DNA of 64,000 nucleotides from NCBI GenBank assembly GCA_964577825.1, contig CAZOBJ010000001.1:11421-75420 (forward strand), given 5' to 3'. This document shows, piece after piece, positions 1 to 64,000 of this stretch. Source of the DNA: an uncultured Planctomycetales bacterium. Lineage in GTDB: Bacteria; Planctomycetota; SZUA-567; JAFGNG01. Both the position numbers and the translations under genes were made by a program. Below the pieces are notes generated by a model. The model saw only the letters and a program-made list of their open reading frames with translations. It had not been told where the DNA came from and did not search any database. Position 1 is the stretch's first letter, and each line of letters begins with the position of its first letter.

Positions 1-63
1 TTCGGCGGCACGAGGTCCACGCCCAGCGACCTGCCCAGCCGGCGCGACGGCACCGGCCCGTAA
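1..63 (+). CDS. 3' end of an unidentified CDS (partial, enters from upstream of the window)
   Basis: Frame 1 is open from base 1 to TAA at 61-63. All 20 codons end in G or C, matching the GC3 bias of the confident genes. Twenty residues are too few to name a product. Confidence 0.25.
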
Positions 64-109
64 GTGTATCTTGCCATTGGCTGGCTCCTGCCGCCCCGGC
101 AACCCGCCG

Positions 110-484
110 TCACGGGGCGACTTTGATGTCAACGACCGGCGATCCGTCCAACGCGTCCAGGCCCGTCACGGTCAGCTCGTTGCCGTGCACCGCTACGACC
201 TCGACCTCCGTGACGCCGATGGGGTTGGGCCGCATCGGGCTGCGGAGCGCGAAGACGCCGCGCTTCGGCCTCGACCGGTCGCCCCTCGGGTGGCATTGCA
301 GTATCTCCCGGTCGGCCTCGCCGAGCCCGTGCATCCAGTAAAGGATCTGGAGGCGGCTTCCCGGCTCGATGCCCAGCAGGGCCGGCTCCAGTTCCGGCCT
401 GACCCGGATGACGCACTCCGCGTTCGGCTGCTCCGCGTCGCGGCGGCGCACTGCGCCGACGGGGACTACACGGTAACTGCTCAT
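110..484 (-). CDS. trmO: tRNA (N6-threonylcarbamoyladenosine-37) methyltransferase TrmO / TsaA-YaeB family
   Basis: ORF 110..553(-) has TsaA/YaeB-like sequence ([50 protein letters not shown]). The start is trimmed to ATG 482-484 ([10 protein letters not shown]). Confidence 0.75.
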
Positions 485-680
485 GGCGCGATCTCGCCCG
501 AGGTGTAGTTCAGGTGAACCCGGCATTATAGGCCATGTCCTGCGGGGCTGCAAAAGCGGGCGTGCCCGTTGCCGGCCCCGGCGAGGTCATGTAGATTGGT
601 GGAGAGGGAACGGTGTTGGCTGGCCGAGCGTGGGGGACCGTCGCGTGTGCGCGGATGGCAGGCATGGGCGCCGCCTGGTC

Positions 681-1493
681 GTGCGGGAAGTGACGTGCAA
701 GACCGTGCTGAACCGCAGCAGCATCGGGCACTACTCGATGAACTGCTACACGGGCTGCGAGCACGGGTGCGTTTACTGCTACGCGCGGTTCATGCAGCGG
801 TTCCACCCGCACCCGGAGCCGTGGGGGGAGTTCGTGGACGTGAAGGTCAACGCCGCCGAGGCGCTCGCCCGGCAGCTCAAGCGGGCCGAGCCCGGCGACG
901 TGTTCGTCAGCAGCGCTTGCGACGCCTGGCAGCCTCTGGAGCGCGAATGGGAGCTGACGCGGCAGTGCTGCGGGATGCTGGTCGAGCACGGCTTCAAGGT
1001 CAACGCGCTGACCAAGAGCGCGCTGGTGCTGAGGGACCTGGACATCTTCCGGCCCGGCCTGGCGCGGGTCGGCACGACCATAACGACGCTTGACCCCCGG
1101 CTGGCGCGGCTCTGGGAGCCGCGAGCGGCCGCAGTCGAGCAGCGGTGGCACGTCCTGGAAGCCGCCAGGGAGGCCGGGCTGGAGACGTCCGTCATGTTCG
1201 GCCCGCTGCTGCCGGAGCTTTCCGACACGCGGGATTCCCTCCGCGCGCTGTTCGAGCGGGCCGCCGAGGTCGGCGTGGACGTCATCTGGGTGGACGCGCT
1301 GAACCCCCGCCCGCGCGTCTGGCCCTCGGTCGGCAGGCTCGTGCGCCGGCACTTCCCCGAACTGCACGACACCTACAGCCGGATGCTCCACCATCGCCGG
1401 ACACGGGACTCCTACCTGTCGGCGCTGCGGGAAAGGGTCAGGGCGGCCGCGCGGAGCGCCGGTCTCGCGGACCGCCTGGCCGGCTGCCCGTAG
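681..1493 (+). CDS. radical SAM protein (SplB/COG1533-like)
   Basis: The CxxxCxxC cluster motif is present in NCYTGCEHGCVYCYARF within ORF 483..1493. The first ~66 aa of the ORF are Arg-rich and not protein-like, so the start is placed at in-frame GTG 681 (GTG 690 is also possible). Confidence 0.7.
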   Translation: MREVTCKTVLNRSSIGHYSMNCYTGCEHGCVYCYARFMQRFHPHPEPWGEFVDVKVNAAEALARQLKRAEPGDVFVSSACDAWQPLEREWELTRQCCGMLVEHGFKVNALTKSALVLRDLDIFRPGLARVGTTITTLDPRLARLWEPRAAAVEQRWHVLEAAREAGLETSVMFGPLLPELSDTRDSLRALFERAAEVGVDVIWVDALNPRPRVWPSVGRLVRRHFPELHDTYSRMLHHRRTRDSYLSALRERVRAAARSAGLADRLAGCP

Positions 1494-1583
1494 GTTGCGC
1501 CCGCGCGGCGGGGCGGTTAGAGTGGACGTTCCGCTCGGGCGCGGACTGAGCGGCAAGCCTGGAAGCCATGCTGGAGGACGCAG

Positions 1584-2348
1584 ATGGGGAAACTGATGGT
1601 CGCCACCGGAAGGGGGGGCGTCGGCAAGAGCACGTTCGTCGCGCTTGCCGTGCGGCACCTGCCCTCGCCGCCCCTGCTCATCGACGCTGACCCGGACCAG
1701 AGCCTGGCCCAACTCCTGGGGGCGGACCTGGCCGGGGCGGGCGTGAACTCCATATCCGACGTCCTCTACAAGCTGCAGAAACCCGACGCCTACGGGGAAC
1801 TCCGGTCCATGCCGCTGGCGCAGAAGATGGAGTACCTGCTGAACCTCTCGTGCCTTTACGAATCCGAACGGTTCGATCTCGTTACGCTCGGCGTCAAGTG
1901 GACGCGCGGGTGCTACTGCCAGCCCAACAACGTGCTCCAGAGCCTGCTGCCCGCGCTGGCGAAGAACTACGCCTACACGGTCCTGGACTCCCCCGCCGGG
2001 CTGGAGCACGTGAACCGGCGCATCGTGCGCGACGTGGACGACGTGTTCGCGCTGATTGACCCCTCCGCGAAAGCCCTGCGCAATGCCCGCCGGCTGGCCG
2101 AGATCGCCGAGGCCATCGGGGTCAGCTTCAGCAACCTCTACCTCGTCGGAAACTGCCGGTTCTCGCCAAAGGCAGAACGCGAGCTTGCGGAGCTGGACGG
2201 CGCGACCTACCTGGGGCGACTCGCGCCCGACGAAGACGTTGAGGAGTTCGACTGGGAGGGACGCTCGTTGCTGGAACTCCCCGGAGATTCGCCGGCCAGC
2301 CTGTCAGTGAGGACCATTCTGCAGAAAGCCGGCTACGAGACGGCCTGA
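1584..2348 (+). CDS. CooC-type (MinD/ParA superfamily) metal-binding P-loop ATPase
   Basis: An N-terminal deviant Walker A (GRGGVGKST) and a CooC-like CxC motif (TRGCYCQPNN) are present. The length of 254 aa is typical of the family. Confidence 0.7.
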   Translation: MGKLMVATGRGGVGKSTFVALAVRHLPSPPLLIDADPDQSLAQLLGADLAGAGVNSISDVLYKLQKPDAYGELRSMPLAQKMEYLLNLSCLYESERFDLVTLGVKWTRGCYCQPNNVLQSLLPALAKNYAYTVLDSPAGLEHVNRRIVRDVDDVFALIDPSAKALRNARRLAEIAEAIGVSFSNLYLVGNCRFSPKAERELAELDGATYLGRLAPDEDVEEFDWEGRSLLELPGDSPASLSVRTILQKAGYETA

Positions 2349-2360
2349 GAGGCCGACGCG

Positions 2361-2390
2361 TTGCCGGGCGGTTCGGGCTTCTGCTATAAT
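2361..2390 (+). promoter_or_regulatory. putative sigma-70-type promoter of the ClC channel gene
   Basis: TTGCCG (2361-2366), an 18-nt spacer, then a perfect TATAAT (2385-2390). It lies about 38 nt upstream of ATG 2428, with a G-rich Shine-Dalgarno (GGGGGGAGGG) in between. Confidence 0.4.
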
Positions 2391-2427
2391 CGACTGCAGG
2401 CGAGAGGGGGGGAGGGACGGGGGGTGC

Positions 2428-4212
2428 ATGAGGCGGGCGTCTGATCACCTGAGACGGCTGTACCGCAAGCTCATCCCACCGCGCGCCGAGACGTCCGCCG
2501 TGGGGATGACCGTGTTGCTTGCGGGCGTCGTCGGCATCGGCGCCGGCCTGCTGGCGCTGCTGCTCGGCTGGCTCATAACGTGGCTGAACCGCCACCTGTT
2601 CTTCGGTATCGGCCACGGCCTCGACGCGCTTCCCGGTCCGTGGAACTACTGCCTCATCCTGATCCCCGCGGCCGTCTTCCTGCTCGTGGCGTGGGTGCTG
2701 CGCCGCTGGGCGCCGGAGGCGTACGGGGCGGGCATCAGCCACGTGATGAGCGCCGTGGGGCGCGGCGGGTACATCCGCAGGCGCGTCATGTTCATCAAGC
2801 CCCTGGCGACTGCGCTCTGCATCGGCGCCGGCGCCCCGCTGGGGATGGAGGGGCCGGTTGTCCAGGCGGGCGCAGCCGTGGGGAGCGCGGTCGGCGGACG
2901 CTTCAAGATGGGCGTTGAGAACATCCGCATCCTCGTGGCTGCCGGGGCGGCCGCCGGGCTGGCGGCCAAGTACGGCGCCCCCATCGGCGGGGCGGTCTTC
3001 AGCGCCGAGCTGATACTGGGCAGCGCCAGCACGGCCGCGCTGCTCCCGCTGATCGTCGCCTCCTTCCTGGCCGTGCTGACGCGCCACGCCGTCATGGGCG
3101 GGACCCCGGAGTACCAGATCGCCGCCGAACACTTCCATTTCGCGGGCGCGGACTACCTGGCTTTCCTGGTGCTGGGCGTGGCCTGCGGGCTGGCGGCAGT
3201 CTATTTCATCAAGACGATCTTCGCCGCCGAAGCGACGATGGACCGGCTCTTCTCCCAGTGGTGGGCGAAGGCGCTGTTCGGCGGCCTCGTCGTGGGGCTG
3301 GTCGGTTTCCTGTGCCGGGACCTGCTGGGCACCGGGCGGCCTGTTATCCAAACCTTGCTGACGGAGCCCGAGTACTCCCTGAAGCTGCTGCTGTTGTTCG
3401 TGGTCCTCAAGCCCTTGCTCTGCAGCACTGCGCTGGCGTCCGGGACGAGCGGGGGCATATTCGCGCCTTCGCTCTTCGCGGGGGCCGCGCTGGGGGCGCT
3501 CTTCGTGCGGGTCCTCTCCGGCGGCCTCTCGCTCGAGACGGCGCCGACGGCCGCTTACGTGATGGTGGGCATGGCCGCCGTGATGGGAGCCGTCATGCGC
3601 GCGCCGCTCCAGGCGATACTGGTCACCTTCGAGCTGGCGCACAACTACTCGCTGGTGCCGCCGCTGATGATCGCCTGCGTCGTCAGCCTGAAGGTCTCGG
3701 AGCTGTTCGAGCCCGAGTCGGCCTTCACGCGCTGGCTGGTGCGCAAGGGAGAGCGAATCAGGCGCGGGATGGACTTCGCCCTTCTCGACGGGATTCGAGT
3801 TCGGGACATCATGGACGAGCAGTACGTCGCGCTGCCGGCGGACGCTTCAATCGGCGAGATCGCGCCCCTTGTCCGGGCCTCCGAGAACCGGACCTTTCCG
3901 GTCGTTGGCGATGACGGTAAGCTCGCGGGAATCGTCATGCTGGCCGGCCTGATGGCGGCGGCCGTGCGTTCGGCTGCGGGGGCGCCCCAGCCCGCCGTGC
4001 GCGAATTGCTGGAGCCCGAACCCGTTTACCTCGGGCCGGACGATTCGCTGGCCAGGGCCTGGCGGGTCATGGGGAACTACGACTACGACTGCCTGCCGGT
4101 TTGCCTGTGGACCCCCGAGGGCCTCAACATCCTGGGCATCTGCGAGAAAGAGGCGATCGTCGAGATGCACGACCGGCAGGCGTTCGTTACTCTGAGCCGC
4201 CGGTCCCGGTAG
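2428..4212 (+). CDS. ClC-family voltage-gated chloride channel / H+-Cl- antiporter with C-terminal CBS pair
   Basis: ClC signature motifs GMEGP (GxEGP) and GGIFAPS (GxFxP) are present, along with multiple TM helices. The C-terminal ~140 aa look like tandem CBS repeats. Confidence 0.9.
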   Translation: MRRASDHLRRLYRKLIPPRAETSAVGMTVLLAGVVGIGAGLLALLLGWLITWLNRHLFFGIGHGLDALPGPWNYCLILIPAAVFLLVAWVLRRWAPEAYGAGISHVMSAVGRGGYIRRRVMFIKPLATALCIGAGAPLGMEGPVVQAGAAVGSAVGGRFKMGVENIRILVAAGAAAGLAAKYGAPIGGAVFSAELILGSASTAALLPLIVASFLAVLTRHAVMGGTPEYQIAAEHFHFAGADYLAFLVLGVACGLAAVYFIKTIFAAEATMDRLFSQWWAKALFGGLVVGLVGFLCRDLLGTGRPVIQTLLTEPEYSLKLLLLFVVLKPLLCSTALASGTSGGIFAPSLFAGAALGALFVRVLSGGLSLETAPTAAYVMVGMAAVMGAVMRAPLQAILVTFELAHNYSLVPPLMIACVVSLKVSELFEPESAFTRWLVRKGERIRRGMDFALLDGIRVRDIMDEQYVALPADASIGEIAPLVRASENRTFPVVGDDGKLAGIVMLAGLMAAAVRSAAGAPQPAVRELLEPEPVYLGPDDSLARAWRVMGNYDYDCLPVCLWTPEGLNILGICEKEAIVEMHDRQAFVTLSRRSR

Positions 4213-4230
4213 CTTTCGCACAGCCTGACA

Positions 4231-5343
4231 GTGGGAGCGCGCATGAAGGCGCACCGTGCCATCGTCGCAGCCCTGGCGTTCTGTGCGGTTGCCCCGGCGA
4301 GTGCGGCCGTCCGGTTGGCGCCCCCGCGCGGCCGGATCGCTCGGGAGGTGTTGCTGTACTGGGCCGTTTCGCAGCGCGCCGAACGGATCGCCGAGCCGGG
4401 CCACCACGAGTTCGAGTTCGCCCTCGCCGCCGAGGGCGAGGGGACCGTCAAGGTCCAAGTGGTGGTGACCCGTGAGCCCGTCCCCGGGCGCGAGCGGGAC
4501 GCCGCGTATCCCGAGCGCACGACTGCGCAGGTCCTTGAGATCGCCTCGGAGGGCAAGGCGGCCCAGGTACGCTTCAGTGACGCCTTTCGGGAGGGGGACG
4601 TCGGAGCACGGGACCAGCCCGTGCCCGTGCAGCTCCCGGACGGTCAGAGGATTCCCATCTGTCACAGTTTCGTGACCGAGGCGGGGATCACCTGCCTGGT
4701 GCCGGAGGGCGCCGCCGACCTGCAACTCGTCCGGGCCGCCATGGCCGGCGACGTGCTGACGATGCGGGGCCAGGTCTTCGGCGTGCAGGATCTGGGGCCG
4801 TGCGTCGTGATTGACGGGGTGAAGTTCGCAGGTGACGAGCACGCCGCGGACGAGCCGCCCTGGGCCGTCCGCGTGCTGGGGGGCGGGCGCGACGTGAGCC
4901 TGGGCAGCGAACCGGGCGATTACACGGTCCGCATACCGCGCGGCGACGGTCAGGGGGAGGGAAACGCGCTCCTGGTCCGGCAGCGCCAGTTCAAGGTCGT
5001 GGACCTGGAGGCGAACGGCCACAAGATCGTGGCCGAGCTGGCGGCCAGCCCGCGCGAGACGAGCTACGGCCTCCAGGGCCGGCGCGGACTGGAGACCGAC
5101 CACGGGATGCTCTTCTTCTTCGCCCGGCCGGGACACCCCGTTTTCGTCATGAAGACGGTCTCTTTCCCCATCTCCATCGCCTTCATCCGCGCCGACGGGA
5201 TCGTTACGAACATCGGGCGGATGAACCCGGGAGACCAGAGAGGCGTGACGTCGGTCGTGCCGGTCAACTACGTCCTGGAGATGGAGCAGGACTGGTTCGA
5301 GGAGCACGAGGTGAAGCCCGGGGACCGCCTGACTATGCCCTGA
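4231..5343 (+). CDS. secreted DUF192 domain-containing protein with long N-terminal extension
   Basis: A signal-peptide-like N-terminus (AIVAALAFCAVAPASAA) is present. The C-terminal ~110 aa match the DUF192 pattern (GLETDHGMLFFF...FVMKTVSFPISIAFI...NYVLEMEQDWF). Confidence 0.7.
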   Translation: MGARMKAHRAIVAALAFCAVAPASAAVRLAPPRGRIAREVLLYWAVSQRAERIAEPGHHEFEFALAAEGEGTVKVQVVVTREPVPGRERDAAYPERTTAQVLEIASEGKAAQVRFSDAFREGDVGARDQPVPVQLPDGQRIPICHSFVTEAGITCLVPEGAADLQLVRAAMAGDVLTMRGQVFGVQDLGPCVVIDGVKFAGDEHAADEPPWAVRVLGGGRDVSLGSEPGDYTVRIPRGDGQGEGNALLVRQRQFKVVDLEANGHKIVAELAASPRETSYGLQGRRGLETDHGMLFFFARPGHPVFVMKTVSFPISIAFIRADGIVTNIGRMNPGDQRGVTSVVPVNYVLEMEQDWFEEHEVKPGDRLTMP

Positions 5344-5356
5344 CGCCGCCCCTGCG

Positions 5357-7393
5357 TCACGTGCAGGGCTCCTCCAGGATGCGGACGCCGAAGGGCTCCA
5401 GTTCGAGCCCGCCCGTGCGCGGTTCCCCGGTCAGCATGTCGCGGTACTCGCCGTCGCCCAGCTCGATGCGTGCCGCCTCCCGGTTGTGGTTGAGCACGAA
5501 GAGGAAGCTGCGGTCCTTCTGGCTGCGGCGGCGCACCTCCACGCCCTCCGGGCTCTCCAGGACGCCTGAGATGCCGCAGTCCGCGCAGAGCCGCGCGTAG
5601 AAGTTGGACAGGAAGTCCTCCCCGACGTCGGCCCCAACGTAGTAGGCCAGACCGTCTCCGAGGCGGTTCTCGGTCACAACGGGCCGGCCCGCGTAGAAGT
5701 CGTCGCCGTAAGCGGCGAGCACGCGGGCGGTCTCGGCGTGGGCGAGTTCGCAGAGCCGGCGGCACTCGTAGGCGCCCTCGCACGGCCCGAAATCGGCCTG
5801 CATGACGACCTGGTTGGTCCAGTCCTCGAAGAGGGCGTCAATTTCCTCGACCCAGACGCCGAGCGTCCGGCGGAGCGCGCCCGGATAGCCGCCCAGGTAG
5901 GCCAGGTCGTGCTCGTCCACCCAGCCGGTCAAGAAGGTGGCGACGAAGCGCCCGCCGGACTCGACGAATTGCTCGATCCGCTCCGCCCATTCGCGGCGGA
6001 CCGAGTAGAGCATCGGCGCGATGACCAGGTCGTAACCGGACAGGTCCGCCCCGGCGTCGATCACGTGAACCGGCACGTTCCGCTCCCAGAGGGTGCGGTA
6101 GTGCTTGAAGGCGGTCTCGCGGTAGCGCTTCTCGCGGATCGGCCCGGCGGTGGCGTCGAGGGTCCACCAGTTCTCCCAGTCGAAGATGAGGGCGACGCGC
6201 GCCTCCACGCCGGAGCCGAGGACGCCGTCTTCCAGCCGCTCCAGCTCTGCGCCGAGCCGGGACACCTCGGCGAAAACGCGCGTGTTCTCGTGACCGGCGT
6301 GGGCGACGACGGCGCCGTGGAGCTTCTCGCACCCGCCCCGGCCGCGCCTCCACTGGAAATACATGACCGAGTCCGCGCCGTGCGCCACGGCCAGGTGGCT
6401 CCACAGCCGCATCTGGCCGGGCCTCTTCAGGGCGTTGACGGTCTGCCAGTTCTGGGAACTCGGCGTCTGCTCCATCAGCATGAACGGCTGCCCGCCGCCC
6501 TTCAGCCCGTACATCAGGTCGTGCTGGAAGGCCACGTCGGCGACGTCGCCCCGGATGCTGGGGTAGCAGTCCCACGAGACGACGTCCACGTGGGGCGCCC
6601 ACTTGTGGTAGTCCAGGGTGTAGTGGAAGCCCATCATGTTGGTCGTCACGGGCACCTCGGGGGTGACCTCGCGCAACACGCCGGCCTCGTTCAGGAAGCA
6701 TTCGAGCAGGGCGTCGCTGCTGAAGCGCCGGTAGTCCACGTTCACGGCGGGGATGCTCCCCTCGCCGTTTTCGCGGGGGGGCTCCACCTGCGACCAGTCG
6801 GTGTAGGTGTGGCTCCAAAACGGCGTGTACCAGTTGCGGTTGAGTTCGTCGAGCGAGCCGTGCCGGCGCTTGAGCCACTGGCGGAAGGCTTCGGCGCAGT
6901 TCTCGCAGTAACAGGCCCCCGAGTACTCGTTCGAGACGTGCCAGAGCACCAGCGCGGGATGGTCCCTGTATCGCTCCGCCAGCTTGCGGGCGATCGTCGC
7001 ACATGCCCCGCGGTAGGCCGTGGAGTTCGGGCAGAAGTTGACCCTGTGACCGTGGCCTTTGCGGCGCCCGGACGCGTCCGAGCGCAGGACCTCCGGGTGC
7101 TGCTGCGAGAGCCACGCGGGGTGCGCGGCGCTCGGCGTGGCGAGGACGGCGTAGAGCCCGTTGTCGGCCAGCTTGTCCATGATGGTGTCGAGCCAGCCGA
7201 ACTCGAACGTGTCCGGCGCCGGCTGGAGGCTGACCCAACTGAACACGCCCACGGTGGCGACGTTGACGTTGGCCAGCTTCATGAGGCGCACGTCCTCGTC
7301 CCACACGTCGTCCGGCCACTGTTCGGGGTTGTAGTCACCCCCGTGGAAGAAGCGCGGCAGCCTCGTGCTGATGAGCGGGTGCATTCTCTCCAT
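5357..7393 (-). CDS. beta-galactosidase, glycoside hydrolase family 42
   Basis: GH42 hallmarks are present (FFHGGDYNPEQWP, WHVSNEY, zinc site CYCENC). The start is set to ATG 7391-7393 (MERMHPLI), preceded by GGAGAA. The 50 aa upstream in the ORF are not family-like. Confidence 0.9.
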   Translation of the reverse strand: MERMHPLISTRLPRFFHGGDYNPEQWPDDVWDEDVRLMKLANVNVATVGVFSWVSLQPAPDTFEFGWLDTIMDKLADNGLYAVLATPSAAHPAWLSQQHPEVLRSDASGRRKGHGHRVNFCPNSTAYRGACATIARKLAERYRDHPALVLWHVSNEYSGACYCENCAEAFRQWLKRRHGSLDELNRNWYTPFWSHTYTDWSQVEPPRENGEGSIPAVNVDYRRFSSDALLECFLNEAGVLREVTPEVPVTTNMMGFHYTLDYHKWAPHVDVVSWDCYPSIRGDVADVAFQHDLMYGLKGGGQPFMLMEQTPSSQNWQTVNALKRPGQMRLWSHLAVAHGADSVMYFQWRRGRGGCEKLHGAVVAHAGHENTRVFAEVSRLGAELERLEDGVLGSGVEARVALIFDWENWWTLDATAGPIREKRYRETAFKHYRTLWERNVPVHVIDAGADLSGYDLVIAPMLYSVRREWAERIEQFVESGGRFVATFLTGWVDEHDLAYLGGYPGALRRTLGVWVEEIDALFEDWTNQVVMQADFGPCEGAYECRRLCELAHAETARVLAAYGDDFYAGRPVVTENRLGDGLAYYVGADVGEDFLSNFYARLCADCGISGVLESPEGVEVRRRSQKDRSFLFVLNHNREAARIELGDGEYRDMLTGEPRTGGLELEPFGVRILEEPCT

Positions 7394-7465
7394 CGCATTT
7401 CTCCGGTCTTGAGTGTGAAGGGGGGAAGTATAACGCTCGCGCGGCCTGCCGGCAAAGGGACTTCC

Positions 7466-7494
7466 TTGCGCGGCCACAGGCGGTTTGTTATAGT
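7466..7494 (+). promoter_or_regulatory. putative promoter of the NDK-like gene
   Basis: TTGCGC (7466-7471), a 17-nt spacer, then TATAGT (7489-7494), about 48 nt upstream of ATG 7542. Confidence 0.3.
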
Positions 7495-7541
7495 GCAGCG
7501 GCGATGTTTCTGGACGGTCCTGCGCGAGGGGGCTTCTGTCC

Positions 7542-8978
7542 ATGTCCGAAGAGGCGGAACTGGCCTACGCGCTTGTAACGCCCTACACCCTGCACAAGAG
7601 CCGTACGGGCGGCATACTGGCTCGCCTGCTCTGGGCGAACGTCCGTCTGGTCGCCGCCAGGATGTACGCTCCCCGGCCCGGAAGCGGGTTCATCGAGGAA
7701 TACTGCGACGCCATCTACGACCCGGACGAGCGGGACATCCCCCTCCGTTACCAGAAGCTGCTGATCGAATACGTCCTGGAGAACTTTGGCAAGCCCAACG
7801 CGCGGGGCATATCCAACCGCCTGGCCGTCCTGATCTTCCGCGGGCCGAATGCCCTGCACGACATCGTGGAAGCCGTCGGCCACGTCAGTCAGCGCGTCAA
7901 GGGGGACACCGTCCGCGGCACGTACGGCGACTACTTCCGGGCGAAGCGTGAGGACGTTGCGGATGACCCGGGTTATCGGGCGCGCAAGGGCCTGCTGGAC
8001 CGGTACGCGAGGCTGCGGGACGTTGACCCGGACGAGCCGACCGACGATTTCTTCGAGCCAGCCGTGCTGACCGGCGTCACGCCGAAGATGAACGAAGCCC
8101 ACCTTAAGGTGTTCCGCAAGTACGCGTACAGCGACGGGGGTTTTGTGCTGGACGCGCTGGACGGAGGGGCCGCGCAGGACGTGGAGCACTCCCTCGTGGT
8201 GCTCAAACCGGAGATATTCCGCAATCGCAACCCCTTGCCCGGGAACCTGGTGGACTTCTTTGCCCGGTCCGGGATGTTCATTACCGCAACGAAGGTTCTC
8301 GAACTGAGCGTGGCGGAGGCCAAGCAGTTCTACAGCCTGAAACTGGACCAGTTCCGCGAGCAACTCAAGGGGATGGTCGCGGACAGGGCGCGCCAGATCG
8401 TCGCCAGGGCGCGGCTGCTGGCCCGGCAGGGAGTCGAGCGCATGGGGGCCGGCACCGAGGCCGCCTTCGCGCCGCAGAACGCCCTGACCGCGGCGCAGGA
8501 GGCCGAAGGCATCTTCTGCGGCGAGGCCGGCCCCGGCGACGTGAAGCCAGCCGTCGTCGCGCGTATCTATGATGAGCTGCGCGCCAGACTGACGGACCTG
8601 GACCCGCCCGACTCTCTCTACGACGAGTTGGCCGAAGAGCTGAAGGACCTCAACGGACGCGCTGAGTTCGACGAGTTGATCCGTTACATGACCGGCAAAG
8701 ACCCCCACAGCGGCAAGCCCATCGAAGCCGGCCGAGAAACGCATTGCATGGCCCTGCTGTACTCGGGGCGGAATGCACTATCCGCCACCCGCAAGCGGCT
8801 CAAGGAGCTGCGGGAGGTTTACGGGCAGAACCTGTTGCAGAATCGGGCGCACGCGAGCGACCCGGAGGAGAACCCGCTGAAGGAGATGGAGGTGCTCGGC
8901 ATGCCCACCTCGCCGCACGGGGAGGGCAGGCCCTGTGACCTGGAACAGGTGGTCAACGAGTTCTACCCCCCGGAGTAA
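7542..8978 (+). CDS. tandem nucleoside-diphosphate-kinase-like domain protein
   Basis: The N-terminal half resembles an NDK fold (AYALVTPYTLHKSRTGGILARLL...DTVRGTYG). A second NDK-like unit starts at EHSLVVLKPEIFRN and ends with the active-site motif NRAHASD (the NxxH[GA]SD pattern). About 120 aa of charged, helical sequence is inserted in between. Confidence 0.6.
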   Translation: MSEEAELAYALVTPYTLHKSRTGGILARLLWANVRLVAARMYAPRPGSGFIEEYCDAIYDPDERDIPLRYQKLLIEYVLENFGKPNARGISNRLAVLIFRGPNALHDIVEAVGHVSQRVKGDTVRGTYGDYFRAKREDVADDPGYRARKGLLDRYARLRDVDPDEPTDDFFEPAVLTGVTPKMNEAHLKVFRKYAYSDGGFVLDALDGGAAQDVEHSLVVLKPEIFRNRNPLPGNLVDFFARSGMFITATKVLELSVAEAKQFYSLKLDQFREQLKGMVADRARQIVARARLLARQGVERMGAGTEAAFAPQNALTAAQEAEGIFCGEAGPGDVKPAVVARIYDELRARLTDLDPPDSLYDELAEELKDLNGRAEFDELIRYMTGKDPHSGKPIEAGRETHCMALLYSGRNALSATRKRLKELREVYGQNLLQNRAHASDPEENPLKEMEVLGMPTSPHGEGRPCDLEQVVNEFYPPE

Positions 8979-8983
8979 GGGCC

Positions 8984-9625
8984 GTGCTTGTCATCCGCCT
9001 GGTGCTGGGGCCTCTGGAGACGAACGTGTACCTGCTCAGGGACCCTGGCAGCGGGGCGGGAGCCGTCGTGGACCCGGCCGGCGAGGCCGGCCGCATCGTC
9101 GAGAGATGCCGCGAGGAGCGCCTGACGCCGGAGTACATCGTCAATACGCACGCACACGTGGATCACGTCGGCGCGAACGCCGGCCTGAAGGAGGCGTTCC
9201 CGGCGGCTGTGCTCTGCATGGGTGAAGAGGAGGCCGGCACACTCGCCGACCCGGTGGCGAACCTTTCCGCCGCTTTCGGGCTGGCGGCGGGCGGGCCGGA
9301 GCCCGATCTCTGGCTCAGGGAGGGCGACGAGCTTCGTTTCGGCACGGTCGTGATGGAGGTTCTGGAGACGCCGGGGCACACCCCCGGCGGGATAAGCCTG
9401 CTGGCGCGGGGCGGGGGCATCCCGCAGCTCTTCTGCGGCGATGTCCTGTTCCGCCGCGGCGTCGGCAGGACGGACCTGCCGGGCGGCGATTGGGCGGCCG
9501 TGGTCGATTCGATCCGTCGGAAGCTCTTCACGCTGCCCGATGGCACGGTCGTCTGGCCGGGACACGGTGAGAGGACGACAATCGGCGAAGAGAAACGGGA
9601 GAACCCGTTTGTGGCGGCGCTTTGA
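8984..9625 (+). CDS. MBL-fold metallo-hydrolase (hydroxyacylglutathione hydrolase-like)
   Basis: The HxHxDH metal motif is present (NTHAHVDHVGAN), followed later by PGHTPG. At 213 aa the size is typical of GloB-like enzymes. Confidence 0.85.
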   Translation: MLVIRLVLGPLETNVYLLRDPGSGAGAVVDPAGEAGRIVERCREERLTPEYIVNTHAHVDHVGANAGLKEAFPAAVLCMGEEEAGTLADPVANLSAAFGLAAGGPEPDLWLREGDELRFGTVVMEVLETPGHTPGGISLLARGGGIPQLFCGDVLFRRGVGRTDLPGGDWAAVVDSIRRKLFTLPDGTVVWPGHGERTTIGEEKRENPFVAAL

Positions 9626-9657
9626 CGCAGCTTCAGGCAGCGACCAGGAGGACGGCA

Positions 9658-11259
9658 GTGGCGAGGATCCAGACAGCTCTGATAACAGTCGCGGATAAGA
9701 CCGGGGTCGCGCAGTTTGCGCAGCGACTCGTCGGGCTCGGAGTTGAACTCCTTGCCACGGGAGGGACGGCTCGCTTGCTGCGTGAGAGAGAGCTCGAGGT
9801 GACCGACGTCAGCGAGTACACGGGCTTCCCGGAGATACTGGACGGCGGCCTGCGCGTGCTTCACCCCAAGGTGACCGGCGGCGTTCTGGCCCGGCGCGAT
9901 CAGCGGCACCTGCGCGAGTTGGAGAAGCTTGGCATCCGCACGATCGACATGGTGGTCGTGAACCTCTATCCGCACGTCAGCCTGATATCGCAGCCCGGCG
10001 TCCGGCAGATGCAGGCGATTGAGGACATCGACATCGCCGGGCCGACCGTCGTCCGGGCGGCCGCCAAGAACTACACCCACGTGGCAGTCGTCACCAACCC
10101 GGCCACGTACGACAGCGTGGCGGAGGAACTTGAGAGCAACGACGTGCACCTCTCCGAGGAGACGCACTTCAAGCTCGCCCTGGACGCGTTCCGCCACACT
10201 GCTCACTATGACGCGGCCATCGCGAGGTACTTCGCCAGCATCCACGGCGAGGTGGGGACCGCCCTGGAGCAGATCACGCTGGAATACGACAAGAGGCAGG
10301 ACCTGCGCTACGGCGAGAACCCGCACCAGCGGGCCGCCTTCTACGTCGAGCAGGACGTCAAGGAGCCCTCGGTGAGCGGCGCCAGGCAGGTCGCCGGCCC
10401 CGTGCTCTCCTTCAGCAACGCCCTGGACCTCGATGCCGGGATCGAGCTAGCCAAGGAGTTCGAGCGCCCGGTCGCAGTGATCGTCAAGCTGGCGAATCCG
10501 TGCGGCGTTGCAGTCGCGAAGTCGCTCACCCGGGCCTACGAGAAGGCCTATCTGGCGGACCCGCGGGCCGCGTTTGGCAGCGCCGTTGTGCTCAATCGCC
10601 CTCTTGACGCGGACACGGCCCGGGCCGTCGCCGGCCCCGTAGTTGAGGTGGATGGCAAACCCGTGCCCCGTTTGGTGGAGTGCCTGGCTGCTCCGGGCTT
10701 CGAGGACGGGGCGCTGGACGCCCTCCGCGAGAAGGCTGACTGGGCAGCCCGTACGCGCCTGCTCGAGGTCGGGCCTCTGGGGCCGCGCGCCCGCGACGAG
10801 GCCAGCAAGGACTTCAAGCGCGTCACTGGCGGCGTGCTGCTGCAGGATCGCGACCTGATTGGGCTCGATCCCGGGGGGCTGAAGGTTGTTACGGGAACCG
10901 CCCCCAGCGCGCAGCAGATGCGGAATCTGAAGTTCGCCTGGCTCTGCTGCAAGCACGTCACGTCCAACGCCATCGTCGTGGCCAAGGGCAAGACGCTGGT
11001 GGGCGTCGGCGCGGGGCAGATGAGTCGCCTCGACGCAACCGTCCTGGCCCTGACCAAGGCCGGCGCAAGGGCGCGCGGAGCCGTGCTGGCCAGCGACGGC
11101 TTCTTCCGGTTCCCCGACGCCGTCCAGCGTGCGGCCGAAGCGGGCGTGGCGGCGATCATCCAGTCCGGGGGGGCGGAGCACGACCAGGCAGTCATTGAAG
11201 CCGCCGAACAGGCCGGGATCGCCATGGTCTTCACCGGCATCCGGCACTTCCGCCATTGA
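9658..11259 (+). CDS. purH: bifunctional AICAR transformylase / IMP cyclohydrolase
   Basis: The protein is PurH-like over its full length (ALITVADKTGVAQFAQRLVGLGVELLATGGTARLL, ...MVFTGIRHFRH at the C-terminus). The start is placed at GTG 9658, 6 nt after AGGAGG. The ORF opens at TTG 9622. Confidence 0.93.
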   Translation: MARIQTALITVADKTGVAQFAQRLVGLGVELLATGGTARLLRERELEVTDVSEYTGFPEILDGGLRVLHPKVTGGVLARRDQRHLRELEKLGIRTIDMVVVNLYPHVSLISQPGVRQMQAIEDIDIAGPTVVRAAAKNYTHVAVVTNPATYDSVAEELESNDVHLSEETHFKLALDAFRHTAHYDAAIARYFASIHGEVGTALEQITLEYDKRQDLRYGENPHQRAAFYVEQDVKEPSVSGARQVAGPVLSFSNALDLDAGIELAKEFERPVAVIVKLANPCGVAVAKSLTRAYEKAYLADPRAAFGSAVVLNRPLDADTARAVAGPVVEVDGKPVPRLVECLAAPGFEDGALDALREKADWAARTRLLEVGPLGPRARDEASKDFKRVTGGVLLQDRDLIGLDPGGLKVVTGTAPSAQQMRNLKFAWLCCKHVTSNAIVVAKGKTLVGVGAGQMSRLDATVLALTKAGARARGAVLASDGFFRFPDAVQRAAEAGVAAIIQSGGAEHDQAVIEAAEQAGIAMVFTGIRHFRH

Positions 11260-11272
11260 GAGGTCGCCTGCC

Positions 11273-12433
11273 ATGGCTCAGCCGGCGGAAGAGCCGCAGG
11301 TGCTGCACCTTGACGAACAGCGGGGCTGGCGCGGCGGCGAGCAGCAGATGCTGTACCTGGCCAAAGGGCTGCGGGCCCGCGCCGTTCGCACCGCCGCTCT
11401 CGTGCAGCCGGGCTGCGCCGCTGCGGAGCGCGTCCGCGCCAGCGGCGTTGACGTTCTCCGAACCCGCATGGCAGGGGAGGTGGACCTGCCGGCGGCCTGG
11501 CACATCGCCCGGCTGGCGCGGTCCAGTGGGTTCAACATCCTGCATTCCCACACGGCTCACACGCACATGCTGGCGCTGCTCGCGGCCCGCATGAACGGCG
11601 GCCGGTGCAAGGTCGTCTCGCACCGCCGCATCGAGTACCCCGTCGGGCGGGCCTTCCTGGGCCTGGGCAGGGTCAAGTACCTCTTCGGCGTGGACGCCTA
11701 CGTCGCCATCAGCAACCGCGTCAAGGAGACCCTTCTGGAAGCCGGCGTGCCCGAGTGGCGGGTCTTCGTCGTGCGCAGCGCCACGGACCCGGAACGGTTC
11801 CTGCACGTCCGGCCGCGGGCCGGCCTGCGCGCCAGCCTGGGGGTCCCGGACGACGCCTTCGTCGTCGGCAACATCGCTGCGCTGGTGGGGCACAAGGACC
11901 ACCGCACGTTGCTGGAAGCCTGCCGCGTCGTGCGGGACAACATGCCCCAGACGTGGGTGGTCATTGTGGGCGACGGGCCGCTGCGCGAGGAAGTGCGTGC
12001 CAAGGCGCGCAGCATGCACATGGACGACCGCCTCGTGATGACCGGGTTTCGGGACGACGTGCCGGAGCTTATCCGCGCCTTCGACGTGTTCGCCCTGAGC
12101 AGCTCGGAAGAAGGCCTCTGCAGCACGCTGCTGGAGGTGGCTGCCAGCGGCTGTCCCATCGTGGCCACGGACGCGGGCGGCGTCCGGGAGGCCGTGCTTC
12201 CCGATCGGACCGGCGTCATCGTTCCCACGCGCAGTCCGCGCGCCCTGGCTCAGGGCGTGCTCCAGCTGGCAGCGCACCCGCAGCAGGCCCGGCAGATGGC
12301 GGCCCGCGGCAGGGAGCGGGTCCGAACGCACTTCAACACCGACGTCCTGGCCGAGCGAACGCTGGAGGTCTACCGGCGTGTGCTGGCCGGCCGGGTGGGG
12401 CCGCAGTGGGAGGCAGGGCTCTGCGAGGACTGA
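11273..12433 (+). CDS. glycosyltransferase family 4 (GT-B, RfaB-like)
   Basis: The C-terminal GT1/GT4 motif is present (FALSSSEEGLCSTLLEVAASGCPIVATDAGGVRE). The start is set to ATG 11273 (MAQPAEEPQV), because the upstream part of ORF 11129.. overlaps purH. Confidence 0.85.
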   Translation: MAQPAEEPQVLHLDEQRGWRGGEQQMLYLAKGLRARAVRTAALVQPGCAAAERVRASGVDVLRTRMAGEVDLPAAWHIARLARSSGFNILHSHTAHTHMLALLAARMNGGRCKVVSHRRIEYPVGRAFLGLGRVKYLFGVDAYVAISNRVKETLLEAGVPEWRVFVVRSATDPERFLHVRPRAGLRASLGVPDDAFVVGNIAALVGHKDHRTLLEACRVVRDNMPQTWVVIVGDGPLREEVRAKARSMHMDDRLVMTGFRDDVPELIRAFDVFALSSSEEGLCSTLLEVAASGCPIVATDAGGVREAVLPDRTGVIVPTRSPRALAQGVLQLAAHPQQARQMAARGRERVRTHFNTDVLAERTLEVYRRVLAGRVGPQWEAGLCED

Positions 12434-12440
12434 ATGGGCC

Positions 12441-14006
12441 TCACTGGCCGTCGAACGTCCGCCCGGACGTGTGTGCCAGATACACTATGCAGCGCTCGCA
12501 CCCGCGGCTTGTCCGGCAGCAATCACGGTAAATCTGGTGCAGTCCCTGCTGGCGCCGCGTGGAGCCGACCACCTTTCGCGCTTCCTCACGGCTGCCGAAG
12601 ATCACCTGGTTCATGCGGCGCGTGACGGCGTTGCCCGGGCGGGGTGGCATACGCTGCCACACGAGCTGCATGCGCTCGGCAGTCTCGGTGTCGCCCTCCG
12701 CCCGCGCGTGGGCCAGCAGCATCGGCAGCAGCACGTCCACCAGGATGCTTGTGGCGCGCTGACGGCCAACGAGCGCTCGGGGGTTGCCGAACTTCTTCGC
12801 GCCGAAGCCGTAGCGATGCGACCAGTAGGGATGGTCGAGCTGGAGGAAGGTGTCCAGCAAGGCCCCCCGAAGCGCCGTGTCGAGACGCCCCCTTCCCGTG
12901 GGACGAGAGACGCCGGCGACGCGGCGCAGGAGGTGCGAGAAAAGCCCTCCGTGCAGGTGTCCGGCGTAGAGGCGCGCCAGGGCCGCGATCCGCCTCGTGG
13001 GATAGTTGGCGGGCCTGGTGCCGGCGAAGTGCCAGTGTTCCGGGCCGAGATTGACCTGGGTCGGCGGCGCGCCGAAGTCCCGCCACCTGCGCCGCAACTC
13101 ACCCACATGGGCGACCGTCTCAGGGTCCGCGTCTTCCGGCTCCACTGCTGCCAGGAAGCCGGCCACGGAGAAGAGGGCCGCCTCCAGAATCAGGGACTTC
13201 TCCTCGAACGTGGCGTCGGCCGGCACGCGTTCTCGCAGCAGGTGCGCCGGCAGCAGGCCGGCGAGCTGCATGAAGGGCATCCGGTTGTTCTTGTAGCCCA
13301 GCGCCTCGGCTACTCGCTCGTAGAGCAGTTGCTCCCGGGGGTGGTTCTCGAACAGCCCTGCGCACGTCGCCGCCCGCGTGAAGAGACGATGGTCCCCCGC
13401 CGCGTCCAGCAGTCCGCCGAGCCACTCGGGGCCGATCTCACCGGACGCGTACGCGGGTCCGCAGTACCTGCCCTCGACGGCCGCGCGTGCGTAGAGGGGA
13501 GTCTCATCCTCCGGACCGATGACCTCGACCAGCTCTTCGAGGTCCTCCTCGATCACGTTGCTCAGGGTGAGCTGGGGTATCTGCTTGCCGTCCTGGGCGA
13601 GGACGCACGGCTCGTCCCGGTCGTTCCACATGACGACGTGGAGCGCCACGTCGTTGTATTCGGGCTGTCTGTCGTGGCCGTGCGCGTGCCAGGAGGAGGC
13701 GAGGGTGTGTACTTCGACGTCGCCGACGACCCTGCCGGTGCCCTCGAGGACGAACTCCGCCCGGATGAAATCCGGTCCGCCCTCGACGTTCCACCAGCCG
13801 GGGGAGAGCACCTCCATGCGCCGCCCGTCGTCGGTGGTCAGTCCCTCCGAGGGGAAGTGGCTGCCGAACCAGACGCACCGCACGATCTCTTCGCGCACGC
13901 TCCGGCCGGCCAGGCCGTAGGTGGACTGCTTCTCGCCGAGTTCGGCGGCGAACTGCTCCCGCAGTTGCCCGTACACGTCGCAGAAGTCGTTCCGCTTCTC
14001 AGGCAT
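12441..14006 (-). CDS. DUF2851 family protein
   Basis: The N-terminal region matches the DUF2851 pattern (VWFGSHF...GWWNVEGGPDFIRAEF...GDVEVHTLASSWHAHGHDRQPEYNDVALHVVMWND). Confidence 0.8.
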   Translation of the reverse strand: MPEKRNDFCDVYGQLREQFAAELGEKQSTYGLAGRSVREEIVRCVWFGSHFPSEGLTTDDGRRMEVLSPGWWNVEGGPDFIRAEFVLEGTGRVVGDVEVHTLASSWHAHGHDRQPEYNDVALHVVMWNDRDEPCVLAQDGKQIPQLTLSNVIEEDLEELVEVIGPEDETPLYARAAVEGRYCGPAYASGEIGPEWLGGLLDAAGDHRLFTRAATCAGLFENHPREQLLYERVAEALGYKNNRMPFMQLAGLLPAHLLRERVPADATFEEKSLILEAALFSVAGFLAAVEPEDADPETVAHVGELRRRWRDFGAPPTQVNLGPEHWHFAGTRPANYPTRRIAALARLYAGHLHGGLFSHLLRRVAGVSRPTGRGRLDTALRGALLDTFLQLDHPYWSHRYGFGAKKFGNPRALVGRQRATSILVDVLLPMLLAHARAEGDTETAERMQLVWQRMPPRPGNAVTRRMNQVIFGSREEARKVVGSTRRQQGLHQIYRDCCRTSRGCERCIVYLAHTSGRTFDGQ

Positions 14007-14036
14007 GCTTGCGCGCCCTGGAAGCCGTTGCGCCGG

Positions 14037-14594
14037 TCACGCCCGGCCGAGGAACTCGCCCGTGCGCGTGTCCACCTGCACCCTGTCGCCTGTCTTGATG
14101 TGCCCGGGGACCTTTACCGTCAGACCCGTCTCCAGTTCGGCGGGTTTGGTGACTGTGGTGGCCGTGTCGCCCCGGACGGCGGGGTCGGTCCGGGCCACCT
14201 CCAGCACCACGCTCGACGGCATCTCGATGGCGACGGGCTGCCCCTCGTGCAGGGCCAGCTCCGCACCCGCATTGTAGGTGAGGTAGGGCAGCGCGTCGGC
14301 CAGAAGGTCCTCGCCGACGTGAAGTTGCTCCCCGGACTGCGGGTCCATGAACACGTACGCCGTGCCGTCCTGGTAGAGATACTCCATGCGCCGCTTCTCC
14401 AGAAATGCCCTGTCCACCTCGTCGCTGGAGGAGAAGCGGTTCGTCTCGACGTGGCCGTCATCCAGGTTCTGAAGTTTCATCTGGATGTACGCGCCCCTCT
14501 TGCCGGTGAAGGTCTGCTGCGTGTCGGTGACGCGCCAGAGGGCCTCTCGCCATCGGATGACGTTGCCTCTTTTTATCTGCACAGCACGAACCAT
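14037..14594 (-). CDS. efp: translation elongation factor P
   Basis: MVRAVQIKRGNVIRWREALWRVTDTQQTFTGKRGAYIQMKLQNL... is EF-P-like and 185 aa long. The start is trimmed from ORF 14037..14774 to ATG 14594. Confidence 0.92.
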   Translation of the reverse strand: MVRAVQIKRGNVIRWREALWRVTDTQQTFTGKRGAYIQMKLQNLDDGHVETNRFSSSDEVDRAFLEKRRMEYLYQDGTAYVFMDPQSGEQLHVGEDLLADALPYLTYNAGAELALHEGQPVAIEMPSSVVLEVARTDPAVRGDTATTVTKPAELETGLTVKVPGHIKTGDRVQVDTRTGEFLGRA

Positions 14595-14655
14595 CGCCGC
14601 GATCCCTTTCACTGCATTCAGCGCGTGGTGGCGTTGCCCCTGCCGAAGACTCGAC

Positions 14656-14684
14656 ATGATAGCGCACAGCGCCCTGCCGCACAA
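14656..14684 (-). promoter_or_regulatory. putative promoter of efp
   Basis: On the minus strand: TTGTGC (14684-14679), a 17-nt spacer, then TATCAT (14661-14656). It lies about 60 nt upstream of the efp start. Confidence 0.3.
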
Positions 14685-14767
14685 GACGCGCAAGGCTGTC
14701 CTTGCCCTCCTCCGCGCGGAAGGTATAGAATCCATCGTCCCGCGAGTCCGCCCCGTGAGGCCGGTAA

Positions 14768-16111
14768 ATGGCAAGTGCTGAAGAAGGATACTGGGTCAAG
14801 CCGCTCTCGCGGCCCGAGTCTGCTCATGCGGACCTCGCTTCGATCGTCTTCGTGGGCGACTTCTATCTCGAGCCGGCCCCGGAGACGCGGTCCGTCTCCG
14901 ACCTGGCGGCAAGCCCCGTGATCGACGCCCTGCGAGGCGCCTCGGCGGCGATAGTGAACCTCGAAGGCCCCCTGGCCGGCAGTGGAGAGCCCATCCCCAA
15001 GGTCGGGTCGCACATGTCCCAGGACCGCACGGCGCCGGGACTGCTCGCCGCGATGGGGTTCGACGTGGCCTGCCTGGCGAACAACCACATCATGGACTAC
15101 GGGTTGCCGGCCCTCGTGGACACCGTCCGGGCCTGCTCGCAGAGCGGCGTGCTGACCGTCGGGGCGGGCGTGGACGCGCGGCAGGCGGCGGCGCCCGTGA
15201 GGCTGGAGACTCCCGGGGGGCGCCCCGTTCGCGTACTGTCGTTCTGCGAGCGGGAGTTCAACGTCGGGGAGGACGGCGCGGGCGCCGCGTGGGTATCCAG
15301 CCCGGAGGCCGAGCGACTTGTCAGGTCTGCCGCGGCGGAGGGCGACCTTGTCGTCGTCTGCGCGCACGGCGGCCAGATGGACGTGCCCTTTCCGCCCGTG
15401 CAGCGTTGCCGCCAACTGCGCCGGTTCGTTGACGCCGGGGCGGACCTGGTCATCGGGCACCATCCTCACGTCCCCCAGGGGTGGGAATCGTGGCGCGGCC
15501 GGTTCATCTTCTACAGCCTGGGCGACTTCCTCTTCGGCAGCGCCGTCCGTGCCCAGAAGCCCAATCGTGATTGGGGCCTGCTGGTCAGGGCCCTGGCCGG
15601 TGACGGCGGCATTGAGGGCCTCCAGGTGCTCCCCGTGGAGCGCGCCGGGCGCGGGGTGGCGTTCATCTCCGACGAGGGCCGGCTGCGCGCCTGCACGGAG
15701 TATCTGCTGCGCCTCTCGGCAATCACGCCTGGCGACGCTCTGGTGCCCTACTGGCAGGAGGTCGCGGTGCGCCTCACGGAGGGGACGTATTGCCGCGTGT
15801 TGGAGGACGCGGTCATCGGGACGCCGGGCCGGCAGCCGCGCCGGGGCGTGCGCCTTCACAGGACCGTCTGGCTGCTCCGGCGGATCCTCGACCTCTGGTT
15901 CGCGAAGGGGCGCGGGCCGGAGCCTGCCCTCATCGGGCCCGCGTCAGAGCGCCAGTGGCCGCGCCTGCTGAACGCCCTGCGTTGCGAATCGCACCGCTGG
16001 GCAATGGAGACGGCGCTCGAGGTCCTCGGGGGGCAGTGCGAGGACCGACGCTCGCCCGACGTGGCCGCCGACGTCGCCGACCTGCTCGCCTGGCGACGGC
16101 CCGGTCCGTGA
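14768..16111 (+). CDS. CapA-family (poly-gamma-glutamate synthesis-type) metallophosphatase domain protein
   Basis: CapA/PGA_cap-like motifs are present (IVFVGDFYL, DVACLANNHIMDYG, VVVCAHGG, LVIGHHPHV). Confidence 0.75.
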   Translation: MASAEEGYWVKPLSRPESAHADLASIVFVGDFYLEPAPETRSVSDLAASPVIDALRGASAAIVNLEGPLAGSGEPIPKVGSHMSQDRTAPGLLAAMGFDVACLANNHIMDYGLPALVDTVRACSQSGVLTVGAGVDARQAAAPVRLETPGGRPVRVLSFCEREFNVGEDGAGAAWVSSPEAERLVRSAAAEGDLVVVCAHGGQMDVPFPPVQRCRQLRRFVDAGADLVIGHHPHVPQGWESWRGRFIFYSLGDFLFGSAVRAQKPNRDWGLLVRALAGDGGIEGLQVLPVERAGRGVAFISDEGRLRACTEYLLRLSAITPGDALVPYWQEVAVRLTEGTYCRVLEDAVIGTPGRQPRRGVRLHRTVWLLRRILDLWFAKGRGPEPALIGPASERQWPRLLNALRCESHRWAMETALEVLGGQCEDRRSPDVAADVADLLAWRRPGP

Positions 16112-16121
16112 AACTACGCGC

Positions 16122-17441
16122 TCACATCCAGACCAGCCACAGGAACGCCGCGCCGGCCCCCACCGCCGCCAGCGTGAAAGGCAGTCCGATCTTTACGAAC
16201 CCGAGGAAGTCCAGGGATTCGTCCTCGGTCCTGTTGATGAGCCCGTAGGCCACGATGTTGGCCGATGCGCCGATGGGGGTGACGTTGCCGCCCAGGCAGG
16301 CGCCGATCAGGAGCCCGAAGGGCAGGATGAGGTTTGTCGGGGCGAGCCCCATGCCGGTCCCCACGGTCTCCACCAGGGGGAGCATGGCCGCCAGGTAGGG
16401 CACGTTGTCCACGAACGCGCTGATCAGCACGCTGAAACCCACGACCAGCAGGAACGCGCCCAGCACGCTCTGGCCGGTCAGAGCGGTGATCCCGCGGGCC
16501 GCGCCGGCCACGACGCCGGCTTTGTCCAGCGCATAGACCAGGGTGAAGACGCCCGCCAGGAAGAAGGTCGTGCTCCAATCGTAGGACGTGAGCACCCTGG
16601 CCGCCGTCTGGCGGTCACGCGCGTAGAGCCACGCGCAGGCGACGGCCGCGGCCGTCATGCAGACGGCCGCGCCGAACCACACGAAGCCGGGATCCACCCA
16701 CGAAGCCCCCGCCAGACCGACGATCATGAGGCCCAGCAGGGCCGTGGGGAACCAGCTGCGCGGCTGCTCGCGCTCCATGCGCACGATCGGCTGCTTGTGG
16801 CGCCGGAACATCAGCCAGAGCACGGTGAACCCCGCGACGGCCCCGACCTGGATGGCGAAGAATATGCCCGGTTTGCCATGGAGCCAGAAGAAATCGTTGA
16901 AGTTCAGGCTGAACCGGGCGGCCAGAATCATGCTCGGCGGGTCCCCGATCAGCGTGGCCGTGCCCTGAAGGTTCGAGGAGATGGCGATTCCGACGATGAA
17001 AGGCACGCTGGAGACCTTCAGCTTGCGGGCGAGGGCCATCGCGACCGGCGCCACGATGAGCACGGTTGCCACGTTCTCGGCGACGGCGCTGATGACGCTC
17101 GCCAGGGCGCAGACCGCCAGGATGGCCCAGCCGACGTTCGGGCTCCTGTCAATCAAGATGTCCGCGCAGTAAGCCGGCACGCCGCTGTAGATGAACGCCT
17201 CCGCCACGACCAGCGTGCCGCAGAAGATGCCCATGACATTCCAGTTGATCGATGCCCAGCGGCCGGCCTCGCGCCGGAAGAGGTCTGCCAGACCAACGAC
17301 GGACTCCCCGCCGAAGAGGCGGGGCAGCAGAAAGAGCACCCCTATGCCGATCCAGATCGCCTTCGCTCGGTGCCGGCGGCTGACGATCAACCATAGGTAA
17401 ACGAGGATGAAAACGGCGACTGTGAGGGTGGTTTCATTCAT
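16122..17441 (-). CDS. ArsB/NhaD-superfamily permease (SLC13/citrate-transporter-like)
   Basis: This is a 439-aa polytopic membrane protein with ArsB/NhaD-like repeats (LQGTATLIGDPPSMILA, GGNVTPIGASANIV). Confidence 0.75.
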   Translation of the reverse strand: MNETTLTVAVFILVYLWLIVSRRHRAKAIWIGIGVLFLLPRLFGGESVVGLADLFRREAGRWASINWNVMGIFCGTLVVAEAFIYSGVPAYCADILIDRSPNVGWAILAVCALASVISAVAENVATVLIVAPVAMALARKLKVSSVPFIVGIAISSNLQGTATLIGDPPSMILAARFSLNFNDFFWLHGKPGIFFAIQVGAVAGFTVLWLMFRRHKQPIVRMEREQPRSWFPTALLGLMIVGLAGASWVDPGFVWFGAAVCMTAAAVACAWLYARDRQTAARVLTSYDWSTTFFLAGVFTLVYALDKAGVVAGAARGITALTGQSVLGAFLLVVGFSVLISAFVDNVPYLAAMLPLVETVGTGMGLAPTNLILPFGLLIGACLGGNVTPIGASANIVAYGLINRTEDESLDFLGFVKIGLPFTLAAVGAGAAFLWLVWM

Positions 17442-17606
17442 GAGGGTTGCAGTCTAATGCGCCGGCGCGGGGGCGGTCAACCGTCGGTCTCACGACGCGC
17501 GGCCGCGGCGGGGCGTCGTTCCTGCGCGGCCCCACACCGGGCGGGCGGGGCTCGTCTGACCCCAAAAGGCAGACCTGCCGGGCCGCACAGGGCGCGAGAG
17601 TTGCAG

Positions 17607-17635
17607 TTGACAGGAAAGGCCCAATGTAATACACT
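17607..17635 (+). promoter_or_regulatory. putative promoter of pheA
   Basis: A perfect TTGACA (17607-17612), a 17-nt spacer, then TACACT (17630-17635), in the 277-bp divergent intergenic region. Confidence 0.4.
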
Positions 17636-17718
17636 CACAGACCGCACTGTGTATGTTGAGAGTCCCGGTGTCACTCCCGCCGGTTACTATGTGCCCACCC
17701 ACGCCGGAAACAGCGCCC

Positions 17719-18783
17719 ATGGGGCTGGACGAACTGCGCAAGAGAATTGACGAATTGGACGGGAAGATCGTTCGTCTCATCAACGAGCGGGCGGGGGTGG
17801 CGCGGCAGATCGGCAAGCTTAAGAGCGACGACGGGGCGGCCGCGTATGTTCCGGCCAGGCACGAGATGGTCTATGGGAATGTGGCCGCTGCCAATGAAGG
17901 CCCATTGCCGGACGCCGTTTTCCGGGCCATCTATCGGGAGATAATGAGCGGCTGCCTCGCACTTGAGATGCAGCTCCGCGTCGCCTACCTGGGCCCGGAA
18001 GGGACGTTCACGCACGTGGCCGCGAGGGCGAACTTCGGCGATTCCGTTCAGTACGTGCCGGTCGCGACCATCGACGACGTGTTCGGCGAGGTCGAGCGCG
18101 GTCGGTCGGATTACGGAGTCGTGCCCGTGGAGAACTCGACGGGCGGAGGCATTCACGAAACGCTCACCCGTTTCTTGAACAGCTCCGTGAAAGTATGCGC
18201 CGAGATCACCCAGGAGATCCACCACGCCCTGCTGGCACGCTGCCCGGCAGTGGAAGTGAAGAAGATATACAGCCGGGGTCAGGTCTTCGCGCAGACGCGG
18301 CGTTGGCTTCAGTCGCACATGCGGGATGCCGAACTCAGGGAGGTCAGCAGCACGAGCGTCGCCGCCGAGACGGCTGCCCGGGAACAGGGCGCGGCCGCAA
18401 TCGCCAATGCCAGCATGGCCGCGGTGCACGGTCTCAATGTGCTGTATGACCACATCGAGGACTATTCGCACAACGTGACGCGGTTCTTCGTGCTGGGCGA
18501 CCATGCCAGCGGTCCCACCGGGGACGACAAGACGGCGATCCTCTGCAGCGTTCGGGACAAGGTCGGCGCGCTGTACGACCTGCTGACGCCGTTCAAGGAA
18601 CACGGCATCAACATGACGAAGATCGAGTCCTTCCCCTCGCCAGACGCGCCCTGGCAGTACTACTTCTTTGTTGACTTCCTGGGGCACCCCGACCAGGAAG
18701 AGATCCGGCTCGCCCTGGAGCAGATGGAGCAGGAGTGTGTGACGTTCAAAGTCCTGGGGGCTTTCCCCCACGGCCAGGGCTGA
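17719..18783 (+). CDS. pheA: bifunctional chorismate mutase / prephenate dehydratase (P-protein)
   Basis: A chorismate mutase helix (LDELRKRIDELDGKIVRLINERA) is followed by a prephenate dehydratase domain (RVAYLGPEGTFTHVAA) and a C-terminal ACT domain. The start is at ATG 17719 (MGLDELRK). The alternative ATG 17653 would add 22 non-conserved aa. Confidence 0.9.
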   Translation: MGLDELRKRIDELDGKIVRLINERAGVARQIGKLKSDDGAAAYVPARHEMVYGNVAAANEGPLPDAVFRAIYREIMSGCLALEMQLRVAYLGPEGTFTHVAARANFGDSVQYVPVATIDDVFGEVERGRSDYGVVPVENSTGGGIHETLTRFLNSSVKVCAEITQEIHHALLARCPAVEVKKIYSRGQVFAQTRRWLQSHMRDAELREVSSTSVAAETAAREQGAAAIANASMAAVHGLNVLYDHIEDYSHNVTRFFVLGDHASGPTGDDKTAILCSVRDKVGALYDLLTPFKEHGINMTKIESFPSPDAPWQYYFFVDFLGHPDQEEIRLALEQMEQECVTFKVLGAFPHGQG

Positions 18784-18791
18784 GGTCTTCG

Positions 18792-19586
18792 ATGGCTCAG
18801 GTTTTTCGGGATTTAAACGCCATGAGAGAGTTTTTCGTCGCCGGCAACTGGAAGATGAACATGGACGGCCAGAGCAGCAGAGATCTGGCCGAAGCCCTGC
18901 GCAAGCAACTGGCCGACGTTGACAACGTGCGCATGGCGGTCTGTCCCCCCTTTGTGTACCTGGCGAGCGTCGCCGGGGTCTTGAGAGAGAGCAATATCGC
19001 CGTCGGCGCGCAGAACATGTACGTGGAGGCCAAGGGCGCCTTCACGGGCGAGACCGCCGGGCCCATGCTCACCGACGTGGGCTGTCGCTACGTCATCCTC
19101 GGTCACTCCGAGAGGCGCCACGTCATGGGCGAGAGCGACGAGTTCATCAACCGGAAGGTCCACAAGGCCCTTGAGTGCGGGTTGGAGCCCATCGTCTGCT
19201 TGGGCGAAAAGCTTGAGCAGAGGGAAGCCGGACAGACCGAAAGCGTCGTGTCCGCGCAGCTTACGGCGGCTCTGGCTGGCGTGGCTGCCGAGCAGATGGC
19301 GAAGATAACCGTCGCCTATGAGCCCGTTTGGGCCATCGGCACGGGGGTTACCGCCACTCCGGACCAGGCCGAGGAGGTCCACGCCTACCTGCGCAGCCTG
19401 CTCAGCGAACTCTACGACGGCGAGGTGGCGGAGAACACCATCCTCCAGTACGGCGGCAGCGTCAAGCCGGACAACGCGGCCGACCTGATGGGCATGGCCA
19501 ACGTGGACGGCGCCCTCGTGGGAGGTGCGAGCCTGAGCGCGGAAGCGTTCGTCCCCATCGTTCGGGCGGCGACAGAACTTGGATAG
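18792..19586 (+). CDS. tpiA: triosephosphate isomerase
   Basis: FFVAGNWKMN, ILGHSERR and AYEPVWAIGTG motifs are present. The start is ATG 18792 after a GAGG (ATG 18822 is also possible). Confidence 0.93.
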   Translation: MAQVFRDLNAMREFFVAGNWKMNMDGQSSRDLAEALRKQLADVDNVRMAVCPPFVYLASVAGVLRESNIAVGAQNMYVEAKGAFTGETAGPMLTDVGCRYVILGHSERRHVMGESDEFINRKVHKALECGLEPIVCLGEKLEQREAGQTESVVSAQLTAALAGVAAEQMAKITVAYEPVWAIGTGVTATPDQAEEVHAYLRSLLSELYDGEVAENTILQYGGSVKPDNAADLMGMANVDGALVGGASLSAEAFVPIVRAATELG

Positions 19587-19606
19587 GGACTCAGGAAGCA
19601 GACATC

Positions 19607-20056
19607 ATGGACCCTGAAGAATTCAGAGCGCTGGCCAAGAAGGGCCTCGTCATCGGAGCGTTCTTTGGGCTTGCGCTGTTGTTCTACGCAATGGGCTGGC
19701 GTTCCGCGCTGGTGGCCTACGTGATCGCGCTGGCAATCATCGCGATTCTGGCCATACTGATACAGAGCGGCCGCGGCGGGGGGCTGGCCGCGTCCTTGGG
19801 CGGGTTGGGCGGCGACTCCCTGCTCGGCGTCCATTCCGCGACACCTATTGCTAAGGCCACGTACGTGATGCTGGCGCTCTTCATCTTCATCCTGCTGCTC
19901 ACCGCCCGGCTCCGTCCGCCGGCCGATGAAGGTCAGGACCTGCTGGGACCTGTTTCTCCGGTGGCGCCTGTGACACGGGAGGAACTCCCCGAGGTCCCCG
20001 CCCCGGCGCCGCCCCTCGCGGAAGGCGAGACCTCCGCCCCCACGGAGACAGAGTGA
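19607..20056 (+). CDS. secG: preprotein translocase subunit SecG (with Pro/Glu-rich C-terminal tail)
   Basis: Two TM helices flank a Gly-rich loop (ILIQSGRGGGLAASLGGLGGDSLLG), and the gene sits in the conserved position just after tpiA. The start is ATG 19607 within ORF 19328... Confidence 0.8.
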   Translation: MDPEEFRALAKKGLVIGAFFGLALLFYAMGWRSALVAYVIALAIIAILAILIQSGRGGGLAASLGGLGGDSLLGVHSATPIAKATYVMLALFIFILLLTARLRPPADEGQDLLGPVSPVAPVTREELPEVPAPAPPLAEGETSAPTETE

Positions 20057-20057
20057 G

Positions 20058-20945
20058 ATGATCAGCAGTATGACCGGCTTCGGCCGAGGTCAGAGGGAGC
20101 GCGACCAGTGGGCGACCCGCGCCGAGGTCCGGTCGGTCAACCGCAAGGAATTGCAGCTTTCGTTGCGACTCCCGGAGGCTTTCAACCTGAAGGAGGGGGA
20201 CCTCCGCAAACTGGTGGCCGAGAGAATCCATCGCGGTCACGTCCACCTGTCAGTCAGCTGCGAACCGTCCTCCGAGGCCCAGTCGGTGGTCGTTGACGAG
20301 CGGCGCGTAGGGCAGTACCTGCGCGCCCTGAGACAGGTGGCGGAAAAGCAGGACCTCCCGGTCCAGGTGGACCTCGGATCGCTTCTTCGCCTGCCCGGGG
20401 CGTTGAAGGACCTGGCGGCCGACGAGGAGCTGCGCGATTCCCTCTGGGACGACGTGGTCGGGGCCGTGTGCGAGGCCCTGGACGGGCTGGTGCAGATGCG
20501 CCGCACCGAGGGCGAGAACCTGGCCGAGCAGCTTGAGGGGCTTTGCGAGGACCTCTCCCGGCTGACCGACGAGATCGAGCGGGCGCAGGAGGAGTTCGTC
20601 GTCGCCTACCGCGACAGGCTCCGGCAGAGGATTGACCGCCTGCTGGAGGGCACGGGCGTCGAAGTGGAGGAGCAGGCGCTGGCGCGGGAGGTGGCGTTCC
20701 AGGCGGAGCGCAGCGACGTCAGCGAGGAGATCACGCGGCTTCGCAGCCACGTCGAACAGTTCAAAGAGGCCCTCGGGGGGCCGGCGGAGCCCGTGGGCCG
20801 CAAGATGGAGTTCATCGGTCAGGAGATGCTCCGGGAGGCCAGCACGATGGGCGCGAAGGTCCCGGCGGGTCCGCAGGTCGAACAGGTGCTGGAGTTGAAG
20901 ACGGCTATCGAGCGGCTGCGAGAGCAGGTCCGCAACGTGGAATAG
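20058..20945 (+). CDS. yicC: YicC-family stress-induced protein (DUF1732)
   Basis: The N-terminus MISSMTGFGRG and the C-terminal motif KMEFIGQEMLREASTMGAK are typical of YicC. It sits in the conserved position upstream of gmk. Confidence 0.85.
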   Translation: MISSMTGFGRGQRERDQWATRAEVRSVNRKELQLSLRLPEAFNLKEGDLRKLVAERIHRGHVHLSVSCEPSSEAQSVVVDERRVGQYLRALRQVAEKQDLPVQVDLGSLLRLPGALKDLAADEELRDSLWDDVVGAVCEALDGLVQMRRTEGENLAEQLEGLCEDLSRLTDEIERAQEEFVVAYRDRLRQRIDRLLEGTGVEVEEQALAREVAFQAERSDVSEEITRLRSHVEQFKEALGGPAEPVGRKMEFIGQEMLREASTMGAKVPAGPQVEQVLELKTAIERLREQVRNVE

Positions 20946-20983
20946 ATGGGCCGGGCCCGCGAGCGGGCCCCTGGCGGCTGCAA

Positions 20984-21601
20984 ATGAGCAATCGGCGCGC
21001 CGAGCACGAGTTGTCCGACCCCGCCCGGGTCTTCGTGATTTCCGGGCCCAGCGGGGTGGGCAAGAACACGGTCGCCGACGCCCTGTGCAGCGAGAAGCGC
21101 GCCGTGCGGGCCGTGACGGCCACGACCCGGCCGCCCCGGGCCGGCGAGAAGGACGGAAAGGACTATCACTTCGTCAGCGATGAGCAGTTCGGCAGGTGGA
21201 TCGAGGAGGAACGCCTGCTTGAATACACGCGGTATGTGGGCAACTTCTACGGCACGCCGCTGGCGTCCGTGAACCGGGCCGCGGAGTCCGGCCTGCCGGT
21301 AATACTGACCATCGACGTGGACGGAGGCCTGCAGATAAAGCGCCGGTGGCCGGACGTGGCCCTGATCTTCCTGGTCCCTCCTTCGGAGGAGGAGCTGCGG
21401 CGCAGGCTGCTCGCCCGCGGGCGGGATGACGCGGGGAGCGTTCAGAAACGCCTCGAGCGGGCCCGGGAGGAGATGGAGTACGGCGACGATTACGATTTCT
21501 GTGTCGTGAACGACAACCTGAAGGAGGCGCTTGAAGAAATTGCTCGGATCATGGCAGGGAAGTGCGACCGGGACGGCAACCTTTCTCAGGCGGGAAGGTA
21601 G
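20984..21601 (+). CDS. gmk: guanylate kinase
   Basis: A P-loop (ISGPSGVGKNT) is present, with the GMP-binding YHFVS...F and NFYGT motifs. Confidence 0.92.
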   Translation: MSNRRAEHELSDPARVFVISGPSGVGKNTVADALCSEKRAVRAVTATTRPPRAGEKDGKDYHFVSDEQFGRWIEEERLLEYTRYVGNFYGTPLASVNRAAESGLPVILTIDVDGGLQIKRRWPDVALIFLVPPSEEELRRRLLARGRDDAGSVQKRLERAREEMEYGDDYDFCVVNDNLKEALEEIARIMAGKCDRDGNLSQAGR

Positions 21602-21605
21602 ATAT

Positions 21606-21857
21606 ATGAGGCGCAGTGAGGAAGGACGGGTTGAAGAGCTCAGCAAACGCATAGGCGGCAGGTTCAAACTCACTACTCTCGTACAGAGGCAGGCACGCGA
21701 CTACGTCCGCGGAGGCGGAGCTTTCATGCCGAAGGTGCGCAACCTGCACGAACTGTACCGCTACATCCTCGACGAAATCGACGCGGGCAAGATCGAGTTG
21801 CAGCTCCGCGGCGAAGTCGAGCAGGCTGAGGAAACCGAAGAGGAAGAAGGGGAGTAG
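21606..21857 (+). CDS. rpoZ: probable DNA-directed RNA polymerase omega subunit
   Basis: This is an 83-aa protein in the conserved gmk-rpoZ position, with a helical core (RFKLTTLVQRQARDY) and an acidic tail. The start is ATG 21606 inside ORF 21531... The sequence similarity is weak, so the call rests largely on synteny. Confidence 0.55.
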   Translation: MRRSEEGRVEELSKRIGGRFKLTTLVQRQARDYVRGGGAFMPKVRNLHELYRYILDEIDAGKIELQLRGEVEQAEETEEEEGE

Positions 21858-21887
21858 AGGGCGGCTTTGCCGGCCTGAGCTTCAATC

Positions 21888-22445
21888 ATGGGCAACTCGA
21901 CGGGCAGAAACGTGATCCTGGGCGTGACCGGCAGCATCGCGGCCTATAAGGCCGCTTCGGTGCTGCGCGGGCTCATGACGCGCGGCCACAAGGTTCAGGT
22001 CGTCATGACCGACTCGGCCCAGAAGCTGGTCACTCCGACCACTTTCCGCGCGCTCTCTGGGCGGCCGGTTGTCACGCGCATGTTCATCCCGGAGGATCAG
22101 GCGGGCCTCCAGCACATCGAGTTGGCCGAGTGGGCCGACGTTCTGGCCGTGGTGCCCGCGACGGCGAACTTCATCGGCAAGGCCGCCAACGGCATCGCGG
22201 ATGAGATCCTCAGTTGCACCTGGATGGCCTGCGACTGCCCGAAGCTCGTGGCGCCTGCGATGAACGACCGCATGTGGGCCAGCCCGCCCGTCCAGCGCAA
22301 CTGCGAGTACCTGCGCTTCCTGCCCGGGGTGCACTTCGTCGGCCCGGTCGAGGGCCAGCTTGCCAGCGGCAAGGTTGCCATGGGCCACCTGGCGCAGGTG
22401 GACGAGATCGTCAACGTGATCCACACCATCGCCATCGGGGGTTGA
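21888..22445 (+). CDS. coaC: phosphopantothenoylcysteine decarboxylase-type flavoprotein (CoaC domain only)
   Basis: The flavoprotein fold is recognisable (ILGVTGSIAAYKAASVLRGL...PAMNDRMW). At 185 aa there is no CoaB (synthetase) half. Confidence 0.8.
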   Translation: MGNSTGRNVILGVTGSIAAYKAASVLRGLMTRGHKVQVVMTDSAQKLVTPTTFRALSGRPVVTRMFIPEDQAGLQHIELAEWADVLAVVPATANFIGKAANGIADEILSCTWMACDCPKLVAPAMNDRMWASPPVQRNCEYLRFLPGVHFVGPVEGQLASGKVAMGHLAQVDEIVNVIHTIAIGG

Positions 22446-22455
22446 GGGGGCGGAC

Positions 22456-22926
22456 ATGTGCGAGGGTGGGGGCCCGGAGTCACCCAGACTGCTGGTTCGG
22501 CGCAGGGAAGGCTGCGAGGACCTGCCGGTCCCGAAGTACATGAGCGCCGGCGCCAGCGGGATGGACCTTCACGCTGCGGTTGAAGGCGAGATGGTGATCC
22601 CCGCCGGGGGCGTCCGGCTCGTTCCCACGGGCATCCACATCGCCCTTCCCGTCGGATACGAAGCCCAGATCCGGCCGCGCAGCGGGCTGGCGCTGAAGAG
22701 CCGCGTGACCGTCCTGAACTCCCCCGGCACGGTGGACAGCGACTACCGCGCCGAGGTTGGCGTCATCCTGGCCAACTTCGGGGACGAGCCCTTCGCCGTC
22801 ACGCGCGGGATGCGGATCGCCCAGATGGTGGTCTGCCGCACCTACCGCGCGGAGGTCGTCGAGGTCGAGGAGCTGGACGAGACGGACCGGCAGTTCGGGG
22901 GATTCGGCTCGACCGGATTGCATTGA
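22456..22926 (+). CDS. dut: dUTP diphosphatase
   Basis: dUTPase motifs are present: SAGASGMDL, RSGLALK, GTVDSDYR and a C-terminal GGFGSTG. Confidence 0.92.
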   Translation: MCEGGGPESPRLLVRRREGCEDLPVPKYMSAGASGMDLHAAVEGEMVIPAGGVRLVPTGIHIALPVGYEAQIRPRSGLALKSRVTVLNSPGTVDSDYRAEVGVILANFGDEPFAVTRGMRIAQMVVCRTYRAEVVEVEELDETDRQFGGFGSTGLH

Positions 22927-22985
22927 AGGCGACGGCCGCGGGAAGTAAGCTGTCAGGTCCGGCCCCATCACGGAAAGGCGCCACC

Positions 22986-24908
22986 ATGGCGGAGACCTTG
23001 ACCCGCAAGATACTCAAGGCGCACCTCGTCGACGGCTCGCTCGAACCGGGCCGGCCCCTGGCCCTGCGCATGGACCAGACGCTCACCCAGGACGCGACCG
23101 GCACGGTGGCATACCTGCAGTTCGAGACCATGGGCGTGGACCGCGTGCGGACCGAACTGTCCGTCAGCTACGTGGACCACAACACGCTTCAGAGCGGCCC
23201 GCAGAACGCGGACGATCACCGCTACCTCCAGTCAGTCGCCGCCCGTTACGGGATCGTGTTCAGCCGGCCGGGCAACGGCATCTGCCACCAGGTTCATCTG
23301 GAGCGCTTCGGCGCGCCCGGCAAGACGCTGCTGGGCAGCGACAGCCACACGCCGACCTGCGGCGGGCTCGGGATGATGGCGATCGGCGCCGGGGGGCAGG
23401 ACGTGGCCTGCGCCATGGCGGGACTGCCGTTCCGGCTGACCGCGCCTGCCGTGGTAAAGGTCCACCTGACGGGCCGGCTCGGCCCGTGGGCCAGCGCGAA
23501 GGACGTCATCCTGGAACTCCTGCGCCGACTGACCGTCAAGGGCGGCGTCGGGCGGGTCTTCGAGTACGCCGGGCCTGGCGTGGCGACGCTGGATGTTCCC
23601 GAGCGGGCGACGATAACGAACATGGGCACGGAGCTCGGCGCGACGACCAGCATATTCCCCGCCGACGAGGTCGTCGAGGCGTGGATGCGGGCCCAGGGGC
23701 GCGGCGAGGACTTCCGCCCGATCTGCGCCGGCCCCGGCGCCGACTACGACGAGGTCGTCGAGCTGGACCTGTCCTCCGTCGAGCCGCTCATCGCCCGGCC
23801 GCACAGCCCGGACAACGTGGTCCCCGTCCGGGAGGCGGCGGGCCAGCCCGTTGACCAGGTCTGCATCGGCAGTTGCACGAACTCGTCTTACAGGGACCTG
23901 GCGCTGACGGGAGCCCTGCTGGAGGGGCTGACGGTTCACCCGCGGGTCAGCCTGGCGGTCTCGCCGGGCTCGCGCCAGGCGTTCAGGATGATCGCGGACA
24001 GCGGGGTCCTGGGCGCCATGGTGGCCGCGGGTGCCCGAGTCCTGGAGGTGGCCTGCGGGCCGTGCATCGGAATGGGCCAATCGCCGCCCAGCGGCGGGGT
24101 CACGCTCCGCACGTTCAACCGGAACTTCGAGGGGCGCACGGGCACCGCCGACGCCCTCTGCTACCTGTGCAGCCCCGCCACGGCCGTGGCCTCGGCGCTG
24201 GCGGGATGCATCACCGACCCCCGCACGCTCGGCGACCCGCCCGCGGTCGAGGCGCCCGGGCGGTTCATCCTGGACGATTCCGGGTTCATCTTCCCGCCCG
24301 CGGACGGCGCCGGCGTGGAGGTCGTCAGGGGGCCGAGCATCAAGCCCATCCCGCGGCGCGGACCCCTGCCAGAGACGCTGGAGGGAGAGGTCCTGCTGAA
24401 GGTCGGGGACAACATCACGACCGATCACATCATGCCGGGCGGGAGCAGGATACTGCCGCATCGGTCCAACATACCGGCCCTGAGCGAGTTCGTGTTCGAG
24501 GGAGTGGACCCCGGGTTCGCGGGCCGGGCCAGGCAGAAGGGCGGTGGGCTCGTCGTGGCGGGGCAGAACTACGGGCAGGGCTCAAGCCGCGAGCACGCTG
24601 CACTGGCCCCCATGTACCTCGGGCTGAAGGCCGTCGTTGCGAAGAGCTTCGCCCGTATCCACCGGGCGAACCTGGTGAACTTCGGCATCATGCCGATCGT
24701 CTTCGAGGACGCGGCGGACTATGACAGGGTCGGCCAGGGAGACGAGCTGGTGATCGCCTCCGCGCGAGAGGGCCTGCCCGATGGGCGCCTCACCGTGCGG
24801 GACGAGACGGGCGGGTTCGAGTTCCCCGTCCGGGTCGAACTGAGCGAGACGGAACGGGAGATACTGCTGGCCGGCGGGCGGCTGAACCTGGTCAGCGGAA
24901 GCCAGTGA
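22986..24908 (+). CDS. aconitate hydratase (~640-aa type)
   Basis: The aconitase family is recognisable ([36 protein letters not shown], and a swivel domain with [14 protein letters not shown]). It lies adjacent to icd. The start is ATG 22986 ([10 protein letters not shown]). Confidence 0.88.
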
Positions 24909-24934
24909 CAGAGGAGCGATTTCGGACGAGAGCC

Positions 24935-26185
<1,251 letters not shown>

Positions 26186-26201
26186 GAGGCGCGAGGTGGA
26201 G

Positions 26202-27002
26202 ATGGACACGGTCCGCATGGGCAACTCGCAGGTAAGCCGGTTCATCCTCGGGAGCAACCCGTTCAGCGGGTTCTCCCACCAGGGGCGAGAGATGGACGCT
26301 CAGATGATCCACTACTACACCTGCGCGCGCATCAAGGAGGTGCTGCGCCAGGCCGAGGACCTGGGCATCAACACAATCATCGCTCGCGCCGACCATCACA
26401 TGCTGAGGGTCCTGATCGAGCACTGGGACGAGGGGGGCACGCTCCAGTGGTTCGCGCAGACCTGCCCCGAGATTGGCGCCCCGGAGCCGAGCATGGACCG
26501 CGCTGCGCGCGTCGGCGCCCCCGCCGCCCATATACACGGCGGCTATGCGGACCACCTGCTGGCCAACGGGCGCATCGAGGAACTGAGGCCCTCGGTCGAG
26601 CACGCCCGCAAGATGGGCCTGACGGTGGGCCTGGCCGGGCACAATCCGGACACGATCCGTTGGGCCGAGGAGAACCTGGACCTTGACTACTACATGTGCT
26701 CCTACTACAACCCCATCCCGCGACACAAAGAGGCCCAGCACCGACCCGGCACCGACGAGCGCTACCGCGCGGAGGACCGGGGAGCCATGACGGAGTTGAT
26801 CCAGGGCCTGTCGCGCCCCGTTATCCACTACAAGGTGATGGCCGCCGGCCGGAACGACCCCGAAGAGGCCCTCGACTGCGTGGCGCGCACCATGCGGCCC
26901 GGGGACGCCGTCTGCGTGGGCATCTTCAACGGGGGCAACCCCGACGTGCTGCGCGAGGACGTGGAGATCTTCCAGCAGGCCACCGCCCGGTACGGGAAGT
27001 AG
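26202..27002 (+). CDS. conserved hypothetical protein (no family recognised)
   Basis: This is a 266-aa ORF with coding-like composition and GC3 bias, starting 17 nt after the icd stop. I recognised no diagnostic motif. Confidence 0.55.
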   Translation: MDTVRMGNSQVSRFILGSNPFSGFSHQGREMDAQMIHYYTCARIKEVLRQAEDLGINTIIARADHHMLRVLIEHWDEGGTLQWFAQTCPEIGAPEPSMDRAARVGAPAAHIHGGYADHLLANGRIEELRPSVEHARKMGLTVGLAGHNPDTIRWAEENLDLDYYMCSYYNPIPRHKEAQHRPGTDERYRAEDRGAMTELIQGLSRPVIHYKVMAAGRNDPEEALDCVARTMRPGDAVCVGIFNGGNPDVLREDVEIFQQATARYGK

Positions 27003-27017
27003 GGACGCGCCGCGCGC

Positions 27018-28010
27018 TCACCACTCGAAGACGACCGTCATGTGCCTGTCGGGGTTCTCGAGCAGTTCCCGAATCGCTTCTCCCGCGTCTTCCGGCCTCG
27101 CCCTGAGCGTGATAAGGTCGCCGACGCGCAGCGAACCGCAGCGGATCATCGCCGCGGCCCCGGCTAGGTCGCGCGAGACCGTGTCCCGGCTGTTCAGCAG
27201 CACGTACTCCTTCATGAACAGCTCTCTGCAGTCCACGCTGATGCGCCCGTGGATCGAACTCTGGACCAGCAGGACGGGCAGGGGGCCGTCCTCGTCCCAC
27301 GGGCGTTCGTGAAGGAGGCGGGCGCAGAGGTCTATCCCCTCCTGGCGGGAGCTGGCCTCGACGGCGGCCTGGACGCCCTCGGGCCAGAGGTCCCGCACTG
27401 CCTCCTCGACATCCTCCTCCTCCGCGTTGATGACGTGGCGCACGGCACCGGCGGCGGAACGCTCCAGCCGCCACGGCAGGATGTCGGCCGCCGCGACCTG
27501 CCGGCCCATCGCGGCCTGGATGCGCGCGTGAAGCTGCCCTATGAGGCCCTGCCCGATGACGACGACGCGGTCGCCAGGCCCGGTGCAGGTGCGGCGCACG
27601 CCGTGCAGGGCGATGGCCGCGACTTTCGTGAAGACGTACTCCTCCTGCGGGCGGCCCTCGTCCAGCGGCAGGAGGGCGGCCGCGGGCTTGACGCAGTGCC
27701 GTGCCTGCGCGCCCCACTGGCGGCCGATGCCGACCAGCGCCTTCGGCGCCCCGGCGAACACCACGTCCCCTTCCTGCACGCCGCCGCAGTTGCCGACGAG
27801 TTCCTCCACGATTCCGACCGAGCTGTACCCGGGCACAAGGGGGAAGGGGCTCTGCGGGTCGCCCCCGCGCAGCACCCGCGTGTCGGTGCCGGTGCTCAGG
27901 ACGGTCCGGGTGACGCGGACGACTGCGTCGCCGGGGGCCGGGTCGGCGACCTCGACCTCGCCGAACGTGATCTGATCGGGTTCCGGAAAGATGATTGCCT
28001 CCGTCTTCAC
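27018..28010 (-). CDS. zinc-type alcohol dehydrogenase / MDR-superfamily oxidoreductase
   Basis: A GroES-like N-terminus (PAPGDAVVRVTRTVLSTGTD) is followed by a Rossmann motif (VVVIGQGLIGQL). Confidence 0.8.
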   Translation of the reverse strand: MKTEAIIFPEPDQITFGEVEVADPAPGDAVVRVTRTVLSTGTDTRVLRGGDPQSPFPLVPGYSSVGIVEELVGNCGGVQEGDVVFAGAPKALVGIGRQWGAQARHCVKPAAALLPLDEGRPQEEYVFTKVAAIALHGVRRTCTGPGDRVVVIGQGLIGQLHARIQAAMGRQVAAADILPWRLERSAAGAVRHVINAEEEDVEEAVRDLWPEGVQAAVEASSRQEGIDLCARLLHERPWDEDGPLPVLLVQSSIHGRISVDCRELFMKEYVLLNSRDTVSRDLAGAAAMIRCGSLRVGDLITLRARPEDAGEAIRELLENPDRHMTVVFEW

Positions 28011-28120
28011 AGCAGTGCCTCCTTTTCGTGGCGGTCTGGCTCAAGGGATTATACGGCGGGCGGCCGGGCTGTCAAAAGGCGCGTTTGACTTGCCCCGCCC
28101 GCCGGCTAAAATGGCGGTCC

Positions 28121-28702
28121 ATGGCCTCCCATCACACCACGGCGCGGCTGCTGGCGACGCCTCTGAGCGAAGAGGACGTCCTGTCGGTGCGCTGCGGGGA
28201 CAGCGTGCTGCTGAGCGGCGTGATCTACTCGGCGCGGGACGCTGCCCACCGCAGGATGGTCGAGGCGCTCGACGCGGGCGGCTCCCTGCCGTTCGATCCC
28301 GTCGGCCAGGTGATCTACTACGTGGGTCCCAGCCCCGCGCCGGCGGGGGTCGTCATAGGGGCGGCTGGGCCGACGACGAGCGGGCGGATGGACCCCTACG
28401 CGCCGCGTCTCTATGAGGCAGGCATCAAGGCGACCATCGGGAAAGGACAGCGCTCGCCGATCGTCCGGGAGGCCCTGATGCGGTTTGCCGCCCTCTACCT
28501 GGCGGCCATCGGGGGGGCCGGCGCGCTCCTGGCGCAGGCTGTCAAGGAAGTGGAGGTGGTCGCCTATCCGGAACTGGGCCCCGAGGCCGTGCGGCGAATG
28601 GTGGTCGAGCGACTGCCGGTCATCGTGGCCAACGACGCGTACGGGAGGGACCTCTACGAAGAGGCACGCCGGCGCAGTCATCCCGGACCCGAGCACGGGT
28701 GA
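28121..28702 (+). CDS. Fe-S hydro-lyase beta subunit (class I fumarate hydratase / tartrate dehydratase beta type)
   Basis: GVIYSARDAAHRRM, YYVGPSPAP, GPTTSGRMD and IKATIGKGQRS match the FumA C-terminal / TtdB domain. The start is ATG 28121 (MASHHTTARL). Confidence 0.8.
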   Translation: MASHHTTARLLATPLSEEDVLSVRCGDSVLLSGVIYSARDAAHRRMVEALDAGGSLPFDPVGQVIYYVGPSPAPAGVVIGAAGPTTSGRMDPYAPRLYEAGIKATIGKGQRSPIVREALMRFAALYLAAIGGAGALLAQAVKEVEVVAYPELGPEAVRRMVVERLPVIVANDAYGRDLYEEARRRSHPGPEHG

Positions 28703-28709
28703 ACGCGCC

Positions 28710-29399
28710 ATGCCTCCCCGCGACCAGGCTTGCCGTCTCGTCCCGGCCAGGAAGGTCCTCCCCGTCCTCCGCGCGCTGGACAAGCATTACGGGCGCAAGG
28801 AGCGGTCTGGCACGAGGGACCCGCTGGACGTCCTCGTGCATGGAGTCCTGTCGCAGAACACGTCAGACGTCAACAGCGGCAGGGCGTTCCGGTCGCTCAT
28901 GGCCCGTTTCGGCACGTGGGCCGAACTGGCCAGGGCCGCCCCCCGGGAGATAGAGCGTGCCATCGAGAGCGGGGGCCTGGCTCCGCAGAAGACCGCGACC
29001 ATCCGCGCCATCATGCGATGGCTGGGCGAGCGTGGGGCATATTCGCTTGATTTCCTGGCGAACCTGGACAACGAGGAGGTCGAGTCGTGCCTGACGCGCA
29101 TCAAGGGCGTGGGCATCAAGACGGCTCGGCTGGTGCTGCTGTTCGGCCTGGGAAGGCCCGTGTTCGTGGTGGACACGCACGTGCACCGCGTGAGCCGGAG
29201 ATTGGGCCTGATCCCGGACCGCGCGACCCGCCGCAAGGCGCACGAACTGCTTGATGAGGTCATACCGGACGCGCAAAAGTACAGCGGCCATCTGAACCTG
29301 ATCGAGCACGGCCGCCGGACGTGCAGGTCGCAGTCCCCGCTGTGTGAGGGCTGCCCCGTGCGGCGGTGGTGCCTTTACGTGCGGGGCGAGGCGGCGTGA
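28710..29399 (+). CDS. endonuclease III-like HhH-GPD DNA glycosylase
   Basis: The HhH-GPD fold is present (LVHGVLSQNTSD, IKGVGIKTARLVLLFGLGRPVFVVDTHVHRV), with a C-terminal 4Fe-4S cysteine cluster (CRSQSPLCEGCPVRRWC). The start is ATG 28710. Confidence 0.85.
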   Translation: MPPRDQACRLVPARKVLPVLRALDKHYGRKERSGTRDPLDVLVHGVLSQNTSDVNSGRAFRSLMARFGTWAELARAAPREIERAIESGGLAPQKTATIRAIMRWLGERGAYSLDFLANLDNEEVESCLTRIKGVGIKTARLVLLFGLGRPVFVVDTHVHRVSRRLGLIPDRATRRKAHELLDEVIPDAQKYSGHLNLIEHGRRTCRSQSPLCEGCPVRRWCLYVRGEAA

Positions 29400-29402
29400 G
29401 CG

Positions 29403-30203
29403 TCACTCTGCGGGCAGTTGGCTCTCCAGGCGCCCCACTCTGTCCGCCAGGTGCGAGTGCGCGTTCCTCAGGTCCAGGAAGACGCGGCTCGTGATGTACA
29501 ACCTGTGGCGATCCTCGAGCCGGTCAATGTCGTCCTCCAGGTCCTCGACTTTCTCATCCAGGTACTCCACCTTATCTTCCAGTCGGTCCAGCCTGTCGTC
29601 CAGCTTCTCGACTATGTCGCGGAGTTCCTGTATGAGGCGTTCGTGGCGGCGCACGGAGGCGAGTTCCTCCTCGGCGAGGTCTCTCTCGATGCGCGCCTTC
29701 TCCGCTTCCTGCTCGGCTTTCTTCACTTCCTCTTTTCTCAGGGCCTCCCGGTGCCACTCGTCGCGTTCTTCGGCAAGCGCTTCCAGCTTGGCCTCGATGC
29801 GGTCCCGGGCTTCCTGGCCGGTGACCTGTTGGAGGGCTTTCTCGTAGGCCCGCCGCGCCTTGACCACCATCGCCGGCCCGTCTTCGACTTCCCATATCCG
29901 ATCGTTGTAGGCGTCTCCCACCTGCTCGTGGTACTCGTACAGGGGGATGCTGAACCGCTTCAAGTCCCTTATCGTGTCCTTCGGGTAGGCTACGGTTGCC
30001 TGAGCGGGCGGCTCGACGTGGATCATCGCTTCCGTCTCCATCACGAGCCTTCCGGTGAGCACACGGCTGCTGAGGGCGATCTCAACCATCTCCACGCTCG
30101 CGGGCGCCTCCGGGGCTTCCCCCTGTTCCCCGGCCAGAAGGATAGGTCCATAGACCGACGACAGGACGGAGCACAGCACGATCACGCGGCGGACGGATTT
30201 CAT
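29403..30203 (-). CDS. secreted coiled-coil protein, function unknown
   Basis: The start is ATG 30203 (MKSVRRVIVLCSVLSSVYGPILLA, signal-like) after a G-rich SD. The C-terminal half is highly charged heptad-like sequence (DRLDRLEDKVEYLDEKVEDLEDDIDRLEDR). Confidence 0.6.
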   Translation of the reverse strand: MKSVRRVIVLCSVLSSVYGPILLAGEQGEAPEAPASVEMVEIALSSRVLTGRLVMETEAMIHVEPPAQATVAYPKDTIRDLKRFSIPLYEYHEQVGDAYNDRIWEVEDGPAMVVKARRAYEKALQQVTGQEARDRIEAKLEALAEERDEWHREALRKEEVKKAEQEAEKARIERDLAEEELASVRRHERLIQELRDIVEKLDDRLDRLEDKVEYLDEKVEDLEDDIDRLEDRHRLYITSRVFLDLRNAHSHLADRVGRLESQLPAE

Positions 30204-30425
30204 GGTCTCTCCCCCCGTTACCGGAATCTGCCATCTTGTATTATACGCTGCCCCGGCCGGCCGGGACAGCCGGTCATTCCATCCCGGGGTTTTGGCGCGG
30301 CTCAGGCACAAGCCGGCGGGACGGGTCGTCTCTGGCGGGAGAGACACAGAAATCGCCGGGCGTTGTGCCCGGCGCTACCCGCGAAAAGGGCCGGGAATTC
30401 AGCCTTTCTACAAGGCGGCCCCGCC

Positions 30426-30890
30426 TCAATGGTCCTTTCGGGCCTTCTTGAGCGCCGTTACGATCTTGCCGGCCAGGTCCTTGGCAAGCTGCGCGGTGTT
30501 CTCCCCGAAGGACATCTCGCGCAGCAGTTCCGTGCACGCCCCGGCGATCACCAGGTTGACGCCTCGGTCCTGGCTCTCGCGGTAGTCGGTGCGGACGCCG
30601 ATGATCGGCACCTGCCTCTCGTATGCGATGCCCATCTCGAGGGCCGTCCCGCTGTCCACGTCCGGACCGTCCAGCACGGCGACCAGCACGTCGGCGTCCC
30701 GCAGTCTGCTGATGCACGTGCGGAAGATTTGAGGGAAATCCGCCGGGTCGTTGTAGGAGTGGTCGAACTTGAAGTCCTGTGGAAGGATGACCTCCGCGCC
30801 CTCGATGCGTTTCTCCAGCTCTTGCGCCAGTGCGCGGTTCCAGCGCCGCTGGGCCTCCGTGAAAAGCGGTCCGGACAGATAGACCTTCAC
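30426..30890 (-). CDS. nucleoside 2-deoxyribosyltransferase-family protein
   Basis: VKVYLSGPLFTEAQRRWN...DSGTALEMGIAY matches the N-deoxyribosyltransferase-like fold. The start is placed at GTG 30890, directly abutting the nnrE stop (30892-30894). Confidence 0.65.
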   Translation of the reverse strand: MKVYLSGPLFTEAQRRWNRALAQELEKRIEGAEVILPQDFKFDHSYNDPADFPQIFRTCISRLRDADVLVAVLDGPDVDSGTALEMGIAYERQVPIIGVRTDYRESQDRGVNLVIAGACTELLREMSFGENTAQLAKDLAGKIVTALKKARKDH

Positions 30891-30891
30891 C

Positions 30892-31611
30892 TCAGCTGCC
30901 CTCCGATTGCGCCTGCTCGAGCTGCTGCTGGATGACGCTGCGCGGGATGCTGATCTCGGCCACCTCCACGTCCCCCGTGAACCGGTGCGCCCCCGGCCGC
31001 GTGAATCCTGTCTTGTTGACCGCGAAAGTGACGGTGCGCTGGGCACGCACGGCGACGCCGAGCGGCTCGCCGGTGTCGCAGTCCAGGCCCGACGGCACGT
31101 CCACGGCCAGCACGGGCCGGCCGGACCGGTTTATCGCCGCGATGGCCGACCGGAACGGCTCGCGCACTTCACCCTTGACCCCCGTCCCCAGCAGCGCGTC
31201 GACGATCAGGTCGCACTCCGCACAGGCATCAAAGACGGCGGCGTCCTGCTGCGAGTTTGCCTCCCTCACCGCGATGCCCATGTTGAGCGCGATTCGCAGG
31301 TTCACGACGGCGTCGCCGGCTTGGTCGAGTGCCTGCTGAAGGCGGGCCAGCAGGGGCACGAACACGTTTGCACCCCAGTTCGTGAGGTGCCGCGCCGCGA
31401 CGAAGCCATCCCCGCCGTTGTTGCCCCTGCCGCACAGTACGGCGACCCTCTTGCCCTCGACGCCGTCCAGCATCTCGCGCGCCGCCGCCGCGCAGGCCCG
31501 GCCGGCGTTCTCCATGAGGAGTATGCCCGGAATGCCGTACTGCTCAATGGCAATGCGGTCCAGTTGTCGGATTTGCTCCGCTGTGGCGGCGAGCGTGGGC
31601 ATCATGTTCAT
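30892..31611 (-). CDS. nnrE: NAD(P)H-hydrate epimerase (YjeF N-terminal domain only)
   Basis: ENAGRACAAAA...VAVLCGRGNNGGDGFVAARHL...VDALLGTG is the YjeF_N signature. No C-terminal dehydratase domain is present. Confidence 0.85.
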   Translation of the reverse strand: MNMMPTLAATAEQIRQLDRIAIEQYGIPGILLMENAGRACAAAAREMLDGVEGKRVAVLCGRGNNGGDGFVAARHLTNWGANVFVPLLARLQQALDQAGDAVVNLRIALNMGIAVREANSQQDAAVFDACAECDLIVDALLGTGVKGEVREPFRSAIAAINRSGRPVLAVDVPSGLDCDTGEPLGVAVRAQRTVTFAVNKTGFTRPGAHRFTGDVEVAEISIPRSVIQQQLEQAQSEGS

Positions 31612-32276
31612 GTTGCGACCGGGGCACGGGCCGGCACTGACGCAGCCCCGTCACCCGTCGGCGGGCGGGCCTGTTCTGCGCGCAACTGTTCGACGAACGC
31701 CGCCGCCTCAGCGACGATGCGGTCCACGCTCGCGGCCGTGACGGCGAAGTCAACGCGCGGCACTTCCTGAGCCGCGCCCTCCGCAGGGCCCTTCTCGGAG
31801 TCTCTCATCTCCTGATAGGCCTCCAGGAGTCCGTTGAGCTGGGTTTTCTTCTCCACAAGCCGGACCACCGCCCCCAGCAGTCGGTCCCTGCGTTGCGTGA
31901 ACTCCGTGACTGTGATGTCCGCCCGGTTGTGTCGCTCGCAGAGGTCCGCCAGGAGCCCCACGACGGGCTGGACAGTGGCGTTCCAGCGGAGCTGGGCGTT
32001 GAAGATGAAGCCCTCCGACGGGCGGCTCCGACCGCGAGCATAGCCTATCGGCAGCTCGATGACGTACAGCATCGGTCGGTAATGAGGGATGAAGCTGCGG
32101 GCGGAGACGGGGTCGCGCCACTCGTGCCGGGCCAGGTCGTCGCTGACGCGCACGCGGACCTGGTTGCGGTGGCACGCTGTCAGAAGAGCGATGAGCACGA
32201 GGCCCGCACAACAGAGCAGTGGCGCACGACGACACGAGCGGACACGGGCATGAAAGACAGCGGACTCGCCGGGCAT
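31608..32276 (-). CDS. lipoprotein, function unknown
   Basis: A signal peptide with lipobox is present (LVLIALLTAC). The stop overlaps the nnrE start (ATGA at 31608-31611). No family was recognised. Confidence 0.55.
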   Translation of the reverse strand: MPGESAVFHARVRSCRRAPLLCCAGLVLIALLTACHRNQVRVRVSDDLARHEWRDPVSARSFIPHYRPMLYVIELPIGYARGRSRPSEGFIFNAQLRWNATVQPVVGLLADLCERHNRADITVTEFTQRRDRLLGAVVRLVEKKTQLNGLLEAYQEMRDSEKGPAEGAAQEVPRVDFAVTAASVDRIVAEAAAFVEQLRAEQARPPTGDGAASVPARAPVAT

Positions 32277-32291
32277 TCGCAGCAGCTTCCA

Positions 32292-33512
32292 CTACATGAC
32301 GACTTCCTCGGTCAGGTCGATCTTCGACAGGTCGAGGCTCTTCACGGCCCTCTCGTAGCCGTGTCGCCGCAGCCTGTTGAGCATGTCGGGCCGGAAGAAC
32401 GACTGCTTGACCGCGTCGGCCGGGCTCAGTTGCTTGCTCTCGACCTGCGCGAGCAGGTAGTTGTTGACCCGGTCGTTCATGTCCTGCTTCTCGACCGATC
32501 TCGAGTAAGCCTCGTCCAGCGTGATGAATCCCTCCTCCACCAGGTTAAGCAGGGACTCGTTCATGGTCACCATGCCGTATTTCTTGCCGGTCTGGATGAC
32601 TGAGGGGAGCTGGTAGGTCTTCTGCTCGCGGATCAGGTTGCTCACGGCACTGTGAACGACCAGTATCTCGAACGCGGCGATCCGGCCCTTCACCTTCCGC
32701 CGGCAGAGCGTCTGGGCGATGACGGCCTTGAGCGTTTCGGCAAGCATGGTCCGGATCTGCGCCTGCCTGTCCGGCGGGAACTGGTCGATGATCCGGTCCA
32801 CCGTGCTGGTGGCGGTTGTGGTATGGACGGTGCCCAGCACGAGGTGTCCTGTCTCGGCGGCGGTGATGGCCAGTGCCATGGTCTCCAGGTCACGCATCTC
32901 GCCCACGAGAATAATGTCGGGGTCTTCGCGGAAGGCCGCCCTGAGCGCACGCTTGAAACTGTCCGTGTGCAGGCCCACCTGGCGGTGGCTGAATATGCAG
33001 TTGAGGTTGCTGTGCACGAACTCAACCGGGTCCTCGATGGTGATAACGTGGTCTGACCTTTGCTCGTTGGCGTGGTGCAGCAGCGCCGCCAGCGTTGTGC
33101 TCTTGCCGCAGCCCGTCGGCCCCGTGCACAGGATAATGCCCTTCGGCAGCATCACCAGGTCCACGACCGTCTTGGGCAGCCCCAGATCCTCGACCGTCAT
33201 GATATCGAACGGAATGAGGCGCTGAGCCATGGCTGGCCCGTTGATGTCGCAGTAGATGTTGGTCCTGAATCGAGCGACGTTGGGGATCTCATAGGCGAAG
33301 TCGCTGTCGTGCGTCGCCTCGTACTCCCGCCGGTTCCTTTCGGGCACTATCTCGTAGACCAACGCTTTGACCTGCTCCGCCGTCAGGGACGGGAGCTTCA
33401 TCTTCTGAAGGGCGCCGTCGATGCGTACTATGGGCGGCGAGCCGGTAGCCAGGTGCAGGTCAGAGCCGCTGTTCTTTATCAGGAAGTTCAGGAACTTGTC
33501 TACTTGAGCCAT
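32292..33512 (-). CDS. pilT: type IV pilus retraction (twitching motility) ATPase PilT
   Basis: SDLHLATGSPPIVRIDG, Walker A GPTGCGKSTT, the Asp box, and the GEMRD / VLGTVHTT motifs characteristic of PilT/PilU are all present. Confidence 0.9.
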   Translation of the reverse strand: MAQVDKFLNFLIKNSGSDLHLATGSPPIVRIDGALQKMKLPSLTAEQVKALVYEIVPERNRREYEATHDSDFAYEIPNVARFRTNIYCDINGPAMAQRLIPFDIMTVEDLGLPKTVVDLVMLPKGIILCTGPTGCGKSTTLAALLHHANEQRSDHVITIEDPVEFVHSNLNCIFSHRQVGLHTDSFKRALRAAFREDPDIILVGEMRDLETMALAITAAETGHLVLGTVHTTTATSTVDRIIDQFPPDRQAQIRTMLAETLKAVIAQTLCRRKVKGRIAAFEILVVHSAVSNLIREQKTYQLPSVIQTGKKYGMVTMNESLLNLVEEGFITLDEAYSRSVEKQDMNDRVNNYLLAQVESKQLSPADAVKQSFFRPDMLNRLRRHGYERAVKSLDLSKIDLTEEVVM

Positions 33513-33558
33513 GGCTCACCCCTCCGCTCGGGTCCCACGAACGTTACATGCGGGGATT

Positions 33559-33587
33559 ATGTTAGCACCGTCGGCCGTCAGCGTCAA
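33559..33587 (-). promoter_or_regulatory. putative promoter of pilT
   Basis: On the minus strand: TTGACG (33587-33582), a 17-nt spacer, then TAACAT (33564-33559). The -35 overlaps the waaA stop. Confidence 0.25.
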
Positions 33588-34903
33588 GCTGGATGGACGC
33601 GGCCTTTCTCCCGGGACAGCTCAGCCTGGCGGAAGACTCCCTCCAGCTTCGTCAGCGTCCGCTCGGTAGCCCCCTGACTTTCCAGGATCACCGATCGGGC
33701 GGCGCGCCCGATCGTCCCGGCCTGATCGGGATTGCTGAGTAGGCGGTCCAACTCCCTGACCAGTTCGGCGCGATCCCGGACTGCCAGGACGGCGTCGTTC
33801 TCCCTGAGGAGTCTCATCTCCGGGCGGAAGTTCCCCGTGTGCGGGCCGACCAGCACCGGTTTGCCCAGCGCAGCGGGCTCCATCATGTTCTGGCCGCCCC
33901 CGGGCGGGTTAAGGCTGCGCCCAACGAAGGCACACGTGGCGAGCGCATAGCACTTGGTCAACTCGCCGATGGTGTCCAGCAGGATGACGGCGTCCTCCGG
34001 CGCGCTCCTTTGCTCCGCGTCAAGGACGGTTTTCTCGGCTATGCTGAAGCCACGTGAACGTAGAGCAGCCCTGATCTGCGCGGCGCGCTCGATGTGGCGG
34101 GGGGCGATGATGAGTCTGAGCCGGCGGTGCTTTATCTTCAGGTCTCTGTAGGCGCCGGCAAGCGCGGCCTCCTCGCCCCGATGCGTGCTGCCGGCGACCA
34201 GGACGGGATCCCCCGGCTCGATGGCGAAGGTGCGGGCCATCTGCTCCAGTTCCGCGGGCCTGAAGTCGGTCCTGAGCGCGTCGTACTTCAGGGAGCCGGA
34301 CGTGCAAACGGCCTCCTCGCACATGCCGACCGCCCTGAATCCCGCCGCGTCCTCGCGGCTCCTGGCGCAGCAGATGCGCACGCCGTCCCACAGGTGCGGC
34401 CACAGCCGGTTGAGGACCCGGAGCAGGCGACGAGAGCCTCTCCCTATCCGGCCGCTGACGATTGCCACCGGCACGTGACGTGCGCGGCAGGCCTCCAGAA
34501 AGTTCGGCCAAATCTCCAGCTCAACCAGCAGAACCATGCTCGGCCTGACCCGCTCCAGAGCCCGCCCCACGCAGAAGGAGAAGTCCAGCGGCATGTAGAA
34601 GACCCTTGACTCGGGGTAGAGTTCTTCCAGCCGTCGCGCGCCGGTGTCGGTGTTCGTTGAGAAGACGATCTCCCAGCCCGGCCGCCGGCGTCTGATCTCC
34701 GCCACGAGGCGACGCGGTATGGCGGCCTCGCCGACGCTGGCGCAGTGTAACCACAGCCGCGGGGAGGTAGGCAGGTGAGGGACGAACCCCAGCCGCTGCA
34801 GGATGCCTGCCCGGTAGCGCCGGCCCTGAGGAAGCTTCCACAGCCAGTACGGCACCAGACATGCCGCAGCAGCGCCAAACACGCAGTTGAAGACCCAGCT
34901 CAT
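33584..34903 (-). CDS. waaA: 3-deoxy-D-manno-octulosonic acid (Kdo) transferase
   Basis: An N-terminal membrane anchor is followed by LWLHCASVGEA and the GT30 C-terminal motif (GGSL-type region FVGRSLNPPGGGQNMMEPAALGKPV). Confidence 0.88.
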   Translation of the reverse strand: MSWVFNCVFGAAAACLVPYWLWKLPQGRRYRAGILQRLGFVPHLPTSPRLWLHCASVGEAAIPRRLVAEIRRRRPGWEIVFSTNTDTGARRLEELYPESRVFYMPLDFSFCVGRALERVRPSMVLLVELEIWPNFLEACRARHVPVAIVSGRIGRGSRRLLRVLNRLWPHLWDGVRICCARSREDAAGFRAVGMCEEAVCTSGSLKYDALRTDFRPAELEQMARTFAIEPGDPVLVAGSTHRGEEAALAGAYRDLKIKHRRLRLIIAPRHIERAAQIRAALRSRGFSIAEKTVLDAEQRSAPEDAVILLDTIGELTKCYALATCAFVGRSLNPPGGGQNMMEPAALGKPVLVGPHTGNFRPEMRLLRENDAVLAVRDRAELVRELDRLLSNPDQAGTIGRAARSVILESQGATERTLTKLEGVFRQAELSREKGRVHPA

Positions 34904-34992
34904 TCCTTTCTCCAGGACAATCCCACAGCCAGTTAGGATACATGCTTTGCCACGCGGTATTCAATTGGGCACGCGGTGTGGTGGCTTCGGTC

Positions 34993-35021
34993 TTGACAGC
35001 CCGGCGGTCGCAACTTACACT
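34993..35021 (+). promoter_or_regulatory. putative promoter of the Ser/Thr kinase gene
   Basis: A perfect TTGACA (34993-34998), a 17-nt spacer, then TACACT (35016-35021). These are the same hexamers as the pheA promoter candidate. Confidence 0.4.
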
Positions 35022-35149
35022 GTTGTGGCGCCGAAAGGCGCGGTGGGGGTCGGAGGCGACTGTCTGAGAGGTTCCTCTGTCTCTGCCTCTACCGCCAAGA
35101 GTTGAAGGTCGTGCGCTTCGGTGTCCTGTTGTCCGGCGGGAGGGTGGGC

Positions 35150-36652
35150 ATGTCAACGCCTCAGGAAAGGCGTTTTGTTCGGCTGGCCCTGGCGCGCAAG
35201 GCGTTGACTCGCGAGCAGATGGAGGCCTGCCAGCAGTTACAGGCGCAGAAGCAGAAGGAAGGCACCAAGGCGCCCCTGTGGGACTGCGCCGTGCTGCAGA
35301 ACATGCTCTCCCAGGACGATGCGGAGAAGCTGGAGGATGATGCGGGCGATCTGACGGTCGATAAGCTGGGGGAATTCACGATCGTCCGCAAGCTCGGCGA
35401 GGGGGGCATGGGGGCCGTTTACCTCGGGATCGGCTCGGACAAGAACCGCTCCGCCATAAAGATCATGGCTCCCCACCTGTCCAAGCAGAGGCCCTTTCTG
35501 ACCCGGTTCTTCCGGGAGGGACAGGCCTCTATGAAGCTCCAGCACCAGAACCTGGTCCGCGGCTACGACATTGGCGAGGACGCGGGTTACTACTTCTTCG
35601 CCCTGGAGTTCGTGGACGGCAAGAGCCTTAGCCAGATAATCCGGGACGGCGGGCCCCTTCCGCCCGAGAAGGCGACCGAGATCATACTGTCAGTGGCTGA
35701 GGCCTTGGCCTACGCTCACGAGAATCATGTCGTCCACCGCGACATAAAGCCCGAGAACATCATGCTCACCAGGGACGGCGTGGCCAAGTTGATGGACCTC
35801 GGCCTGGCGCGCCAGACGGACAGCGAGGTCACTGCCCTGACGCGCACGGGCACGGCCATGGGCACGCCTTATTACATGGCGCCCGAGCAGGCGCAGGACG
35901 CCAAGCGGGCCGACGAGCGCAGTGACATCTATTCCCTGGGCGCTTCGTGGTATCACATGGTGACTGGCAAGGTTCCCTTCGAGGGCGCCACCTCCTATGA
36001 GGTCTTCCAGAAGCACCTGAAGGAGCCGCTCAGGCCACCCCAGGCGCTGGAAAGCAAAGTGCCGCGCGCCGTGTCTCTCAGCATCGAACGCATGATGGCG
36101 AAAGAGCCTGACCGGCGGTTCCAGAGCGCCACGGAGGTCTGTGAGCATATCCGGGAGCACTGCCTCGGCAAGCGAGATATCAAGAAAGAGCTGGGCGTCG
36201 GCGCGGAAGCCAAGACAGAGGCCAAAGAGGACCTCTGGGACATGAAGGTCGCGGTCAAGGGCAGGGTCGAAAAGCGGCGTTTCTCCCTGGCCGAACTGCG
36301 CGCGAGGATACGCAAGGGGCAGATCGGCCGCGAAACACCGGCCAAACGCGTCGGGGAGTCGGGTCCATACCAGCCTGCCGGTTCCTACAGCGAACTGGAG
36401 AGGGAGTTTCCCCGCGACTATGCTATGGCCGCTGCCGGGCAGAAGGATGGCGATGCACCCTCCAGCAGGTCCGAACTGCGCAGCCTGCTGACCCACTACG
36501 ATGAATCCGCCCGCTCATATCACCGCAAGCGCGGCCTGAAGAAGCTTGTGCCGCTGCTCATCAAGCTCGGGATTGCGGCGGTCGTGGCGCTGGTCATCTG
36601 GCTCTTCTGGGACAGCATCTCGGGCGTGCTCTCTGGCTTTATGGGCGACTGA
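35150..36652 (+). CDS. Hanks-type serine/threonine protein kinase with C-terminal TM anchor
   Basis: The kinase subdomains are present: GEGGMGAVY, AIK, HRDIKPEN, DLGLA, and GTPYYMAPE. A C-terminal hydrophobic helix follows (LIKLGIAAVVALVIWLFW). The start is ATG 35150 (MSTPQERR). Confidence 0.9.
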   Translation: MSTPQERRFVRLALARKALTREQMEACQQLQAQKQKEGTKAPLWDCAVLQNMLSQDDAEKLEDDAGDLTVDKLGEFTIVRKLGEGGMGAVYLGIGSDKNRSAIKIMAPHLSKQRPFLTRFFREGQASMKLQHQNLVRGYDIGEDAGYYFFALEFVDGKSLSQIIRDGGPLPPEKATEIILSVAEALAYAHENHVVHRDIKPENIMLTRDGVAKLMDLGLARQTDSEVTALTRTGTAMGTPYYMAPEQAQDAKRADERSDIYSLGASWYHMVTGKVPFEGATSYEVFQKHLKEPLRPPQALESKVPRAVSLSIERMMAKEPDRRFQSATEVCEHIREHCLGKRDIKKELGVGAEAKTEAKEDLWDMKVAVKGRVEKRRFSLAELRARIRKGQIGRETPAKRVGESGPYQPAGSYSELEREFPRDYAMAAAGQKDGDAPSSRSELRSLLTHYDESARSYHRKRGLKKLVPLLIKLGIAAVVALVIWLFWDSISGVLSGFMGD

Positions 36653-36836
36653 CCCCTTGCGCGCGCCATCTTGACGGCTGTCCGCTGCACGTCCCCGCTT
36701 CCCTGGCCTGATCTCTGACCCGGCGCAGCTTCGTGCCCCCCTCCAAGTTGCCGCCGATCATCCTGCGCCTGCCGTCCAGAACCGGCCGCAGGCTTCATGC
36801 CATCGGTGCCTCCCGCCGGCCTCTCCACTGGGGCGA

Positions 36837-39398
36837 TCAACCGTGTTGGTGGTCGGCCGGCGTGCCGTGTCCGTGGGTGTGGTAGGGGCCGCTGCCGTGG
36901 TGGAGTTCATGGTCGGCCTCCACCAGGAGCCGTCCCTTCAGTTCCTGCTGCGCATCTTTGAACAACTTGACCATCCGTTTCCTGGCCTTCTCGTCGAACG
37001 CGGTGGCCATCGTATTCAGGTACTCCATGCCGCCTTCGACCAGCGCCAGCATGTGTTGGGCGGCCGGGCCGTTGAAGGCGCGCGCGTCGCCGCACTTCAG
37101 GTAAACGGGGGAGGTGTGGGCGGCGATGTACTCCGCTGGATGCTTCTCCCAGCCGGTGCAGCGGGCGGCGATCCATCCGCTGCCGGGCACCTTGACCCTT
37201 GCCCGCGCCTTGAGCGAGCGAGCGCCCCTCGACGCGCTGCGCGAGGCGACGACGTGGCCGTTGCGCACAATCTCTATCCTGCCCAGCGGCCAGACGCTCT
37301 CGGCCCGCGCCTCGACCTCGAGCGTGCCGCCCGACGGCGGAAGCTGGACTGTCTCCCCGATGGCCTTGCCCTCCACAGCCAGGTCGATCAACGGGCCGGT
37401 GCTGCTGAAGGTGCGCCCGGCCCGCACGGCCTCCGCCCAGCTCTCGTAGTCGAAGGGCCGCCGCGGGTCCAGCAGGGCGTATGTCCTCAGCCAGCCGATG
37501 GGGCAGTAGGCCCCCATCTTGTCGGTCCCGCCGACGACGGCGACCCGGTAGCCGCAGTTCAGGTACCTATACCATTCCTGGGTGGAGAAGTCGCCGCCGC
37601 GCAAGCCGCTGATCTCCAGGGCGTCCACCAGTTCGGTCAGGATGGGCACGGGGTCCTCAGTGTGGCCGCAGTACGGGTAGTGCGGCCGGATGACAACGCC
37701 GCCCTTGCGCTTGTTCTCGCGGGCCCACTCGGCCAGGGCGAGGAAGTCCGGGTCGCCCACGAACGATTCCGTCGGCCCGCCGCAGCACATCGGGAAGACA
37801 GGCAGGCCCTTCGTGCCGAGCATGGACATGTGGCCCAGCATGTGGTTGCGGTTCTCAGTGCCCACATAGACGATCGTATCGTCGCCGACGACGTTGGCGC
37901 CGCCGATGTAGTCGCCTACGTTCGTGAACAGGCGGCCCCACTGCGAGGCGAGCAGGTTGACGATGTTGACACCCTCGCACTGGGCCTCCAGGTGGGCCGT
38001 GTGGGGGCTGATGAAGTGCACGTGCGTGTCGGCCGTCACCCAACCCTTGCTTCGCCAGTCGAGTCGGCGGTTGACGGTCAGCTCCAGGACCTTCTGGCCG
38101 GGCGTGACCGTGGCCTCCATCCTCTCCGGCGCGTACTCGAAGCCCTTGAAAACCTCGACGTAGACGTCACCCACCGGCAGGTCCGTCGTGAACTCTCCGG
38201 GGACGTATGCGAAGTTCCGCCCTCCCGCGACCACGTCGGCCCCGTAGTCCATGAACCAGCCGGCGTTGATCTGCGCGTGGTGGCCGTACGGCGCGATGTA
38301 CTCGCCGCGGGGGCCCTGCATGTGGACGCGCGCGGGCGTCGGCCTGCCCGTGGACGAATCGCGCACCACGACCTTCATCCACTGCCGCGTCTTGCCCAGC
38401 ACGCGCAGTTCGGCCTGTCCCTTCTGCTCCGCGCTTCGCCCTTTGTGGAATGCCTGGCCCAGCGAGAACCTGCGCCGCTTCCGCTCGCCTTCCAGCCGCA
38501 CGGACAGCGTGGCGTCTTCCGCGCCGAACGCCTCGACGAGCGTCTCCACGCCGTCGTCGGGGTCCCCTGCCCGCGTCAGGCCGGCGTGTCGCGCGTTGAG
38601 CCAGCGTTTGCCGCTGGGGCCTTTCGTCTGTTCCAGGCGTGCGACGCCGCCGAGGTCCACCCCGGCCTCGGCGACCCGGGCCGGCTTGCCCAGCCCCGCG
38701 ACGCGGTACGTGCGACGCGGCAGGTGCCTCAGCGGGTGCGAGCGGCCCCGGTAGAGCGTCAGGCCGGCGACCAGGAGCGGCGACCTGCACAGCCCGGTTA
38801 TCGTCAGCGCCTTCAGGGCCTTGCCCGCAGAGGGGTTCGGCATGGCGTGGACGTGCGGCACACCCCACCGTGTCTTGACGCCTGTCTGTGCATGTGCCCA
38901 ATCCATGTCCTTCGGGTAATCCGTTGGGTCAACCGCCTCCCACAGGTTGAACGACTGCGCGAGCCAGACCGGTCCGGGGCTCTCCTTCATGGGCACTTCG
39001 AAACGCGCCCGCACGGGCTGGCAGTGCGCAGTGCCGTCCGCGTAGGCCAATCGGTACTCGGCCACGACCAGCCCCTCCAACGGGTCTTCCTGGTTGACCT
39101 CTTCGGGGACCTGCAGCCATTCGTGCAGCAGGCAGATGAAGTCGGCCTTGCCGCGCAGGGGCACCGTGACGGCGGGCCGGCCCTTGCTGACCAGGATCAC
39201 GCGGGCCTGTTTGCCTTCCCCCATGCTGAACGGAATGCCCCACGATTCCTGCGCGCCCTCGGGGTACTTGCGGACGCGCCCGGCCAGGTCCCGCCACCAC
39301 TCGAGCCTGACCGAGCGGTTCGGCCAGTTGAAGAGCCGCTCCAGGCTGACCTGCGTGAAGCTCGCCCCGAAAGGTTTCTCCCCGGACCTCTTGCCCAT
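36837..39398 (-). CDS. large CehA/McbA-like (PHP-type) metallohydrolase domain protein
   Basis: This is an 853-aa ORF with a strong SD (GGGAGGTGACAG-ATG). The central region carries a PHP/CehA-like metal motif (VTADTHVHFISPH...GTENRNHMLGH). The C-terminal tail is His-rich (HELHHGSGPYHTHGHGTPADHQHG). Confidence 0.6.
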   Translation of the reverse strand: MGKRSGEKPFGASFTQVSLERLFNWPNRSVRLEWWRDLAGRVRKYPEGAQESWGIPFSMGEGKQARVILVSKGRPAVTVPLRGKADFICLLHEWLQVPEEVNQEDPLEGLVVAEYRLAYADGTAHCQPVRARFEVPMKESPGPVWLAQSFNLWEAVDPTDYPKDMDWAHAQTGVKTRWGVPHVHAMPNPSAGKALKALTITGLCRSPLLVAGLTLYRGRSHPLRHLPRRTYRVAGLGKPARVAEAGVDLGGVARLEQTKGPSGKRWLNARHAGLTRAGDPDDGVETLVEAFGAEDATLSVRLEGERKRRRFSLGQAFHKGRSAEQKGQAELRVLGKTRQWMKVVVRDSSTGRPTPARVHMQGPRGEYIAPYGHHAQINAGWFMDYGADVVAGGRNFAYVPGEFTTDLPVGDVYVEVFKGFEYAPERMEATVTPGQKVLELTVNRRLDWRSKGWVTADTHVHFISPHTAHLEAQCEGVNIVNLLASQWGRLFTNVGDYIGGANVVGDDTIVYVGTENRNHMLGHMSMLGTKGLPVFPMCCGGPTESFVGDPDFLALAEWARENKRKGGVVIRPHYPYCGHTEDPVPILTELVDALEISGLRGGDFSTQEWYRYLNCGYRVAVVGGTDKMGAYCPIGWLRTYALLDPRRPFDYESWAEAVRAGRTFSSTGPLIDLAVEGKAIGETVQLPPSGGTLEVEARAESVWPLGRIEIVRNGHVVASRSASRGARSLKARARVKVPGSGWIAARCTGWEKHPAEYIAAHTSPVYLKCGDARAFNGPAAQHMLALVEGGMEYLNTMATAFDEKARKRMVKLFKDAQQELKGRLLVEADHELHHGSGPYHTHGHGTPADHQHG

Positions 39399-39467
39399 CT
39401 GTCACCTCCCTTGCCCACGCTACCCGTTGTCCGTGCCAGCACATCTTGGCCCTGCCCGCGCTCCCCG

Positions 39468-40370
39468 TCAGCCCTGGTCGCTGGCGGGGAATGCCCGCGC
39501 CAGGGCCCTGTGGAGCAGTTCGAACGTCCCGTCCCGGCTCACGTGATAGACACGCATCATGCTGCCGTGCGTGCGGCTGAAGTCGTAGCTGTTGTCCGCC
39601 GGCCGCACGCTCGGCGCGGCGGTTATCTCCCACTCGGCTAGTGAAGGATCGACGAGGAACGCTACGTCGCCCAGGTCGAAGAAGCCCTTCGTCGGGCTCC
39701 GGAAGTGCGGCGCGCTGGCACGGATCCCGTGCAGGTACTCGCCCAACGGGCCGTGGGGGCGGATCTTCTCCTCCGAGACTTCTATCGGCCAGCGGATGTA
39801 GGTCCCTGTGTCGAACAGGACCAGGGGGAGATCGGACTTGTAGATGTTGCGCACCGCCTTGATGTCCATCCACGCATTCGCGTTGAAGCAGGAGACCGGC
39901 CAGCGGGAGCGCCCGTGCCAGACGACTATGACGCGATCGGCTATCTGCGGCTCTTTCATATAGGCACACGCGATGTTGGTGGCCGCACCCAGGCCCACGA
40001 CGAAAAGCGGGTTCTCCGCATCGCCGGCCATGGCTCGCTCGATGATGAAATCCACCCCTTCGGATTCTTCCGGGAAGTCGATGTACTGGATCGGGTCGGA
40101 GCCGCGCCTGACGGGATACTTCCCGGCCATGCCGGCTTTCTCAAGGACCGTCTCTATCTCTCGGACCGTCCTGTCCAGCGTGTCGGGCGAACCCCACTGC
40201 ACGGACACGAAGCCCTCGATGTCGAACCGTTCGGGCGACAACACCGCGAGTGCGATTGCATACTGGTCGTCGATCTCGCAACCCGCGTCCGTGTCAATCA
40301 GCAGGCGGATCTTCCGGCCGGCCAGCGGGATCTCCGGCACGGGCCGGCTGCTGGTATTCGCGTCCGGCAT
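39468..40370 (-). CDS. nucleoside hydrolase (inosine/uridine-preferring family)
   Basis: The N-terminal aspartate cluster is present (LLIDTDAGCEIDDQYAIALAV, the DxDxxxDD pattern). Confidence 0.8.
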   Translation of the reverse strand: MPDANTSSRPVPEIPLAGRKIRLLIDTDAGCEIDDQYAIALAVLSPERFDIEGFVSVQWGSPDTLDRTVREIETVLEKAGMAGKYPVRRGSDPIQYIDFPEESEGVDFIIERAMAGDAENPLFVVGLGAATNIACAYMKEPQIADRVIVVWHGRSRWPVSCFNANAWMDIKAVRNIYKSDLPLVLFDTGTYIRWPIEVSEEKIRPHGPLGEYLHGIRASAPHFRSPTKGFFDLGDVAFLVDPSLAEWEITAAPSVRPADNSYDFSRTHGSMMRVYHVSRDGTFELLHRALARAFPASDQG

Positions 40371-40387
40371 TTCGGCTCCTTTCTGAG

Positions 40388-40858
40388 CTACTCTTCGGGC
40401 ACGCTCAGTCCCAGCTCTTCCTCCATGTTGCGGATGAGGCCGAGGGATATCTCGTGGCGGCCGCCGATGTAATCGTTTTCCAGCCAGGCGTCCACGATCT
40501 CCAGCAGTTCGTAGATGCCCGTGATCTTGCCGCCCAGGCAGAGGACGTTCGAGTCGTTGTGCTGGCGGGTCATCTTGGCCATGTAGTGGCTGGTGCAGAC
40601 GCTGGCGCGGATGCCCTTGACCTTATTGGCGGCGATGGACATACCGATGGCGGTGGAGCAGATCAGGATGCCCCGCTCGAACTCGCCGCGGGCCACCGCG
40701 CCGGCGACCTGCCGCGCGTAGTGCGGGTAGCGCACGATCTCTGTCGAGTCGCAGCCGACGTCCTCGACCTCGGTGCCACGCTCCTTCAGGTGCTTGACGA
40801 TCTCCTGCTTCGCCTCGTAGCCGCCGTGGTCATTGCCGATGATGATTCTGCGGGCCAC
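40388..40858 (-). CDS. rpiB: ribose-5-phosphate isomerase B (RpiB/LacAB family)
   Basis: IIIGNDHGGYEAKQ...GILICSTAIGMSIAANK...ARQHNDSNVLCLGG is RpiB-like. The start is placed at GTG 40858, preceded by GGAGGA; the ORF opens further upstream. Confidence 0.85.
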   Translation of the reverse strand: MARRIIIGNDHGGYEAKQEIVKHLKERGTEVEDVGCDSTEIVRYPHYARQVAGAVARGEFERGILICSTAIGMSIAANKVKGIRASVCTSHYMAKMTRQHNDSNVLCLGGKITGIYELLEIVDAWLENDYIGGRHEISLGLIRNMEEELGLSVPEE

Positions 40859-40916
40859 CTGTCTTCCTCCGGACCTCCGAGTTCCTGTCGTTTCCGGTCG
40901 CGCCGCCGGTGGGCGC

Positions 40917-41633
40917 TCAGTGTTTCTTGTGATTCCCTTGCCTGGCGAAGGCATGGCGGATATGTATGGAAACGGCCACGAGCAGGACGAACCCCACGAA
41001 GACGAAGGGGACGTAGTATCCCAAATGCCTCATTGCCTCGTGCATGCGCCGGAGCAGAATGCCCCAGCACAATATGGCCAGCCACGTTCCGGCCAGCACG
41101 ACGCCCAGGTTCAGCCACGTTCGCAGGCCGATCAGGAACCCGATCACCGAACCCACCAGCGGTCCGGTCATCCAGAAGGGGAACCAGACGAACAGCAGCA
41201 GGCCCGGTATGCCGAACTTCATGATCGTCTTCTGCCGCGCCTCGGCGCCACGTCGTATACGCGCCATCGTGTCCTCCAGGGGGCCTATGACGATCAGCCT
41301 TCGGTAGGAGAACACGAACAGCCCGTAGAAGATCAGCACGAGGAAGGTCTCTATCGCCATATTAGCCAGCACCACGGCCGAGTGTGGGATGTTCGCAGCG
41401 TACCCGGAGGTCATCCCGGCCGCCCGCCCGCCCAGCAGGTGGGCCAGGGTCATGGTCAGCATATTGTGGAACCGCTCCGGCGAGCGGAACTTCAGCAGCC
41501 CGAGCACGACGGCATACGAGGTTAGCAGCACGACCCCCGCCAGGAGGAGGTTCCCCTCGGCAGTGGGTACCGCGCGGCGCCACAGGGATTCCCTGTCGCA
41601 CGTGCTTTGCTCGGTTTCGGGATCGCCGCCCAA
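40917..41633 (-). CDS. integral membrane protein (small multidrug-export-like, COG2426-type)
   Basis: Five to six predicted TM helices are present, and FGIPGLLLFVWFPFWMTGPLVGSVIG resembles the small multidrug export protein family. The start is uncertain (TTG at 41633). Confidence 0.5.
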   Translation of the reverse strand: MGGDPETEQSTCDRESLWRRAVPTAEGNLLLAGVVLLTSYAVVLGLLKFRSPERFHNMLTMTLAHLLGGRAAGMTSGYAANIPHSAVVLANMAIETFLVLIFYGLFVFSYRRLIVIGPLEDTMARIRRGAEARQKTIMKFGIPGLLLFVWFPFWMTGPLVGSVIGFLIGLRTWLNLGVVLAGTWLAILCWGILLRRMHEAMRHLGYYVPFVFVGFVLLVAVSIHIRHAFARQGNHKKH

Positions 41634-41690
41634 GAGCTCGGCCTCCGGTAATCGTCCTTACACCCATTCTTTGCCGGGCCGGCCCGTTTG

Positions 41691-42602
41691 TCAATCGGCC
41701 GTCGGAAGCGGCGGCCCGTCCGACACCGACAGCCTGCAGACAATCGCGCCCCCGATGACCAACAGGCAGGCCACCCAGAGCATTGCGCCGGGCGCGACCC
41801 TCAGGTAGATGCAACTGATCGCCGTCGAGAGAAGCGGCGTGGAATACGAGAGCGACGCGACGAACACGACGTTGCCCTTTCTCATGGCTGCTTCCCAGAA
41901 GCTGTAAGCCGCCAGCGTTGGGAGCGTGGCCATGTAGAGGAGCTCCGCGGCGGCCCGGGGCGTCCAGTGCGCCTGCTCCGGCCGCAGGCAGCGCAACGCC
42001 GCCCAGACGATCCCGGAGGCCAGCAAGAAGACCGGCACGGCCGTGCCCTCCGCCTCGCCCGCCCACCGCCGGCTCAGGTTCGAGTAGAGGGCCCACGAGA
42101 GCGCCGCGCCCAGCGCCCAGACGTACGAGGCCGAGCCGGAAGTCAGGTCCGCCGCGAACGCCGTCCAGGAGAAGGCGCCCCCGTGCGCTACGGCCAGCGC
42201 CGCCCCCGCGAACGCCGCGACCGCCCCCGGCAGCAGCCAGAGCCGCGCCTTCTTCTTGAGGATCGGGACGGAGAACGCCAGCGTCAGCCCCGGCCACAGG
42301 TAATTGATGATGCCCGCACCGATCACGTGCAGGCGGCTGGCGGCCGACCCGACCGCCGAATAGATGCAGACCATGTAGAGCACGAACAGCGCGCCGCAGC
42401 CGACCAGGTAAGCGCGCGGCAATCGGCGTACGGCCCCGATCTGCCTGGTGACGACGAGATACGCGCACCCGATTCCGCCGCTTATCAGGAAGATGGCTGC
42501 CGCCGCCGTCCCCGTTCCGAGCCGCTCGGTCAGGCTCCTGGTGAACGCGATGGTGCTGCTCCAGAGCAGGAGCGCCAGGATGCCCAGGACGGTGTGTCTC
42601 AT
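41691..42602 (-). CDS. EamA/DMT-superfamily transporter
   Basis: The protein is 303 aa with 10 TM-like segments forming two EamA repeats. Its start overlaps the upstream gene's stop (ATGA at 42599-42602). Confidence 0.8.
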   Translation of the reverse strand: MRHTVLGILALLLWSSTIAFTRSLTERLGTGTAAAAIFLISGGIGCAYLVVTRQIGAVRRLPRAYLVGCGALFVLYMVCIYSAVGSAASRLHVIGAGIINYLWPGLTLAFSVPILKKKARLWLLPGAVAAFAGAALAVAHGGAFSWTAFAADLTSGSASYVWALGAALSWALYSNLSRRWAGEAEGTAVPVFLLASGIVWAALRCLRPEQAHWTPRAAAELLYMATLPTLAAYSFWEAAMRKGNVVFVASLSYSTPLLSTAISCIYLRVAPGAMLWVACLLVIGGAIVCRLSVSDGPPLPTAD

Positions 42603-43738
42603 TGCGCACCCGCGCGAAAGCCCGTGCTCTCCAGGTAGCGCCGAAGCGCCCGCGCCAGGTCATGCCCGAAGGCCCGGGCCGTCTCCGCGTTCACCTCCGC
42701 GCCGCCGGCGTTGGCGTAGGGCACCTCGAAGCTCGAGGGCAGCCGGACGCCCGGCAGCTCGGCCGCCCAGCGCGAGCAGCCCTTGCCCCCGCTGTAGTTG
42801 CCACCCGTGTTCCACGCCTGTCCGAACGGCAGGTCGTCGGATGTCTGGTAGGGCAGGGGACCCGACACTGCGCCCTCCAGGATCTCGCCGAACCGGCACT
42901 GCTCGCGGGAGGCGCACACATCCGGGTGCCCCACCTGGTAGATGACCTCGTTGTGCGGACCGCGGATGTGCGGGCAGTGCAGGTCGAGCGCGACGCGCAG
43001 CCGCCCCTCGGACCATGCCGGCACGAGCCGCCGGATGGCGCCGGTGGACGCGTAGATGCTCTCGTCGGCGTAGTCGCGGCCGTGGTCGCGGGGGCGGCGG
43101 CTCTTGCCCTGGTCGCCGTCCTCGACGCCGTCCTTGTCCACGAACGGCACGACGAGCAGTTCGACGTTCCCCCGCAGCCAGGCGCCGTCGTCATCCCCGT
43201 GCAGCACCTGCTCCAGGAGGCCCTCCAGGACGTAGCTGGCCATCATCTCGCAGCAGTGGTGGCGGCACGTGATGAGGACGCGATGCTCGGGCTTGCCGCG
43301 CAGCCTGCCCACGTGGAGCCGCTCCACGGTCCGTCCCCTGCGCGTAACGCAGAGCGTCTCCTCGCGCAGGGCCGGGTTGCCCCTGTGGCGCTCCAGGAAC
43401 GTCCTCAGGTCCGATGCCATGTACGGCATCCCGAAGCTGAACCGGACGTCGTCAGCCCCGGGGCCGAACGCATAGCTGAAGGAGTTCTCCTGCACCGCGT
43501 CCGCCCCCAGCCACTGCCATGTCTTCCCGCCGTCCAGGCTCAGGGCCGGACCTCGCACGCCGATGACGTTCCCCGCCGTGAAGCGGAAGGTCAGCGCGCG
43601 CCCGGCCGGCCCCCGCACGCGGAAGCACCAGTAGAACCAGTCGCCCTCGGTGTCCCGCAGGTCCTGGCGCAGGTACACGTCGTCGCCGTCCACACGCTCG
43701 ACGATGATGTTGCCGCCCGGGAAGTCGCAGTCGATCAT
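42599..43738 (-). CDS. M14-family zinc carboxypeptidase-like protein
   Basis: An N-terminal beta domain is followed by an HxxE zinc motif (CRHHCCEMMASY) and VVPFVDKDGVEDGD..., as in cytosolic-carboxypeptidase-like M14 enzymes. Confidence 0.65.
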   Translation of the reverse strand: MIDCDFPGGNIIVERVDGDDVYLRQDLRDTEGDWFYWCFRVRGPAGRALTFRFTAGNVIGVRGPALSLDGGKTWQWLGADAVQENSFSYAFGPGADDVRFSFGMPYMASDLRTFLERHRGNPALREETLCVTRRGRTVERLHVGRLRGKPEHRVLITCRHHCCEMMASYVLEGLLEQVLHGDDDGAWLRGNVELLVVPFVDKDGVEDGDQGKSRRPRDHGRDYADESIYASTGAIRRLVPAWSEGRLRVALDLHCPHIRGPHNEVIYQVGHPDVCASREQCRFGEILEGAVSGPLPYQTSDDLPFGQAWNTGGNYSGGKGCSRWAAELPGVRLPSSFEVPYANAGGAEVNAETARAFGHDLARALRRYLESTGFRAGAQ

Positions 43739-43810
43739 TGCGTGCCTTTCAGAGATCGTCCAGCATCGCTCCGCCCAGGGTCAGTCCGGCGGGCGGGGCG
43801 TTGGATTCCG

Positions 43811-44074
43811 TTAGAATATCTCGCCCACCAGTCGCGCCAGGCCGTCCAGGTCGCGGGCCGCCACCAGGCGCTCGGCCTGCCCCTCGTGCACGCCGGCGTT
43901 GACGAGCGCCGTGCGCACGCTCTTCCACAGCCGGGCCGCCTTCTTGTCGTCCGCGCAGAGGTAAAGGTCGGAGACGATCTCCGACAGCTTCTGGTGCACC
44001 AGGTCGTCCTTGTGCTCGTAGTATCGCCTGACGATCCCCTTCTGGTGGGGCGTCAGCCAATCTCCCTTGGCCAT
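43811..44074 (-). CDS. small conserved hypothetical protein (87 aa)
   Basis: The start is ATG 44074 (MAKGDWLTPHQKGIVRRYYEHKDDLVHQKL...). The composition is protein-like, but no family was recognised. Confidence 0.45.
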   Translation of the reverse strand: MAKGDWLTPHQKGIVRRYYEHKDDLVHQKLSEIVSDLYLCADDKKAARLWKSVRTALVNAGVHEGQAERLVAARDLDGLARLVGEIF

Positions 44075-44248
44075 ACGCGCGCCTTCCCCGGCTCGTGGTA
44101 TCTTGCCTGTGCGGCACCGGGCGGCTATTCTATCGCGACGGCCGGCCCTTGCCAAAAGCCCGGCACGTTCCCGCACCACGGAGAGAGCCCGACGCCCGAC
44201 GAGAGCCACCAATCCGAATGGGAAGAGTTGAACGAGGGGAACCGGCGC

Positions 44249-45147
44249 ATGTGGGACGCCAACGCCGAGTGGTGGGATGACCGCATCGGCGATGGCAACG
44301 ACTTCCAGGAGGAACTGATCGAGCCGGCCACGGAGCGACTGCTGGAGATCTGGCCTGGCTCAACCGTGCTCGACGTCGGCTGTGGGGCGGGGAGGTTCGC
44401 CCGCAGGATGGCCGAACTCGGCGCCCGTGTCTTGGCGTGCGACTACAGCGAGCGGTTCATCGAGCGCGCCAGGTCGCGCACGGCCTCGGCCGGCGTCGAG
44501 AACATCGAGTACCGTCTCGTCGACGCGACGGACCGGGGCCCGCTCCTCGCGCTCGGCGCCGGGTGCTTCGACGGTGCGGTCGCCACGATGTGCCTGATGG
44601 ACATGGCGGCCATCGAGCCGCTGTTCGGTGCCCTGCCGGTGCTCCTGAAGCCGGCCGGCTGGTTCGTCTTCTCGGTCACGCACCCGTGCTTCCAGGCGCC
44701 CGGTTTCGTCAAGTTCGCCGAATCGGTGGACTCCGACGGCCGCTACTCGGAACGGACGGGCGTGAAGGTGAGCCACTACCTGAGGCCCTCTGCGCGGAAA
44801 GGAGAGGGGATCATCGGGCAGCCGCAGCCGCAGTATTACTTCGATCGACCGCTGCACGTGCTCCTAGCAGCCCGTTGAAGAAGGAGGATTCCCCGGAGAG
44901 TGCCTGCGCGAGGGGCCGTGTCGGTGTAGCACAGGCGCCCTCGCCTGTGCCGTTCTCAGCCGGGGGCGGCTGAGCTACATTTTTCAACGGGCTGCTAGGG
45001 GCGGGGTTCCGCCAGGGCTTCGTTGTGGACGCCCTGGAGGAGCCGGGCTTCCGCCCGGGAGAGGAGCGGCCGCCGTGCCTGCGCTGGTGCAATATGCCTG
45101 AGATACCACCCGTGCTGGTCGTTCGGATGCGCCTGGCCAGACCGTGA
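44249..45147 (+). pseudogene. class I SAM-dependent methyltransferase, disrupted by a 129-bp insertion
   Basis: The SAM-binding motif VLDVGCGAGRFA is present. The frame ends at TGA 44876-44878, yet the family's C-terminus (GAGFRQGFVVDALEEPGF...PPVLVVRMRLARP*) continues in another frame to 45147. Removing 131 bp restores a 255-aa ORF. The start is ATG 44249 or TTG 44228. Confidence 0.75.
44867..44995. mobile_element. MITE-like non-autonomous element (129 bp, 13-bp TIRs, TA target-site duplication)
   Basis: The element has a left end GCAGCCCGTTGAA and a right end TTCAACGGGCTGC, which are perfect inverted repeats. It is flanked by TA at 44865-66 and 44996-97. Internal hairpins lie at 44929-44950 and 44955-44974. 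It encodes no ORF of its own. Confidence 0.7.
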
Positions 45148-45166
45148 GCGGAGACGTCCCGCCCCC

Positions 45167-46051
45167 TTACAGCGTGCGATTCTCGAGGAGCTGGCGCCTG
45201 GTCGCGCCGTTCAGCAGCCGGTCGTTGCTGCACTCCATCCAGTCCACCAGGCGCTGCCGGAGGCGGGAGAGTTCGCCGGCGCACGAGGGACCGCGCGCAC
45301 GGTTGCGCAGCTCCCACAGGTCGGACTCCAGGTCGTACAGCTCGTCCTCCGCCGTGGCGTTCCAAACGTACTTCCAGCGCCGGTCGCGGACCATGCGCTG
45401 GCTGAACAGGCCGAACTGGTTGCCGTGATAGCCGGCGAAGATGTCCGGGCGACCGTTCTCGCGCCCGCCCGCGAAGAGGGGCAGCAGGCTCTGCCCGTGG
45501 AAGGTCTCCGGCACCGGCACGCCCGCCGCCTGGAGGGACGTCACGGGCAGGTCAATCGAGTTGGAGACGAAAGCGTCGCACTGCGTGCCCGCCTCGATGC
45601 TGCCCGGCCGGCGCGCGATGAAGGGCACGTGCACCACGTCGTGGTACATGATGAAATGCTTGTCTATCATGCCGTGGCTGCCGCACATGTCGCCGTGGTC
45701 GGTCGTGTAGATGACCAGCATGTCCTCGGCGAGGCCGAGTTCATCCAGCGCCGCCAGGACGCGCCCGATCTGTGCGTCCATGAGGCTGATCTCGCCCAGG
45801 TAGCGGGACACGACGGGGGCCCACTGCTCCCAGGTCCAATCCTCTATATTCCAGGTGCGCAGCTGCTGGGCCTGGGCGTAGGGCTTGCCCTGGAAATCGT
45901 CGCCGAAGCTCCCCCATGGCTCGATCTCGGACGGGTCGTGCATGGAGGCGTAAGGCTCGGGCGGGTGGTTCGCCAGGTGTGGCTCCGGCGGGTTCCAACG
46001 GATGAAGAACGGCTCCGCCGCCCCGGCACGCGCCCGGAGCATGGAGATCAC
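45167..46051 (-). pseudogene. sulfatase (arylsulfatase A family), 5'-truncated remnant
   Basis: The 294 aa correspond to the C-terminal two-thirds of a sulfatase (EPFFIRWNPPEPH..., LVIYTTDHGDMCGSHGM, ...YDLESDLWELRN). The N-terminal ~150-200 aa, which carry the C/S-x-P-x-R formylglycine motif, are absent. A plus-strand promoter and gene occupy that space instead. Confidence 0.65.
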
Positions 46052-46072
46052 CTGGTCGCGCGGGTCAAGCCT

Positions 46073-46102
46073 TTGACTCCGCGGCGGCGGGCAGAATAGA
46101 AT
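46073..46102 (+). promoter_or_regulatory. putative promoter of the DUF401 membrane protein gene
   Basis: TTGACT (46073-46078), an 18-nt spacer, then TAGAAT (46097-46102), 33 nt upstream of the start at 46136. Confidence 0.4.
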
Positions 46103-46135
46103 GCTAGACTCCCCTTTGCCCTGGACGGATACCGG

Positions 46136-47473
46136 ATGTTGGGAGGACTGCGGTTGATCGATTTGCTTCTGGGAATGCCCGTGCTGGTGAAGGTGCTGGG
46201 CGCGCTCTCACTGATCCTGGCGTTGAGCCGCGTCTGCAAGCACCTGACCATCGCGGTGTTGGTGGCGGCGGTGGTGCTCGGGCTCTGGTCGGGCCATTCG
46301 CCGGCCTCGATGCTGGACATAGCCTGGCAGCGGGTCAGTTCCTTTGAGGACCTCGTGCTCCTGTTCGTCGTGTTGGAGGTGATCTGGCTCAGTTCGCAGA
46401 TGGCCGCCACGGGCGTGATGGAGGACCTCGTGAAGTCCGTGCGCGGCCGGGTCTCGCGCCGGACCTCGATGGCGGTGCTTCCTGCTGTCATCGGCCTGTT
46501 GCCCATGCCGGGAGGCGCGCTCTTCTCGGCACCGCTGGTGGACAGGTGCGACGAGAACGGTGAGGTGCACCCCGGCCTGAAGGCGCAGACCAACCACTGG
46601 TTCCGTCACATCTGGGAGTACTGGTGGCCCCTGTACCCAGGCGTGCTCCTGGCGATGCAGGAGGCGAAACTGGACATCTGGCAGTTCGTGCTGCTCCAAC
46701 TGCCCCTGACCCTCTTCGCCATCGGCGCCGGCTACCTCTTTCTGCTCCGGCGGATAGAGGGCGGTACGCGAAGAGCCTCTGGGCTGGCCGGCGAGGACGT
46801 GCCGGCCTTCCTGCCCCTGGTACTGCCCATCATAGTGGTCATCGCCTCTTATGCTGTCGTCAGGCTGTCTTACTGGGGAGTTCGGACGGCGTGGATGGGG
46901 GTCCCGGAGATGAACCGCTATCTCCCGATGGCGCTGGGCCTGCTGGCGGCGATTCTTGTGCTTCAGGCCCGCCGGCCCATCGACAGCAGGCGATGGTGGA
47001 AGATACTGTTTGCCCGGCGGGCGATGGCCATGCTCATCATAGTGGCCGCTGTCCGCGTTTACGGGGCGTTCATCGACGCTGAGTTGCCGGGAGGCCAGCC
47101 GCTGGCCGAATTGCTGCGTTTCGAGATGGCCGCCTGGGGCATTCCCCTGATAGCGATCGTGATGCTGCTTCCCCTCGTCAGCGGGCTGGCCACGGGGCTG
47201 TCCATCGGCTTCGTCGGGGCGAGCTTCCCCATCATCGTGAGCCTGCTCGGCCCGGCGCCCTCAACCGGGGCGCTTCTTTCCACCGTGGTGCTGGCCTACG
47301 GGTTCGGATACATGGGGATGCTGCTCTCGCCCGTGCACGTCTGCCTGGTCGTCACGAGCGAGCACTTCGAGACGCGCCTGCTGCGCAACATGGCGGGGCT
47401 GCTGATGCCGGCCATAGCGATGTTGATAGCAGCGTTCTGCATGCACTCCGCCGTGGCGTGGATCTTCCACTGA
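46136..47473 (+). CDS. DUF401-family integral membrane protein (TIGR00529-like)
   Basis: The protein is 445 aa and polytopic. The motif LPAVIGLLPMPGGALFSAPLV is as I recall for DUF401 proteins. Confidence 0.6.
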   Translation: MLGGLRLIDLLLGMPVLVKVLGALSLILALSRVCKHLTIAVLVAAVVLGLWSGHSPASMLDIAWQRVSSFEDLVLLFVVLEVIWLSSQMAATGVMEDLVKSVRGRVSRRTSMAVLPAVIGLLPMPGGALFSAPLVDRCDENGEVHPGLKAQTNHWFRHIWEYWWPLYPGVLLAMQEAKLDIWQFVLLQLPLTLFAIGAGYLFLLRRIEGGTRRASGLAGEDVPAFLPLVLPIIVVIASYAVVRLSYWGVRTAWMGVPEMNRYLPMALGLLAAILVLQARRPIDSRRWWKILFARRAMAMLIIVAAVRVYGAFIDAELPGGQPLAELLRFEMAAWGIPLIAIVMLLPLVSGLATGLSIGFVGASFPIIVSLLGPAPSTGALLSTVVLAYGFGYMGMLLSPVHVCLVVTSEHFETRLLRNMAGLLMPAIAMLIAAFCMHSAVAWIFH

Positions 47474-47488
47474 CACGGGAGCCGGCGC

Positions 47489-48628
47489 TCACCCGAGCGC
47501 CTGCGCCAGGTCGTCCAGCAGCTCCTGCGTGTCGCCGGTCCCCGCGGAGAGCCTGACGGTGTTGGGCTTGACGCCGAAGACGGTCCGCCGCTCCTCGGGC
47601 AGATAGAGCAGAGTACTCACCACGGGAATGCAGGCAAGTGTCTCCGTGCAGCCCAGGCTGACGGCGTGGTAGATCACCCGGAGCTTTTCCACGAACTCCA
47701 TCGCCTCCTGCTGCGTCTCGCCGACGTCGAACGCGAGCATCCCGCCGAAGCCGTCCCGCATCTGGCGGGCGGCTATCTCGTGGCCGGGGTCGGACGGCAG
47801 GCCGGGGTAATAGACCCGGCTGACCCGCGGGTGCTCGGAGAGGAACTCGGCGATGGCCATGGCGTTCTCGGCCATCCTGGGCACGCGCACGTCGAGCGTC
47901 TTCAGTCCCGTGTCCAGGAGCGACGCCGCGAAGGGGCCCAGGCAGGGGCCGATCGCCTGGCGCGTGAACCACAGTTCGTCGTACTGCTCCTTCGTGCGGC
48001 AGACCACCACGCCGGCCATCAGGTTGTTGTGTCCGCCGAGCGCCTTGCTCGCGCTGTGCACGACCAGGTCGGCGCCTAACTCAAGTGGTCGCTGGTGCAG
48101 GGGCGTGGCGAACGTGTTGTCCACGACCAGCCTGGCCCCCACGCCGTCCGCTATCTCCCTGAGCCGCGCGATGTCCACCACCTTCACCAGCGGGTTGCTC
48201 GGCGTCTCGCAGTAAATCATCCGCGTGTTCTGGTGGACGCGCTCAGCGGCCTTGTCTTGATCCCAGGCGTCGAGCCAGGTTACCTCAACGCCGAACTTCT
48301 CCAGGAGCAGGGAGACCTTATAGTTGGCGCCGTAGGTATCGTGGAAGATCAGCAGGTGGTCGCCGGCATTGAGGTAGGTCAGATAGGCCAGGGTTATGGC
48401 GGCCATGCCCGTGCTGGCGATCACGCAGTCGGCGCCGCCCTCCATCGCGGCGATCTGGCGCTCGACGGCGCGGCAGGTCGGGTTGTCGTCGCGCTGGTAG
48501 GTGTAGCCCTCGACGTCGCCCTCGGTTATCCGGTGCAGCAGGTCGAAGGAGCCGAACTCGTAGTTGATCGCCGTCACGATCGGCGTGACCATGGGCCTGT
48601 CGCCCGGCGGCAGGAACGGTTTCTCCAT
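47489..48628 (-). CDS. PLP-dependent trans-sulfuration enzyme (cystathionine gamma-synthase / beta-lyase / gamma-lyase family)
   Basis: This is a Cys/Met-metabolism PLP family member, with the PLP-lysine motif HSASKALGGH and N-terminal YQRDDNPT. Exact specificity cannot be assigned by eye. Confidence 0.85.
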   Translation of the reverse strand: MEKPFLPPGDRPMVTPIVTAINYEFGSFDLLHRITEGDVEGYTYQRDDNPTCRAVERQIAAMEGGADCVIASTGMAAITLAYLTYLNAGDHLLIFHDTYGANYKVSLLLEKFGVEVTWLDAWDQDKAAERVHQNTRMIYCETPSNPLVKVVDIARLREIADGVGARLVVDNTFATPLHQRPLELGADLVVHSASKALGGHNNLMAGVVVCRTKEQYDELWFTRQAIGPCLGPFAASLLDTGLKTLDVRVPRMAENAMAIAEFLSEHPRVSRVYYPGLPSDPGHEIAARQMRDGFGGMLAFDVGETQQEAMEFVEKLRVIYHAVSLGCTETLACIPVVSTLLYLPEERRTVFGVKPNTVRLSAGTGDTQELLDDLAQALG

Positions 48629-48699
48629 GATTCCCGGTCTCCTCAGGGTTGCGGGGGCCGCCCGGCAGCGTTGCCACCAGAGGCGAAAGGTGCGGCGGC

Positions 48700-48727
48700 A
48701 TTATACCGCGCAAAGGCGTCTCATCAA
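48700..48727 (-). promoter_or_regulatory. putative promoter of the trans-sulfuration gene
   Basis: On the minus strand: TTGATG (48727-48722), a 16-nt spacer, then a perfect TATAAT (48705-48700). This gives a ~65-nt leader containing GAGGAG. Confidence 0.4.
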
Positions 48728-48765
48728 GTCCGGGGCCGCCGTTGCGGGAACGAAGCCGCCGTCGT

Positions 48766-50814
48766 TCAGGGGGCGTTCGTCGCGAACTGGATGATCACGT
48801 GATCCGATTCGGCCCCGTCACGGACCTCGATGGGGATACGCACCCGGCCGCCGGATATGTAGCAGAGCCCCGCGTCGTCCGATTCGCAGTGATAGACGGC
48901 GAAGTCCGCCGTCAGTTCAGTGTGGCCGGCTCTGGCCCGGAGGGACAGGCTCAGCCGTACGTCGCCGAGCGTAACCGGCTTCGCGGGCACGCCTGCAAGG
49001 ACGGATTCGTCCGTGGTCTCCAGGGAGACCGAGGACGGCGCGTCGGGCGTCAGTTTCTGCCCGGCGGGCAGATCGACCTCGATGACCAGCTCGACCTGCC
49101 CGGCCCGCACGGCCTGCGCCGGCAGCTCGACCGCCTCCGGCCCGGTCCGGCGTGGCGCGGGCGCCGCGGGCGCCTGGAGCCCCTTGATCTGGAGCGTGCC
49201 GACCCGTCTGCTTGCCAGGTCGGCGACGCGGACGGCGTGGTTGCCCGTGTCCGCGACATAGAGCTTCCCGCCGGCAATGCTGACGCCGCCCGGTTCGTCG
49301 AAGGCAGCCTCCGCGCCGTCCCGCAGCCCGGCCTCACCCGTGCCGAGGAAGGTCTCGGATCGGCGCTCGTCGATGGCTATGCGCTTGATCTTGTTGTTGT
49401 AGGTGTCGGCCACGTAGAGCGCACCCTCGTGGTAGGCGATGCCGAGTGGGTGCTGGAACCGGGCCTGCAGGCCGACGGCGTCCACGTCACCGAAGTCGAA
49501 CAGGTCCCCGCCCGCGATGGTGTCCACGCGTTTCGCGCCGTCCAGGTCGGCGGAGCGGATCGCGCTGACCTCGCTGTCGGCGAAGTAGAGCCTGCGGCCA
49601 TCCGTGGTGATGCCGGACGGCTGGGCAAGCGCGGCCCCGAGCAAGGAGCCGTCCCACCGGGCTTCCCTCCCGGAGCCGGCGTGCGCCTCCAGCACGGCAC
49701 GGGGAGGGGCCAGGCGCCATATCTGGTGCGCGCCCGCCATGGCGATGTAGAGGCCCCCGTCGTGCAGCACCAGGTCCCAGGGCGAGGTGAGCGCGGTCGT
49801 CCTCCCCGGCGCGCTGCCGTCCAGGTAGTGGCCCTGTTCACCCGTCCCGGCGATGGTCGTCACCGTTCGTTCGCGCAGGTCGGCCAGGCGGATGACGTGG
49901 TTCTCGGTGTCGGCGATGTAGAGCCGGTCGCCGTCCAGGGCCATGCCCTGCGGGTGGCGGAAGGCAGCTTGCTCGAACGGGCCGTCGACGAGCCCCTCGG
50001 CCCCGCCGCCGATGGTGTCGAGCAGGCTCCCGTCGGAGAGGGCGACGACGAGGATGCGGTTGTGGTTGGAGTCCGCGACGAACAGCCGCCCGGACGCCTC
50101 GTCCGCCAGCACCTTGCCCGGGAAGGAGAGACCCGTCGCCGGCGGTGCCTGCTCCTCGCCGACGAGCCGCAGCCGTTTCCGGTCCATGAGCCCGCGGGCG
50201 TCGAACTGTGCGACCAGGTCGCGGATTGCGCCGGCGTACGCGTCGTAGACGCCCTCGCCGGAGCGCGGGGGGGCGGCGATCTTGCCGGCAGGGTCGATCA
50301 GGACGGCCGTGGGCCACGCGCGCACGCCGTACAGGTCCCAGACCTCCATGTCGCGGTCGTTGACCACCGCGTGCTCTATCCCGTATCGCAGGATGGCCTG
50401 GCGGATGTTCTCGGTCTGTTGCTCGGCGGTGAACTTGGCCGAGTGGACGCCGATGACGACAAGCTCGTCGGCGAACTCGGCCTCCAGGCGCTTCAGGTCC
50501 GGGATGACGTGCATGCAGTTGATGCAGCAGTAGGTCCAGAAGTCCAGGAGCACGACCTTGCCGCGCAGCTCGTGCAGGTTGAGCGGCCTGCCCGTGTTGA
50601 GCCACGCCAGCCCGGCCGGGAACTCCGGCGCGCTCACGGCCCCGCTGCCCGCCATTGTCTGCTCCCTCCCCGTAAACCCTTGCGAAGCAAGAAACTGCAG
50701 CGCCAGAAGCGTCAGAGTCGCCAGAGCCGCGACGCACGCTGTTCCCCTGATTGACCGCGATACGGCCCCTCGGCAGGACACTGCCATAGCGATTTCCCCG
50801 GACATAACCCCCAT
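48766..50814 (-). CDS. thioredoxin-like (redoxin) domain fused to NHL-repeat beta-propeller, secreted/anchored
   Basis: A hydrophobic N-terminus is followed by a redoxin domain with a CxxC (VVLLDFWTYCCINCMH). Repeated NHL-like units follow (LYVADTGNHAVRV, LYIADTENHVIRL, LFVADSNHNRILV, LYVADTYNNKIKR). The true start may be ATG 50805 or 50787. Confidence 0.8.
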   Translation of the reverse strand: MGVMSGEIAMAVSCRGAVSRSIRGTACVAALATLTLLALQFLASQGFTGREQTMAGSGAVSAPEFPAGLAWLNTGRPLNLHELRGKVVLLDFWTYCCINCMHVIPDLKRLEAEFADELVVIGVHSAKFTAEQQTENIRQAILRYGIEHAVVNDRDMEVWDLYGVRAWPTAVLIDPAGKIAAPPRSGEGVYDAYAGAIRDLVAQFDARGLMDRKRLRLVGEEQAPPATGLSFPGKVLADEASGRLFVADSNHNRILVVALSDGSLLDTIGGGAEGLVDGPFEQAAFRHPQGMALDGDRLYIADTENHVIRLADLRERTVTTIAGTGEQGHYLDGSAPGRTTALTSPWDLVLHDGGLYIAMAGAHQIWRLAPPRAVLEAHAGSGREARWDGSLLGAALAQPSGITTDGRRLYFADSEVSAIRSADLDGAKRVDTIAGGDLFDFGDVDAVGLQARFQHPLGIAYHEGALYVADTYNNKIKRIAIDERRSETFLGTGEAGLRDGAEAAFDEPGGVSIAGGKLYVADTGNHAVRVADLASRRVGTLQIKGLQAPAAPAPRRTGPEAVELPAQAVRAGQVELVIEVDLPAGQKLTPDAPSSVSLETTDESVLAGVPAKPVTLGDVRLSLSLRARAGHTELTADFAVYHCESDDAGLCYISGGRVRIPIEVRDGAESDHVIIQFATNAP

Positions 50815-50817
50815 TCC

Positions 50818-50846
50818 ATTGTAGCGGTTGCCTGCGCCATCGCCAA
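50818..50846 (-). promoter_or_regulatory. putative promoter of the Trx-NHL gene
   Basis: On the minus strand: TTGGCG (50846-50841), a 17-nt spacer, then TACAAT (50823-50818). The -10 lies only 4 nt from ATG 50814, which argues for a downstream ATG as the real start. Confidence 0.25.
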
Positions 50847-50911
50847 CGCTGGAAGGAAACAGGGCGCGGGGTCGGGAGAGGCGTGCAATCGACGGCCGGC
50901 GGGGGAGGGGC

Positions 50912-52042
50912 TCAGTAGCAGCCGTATTCCTCGCAGACCTCGACCAGCCGGACGATGTTCTCGTCGGGCGTGTCGCGCCCGCACTGGTCGCCTGTGGACA
51001 GGATGTACCCGCCGCCTTCCATGGCGGCGTCGAGGCACTTGCGCGCCTCGCGCTCGACGCCCTGGGGGTCCATGCGCAGCATCACTTCCGTGGTGTGCAG
51101 GTTGCCCTTCAGGGCGAGCTTGTGCCCGAACTCCTGTTTGACCTCGCGCAGATCGCAGTCGCCCATGGGGGGGGCTTCCAGCGGGTCTATGCAGTCCAGG
51201 TCCGTCTCGTTCGCGGCGAGCTCGACCAGGGCCCGCTCTTTGCCGCAGGAGTGCAGTGACGTGACGATCCCCGCCGCCTTGAACATGCGGGTCAACTCCA
51301 CGACGGCAGGCAGGGAAATCTCCTTCATGATCTCCACGGACTGCATGGTGATAAGGCCTGAGTTGGGGAAGAAGACGAAGTCGGGCCGCACGTCCTGCTC
51401 GATGACCTGCCGCGCGATGCGCACGAGCCGGTCCGTGACCATCCGGGCGTATTCGACGACGAGGTCGTGATGGTCGTAGTAGTCGTAGAACGCCGCTTCG
51501 GCGGGCTCGCGCATCTGGAACATCAGCATGGGCAGGTCCATGCAGAGCCCGACGACGCCGTCCTCGCCCATGTCGGCCTGGACCTTCCTGTAGCCCTCGA
51601 AGGTGGCCCGGTCCGGGTCCCCCAGCAGGTATTGGAGGCAGTCGAACTGCGCCTCCAGGTCATCTATCCACTTCTTGGTGGGCGTCGGCGCCTCGTCCCG
51701 GAGGAAGGTCTCCTCCTGGGTCAGCTCGCCCGCGGGGCAGCGGAAGTGGTTGCGCACGACGAGCCGTTCGTCCGTCTGCTCCACGATCTCCCGCCGGCCT
51801 TCGGCGTCCGGGCGGCCTGGGACGCCGGGGTAGCCGTGGTGCGAGAAGCCGTCCACGCCGTAATAGCGGACGCAGTCGTTGTATGCCTTCCAGAGGGGCG
51901 GGTCGTGGTAGTAATAGACCTGCCAGAAGGGCACGCTGAGCAGCCGGACGGGGATGAGCCAGTTCGTGTCCGGAGAGGCCGGCACGCGGTCGGGCACGCC
52001 GCCGGTCATCGCGGTCAGCATCCTCTGCCGTCGGGTCATCAT
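50912..52042 (-). CDS. uroporphyrinogen decarboxylase (URO-D) family protein (MtaA/CmuA-like, not HemE by context)
   Basis: The URO-D-like fold is recognisable by eye (MMTRRQRMLTAMTGGVPDRVP... IDPLEAPPMGD...ILSTGDQCGRDTP). The start ATGATGA overlaps the AKR stop. Confidence 0.65.
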   Translation of the reverse strand: MMTRRQRMLTAMTGGVPDRVPASPDTNWLIPVRLLSVPFWQVYYYHDPPLWKAYNDCVRYYGVDGFSHHGYPGVPGRPDAEGRREIVEQTDERLVVRNHFRCPAGELTQEETFLRDEAPTPTKKWIDDLEAQFDCLQYLLGDPDRATFEGYRKVQADMGEDGVVGLCMDLPMLMFQMREPAEAAFYDYYDHHDLVVEYARMVTDRLVRIARQVIEQDVRPDFVFFPNSGLITMQSVEIMKEISLPAVVELTRMFKAAGIVTSLHSCGKERALVELAANETDLDCIDPLEAPPMGDCDLREVKQEFGHKLALKGNLHTTEVMLRMDPQGVEREARKCLDAAMEGGGYILSTGDQCGRDTPDENIVRLVEVCEEYGCY

Positions 52043-52935
52043 CGCGTTCGCCGCTCCGGCCCCGCGGCCTGCGGGTGGATGAACCACGCCCTGCCGGGCT
52101 CCTTCTCGTAGAGGCGCTTGACCCTGTCCAGCAAGTCCCGGCGCTCGGCCTCCGAGAGCGCGCGGCCCTCGCGGGTCACACGCACGTTCTGTTCGAGCTG
52201 CTCCACGTCGTCCACGCCGACAAGCGCCGTCGAGACATCCGGCAGGTCCAGGACAAACCGGAGCGCATCCTCGGCCAGCCCCGCCTCGCCGAACCAGCCG
52301 TGTGCCATCACCTTCATCCCGATCACGCCCACGCCGCGTTCGAGGGCAGCCGGCATGACAGTCTCGTAGAACGGCCGCACGGCGGCCTGCATCGCGCCGA
52401 GGGACACGAGCAGGATGTCGAACGGGTACTCCTCCAACGCCCTGACCAGTATCTCCGGGTTCCGGTGCCCCGTCACGCCGACGAATCGCACGGCGCCGGC
52501 CTGTCGGGACTCCTCAATGGCCCTCAGGGCGCCGTTTGGCCCCATGACCTCCGACAGCTCCTCCTCCCGCGCCAGGTCGTGTATCTGGACGCAGTCGAGC
52601 CTGTCCGTTTGCAGGCGTTCGAGGCTCTGCTCGATCTCGGCGGCCATCCCGTCCCGGTCGCGGCGCAGGCTCTTGGTGGCGAGGAACACCTCGTCGCGCC
52701 GCTCCGCCATTACCAGGCCGATCTTGCGCTCGCTGCCGCGGTAGGTGTGCGCGGTGTCGATGTAGTTGATGCCCAGGTCGAGGGCGCGGTGCACGACGGC
52801 CGCCGCGTGCGCGTCGCTGCGCTGGTTGTACTTGACCCCGCCCAGCGCCACGCAGGTCACGTTGAACCCCGTCCTGCCGAGCGGCCGTGTTGGGAGCCCG
52901 TTAGCCCCTTCCGTCCGTGCCGGTCCCGCACTCAC
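52039..52935 (-). CDS. aldo/keto reductase
   Basis: RPLGRTGFNVTCVALGG...INYIDTAHTYRGSERKIG...FLATK is the AKR N-terminal signature. The start is placed at GTG 52935, overlapping the GH130 stop (GTGA). The rest of ORF 52039..53592 is an antisense or overlap artefact. Confidence 0.8.
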   Translation of the reverse strand: MSAGPARTEGANGLPTRPLGRTGFNVTCVALGGVKYNQRSDAHAAAVVHRALDLGINYIDTAHTYRGSERKIGLVMAERRDEVFLATKSLRRDRDGMAAEIEQSLERLQTDRLDCVQIHDLAREEELSEVMGPNGALRAIEESRQAGAVRFVGVTGHRNPEILVRALEEYPFDILLVSLGAMQAAVRPFYETVMPAALERGVGVIGMKVMAHGWFGEAGLAEDALRFVLDLPDVSTALVGVDDVEQLEQNVRVTREGRALSEAERRDLLDRVKRLYEKEPGRAWFIHPQAAGPERRTR

Positions 52936-54131
52936 CGGAGCCCCATCTCCTTCATGGCCTTCAGGTTCCGGCCTATCAACTCGTCCCTCTGCCGCACGCA
53001 GGCGCAGGAACGCAGTGGGTCCTCCGGCGTGTGGAGGACGTAGTCCAGCAGCCGCTCGACTGTCGTCGTGGCGACGAAGATGCGCGTGTCGGCCGAGCCG
53101 TAGTAGATGAAGACCCGGCCGTCGTCGCGCATCACGGCGCCGTTGCAGAAGACGGCGTTGGAGACGTCGCCCACGCGCTCCTCGTAGCGCGGTGCGATCA
53201 GGTAGCCACCCGGCCGGTGCGTGACGACGCTCGGATCGTCCGGGGAGCAGAGGAACGCGTATAGCACGTAGCGCATCCCGGCTGCCGTGCCGCGCACGCC
53301 GTGCGCGACGTGGAGCCAGCCCTCCTCGGTCTTCAGCGGGGGAGGGCCGTCGCCGTTCTTGGACTCGTTGATCGTGTGGTAGGTCCTGGGGTCGATGACT
53401 TTCTCCTCGTGGACGACGGCGTGCTCGACGTCGTCGCAGAGGGCCCAGGCGATGCCCGCGCCCCTGCCGACCCCCGCGAAGCCCTCCTGCGGGCGCGTGT
53501 AGAAGGCGTAGCGCCCGTCCACGAACTCCGGGTGCAGGACGACGTTGCGCTGCTGCGGGGAGGGCGACTTCAGGTCTTCGAGCCTCTCCCATTCCTCGAG
53601 GTCATGCGTGCGGGCGATGCCGCACTGCGCCACGGCGGAGGACTCGTCCCCGGGCGGCGCGTCCGGGTCCTTGCGCTCGACGCAGAAGACGCCGTAAGTC
53701 CAGCCGTCCTCGTGGCGGGTCAGGCGCATGTCATAGAGATTCGTCCCGGGGGCCTCCGTCTCGGGCATGAGGATGGGATGATCCCGGAAGCGGAATCCGT
53801 CCACGCCGCTCTCGCTCTCGGCGACGGCGAAGAAGGACTTGCGGTCGAGTCCCTCGACTCGGCAGACCAGGCAGATGCGGCCGTCCAGCTCGATGGCGCC
53901 GGGGTTGAAGACGGAGTTCACGCCGAGCCGCTCGATCAGAAGCGGGTTCGTTTCATAGTCGAGGTCGTAGCGCCAGAAGACGGGGACGTGCTCGCGCGTG
54001 ACGACGGGATGCCTGTAACGCTCGTAGAGGCCGTTGAACCAGCGCCCGTCAACATCGTTCCTGCGGCCGAGAAACGCCTCCTGCTCGCGGAACAGCTCCC
54101 GGACCCTTTCCGTGAACGTCTCTCTGTCCAT
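52932..54131 (-). CDS. GH130 beta-mannoside phosphorylase (4-O-beta-D-mannosyl-D-glucose phosphorylase-like)
   Basis: The protein is 399 aa. The N-terminal helix plus five-bladed propeller sequence (NPLLIERLGVNSVFNPGAIELDGRICLVCRVEG...YYGSADTRIFVATTT) matches GH130 subfamily-1 enzymes as I remember them. Confidence 0.8.
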   Translation of the reverse strand: MDRETFTERVRELFREQEAFLGRRNDVDGRWFNGLYERYRHPVVTREHVPVFWRYDLDYETNPLLIERLGVNSVFNPGAIELDGRICLVCRVEGLDRKSFFAVAESESGVDGFRFRDHPILMPETEAPGTNLYDMRLTRHEDGWTYGVFCVERKDPDAPPGDESSAVAQCGIARTHDLEEWERLEDLKSPSPQQRNVVLHPEFVDGRYAFYTRPQEGFAGVGRGAGIAWALCDDVEHAVVHEEKVIDPRTYHTINESKNGDGPPPLKTEEGWLHVAHGVRGTAAGMRYVLYAFLCSPDDPSVVTHRPGGYLIAPRYEERVGDVSNAVFCNGAVMRDDGRVFIYYGSADTRIFVATTTVERLLDYVLHTPEDPLRSCACVRQRDELIGRNLKAMKEMGLR

Positions 54132-54259
54132 CTCTCTTTGATCCCTTTCCGGATGTAGCGGATGTCCGCAACGTCAAAGTAGCGGGTCCAGCGTGTTGGG
54201 GCAAGTGCTGGTCCGGCTGGCAGTGTCGCGCCTGCCTGACGGCGAAGGAGGGTTGCGTC

Positions 54260-54913
54260 TCAGGAATCCCTGCCCGGCAGGCGCCTGCACATTCGGCCGA
54301 CGATCTTCTCGGCGACGCGCTGACGCTGGGGTGAGAGCTCGCCCCCGATGACGGCGCCCGCAATGCCCCCGCCGACGCCCCCGGCGGTCTTGCCCTCCCG
54401 GTCGCCGCCGACCGCCCAGCCGATGCTCGCGCCGATGACGGCGCCCGTCGCCTCGAAGATGGTCCGGTTCGTGCTGCCCGCGCCCGAAGCAGTCCAGAGG
54501 ACTCGCGCGTCGTCCACGTCCACCATCTGCGCCGTGACGGACATCTTGTCGCCGGCGATGGTGAGTTCCCCGTACAGCACCGCGTCCGCGTCGAGCAGGC
54601 GCCGCGCGCGGGCCAGCGCCTCGGGGACGAGCCCGGCGATTTCCTGGAAGTCGCGCTCCTCGAACACAGCCTTCACGTTGCGCCGCTCGACCACGTCGTA
54701 GCCCCTGTCGAGCAGTTCGATGGTGAAGAAATGCGCTATCTGGTTCTTGGCGGCCTCGCTCCACAGGTCGCCGCCGACGTCCACGACGGCGATCTTCCGC
54801 ACCCGCGCGGGGTCGTAGTCCCGCGCGACGGAACTCCGGGTCGAGCCGCACCCGCAGAGCATCCCGGCCAGCAAGACCAGCGCGACGAGCACGGTCGGGC
54901 GGTCGGCCATCAT
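54260..54913 (-). CDS. CsgG/LpoB-like lipoprotein with C-terminal glycine-zipper segment
   Basis: The start ATGATG at 54913 overlaps the upstream stop. A lipobox is present (LAGMLCGCGS). KIAVVDVGGD...FFTIELLDRGYDVVERRNVKAVFEE follows the CsgG/HfaB/LpoB pattern. The tail GAVIGASIGWAVGG...GGVGGGIAGAVIGG is glycine-zipper-like. Confidence 0.6.
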   Translation of the reverse strand: MMADRPTVLVALVLLAGMLCGCGSTRSSVARDYDPARVRKIAVVDVGGDLWSEAAKNQIAHFFTIELLDRGYDVVERRNVKAVFEERDFQEIAGLVPEALARARRLLDADAVLYGELTIAGDKMSVTAQMVDVDDARVLWTASGAGSTNRTIFEATGAVIGASIGWAVGGDREGKTAGGVGGGIAGAVIGGELSPQRQRVAEKIVGRMCRRLPGRDS

Positions 54914-56085
54914 TCCTCCATTCCGGCCAGTGTGTGCAGGCAGTTGCGCAGTGCGCCGCGTACGGCGGTCCTCGCGGCGCTCTCCTCGGATGATGTACGG
55001 TCCGGCTTCAGGCCGCGGGCGGACGCCGAGGCATTGGCCAGCGGGCTGCCGTCCCGGGGGTCGAACGCCGTCACGGTGCACTCGACGCGGGCCTCGAAGG
55101 CCCGCAGGCCGTATGCCTCGATCCAGCCTCTGGCGGCCACAGTGCGGAGCCGCACGGCAAGCAGCCAGTCCGCCTCGGCCTCGATGGCGGCGACGCGGAG
55201 ATGGCTCAGCGCTGCGGGGTCCTCGATCCATGCCCTGGCCATTGCCGGCGCCGCGTCGTCCGTTGGCCGGGGCTCGACCACGAAGTACGCCGACCTCCCG
55301 GTCAGGTCGGGGAAGACGCCCTCCAGCCGCTCCAGGCGCTCCGCGATGCGCGTGAGGGCCGCCTCGTCCTCGGTCAGGTCTAGGGCCGCCTCCAGTACGA
55401 GGGCCGCCCGGTCGGGCATTCCCGCCTCCTCGTGGGCTCGGGCCAGCGTCAGCCGCACCGGCGCGGGCGCGTCGGGCTGCTCGTCGAGCAGCCCATCCAG
55501 GACCTCTGCCGCATCGCCCGGCCGGCCCTCGCCCAGCAGGTCGATGGCGCGCTCCAGGTCAACCGCCACCCGCGTGAGGCGGCGGATGTTGCGCTCATAC
55601 TCCTCCCGCGGGTATCCCGCGAGCACGTAGTACTTGTAGCGGACGAAGGAACGGCTGAGCAGGCCCGGATCGACGTGCCACTTCTCCCAGTAGCTTTCCT
55701 TCTGGGCGACGCCGCGAATGCTCTGCCGCACGCTGGTCCGCAGTTCGCGCACGTACTCGGCGTCGTTGGTGTCACTGCCTCGGGGTGCATAGCCGCGCTC
55801 GCGGATGGTCTCCTGGCTTAGGACCTCGACCTCGGTCTGGCGCAGCGCGGCGGCCTGCTCCCGCGCGTGCTCCATGGCCCGACTGCGCATGGCCCGCTCA
55901 TCCAGCACGTTCCTGCCGACGGCGAGGCCGACCAGCAGCATTTCGGTGTCCGTGTCGGCCGGCGTGCGGGTCACCCATTCGGGCGTCGTCCTGGACTGGC
56001 CCTGAAGCGTCTCGGATGCGCACGAAACCGTCAGCGCGCACGAGACGACGCACGCGATGAGCTGCGTGTACCGGCGTGCCGTCAT
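54910..56085 (-). CDS. lipoprotein: LPP20-like N-terminal domain + helical (TPR-like) linker + C-terminal domain of unknown function
   Basis: The start is ATG 56085 (MTARRYTQLIACVVSCALTVSCAS). Residues ~30-190 are paralogous to the upstream 181-aa lipoprotein (PEWVTRTP / PIWVVQTP, RAMEHAREQ / RAMEDVRDQ, YWEKWHV / YWEKWKV, KYYV, YER). Confidence 0.6.
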   Translation of the reverse strand: MTARRYTQLIACVVSCALTVSCASETLQGQSRTTPEWVTRTPADTDTEMLLVGLAVGRNVLDERAMRSRAMEHAREQAAALRQTEVEVLSQETIRERGYAPRGSDTNDAEYVRELRTSVRQSIRGVAQKESYWEKWHVDPGLLSRSFVRYKYYVLAGYPREEYERNIRRLTRVAVDLERAIDLLGEGRPGDAAEVLDGLLDEQPDAPAPVRLTLARAHEEAGMPDRAALVLEAALDLTEDEAALTRIAERLERLEGVFPDLTGRSAYFVVEPRPTDDAAPAMARAWIEDPAALSHLRVAAIEAEADWLLAVRLRTVAARGWIEAYGLRAFEARVECTVTAFDPRDGSPLANASASARGLKPDRTSSEESAARTAVRGALRNCLHTLAGMEE

Positions 56086-56116
56086 GGCCAGGTCCCCGGA
56101 TGCAGAGTACGGGCCG

Positions 56117-56662
56117 TCAGGCCCCACGCTCCAGGTCGGCCGCTACGTTCTCGGCGAGCGCCTTGAGCAGGCGCTCGTAGATCGCCTTCGGCATGACCGC
56201 CTTGACGTAGTACTTGTATTTCGTGTAGCCGAAGAGGCCGAAGCCCTGCTTGACCTTCCATTTCTCCCAATAGTGCGCGTCCTGCTTGACCCCCGGCATG
56301 GCCTGGTCAACTCTGCTCTTGACCTCGGCAGTGTAGGCCGCATTGTCGACGTCCTTGCCCAGGTGCGGGGCGCCCCTCTGTTCGACGATGTCGATAGCCT
56401 CGCGGACCATGTCGGTCTGGAGGGAGGAGGCTATCTGGTCCCGCACGTCCTCCATGGCGCGGTTGCGGGCGTTCTTCTCGTCAAGGATGTTGTCAGCCAG
56501 GGACATGCCGACGAACACCTTGCTTTCCTGCGTATCCTCCGGGGTCTGTACCACCCAGATGGGCGGCCCCGGGTGACTGGATTCGAGCCTCTTCTCGTAG
56601 GTGCAGCCTGCGAGGGCCGCGGCACAGACCAGCACGGCCAGGACACCGATCCTGCCTTTCAT
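56117..56662 (-). CDS. LPP20-like lipoprotein
   Basis: A strong SD (GGAGAAGGAGG) and a perfect lipobox (ALAGC) are present. The architecture resembles H. pylori Lpp20 as I recall it: a P-x-WV motif, then a helical A/R/Q-rich segment, then a C-terminal beta segment. Confidence 0.6.
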   Translation of the reverse strand: MKGRIGVLAVLVCAAALAGCTYEKRLESSHPGPPIWVVQTPEDTQESKVFVGMSLADNILDEKNARNRAMEDVRDQIASSLQTDMVREAIDIVEQRGAPHLGKDVDNAAYTAEVKSRVDQAMPGVKQDAHYWEKWKVKQGFGLFGYTKYKYYVKAVMPKAIYERLLKALAENVAADLERGA

Positions 56663-56748
56663 AGTGCCACCTCCTTCTCCAGCAAGTCACGTTGCGATTC
56701 CGGACGCAACTGCCGCGCGTCCCCGCATTTGCACGGCGCGCTCCAACA

Positions 56749-56777
56749 ACTGTATGGGCTGGGTCGGGCATTGTCAA
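56749..56777 (-). promoter_or_regulatory. putative promoter of the lipoprotein operon
   Basis: On the minus strand: a perfect TTGACA (56777-56772), a 17-nt spacer, then TACAGT (56754-56749), about 85 nt upstream of ATG 56662. Confidence 0.4.
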
Positions 56778-56869
56778 CACCTCATCCGGGCCGACCGTGC
56801 CCCGGTGCTTGTGTTCCGCCCGGGGACCGGGTACATTTCCCGCTCCGCATTGTTGGGAGAGGAGCACAC

Positions 56870-57709
56870 ATGATCTGGGGTTACGCCGGTGTCTGGCCGG
56901 GGGAGTTCAGGGTCTGGGAAGGCGATCCGTCGATGAACCAGTTGCGGTTCATCATCGAGCATGGGTTCCAGTCCACGGGCTTCAATCTCTCGGAGATGCG
57001 CGATCCCGCGCGCCGGGACGAGGTGGCGGCGCTGGTCGAGCAGCACGACCTTCGGCTCACGGCTCACGCGCACGTCAGGTGGTTCGATCCGGACGTCGAC
57101 GAGGCGAGGCGCCAGACGGACGCCTTCCTGGAGGACCTGGCCGCCTACGGCGACCTGCTGCGCGTCCCCATCGTCACCATGGTGGCCGGGCGGTGCCACC
57201 GCTTCATGGACAGCCCGTCCCTGGCGGAGCAGATGGACTGCCTGGCGCAAGTCCTGCCGTACGCGGCGCAGGCGTGCTACGAGATGGGCCGCCCGCTGGG
57301 CATCGAGAACCACGGCGACTACTATTGCAGCGACCTCGTCGAGCTTTGCCAGAGGGTCCCCCACCTGGGCATCTTCCTGGACACGGGGAACACTTACCTG
57401 ATAGGCGAGAAGAGCATCCCCGCCTGTCGCGAGGCCGCGCCCTACACCATCGGCACGCACTTCAAGGACCACTACGTGCATCCCGAGCCGCAGGACGGGC
57501 TGAAGTTCGTCATCGGGGGCGCCCCGCTCGGCGAGGGCCACGTCGGCCTGGAACAGGTCTACAGGGACCTGCTGGACCTGGCGCCCGAGCCGGACAAGCT
57601 GGTGATGCACTGGGAGATGGTGCCGCCGAAGGGCATGGACGGGTTCGAGTGCCTGGAGCGGAGCTGGCGATTCGTGCGGCGGATCACGGGCCAGCCGGAG
57701 GCCGCGTAA
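56870..57709 (+). CDS. sugar phosphate isomerase/epimerase (xylose-isomerase-like TIM barrel)
   Basis: The start is ATG 56870 after GGGAGAGGAG. LGIENHGDYYCS, IFLDTGN and THFKD are typical AP-endonuclease-2 / XI-like TIM-barrel metal-site segments. The upstream 271 aa of ORF 56057.. are antisense to the lipoprotein gene. Confidence 0.75.
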   Translation: MIWGYAGVWPGEFRVWEGDPSMNQLRFIIEHGFQSTGFNLSEMRDPARRDEVAALVEQHDLRLTAHAHVRWFDPDVDEARRQTDAFLEDLAAYGDLLRVPIVTMVAGRCHRFMDSPSLAEQMDCLAQVLPYAAQACYEMGRPLGIENHGDYYCSDLVELCQRVPHLGIFLDTGNTYLIGEKSIPACREAAPYTIGTHFKDHYVHPEPQDGLKFVIGGAPLGEGHVGLEQVYRDLLDLAPEPDKLVMHWEMVPPKGMDGFECLERSWRFVRRITGQPEAA

Positions 57710-57724
57710 GGGAGCCGAGCGCAT

Positions 57725-58840
57725 TCACCAATCGGCCACCGAACCGTCCTCGTGCCAGAGCCGCGGGTTCTCCCACGAGCCGTCGTAGAGCTTCTCCTCC
57801 AGGGCCTCCTCGTCGATCTCAATGCCGAGCCCGGGCGCCGTCGGCACGTCCACGTGGCCCTTCGAGACGACGAAGGGCGTCTTCAGGTAGCCCTCGCCGA
57901 GGCAGACCTGCTCCTGGCAGAGGAAGTTGGGCGTGCAGGCGTCCAGTTGCAGTGAAGCGGCCAGCGCGATCGGCCCGAGGGGGCAGTGGGGCGCCACTGC
58001 CGCGTAGCAGGCCTCCGCCATGGCGGCGATCTTGCGCACCTCGAAGATGCCGCCCGCGTGAGAGAGGTCCGGTTGGAGGATCGCCGCGGCGCGCTTCTCG
58101 AGCACCTCTCGGAACGCCCACTTCGTGAAGAGCCGCTCCCCCGTAGCGATCGGCACGGTCGTGCTCCGGGCGATCCCCGCCAGGGCGTCCACGTCCCCGG
58201 GCAGGCAGGGCTCCTCGACGAACATCGGGCGGTACGGCTCCAGGGCCTTGATGAGTTGCAGGGCGAGCGCGGGGCTCACGCGGCCGTGGAAGTCAATGCC
58301 GATGTCCACCTCCGCTCCCACGGCCTCGCGGAGGGCGGCGATCCGGGCGACGGCCTCCCGCACGAACTCCCCGCTCTCGACGAACCGCGCTGCGCCGAAG
58401 GGGGCCGTCTTGACGGCCGTTATTCCTGCGGCAGCGGCCTCCCGTCCCGACGCGGCATATTCGTCGGGGCTCTTGCCGTGGACGTGGCCGTAGACCCGTA
58501 TCCTGTCGCGCACGGCCCCGCCGAGGAGTTGGTAAACAGGCACGCCGAGCCACTTGCCCGTGATGTCCCACATCGCCTGCTCGATGCCGCTGAGGGCGCT
58601 CGTCAGGACCGGGCCGCCCCGATAGAAGCCGCCCCGGTAGATGGCCTGCCAGTGTCGCTCGATGCGGCGCGGGTCCTTGCCGATGAGGTAGCGCCCCATC
58701 TCCTGGACGGCGGCCGCGGTGCTGCGCGACCAGCCCTCGACGACCGGCTCGCCCCAGCCGGCGATCCCCTCGTCCGTGTGGGCCTTCAGGAACACCCAGC
58801 GGGGCCTGACGTAGAAAGTCTCAAGCTTTGTGATCTTCAC
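57725..58840 (-). CDS. dgoD: D-galactonate dehydratase (enolase superfamily)
   Basis: The protein is near-colinear with E. coli DgoD as I recall it (MKITK...RWVFLK..TDEG..GWGEPV.EG..., QPDLSHAGGI, APHCPLGPIALAA, C-terminal HEDGSVADW). It has a GTG start at 58840. Confidence 0.9.
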   Translation of the reverse strand: MKITKLETFYVRPRWVFLKAHTDEGIAGWGEPVVEGWSRSTAAAVQEMGRYLIGKDPRRIERHWQAIYRGGFYRGGPVLTSALSGIEQAMWDITGKWLGVPVYQLLGGAVRDRIRVYGHVHGKSPDEYAASGREAAAAGITAVKTAPFGAARFVESGEFVREAVARIAALREAVGAEVDIGIDFHGRVSPALALQLIKALEPYRPMFVEEPCLPGDVDALAGIARSTTVPIATGERLFTKWAFREVLEKRAAAILQPDLSHAGGIFEVRKIAAMAEACYAAVAPHCPLGPIALAASLQLDACTPNFLCQEQVCLGEGYLKTPFVVSKGHVDVPTAPGLGIEIDEEALEEKLYDGSWENPRLWHEDGSVADW

Positions 58841-58938
58841 AGGCCGTCTCCCAGCAAACAGGGCAGGGCCGTTGCCTTCCCGATGCCCGACGGGGAGCCC
58901 GTGACGATGATGGCCTTTCCCTCGAACCGCTTGTCCAT
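58837..58938 (-). pseudogene. 33-codon remnant of a short-chain dehydrogenase/reductase N-terminus, stop overlapping the dgoD start
   Basis: This feature is not in the ORF track because it is under 60 aa. ATG 58938 follows AAGGGAG and encodes MDKRFEGKAIIVTGSPSGIGKATAL-PCLLGDGL*. The first 25 aa are a classic SDR Rossmann start (TGxxxGIG). Similarity is lost thereafter, and TGA overlaps the dgoD GTG (GTGA). Confidence 0.45.
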
Positions 58939-59115
58939 GCCTTTGCGCTCCCTTCGCTGGCGGGTCCGGAGCCGTGCGGACCGGACACCGGGGAGGTTAT
59001 ACCGGCGCCGCAAGCGGCCAGCAAGTGCGCCCCGCCCGGCGGCGCTTTCCTTGAACGGGCGGACGAAAGCAGTTAGTCTGCCACGTCGTGTTGGTCATCG
59101 GGCCGGCTGTGAGGG

Positions 59116-59781
59116 ATGAGGACCATGTTTGACGAGCAGATCGCGAGCAGGATCGAGAAATGCGGCGTCGTGGCCGTTCTGACGGTCGAGCGGCCGGAGG
59201 ACGCCGCCCCCCTGGCGCGGGCGCTGCTGGAGGGCGGCGTCGAGGCGATGGAGCTGACGCTGCGCACGGAGGCTGCCGTCGAGGCCCTCAAGGCCGTCGT
59301 CGCCGAGGTGCCTGAGATGCTGGCGGGGGTCGGCACGGTGCTGACGCCCGAGCAGGTAGCGCTCGTCAGCCAGGCCAGGGCGGCCTTCGCGGTGGCGCCC
59401 GGGACTAACCCGCGCGTCATCGAGGCCGCGCGCGAGCTGGGCCTCTCTTTCGCGCCCGGCGTGGCGACGCCGTCGGACGTCGAGCGCGCGTTGGAGTTCG
59501 GGTGCCGCACGCTCAAGTTCTTCCCCGCCGAACGTATCGGCGGCCTGCCTTACCTGAAGAGCATGGCTGCCCCGTACGCCCACCTCGGTCCGCGCTTCAT
59601 GCCGCTCGGGGGCGTCAACGCGGACAATATGTCCGACTACCTGACCAGCCCGCTGATACTGGCCGTGGGCGGCTCGTGGATAGCCCCGAAAGACGGCATC
59701 CGCAACCGCGACTGGCCGGGCATCGCACGGACGGCCCGCGAGGCGACCGCAATCGTCCGGCGCGTGCGCGGCTCCGGCTGA
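59116..59781 (+). CDS. eda: 2-dehydro-3-deoxy-phosphogluconate / -phosphogalactonate aldolase (KDPG/KHG aldolase family)
   Basis: VVAVLTVERPEDAAPLARALLEGGVEAMELTLRT...GVGTVL...LKFFPAE...GGV is Eda/DgoA-like. ATG 59125 is an alternative start. Confidence 0.88.
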   Translation: MRTMFDEQIASRIEKCGVVAVLTVERPEDAAPLARALLEGGVEAMELTLRTEAAVEALKAVVAEVPEMLAGVGTVLTPEQVALVSQARAAFAVAPGTNPRVIEAARELGLSFAPGVATPSDVERALEFGCRTLKFFPAERIGGLPYLKSMAAPYAHLGPRFMPLGGVNADNMSDYLTSPLILAVGGSWIAPKDGIRNRDWPGIARTAREATAIVRRVRGSG

Positions 59782-59810
59782 CCGCCAACTTTCAGAAAGG
59801 CGCGGCTGCA

Positions 59811-60902
59811 ATGAGCAAGATAGTCACGTTCGGCGAAATTATGGCCAGGATGGCGGCGCCGGGGTTCCTGCGCTTCGGGCAGACGATGCCCGGGCGCATG
59901 GACGTGACGTTCGCCGGCGCGGAGGCCAACGTCGCCGCGTCCGTCGTCCTGCTGGGCGGCGAGGCGGCTTTCGTCACGGCCCTGCCGGCCAATCCCCTCG
60001 CCGACGCCTGCCTGGCCTCCCTGCGCGCCGTCGGCGTTGACGTGTCGCACGTCCTGCGCCGGGACGAGGGCCGGCTCGGCCTCTACTTCCTCGAAACCGG
60101 CGCCAACCAGAGGCCCAGCCGGGTCGTCTATGACCGCGCCGGCTCGACCGTCTCGCTGACGCCCGCCGACGCCTACCCGTGGGCGGAGGTCTTCGCGGGC
60201 GCCGGCTGGTTCCACGTCACCGGCATCACGCCTGCTATCTCGAAGTGCGCCGCCGACGCGACGCTCGCCGCTGTCCAGGCCGCCAGGGCCGCCGGCCTGA
60301 CCGTCTCCTGCGACCTGAACTTCCGCAAGAAGCTCTGGCGGTGGGAGCCGGGCACGGAGCCCCGCGCCCTCGCCGAAAGGGCGATGCGCCGCGTGCTGCC
60401 GTTCGTTGACCTCGTCGTAGCCAACGAGGAGGACGCCGCCAAAGTCCTCTCCATCGAGGCCGAAGAGACGGACGTCGAGGCCGGCCGCCTCGCCGTCGAG
60501 CGCTACCCCGAGGTCGCCCGCGCCGTCGTCGCCCAGTTCGCCAACGTCAGCCGCGTCGGCATCACCCTGCGCGAGAGCGTCTCGGCCTCGCACAACAACT
60601 GGGGCGCCATGCTCTACGACGCCGCCGAGGACGCCGCCTACTTCGCCCCGACCGAGGGCGGCGCATATCGGCCCTACCAGATCAGGAACATCGTGGACCG
60701 CGTCGGCGGCGGGGACGCCTTCGCGGCGGGGCTCATCCACGCGCTGATGACGCCCGAACTCGCCGCGCCCGGGACGGCCGTTGCCTTCGCCGCGGCGTCG
60801 TCCTGCCTGGCGCACTCCATCCTGGGGGATCTCAACGTGTCGAGCCGCGCCGAGGTCGAGGCGCTCATGAAGGGGTCCGGCTCGGGCCGCGTCGTCCGCT
60901 GA
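59811..60902 (+). CDS. kdgK: PfkB-family 2-dehydro-3-deoxy-gluconate/galactonate kinase
   Basis: The start is ATG 59811 (MSKIVTFGEIMARM). The C-terminal PfkB motif VDRVGGGDAFAAGLI is present. The context sits between an aldolase and a dehydratase. Confidence 0.8.
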   Translation: MSKIVTFGEIMARMAAPGFLRFGQTMPGRMDVTFAGAEANVAASVVLLGGEAAFVTALPANPLADACLASLRAVGVDVSHVLRRDEGRLGLYFLETGANQRPSRVVYDRAGSTVSLTPADAYPWAEVFAGAGWFHVTGITPAISKCAADATLAAVQAARAAGLTVSCDLNFRKKLWRWEPGTEPRALAERAMRRVLPFVDLVVANEEDAAKVLSIEAEETDVEAGRLAVERYPEVARAVVAQFANVSRVGITLRESVSASHNNWGAMLYDAAEDAAYFAPTEGGAYRPYQIRNIVDRVGGGDAFAAGLIHALMTPELAAPGTAVAFAAASSCLAHSILGDLNVSSRAEVEALMKGSGSGRVVR

Positions 60903-60944
60903 GGCGCGCCGCTCCGGCCGACCCCCATGCGAAGGGAGGCGGGG

Positions 60945-62075
60945 ATGAAGATAACCGGCATCCGCACGTTCCTCATCGGCAATCCGTGGAAGAACTGGGT
61001 GATCGCGCGCGTCGAGACGGACGAGGGCCTCAGCGGCCTCGGCGAGGCCACGTCCCCGACGGCCGGGGCGCTGGCGGCCGAACTGAAGGAACTGAGCCGC
61101 TTCGTCGTCGGCATGGACCCCCGCGAGCCCGTGCGCGTCTATGAGGCGATGTACAAGGGCGTCTTCCTGCGCAACACCCCCGGCATCTGCGCCATCGAGA
61201 TCGCCTGCTGGGACATCCTGGGCAAGAGCCTCGGTGCGCCGCTCTGGCGGCTTCTCGGCGGCAGGGCGCAGGGCCGGCTCCGCGCCTACGCCAACGGCTG
61301 GTACAAGTGCCCCCGCGAGCCCGCCGCTTTCGCCGAACGCGCCGTCGCCGTGAAGGAGATGGGCTACACGGCCCTGAAGTTCGACCCCTTCGGCGCGGCC
61401 TACCTCGACCTCGACACGGCCGAACAGAAGCTCTCGCTCTCGCTGGTGCGGGCCGTGCGCGACGCCGTGGGGGAGGGCGTGGACCTGCTGATCGAGGGGC
61501 ACGACCGCTTCAGCACGAGCACGGCGGTCCGGGTCGGCCGGGCGTTGGAGGAGTTCCGTCCGGCGTGGTTCGAGACCCCCGTGCACTCGGCGGATCTCAA
61601 GGCCACGGTCGAGGTTGCGCGGGCGATCCCGGTGCCGGTGGCCAGCGGGGAGCGCCTCTCGCGTCTGAGCGAGTTCGCCGACCTGCTCGCGCCGAGGGCC
61701 GTTTCCATCGTCCAGCCGGAGCCGTTGCGTTGCGGGGGCGTGGGCGGCACGGTGCGGGTGGCGGCGCTGGCCCGGGCGCACGGCGCGCTGGTCGCCTGCC
61801 ACCAGGCGCAGAGCCCCCTGAGCACCGCCCTGAACGCCCACCTGCACGCTGCCATGCCGAACTTCATGATCCAGGAGTGCTTCGACGACTTCCTGGAGCC
61901 CTGGGCGCGGGACCTGTTCCCCGGCGTGCCGCGCGTGGTGGACGGCTGCATCGAGCCGCCCGACGCATCCGGCATCGGCGTCGAGCTGAACGAGGAAGAG
62001 GCCGCCCGGCACCCGTATGGCGAGGACAAGTTCATCCGCCTCTTCGAGCCCGGCTGGGAGCGCCGCCGGCGCTAG
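60945..62075 (+). CDS. mandelate racemase/muconate lactonizing enzyme-family acid-sugar dehydratase (second enolase-superfamily member)
   Basis: The start is MKITGIRTFLIGNPWKNWVIARVETDEGLSGLGEAT. Metal-ligand regions are present (LIEGHDRF, SGERL, IVQPEPLRCGG). The substrate cannot be assigned by eye. Confidence 0.8.
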   Translation: MKITGIRTFLIGNPWKNWVIARVETDEGLSGLGEATSPTAGALAAELKELSRFVVGMDPREPVRVYEAMYKGVFLRNTPGICAIEIACWDILGKSLGAPLWRLLGGRAQGRLRAYANGWYKCPREPAAFAERAVAVKEMGYTALKFDPFGAAYLDLDTAEQKLSLSLVRAVRDAVGEGVDLLIEGHDRFSTSTAVRVGRALEEFRPAWFETPVHSADLKATVEVARAIPVPVASGERLSRLSEFADLLAPRAVSIVQPEPLRCGGVGGTVRVAALARAHGALVACHQAQSPLSTALNAHLHAAMPNFMIQECFDDFLEPWARDLFPGVPRVVDGCIEPPDASGIGVELNEEEAARHPYGEDKFIRLFEPGWERRRR

Positions 62076-62225
62076 TGGCCCGTTCAACCGATAACCTTGC
62101 ACTCCGGGCCCACCCCCGGCGAGACGCCGGGGGCTACCCATAGGGGTAGGCGGGGCGTCTCGCCCCGCTGCCTGGTTCAGACATAACTCGCAAAACGCAA
62201 GGTGACTTCCTCATCAGGCCACTAG
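62072..62225. repeat. palindromic/structured element bounded by 9-bp inverted repeats (possible second MITE-like element)
   Basis: CTAGTGGCC (62072-62080) and GGCCACTAG (62217-62225) are exact inverted repeats, each containing TA. A bipartite hairpin lies inside: GGCGAGACGCC at 62118-62128 pairs with GGCGTCTCGCC at 62154-62164, and an inner CTACCC/GGGTAG stem spans 62134-62149. The left end resembles the 44863 MITE end in 12 of 16 positions. Confidence 0.4.
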
Positions 62226-62319
62226 GCGACGGCCAGGGCACAACGCCCGGAGCCGCCGCTCCCGCTGCGGGCCCTGTCCGGGCGGACAATTTGTCAAAGA
62301 GCATCACCCCACCACAGGC

Positions 62320-62351
62320 CCCAGGGATGCCGTTCCTGGGAGTTTTGTTTT
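62320..62351 (+). terminator. intrinsic-terminator-like hairpin plus T-tract
   Basis: CCCAGG (62320-62325) pairs with CCTGGG (62335-62340), and the stem is extendable by A-U/G-U pairs. It is followed by AG-TTTTGTTTT (62343-62351). T-runs like this are rare in this G+C-rich sequence. Confidence 0.45.
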
Positions 62352-62532
62352 GTCAGGAGCCTTTACTGGGGGGTGACAAGACGGACATGCCAAGCCGCGC
62401 CCAAAGGCGCGCGGGGTGGATAGTCGACGGTTGATAGTTGACAGTTAACGACGCGTGTGCCCTGATCGTTCTCGAAGGATGTTGTTTGTTTCTTGTTGCT
62501 TGCTGTCTGTTCTCTCGTTCCGCTGCGTTGTG

Positions 62533-62559
62533 CCTTCGTGTTCTTCGTGTCCTTCGTGG
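62533..62559. repeat. 3 x 9-bp tandem repeat (YCTTCGTGK) inside an 82-nt A-free tract
   Basis: CCTTCGTGT / TCTTCGTGT / CCTTCGTGG are contiguous at 62533-62559. The plus strand has no A at all from 62480 to 62561. Confidence 0.8.
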
Positions 62560-62710
62560 TGAAAGCCCTTGCCGTTCCATTCCGCATTCCCCGATCCACA
62601 TTCGCATCGCCGCTGCCTTCCCTCAATCCTCATGCCTGCCGTACGGCGGACCGTGGCCTACCGTTCCCGTTGCTGCCTTTCGTCGTTACTTCGGACTTCA
62701 GCCTTCTGCC

Positions 62711-62746
62711 TTCGCACTTCCGCACGGAACGAGTATACTCGTTCCG
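62711..62746 (+). promoter_or_regulatory. 22-bp perfect palindrome (candidate operator) overlapping a promoter-like TTCGCA-17-TATACT
   Basis: CGGAACGAGTATACTCGTTCCG (62725-62746) equals its own reverse complement. Its centre TATACT (62734-62739) lies 17 nt downstream of TTCGCA (62711-62716). Confidence 0.4.
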
Positions 62747-62824
62747 CGCGGCTCATGTGTCCGATCTGGGCGCTACTGACCGATCTTTTCGTTACTGACG
62801 GATCCGGGCGCCCGGGCGGAGCCA

Positions 62825-62853
62825 TTGACTTCCACATTTCGTGCTATTAGTAT
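62825..62853 (+). promoter_or_regulatory. putative promoter of the S24-peptidase-like gene
   Basis: TTGACT (62825-62830), a 17-nt spacer, then TAGTAT (62848-62853). It lies 30 nt upstream of ATG 62884, which is preceded by AGGAGA. Confidence 0.45.
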
Positions 62854-62883
62854 CGTTGCCGTATCAGACAGGAGAAAGGGAAC

Positions 62884-63211
62884 ATGTGCCCTCGCCCCAA
62901 GCCGTCAAACCGCCCCCTCGCAACTTTCAACTGCCGTCAACTGGAGTTCAACTCCGCCTTCTGTGCGCAGGCCGGGTTTGAGGAACGGTGTGTGGAGTAC
63001 GCCACGCCGTCCCTGGGTGAGACCAGCCCGGGACGGAGACATCGTCGTGGTTGAGACATGGGACGGGCGGATCCTGACCAAGCGGTTCTACCGGCGGGGG
63101 GGCAACGTCACACTGACGTCCGTCAACCCCGTGGATCGCCAGGAGCCGATCCACCTCAAGTCGAAGCAGGTCAAGGAAGTTCGCGTCGTGGTGGGAGCGC
63201 TCTTCGAGTAG
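62884..63211 (+). pseudogene. stand-alone S24 (LexA/UmuD-type) peptidase domain gene, apparently frameshifted
   Basis: ATG 62884 opens a 56-aa frame (…AQAGFEERCVEYATPSLGETSPG…) that stops at 63052-63054. The overlapping ORF 62825..63211 supplies the typical S24 C-terminus (RDGDIVVVETWDGRILTKRFYRRGGNVTLTSVNP...VVGALFE). The two join at the CCCGGG run, 63027-63032. Confidence 0.45.
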
Positions 63212-63242
63212 AGAAACGTCGCTCTAACTGGAGGGAAGGGCT

Positions 63243-64000
63243 ATGCTAGGCCGATGGGCATGCGTATGTATGATGGTCGTGGTCTTCGGTTCCGTCGCTG
63301 CAAAGCGTGTGCGGAGTGCTGAGGAAGGGACGGCGTCCGTGGAGGAGCTGAAAGCGCAAGTCGCGCAACTTGAGGCACGGGTCGCCGAACTGGAGACTGC
63401 GGTGGCAAAGGCCGAGGAGGAGGCCAAGGAGGTTCGTAAGCGCAACGGGGGGTTGCTCCTGGAAGTCCGGCGCCTCGGAAGGCTTTGTCGAGAAGCAGGC
63501 GTACAGACCGAGGAGAAGAAGCAACCGGCGCCCAGACCTCCAGCCCAAGAGGACTCTACCTCGCCAGACAAATCGCCATGGGATGGCTTCCGGGGCCTGA
63601 AATGGGGACAGCAGCTCGACCAATGCAAGGGCATGGGCCTGTGGCTGTCCGACAAGGATAGCCCACTATTGTCCAAGAGCGATAGCAGACTATACCATCG
63701 CGGGGAGCAGATGTCCATTGGCAATGCCAAACTCACCAGGGTGCTATATGGTTTCTATAGGGGTAAGTTCTATAGGTACGTGGTGATCACTAGTGGCTAC
63801 AGCAATTTCACTGCCCTGAAGTTGGCGGTCGAAGCGCGCTATGGCCGCGGCAAGCAGGAGAATGAGACCATCGATGAGTGGCGCTGGACCGGCAATACCA
63901 GCAGCGGCCAGATGATCGTCATGACGCTGGAATACAACGAGTTCGACGAAGAAGCTCTCTGGTATGCGTTACATGTGCCGACCCTCCAACAGGAACGGCG
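63243..64000 (+). CDS. secreted coiled-coil protein, function unknown (partial, runs off window end)
   Basis: This feature is absent from the ORF track because it has no stop inside the window. ATG 63243 follows GGAGGG, and I read the frame as open to base 64000. It has a signal-like N-terminus (MLGRWACVCMMVVVFGSVAA), a coiled coil (VEELKAQVAQLEARVAELETAVAKAEEEAKE), a Pro-rich linker, and then a globular domain (RVLYGFYRGKFYRYVVI...). Confidence 0.6.
   Translation, partial: MLGRWACVCMMVVVFGSVAAKRVRSAEEGTASVEELKAQVAQLEARVAELETAVAKAEEEAKEVRKRNGGLLLEVRRLGRLCREAGVQTEEKKQPAPRPPAQEDSTSPDKSPWDGFRGLKWGQQLDQCKGMGLWLSDKDSPLLSKSDSRLYHRGEQMSIGNAKLTRVLYGFYRGKFYRYVVITSGYSNFTALKLAVEARYGRGKQENETIDEWRWTGNTSSGQMIVMTLEYNEFDEEALWYALHVPTLQQER

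Follow-up and report, generated by a model that had tools for sequence, protein, structure and literature searches.

We suggest that the compositionally aberrant tract starting at position 62415 of the window (the whole stretch of DNA analyzed here, 64,000 nt) is probably a degenerate, non-coding copy of an intergenic repeat of modular make-up, one also carried by related planctomycete-like and viral contigs, rather than a regulatory array built at this locus, and that its nonamer block is the core of a wider repeat occurring as inverted pairs. The comparisons described below establish the homology of the modules, together with the family's architecture, its polarity and its flank consensus. 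A dispersed repeat family was among the interpretations offered by an initial annotation of this DNA, and it is the one borne out: the tract has its ordered modules in common with a metagenome contig (L175) and several of them with a viral contig (L127), and its 9-mer block belongs to a multi-phylum hairpin repeat.

The run of 82 nt without A on the plus strand (62480–62561; 41 T, 22 G, 19 C), which had been reported before and was confirmed upon recounting, is the longest in the window. Because a second run of 76 nt lies within coding sequence (3460–3535), its length alone is only modestly exceptional. The exceptional feature is the strand asymmetry of the tract: across 62450–62750, the AT skew amounts to −0.33 to −0.79 and the GC skew to −0.21 to −0.34, and no other part of the 64 kb exceeds the pyrimidine fraction of 0.727 (150 nt) reached here (window mean 0.50, sd 0.048). 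The G+C count of 27/60 for 62461–62520 was likewise reproduced. The plus strand lacks A because the units of all modules lack T on the minus strand, and the tract is open in all six reading frames because any stop codon requires both T and A. The overlapping small ORFs called over it have no Pfam match, consistent with their earlier description as mis-called repeat DNA, and should be discarded. A 7-nt periodicity over the whole tract (z = 6.4) originates from 62415–62470, where a 14-nt unit consists of two TTGAYAG-like 7-mers, from TGTTGYT at 62480–62502 and from five CTTCNNN units at 62689–62723. The concern that the tract might be an assembly artefact was dispelled by three independently assembled contigs from different samples, which are identical to the window in the region in common (L145 and L147 over 59000–64000, L146 up to its end at 62894). 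Source samples of the locus are JGI 3300029258 and 3300029267 and ENA ERZ27256770.

The tract comprises the following modules:

62415–62446, plus strand: 14-nt unit GGTKGATAGTYGAC in 2.3 copies (TRF period 14)
62430–62445: GTTGATAGTTGACAGT, inside the 14-nt array; its minus strand, ACTGTCAACTATCAAC, is the 3′-terminal module
62471–62479, plus strand: CTCGAAGGA, one mismatch to CACGAAGGA, in hairpin polarity, 54 nt before the CTTCGTG block
62480–62532, minus strand: A/C-rich, T-free tail GCACAACGCAGCGGAACGAGAGAACAGACAGCAAGCAACAAGAAACAAACAACA; its plus strand is a T-rich array of TGTTGYT heptamers and part of the A-free run
62533–62565, minus strand: solo nonamer arm, CTTTCAC + CACGAAGGA CACGAAGAA CACGAAGG (TRF period 9, 2.9 copies)
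62566–62600, minus strand: AACGG-rich stretch (…GGAATGCGGAATGGAACGGCAAGGG), the equivalent of an AACGGC hexamer module
62636–62649, no strand: imperfect 14-nt palindrome CTGCCGTACGGCGG, one mismatch to CCGCCGTACGGCGG
62689–62723, minus strand: five tandem NNNGAAG heptamers (plus strand CTTCGGA CTTCAGC CTTCTGC CTTCGCA CTTCCGC)

Read 5′ to 3′ on the minus strand, these modules form a chain that begins with the NNNGAAG heptamers, a CCGCCGTACGGC-type palindrome and AACGG-rich repeats and ends with CTTTCAC followed by (CACGAAGNN)3, the A/C-rich T-free tail and ACTGTCAACTATCAAC. The three contiguous 9-mers noted earlier were found at 62533–62559 (CCTTCGTGT/TCTTCGTGT/CCTTCGTGG), and the positions assigned to TGGATAGT (62417–62424) and to the tandem TTGATAG-TTGACAG (62431–62444) are correct, the TTGAYAG region being better described as the 2.3-fold 14-nt unit detected by TRF. 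The tandem TTGAYAG occurs once in the window (0.27 expected). Flank and unit of the solo arm fit the family consensus TT[T/G][A/C]AC(CACGAAGNN)3, and no inverted partner was detected for it (alignment scores of 7 downstream and 5 upstream at a threshold of 14). CTCGAAGGA pairs with the CTTCGTG block in the minimum-free-energy fold and may be the one unit still left from a left arm that has decayed; taken alone, a one-mismatch 7-mer within 300 nt carries no significance (estimated chance ~0.4). In the A/C tail, TRF gives a period of 7 at 62480–62502; for 62640–62720, which includes part of the NNNGAAG heptamers, the lag-7 autocorrelation is z = 4.2.

All modules of the window are present in L175 in the same order, including the heptamers, the palindrome, the A/C tail and the 16-mer, and several are present in L127, which stems from the same JGI sample as L146. 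In blastn searches, 62496–62577 matched L175 at 83% over 82 nt (E = 7e-17) and L127/L168 at 87% over 60 nt (E = 7e-11). The A/C tail aligns to L175 7477–7514 and L127 1667–1691 (GCACAAC..., AACAAGAAACAAGCAA), the AACGG-rich stretch to AACGGCAACGGC of L175 (7435–7446 and 9247–9264) and to L127, and GAAGGCAGAAGGCTGAAG (62696–62713) to the GAAGGCA arrays of L127 (seven arrays) and L175 (9201–9218). The 12-nt palindrome core CGCCGTACGGCG occurs four times in L175 modules and once elsewhere among 175 loci, and the 16-mer ACTGTCAACYATCAAC is found elsewhere only in L175 (7630–7645), ~25 nt ahead of a sulfatase gene start. Strand bias is a family trait, with T-free runs of 104 and 85 nt in L127. The modules of L175 and L127 are intergenic and apparently lie on the gene strand, as judged from ORFs, Shine-Dalgarno/start contexts and two methyltransferase matches, and some L127 modules run up to a Shine-Dalgarno sequence with its start codon; in contrast, the window modules are antisense to both neighboring genes. 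A stop codon in the TGAAC flank, as seen in three L175/L127 modules, was rejected as a general rule (~1/25 in the wider set). Rfam gave no match on the L175 or L127 modules; a BLAST search of plasmid and cultured-phage collections, likewise without a match, is uninformative, as the low-complexity filter may mask the query.

The window copy is located downstream of a three-gene aldolase-kinase-dehydratase operon, behind a terminator-like hairpin with a T run (62320–62350), and on the margin of a low-GC islet of ~3.3 kb (~62400–65600 in window coordinates). Comparison with relatives at ~81% amino-acid identity, which have kept the operon, established that both the tract and the nonamer block are absent from them. 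No second copy was found in the window by BLAST or by a fuzzy pattern search (up to 3 substitutions), and the ~72 kb available for the source genome hold this one copy only. Rfam returned nothing at E ≤ 5 in 58000–64000, and ARAGORN detected no tRNA or tmRNA in the window. On the islet side, the tract is followed by:

62720–62751, no strand: 32-nt near-perfect palindrome CCGCACGGAACGAGTA/TACTCGTTCCGCGCGG (16-nt arms, 94% complementary, no spacer)
62825–62853, plus strand: promoter-like site TTGACT-17-TAGTAT (promoter scan), ahead of the S24 remnant
62884–63211, plus strand: frameshifted remnant of an S24 (LexA/CI-type) peptidase gene (Pfam Peptidase_S24, E = 3.8e-07)

The Peptidase_S24 match covers only the C-terminal half, and gene callers split the remnant into fragments of 56 and 54 aa. 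The 32-nt palindrome adjoins the tract and overlaps a promoter-like site (62711–62739); it is unique among all loci fetched and belongs to the context, outside the repeat family.

This context would also suit the regulatory region of a decayed prophage or other integrated element, in which the 14-mers with TTGACA, the 32-nt palindrome and 19-mer repeats were operators and promoters separating the S24 repressor gene from a divergent early operon since lost, with the tract as the leader of the latter. Such a reading would accommodate the broken S24 gene with its strong promoter-like site, the palindrome directly between that gene and the tract, the low G+C of the islet and the presence of the same-sample viral contig, whose modules are intergenic and in some cases reach as far as a Shine-Dalgarno sequence with its start codon, among the closest relatives of the tract. 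However, tblastn showed no protein similarity between the islet genes and the viral loci fetched (tblastx matches were compositional noise), no phage gene and no att-like boundary repeat were found, and the 16-mer with TTGACAGT also lies upstream of the sulfatase gene in L175, a non-viral-looking contig. We consider this reading unlikely; it would explain the context but not the repeat modules and is compatible with the tract being a copy of a dispersed repeat. As to the integrated element proposed initially, the low-GC islet and the broken S24 gene make it plausible, but its boundaries were not found: the search for islet boundary repeats yielded just two inverted matches of 14 nt, whose order is inconsistent.

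The iteron-type array of an integrated element that was also proposed initially, taken here as an origin of replication or iteron array of plasmid-like DNA, is extremely improbable and largely refuted. While several short direct-repeat arrays fall within 300 nt and the G+C content is below that of the surrounding DNA, the two 7/9 DnaA-box matches, correctly located at 62415–62423 and 62592–62600, occur at chance density (63 matches to TTATCCACA in the window versus 49 ± 7 expected), and the second one (cgATCCACA) falls in the AACGG-rich stretch. No rep, par or dnaA gene and no initiator gene lies nearby, and the repeat units measure 7, 9 and 14 nt, the 7- and 9-bp units being shorter than plasmid iterons (17–22 bp). 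Moreover, the modules recur between ordinary genes, with at least seven occurrences over 13.8 kb of L127 and two over 12 kb of L175. Based on the chance-level boxes, the unit lengths and the missing initiator gene, we rejected an oriC-type DnaA-box cluster or iteron origin, and the recurrence between ordinary genes also speaks against a protein-binding array; the look-alike in the window would be a stranded copy of repeat DNA.

Scanning one genome per species for the nonamer block returned at least 120 loci. The inverted form, 5′-TTNAAC(CACGAAGNN)3 … (NNCTTCGTG)3GTTNAA-3′, was present in 60 of 120 loci among the matches listed; these partnered loci carry labels from at least nine phyla, range in G+C from 0.51 to 0.73 and include the isolates Phenylobacterium terrae (CGMCC 1.16326), Dokdonella fugitiva (RH2WT43) and Herpetosiphon sp. 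(NSE202). The repeat is also carried by a MAG labelled Akkermansia muciniphila. Among the matches listed, exact blocks of at least three units had an inverted partner downstream in 104 of 173 cases and upstream in 7. The outer flanks have TT[T/G][A/C]AC in common, mirrored at the other side, although the query did not impose it. Arms are ~33 nt long, with complementarity ending 6 nt outside the 9-mers, and are separated by spacers of 12–288 nt. The copies are intergenic and close to gene 3′ ends, as shown by a median distance of 67 nt to a gene 3′ end and by 25 convergent, 48 tandem and 8 divergent gene contexts, all among the matches listed. Flanking genes are diverse housekeeping genes; neither an enriched Pfam family nor a transposase was found among 168 flanking ORFs (94 + 74) within ±4 kb of the copies, and no RAYT gene was seen adjoining any copy within the same distance. 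Boundary offsets of 0–12 nt revealed no direct repeat of 3 nt or more that could represent a target-site duplication, only a weak 2-nt signal, and copies in one MAG share their arms only, with unrelated spacers (two copies in L013; L029; L101). In Phenylobacterium terrae, ~200 nt including a 4+4-unit hairpin lie between divJ and the convergent gene, versus only 8–39 nt at the divJ site of three relatives (DivJ identity 81–89%). This one case shows that the element has been gained or lost between close relatives, gain and loss being indistinguishable without a phylogeny.

The raw number of loci was discarded as evidence for a family. A random-sequence estimate of ~0.008 matches for the nonamer pattern was superseded by a control in which three permuted nonamer patterns were scanned in viral contigs; these yielded 63, 3 and 48 loci, compared to 24 for the real pattern. 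The permuted tandem nonamers sit within long ORFs, as three-residue coding repeats, and had inverted partners in 1/70, 0/3 and 2/55 blocks, versus 11/34 for the real pattern. As the permuted controls are equally common, the argument for a family rests only on partner, polarity, flank and intergenic position.

About one fifth of the genome matches listed are real His/Glu-rich coding repeats with the same nonamer (for example L054, L117, L053 and L083, the latter two in a ZnuA-like context), which would fit an alternative in which the tract is a remnant of, or a template for, a His-rich coding repeat (HEGHEEHEG), for example of ZnuA-like metal-binding loops. This alternative is hardly credible: the HEG frame of the window is an ORF of 62 aa (62445–62633) that matches no Pfam family and lacks a plausible start context, hairpin copies occur in all three frames (spacer lengths modulo 3, 25:16:14), and the neighboring modules are common to non-coding intergenic DNA of L175. 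A protein-coding low-complexity repeat in general was rejected as well, given short window ORFs without a Pfam match and family spacers whose lengths fall into all three classes modulo 3.

The hairpins of complete copies, 25–35 bp in length, have folding energies of −57 to −91 kcal/mol (z of −9 to −14.5), and a T4 run follows within 18 nt in 10 of 53 copies (~19%), versus 3% in a background that includes coding DNA. The complete form of the nonamer repeat is an intergenic inverted pair, usually just downstream of a gene, which folds into such a hairpin and might act at the RNA level, at 3′ ends or between cistrons, as a terminator, stabilizer or processing site; this function is predicted only. 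For eight loci that have complete hairpins, the Rfam matches were limited to spurious ones with miRNA precursors, far below the gathering score, and no covariance model matched the tract, for which membership in an Rfam family was rejected. The window copy has neither hairpin nor T run, with z values relative to shuffles of +0.5 and −1.8 (321 nt) and −0.2 and −0.4 (core). The earlier notion of a strand-biased structured RNA therefore holds for the bias but not for the structure, as the fold is no better than shuffles and Rfam gives no match. The copy is solo, unstructured and antisense to its neighbors, and it is most likely no more than functionless spacer DNA at the edge of a foreign low-GC islet. 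Solo arms may be remnants, by analogy with REP singlets of REPIN pairs, and the copies may behave as selfish or neutral DNA whose mode of spreading causes no target duplication.

On the plus strand, the tract might be a rut-like, Rho-dependent terminator, whose pyrimidine-rich, unstructured RNA with more C than G would load Rho and end transcription of the operon upstream. The skews across 62450–62750, a plus-strand RNA that folds no better than shuffles (z = +0.5), the position downstream of the operon and the one UC per 9 nt supplied by the CTTCGTGNN unit would all be in keeping with this, as Rho binds YC dimers with ~9–10 nt per subunit. Yet a terminator-like hairpin with a T run already intervenes between operon and tract, and the apparent sense strand of L175/L127 is purine-rich and nearly devoid of YC dimers. 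In a family-wide version, antisense transcription would be stopped, but solo arms in other genomes show no preferred orientation to genes (18 versus 13), and in complete copies the pyrimidine arm is base-paired. We consider Rho-dependent termination decidedly unlikely.

On the minus strand, a U-free, purine-rich RNA might serve as an unstructured regulator or "sponge" that titrates an RNA-binding protein or ribosomes through GAAGGA (Shine-Dalgarno- or CsrA-like) and AACAAGAA (Hfq/Crc-like) motifs; CsrA recognizes ANGGA and Hfq/Crc AAnAAnAA. Such an RNA would be single-stranded (z ~ −0.4) and would display five NNNGAAG heptamers, three CACGAAG units and AACAAGAAAC. We regard this as very unlikely, as the promoter scan found no promoter-like site on the minus strand, no terminator follows the tract on that strand and Rfam gives no match. 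In addition, only ~1/3 of the family units carry GGA, the tract is absent from relatives, and the family is present in loci labelled Actinomycetota, for which we know of no CsrA.

The known elements closest in kind to the dispersed repeat are REP/REPIN-type repeats. GTAG- and CGTC-tagged REP super-families span 8 phyla, their unit being a small stem-loop with a 5–13-bp stem and an unpaired GTAG or CGTC tag, and the CGTC class has no linked transposase (Di Nocera et al., 2013; PMC3733652). Like REP, REPIN and BIME elements, the repeats described here are short and extragenic, number tens per genome, are located near gene 3′ ends and mostly form head-to-head inverted pairs capable of long hairpins, singletons being read as decayed pairs; like REPs, they extend across several phyla, and like the CGTC class they come without a linked transposase. 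As in REPINs, blocks are paired in one polarity between genes (104 of 173 among the matches listed). In contrast to the REP unit, a 20–40-nt imperfect palindrome, the arm consists of three direct 9-mers and is not self-complementary, the window arm alone folding at z ~ −0.2 to −0.4. It bears the flank consensus TT[T/G][A/C]AC rather than a GTAG/CGTC tag, no RAYT or TIRYT gene was seen within ±4 kb of the copies, and the spacers are unrelated even within one genome, whereas REPINs copy their interior.

The ~33-nt terminal inverted repeats of fixed inside/outside polarity, the non-autonomous, dispersed nature and the presence/absence between close relatives are reminiscent of MITEs. Unlike MITEs, which copy their interior, the copies have no conserved interior; no target-site duplication and no parent insertion sequence were found here, and to our knowledge no MITE has the same terminal repeat in as many as nine phyla. 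Inverted pairs of Neisseria DUS and Haemophilus USS double as terminators downstream of genes, and the repeats resemble them in a short motif kept for sequence rather than pairing and in frequent inverted pairs downstream of genes that form terminator-like hairpins. Uptake sequences, however, are single, lineage-specific 9–12-mers with thousands of copies per genome, whereas a threefold tandem 9-mer in low copy number across phyla is seen here. The homologous long, internally mismatched hairpins of L127 separate successive genes on the apparent gene strand, a few nt past the stop codon and ~20–30 nt before the next ribosome-binding site, and in this arrangement recall the hairpins between genes at which RNase III processes the early mRNA of phage T7; the T7 sites are phage-specific and not built of tandem 9-mers. 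Finally, conserved imperfect inverted ends around a center variable in length and sequence are an attC-like trait, and many copies end ...AAC / GTT..., as attC core sites do. The fit to RYYYAAC/GTTRRRY is only partial (AAC/GTT ends in ~55% and CAC/GTG in ~30% of copies), the copies are isolated between housekeeping genes and not in cassette arrays, and integrons are rare in some of the phyla for which family loci are labelled; an attC identity of the flanks was rejected on the partial fit and the absence of cassette arrays. A resemblance of the flanks to parS was also considered and rejected.

The 2-nt spacers showed no covariation between arms (25/93 complementary versus 18 expected). The maintenance of the 7-mer across phyla without such covariation is not predicted by hairpin selection alone, and the sequences point to a candidate sequence-specific factor for the conserved 7-mer. 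We tentatively raise the possibility, which we hold to be somewhat short of even, that the CACGAAG inverted pair represents an undescribed super-family of extragenic repeats spanning at least nine phyla and viral contigs, with the 7-mer conserved for its sequence and not for pairing; exact-sequence literature searches on the CACGAAG repeat gave nothing relevant. If so, there might be a widely conserved sequence-specific partner, either a mobilizing enzyme that leaves no target duplication or an RNA-/DNA-binding protein, and the T-free modular tracts of the planctomycete-like lineage might be a local elaboration of the super-family. Catalogues of dispersed palindromic repeats cover Proteobacteria well but scarcely extend to Acidobacteriota, Planctomycetota, Gemmatimonadota, Chloroflexota and Verrucomicrobiota, and the same 7-mer core, flank and polarity in those phyla would provide a handle on mobilization, termination or RNA processing, with Phenylobacterium terrae, Dokdonella fugitiva and Herpetosiphon as cultured carriers open to study. 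A practical annotation problem also arises: being free of stop codons in every frame, the units lengthen spurious ORFs and give rise to fake "HEGHEG" and "FVSFVV" proteins in databases.

The tract (about 62415-62720), a T-rich, A-poor non-coding stretch, lies inside an 808-nt gap between genes. From 62480 to 62561 it contains no A over 82 nt (41 T, 22 G and 19 C), the longest A-free run in the window. This run and the accompanying repeats, reported in the initial annotation, were confirmed, and the positions given there for three tandem 9-mers (62533-62559), a TTGAYAG pair and two DnaA-like 9-mers are all correct. The second-longest A-free run, 76 nt at 3460-3535, falls in a region covered by long ORFs, indicating that long single-base-free runs also arise in apparently coding sequence of a high-GC genome and that the tract's run length alone is not unique. 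The standout property of the tract is instead its strand asymmetry, with an AT skew of -0.79 and a pyrimidine fraction over 150 nt (0.727) that is the top value in the 64 kb, 4.7 sd over the mean. A strong 7-nt periodicity (z = 6.4) stems from three arrays, which are included among the features listed here.

Features in and beside the gap (strand where assigned)
62320-62350, plus strand: terminator-like hairpin, CCCAGGGATGCCGTTCCTGGG then AGTTTTGTTTTG, 245 nt past the upstream operon and upstream of the tract
62415-62446: 14-nt unit, 2.3 copies, whose two TTGAYAG-like halves supply the 7-nt signal
62480-62502: TGTTGYT array
62689-62723: five CTTCNNN heptamers
62720-62751: near-perfect 32-nt palindrome with a GGAACGAGTATACTCGTTCC core and no spacer, overlapping a promoter-like site
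62758-62811: tandem 19-mer (TGWCCGATCT...), 2.7 copies, between the palindrome and the promoter-like site at 62825-62853
62825-62853: good promoter-like site
62884-63211: frameshifted S24 (LexA/CI-type) peptidase remnant

Every unit of the tract lacks T on the minus strand, hence the A-free run on the plus strand. As all stop codons need both T and A, such tracts have no stop in any of the six frames, which explains the low-complexity ORFs that had been suspected to be mis-called repeat DNA. An assembly artefact can be dismissed, since contigs from three samples agree: two (L145 and L147) are identical to the window over 59000-64000, and the third (L146) is identical until its own end at 62894. 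That end lies about 10 nt inside the S24-remnant ORF, beyond the 808-nt gap, and may reflect an assembly break or strain variation.

Upstream of the tract runs a plus-strand operon encoding a KDPG aldolase, a PfkB-family sugar kinase and an enolase-superfamily dehydratase; the gap then presents, in order, a structured segment, the terminator-like hairpin, the tract, the palindrome, the 19-nt tandem repeat, the promoter-like site and the S24 remnant. The structured segment (62104-62175, plus strand; 72 nt directly 3' of the dehydratase stop) is predicted to form a closed, cloverleaf-like three-hairpin junction. The 273-nt region holding it folds with z = -3.3; ARAGORN calls no tRNA in the segment, and Rfam gives just a weak miRNA-like match. 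The 32-nt palindrome, unique among all loci fetched, looks like a putative operator for the adjacent S24-type repressor remnant. A drop in G+C content from about 0.70 to 0.57-0.63, followed by recovery, marks an islet of about 3.3 kb at roughly 62400-65600. Within this stretch of 57-63% G+C (genome about 70%), the S24 remnant is followed by genes for a 266-aa secreted coiled-coil protein and a pentapeptide/ion-channel protein (L145 11631-14128); a search for repeats at the islet boundaries found none. The three-gene operon persists in the relatives with the best protein matches (about 81% identity), of which the nearest with a label is 'Candidatus Brocadiae' (Planctomycetota; 80%). The relatives' operons run into different genes within 70-630 nt, and both the tract and its nonamer block are absent from them. 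The tract copy is lineage-specific and sits at the edge of the low-GC islet.

The tract belongs to a family of intergenic repeats that are dispersed, modular and strand-asymmetric. The initial annotation had offered a dispersed repeat as one option, and this option holds: modules of the tract recur in a metagenome contig (L175) and a viral contig (L127). In blastn, 62496-62577 matched L175 at 83% over 82 nt (E = 7e-17) and L127/L168 at 87% over 60 nt (E = 7e-11); no second copy was found within the 64-kb window. L175 (59.9 kb, G+C 0.67, with sulfatase genes) carries intergenic modules at 7388-7660 and 9154-9530, each starting at the upstream gene's stop codon (cTGAACCACG...). Both follow the part order of the window minus strand, namely GAAG heptamers, the CCGCCGTACGGC palindrome, AACGGC hexamers, CTTYCAC plus nonamers, GCACAAC plus an A/C-rich tail, and ACTGTCAACYATCAAC. 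In a set of 175 loci, the palindrome core is all but confined to L175 (four copies, plus one in L084), the window copy having one mismatch, and the terminal 16-mer occurs only in L175 and the three contigs of the window locus. L175 also contains four Rfam Acido-Lenti-1 RNA motif matches at 3814-5130, three of them at gathering score.

L127 (IMGVR_UViG_3300029258_005854) comes from the same JGI sample as L146 and recurs in another metagenome as L168. Within 13.8 kb it bears six three-unit nonamer blocks and one two-unit arm, the arms pairing as two full hairpins (5293-5433 and 9144-9286), together with seven GAAGGCA x4.5 arrays, AACGGC arrays and T-free runs of 104 and 85 nt. The plus strand carries almost all of these repeats and appears to be the gene strand, judging from ORFs, Shine-Dalgarno/start contexts and two methyltransferase matches. 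Two of the GAAGGCA arrays (10065-10096 and 10816-10847) apparently lie inside two paralogous ORFs, both directly preceding a shared C-terminal ...EQ(K/N)LEALGYA* peptide; stop-free repeats may therefore be tolerated in coding sequence too.

The nonamer block of the tract is a single arm, without its partner, of a hairpin repeat found across phyla. Scanning for YCTTCGTGKYCTTCGTGKYCTTCGTG with one genome per species returned at least 120 loci. About one-fifth of the genome matches listed are genuine His/Glu-rich coding repeats; the others have features in common beyond what the query required. Raw match counts mean little: the real pattern was present in 24 viral loci and three permuted nonamers in 63, 3 and 48. 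What argues for a family is thus architecture, not abundance. In the same viral collection, an inverted partner accompanied 11/34 blocks of the real pattern but 1/70, 0/3 and 2/55 control blocks, and the control nonamers fell almost all within long ORFs. Control tandem nonamers with CAGGAAC and CAGAAGC units are frequent in IMG/VR viral contigs (L176-L289), including many giant-virus MAGs; nearly always inside ORFs of 250 aa or more, they presumably encode 3-residue protein repeats.

Among the matches listed, an inverted partner lies no more than 350 nt downstream of 104 of 173 blocks (5'-CACGAAG...CTTCGTG-3'), and upstream of only 7. Just outside the arms, six bases match TT[T/G][A/C]AC, mirrored on the opposite side, and complementarity ends there; variant units CACGGAG, CACAGAG and CACAAAG carry the same flanks. 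Spacers between the arms measure 12 to 288 nt, with a median of 77; they show no sequence relationship to one another, even inside one MAG, and are often themselves palindromic. Complete copies, with both arms, fold at -57 to -91 kcal/mol (z -9 to -14.5). The copies are intergenic (25 convergent, 48 tandem and 8 divergent contexts among the matches listed), at a median distance of 67 nt from a gene 3' end, and they lie beside ordinary housekeeping genes, among which no family is enriched. The 60 partner-bearing loci among the matches listed, three of them isolates, are labelled Acidobacteriota, Pseudomonadota (alpha, beta, gamma), 'delta' groups, Chloroflexota, Gemmatimonadota, Verrucomicrobiota (including an Akkermansia muciniphila MAG with a partnered repeat), Planctomycetota, Cyanobacteriota and others. 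In Psychromonas sp. SP041 (L070 7047-7830), a 137-nt unit is repeated 5.6 times in tandem, each unit holding CTTCGTG and CACGAAG blocks tail-to-tail, opposite in polarity to the usual hairpin.

The window nonamer block has no inverted partner (scores 7 and 5). A lone CTCGAAGGA at 62471-62479, not significant alone, may be the sole surviving unit of a left arm that has otherwise disappeared. Two further options in the initial annotation find no support for this copy: an origin or iteron array, given that DnaA-like matches are about as dense as chance predicts (63 in the window, with 49 +/- 7 expected), and a structured RNA, as the tract folds no better than shuffled sequence on either strand and matches no Rfam family. 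Unstructured and antisense to both neighbouring genes, the window copy is probably inert, and the finding at this locus amounts to ordinary repeat DNA.

As for the family, a coding-repeat reading of the hairpin elements is ruled out by the arm-to-arm spacer lengths, which are not multiples of three (25:16:14 modulo three). The 2-nt spacers within arms are complementary between arms in 25 of 93 cases, against 18 expected, with no covariation; what is conserved in the CACGAAG 7-mer is apparently the sequence itself and not just its capacity to pair. In 19% of cases the hairpin is followed by a T4 run (background 3%), a partial terminator signature. No Rfam family covers complete hairpins and the repeat sequence was not found in the open literature searched; the family appears undescribed in both. 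The closest described kind is the REP/REPIN class, whose documented features include super-families spanning phyla, head-to-head dimers and singletons that are remnants (PMC3733652); in contrast to that class, the unit here is not a stem-loop and lacks a GTAG or CGTC tag. Complete copies would function as hairpins in RNA, located between cistrons or at the 3' ends of genes, in termination, stabilisation or processing. No target-site duplication was found around the hairpin repeat, and copies may spread as selfish or neutral DNA without one. The single direct test of turnover possible came from Phenylobacterium terrae, where the gap between divJ and a convergent gene measures about 200 nt and holds a 4+4-unit hairpin; in three relatives (81-89% DivJ identity), the same two genes are only 8-39 nt apart.
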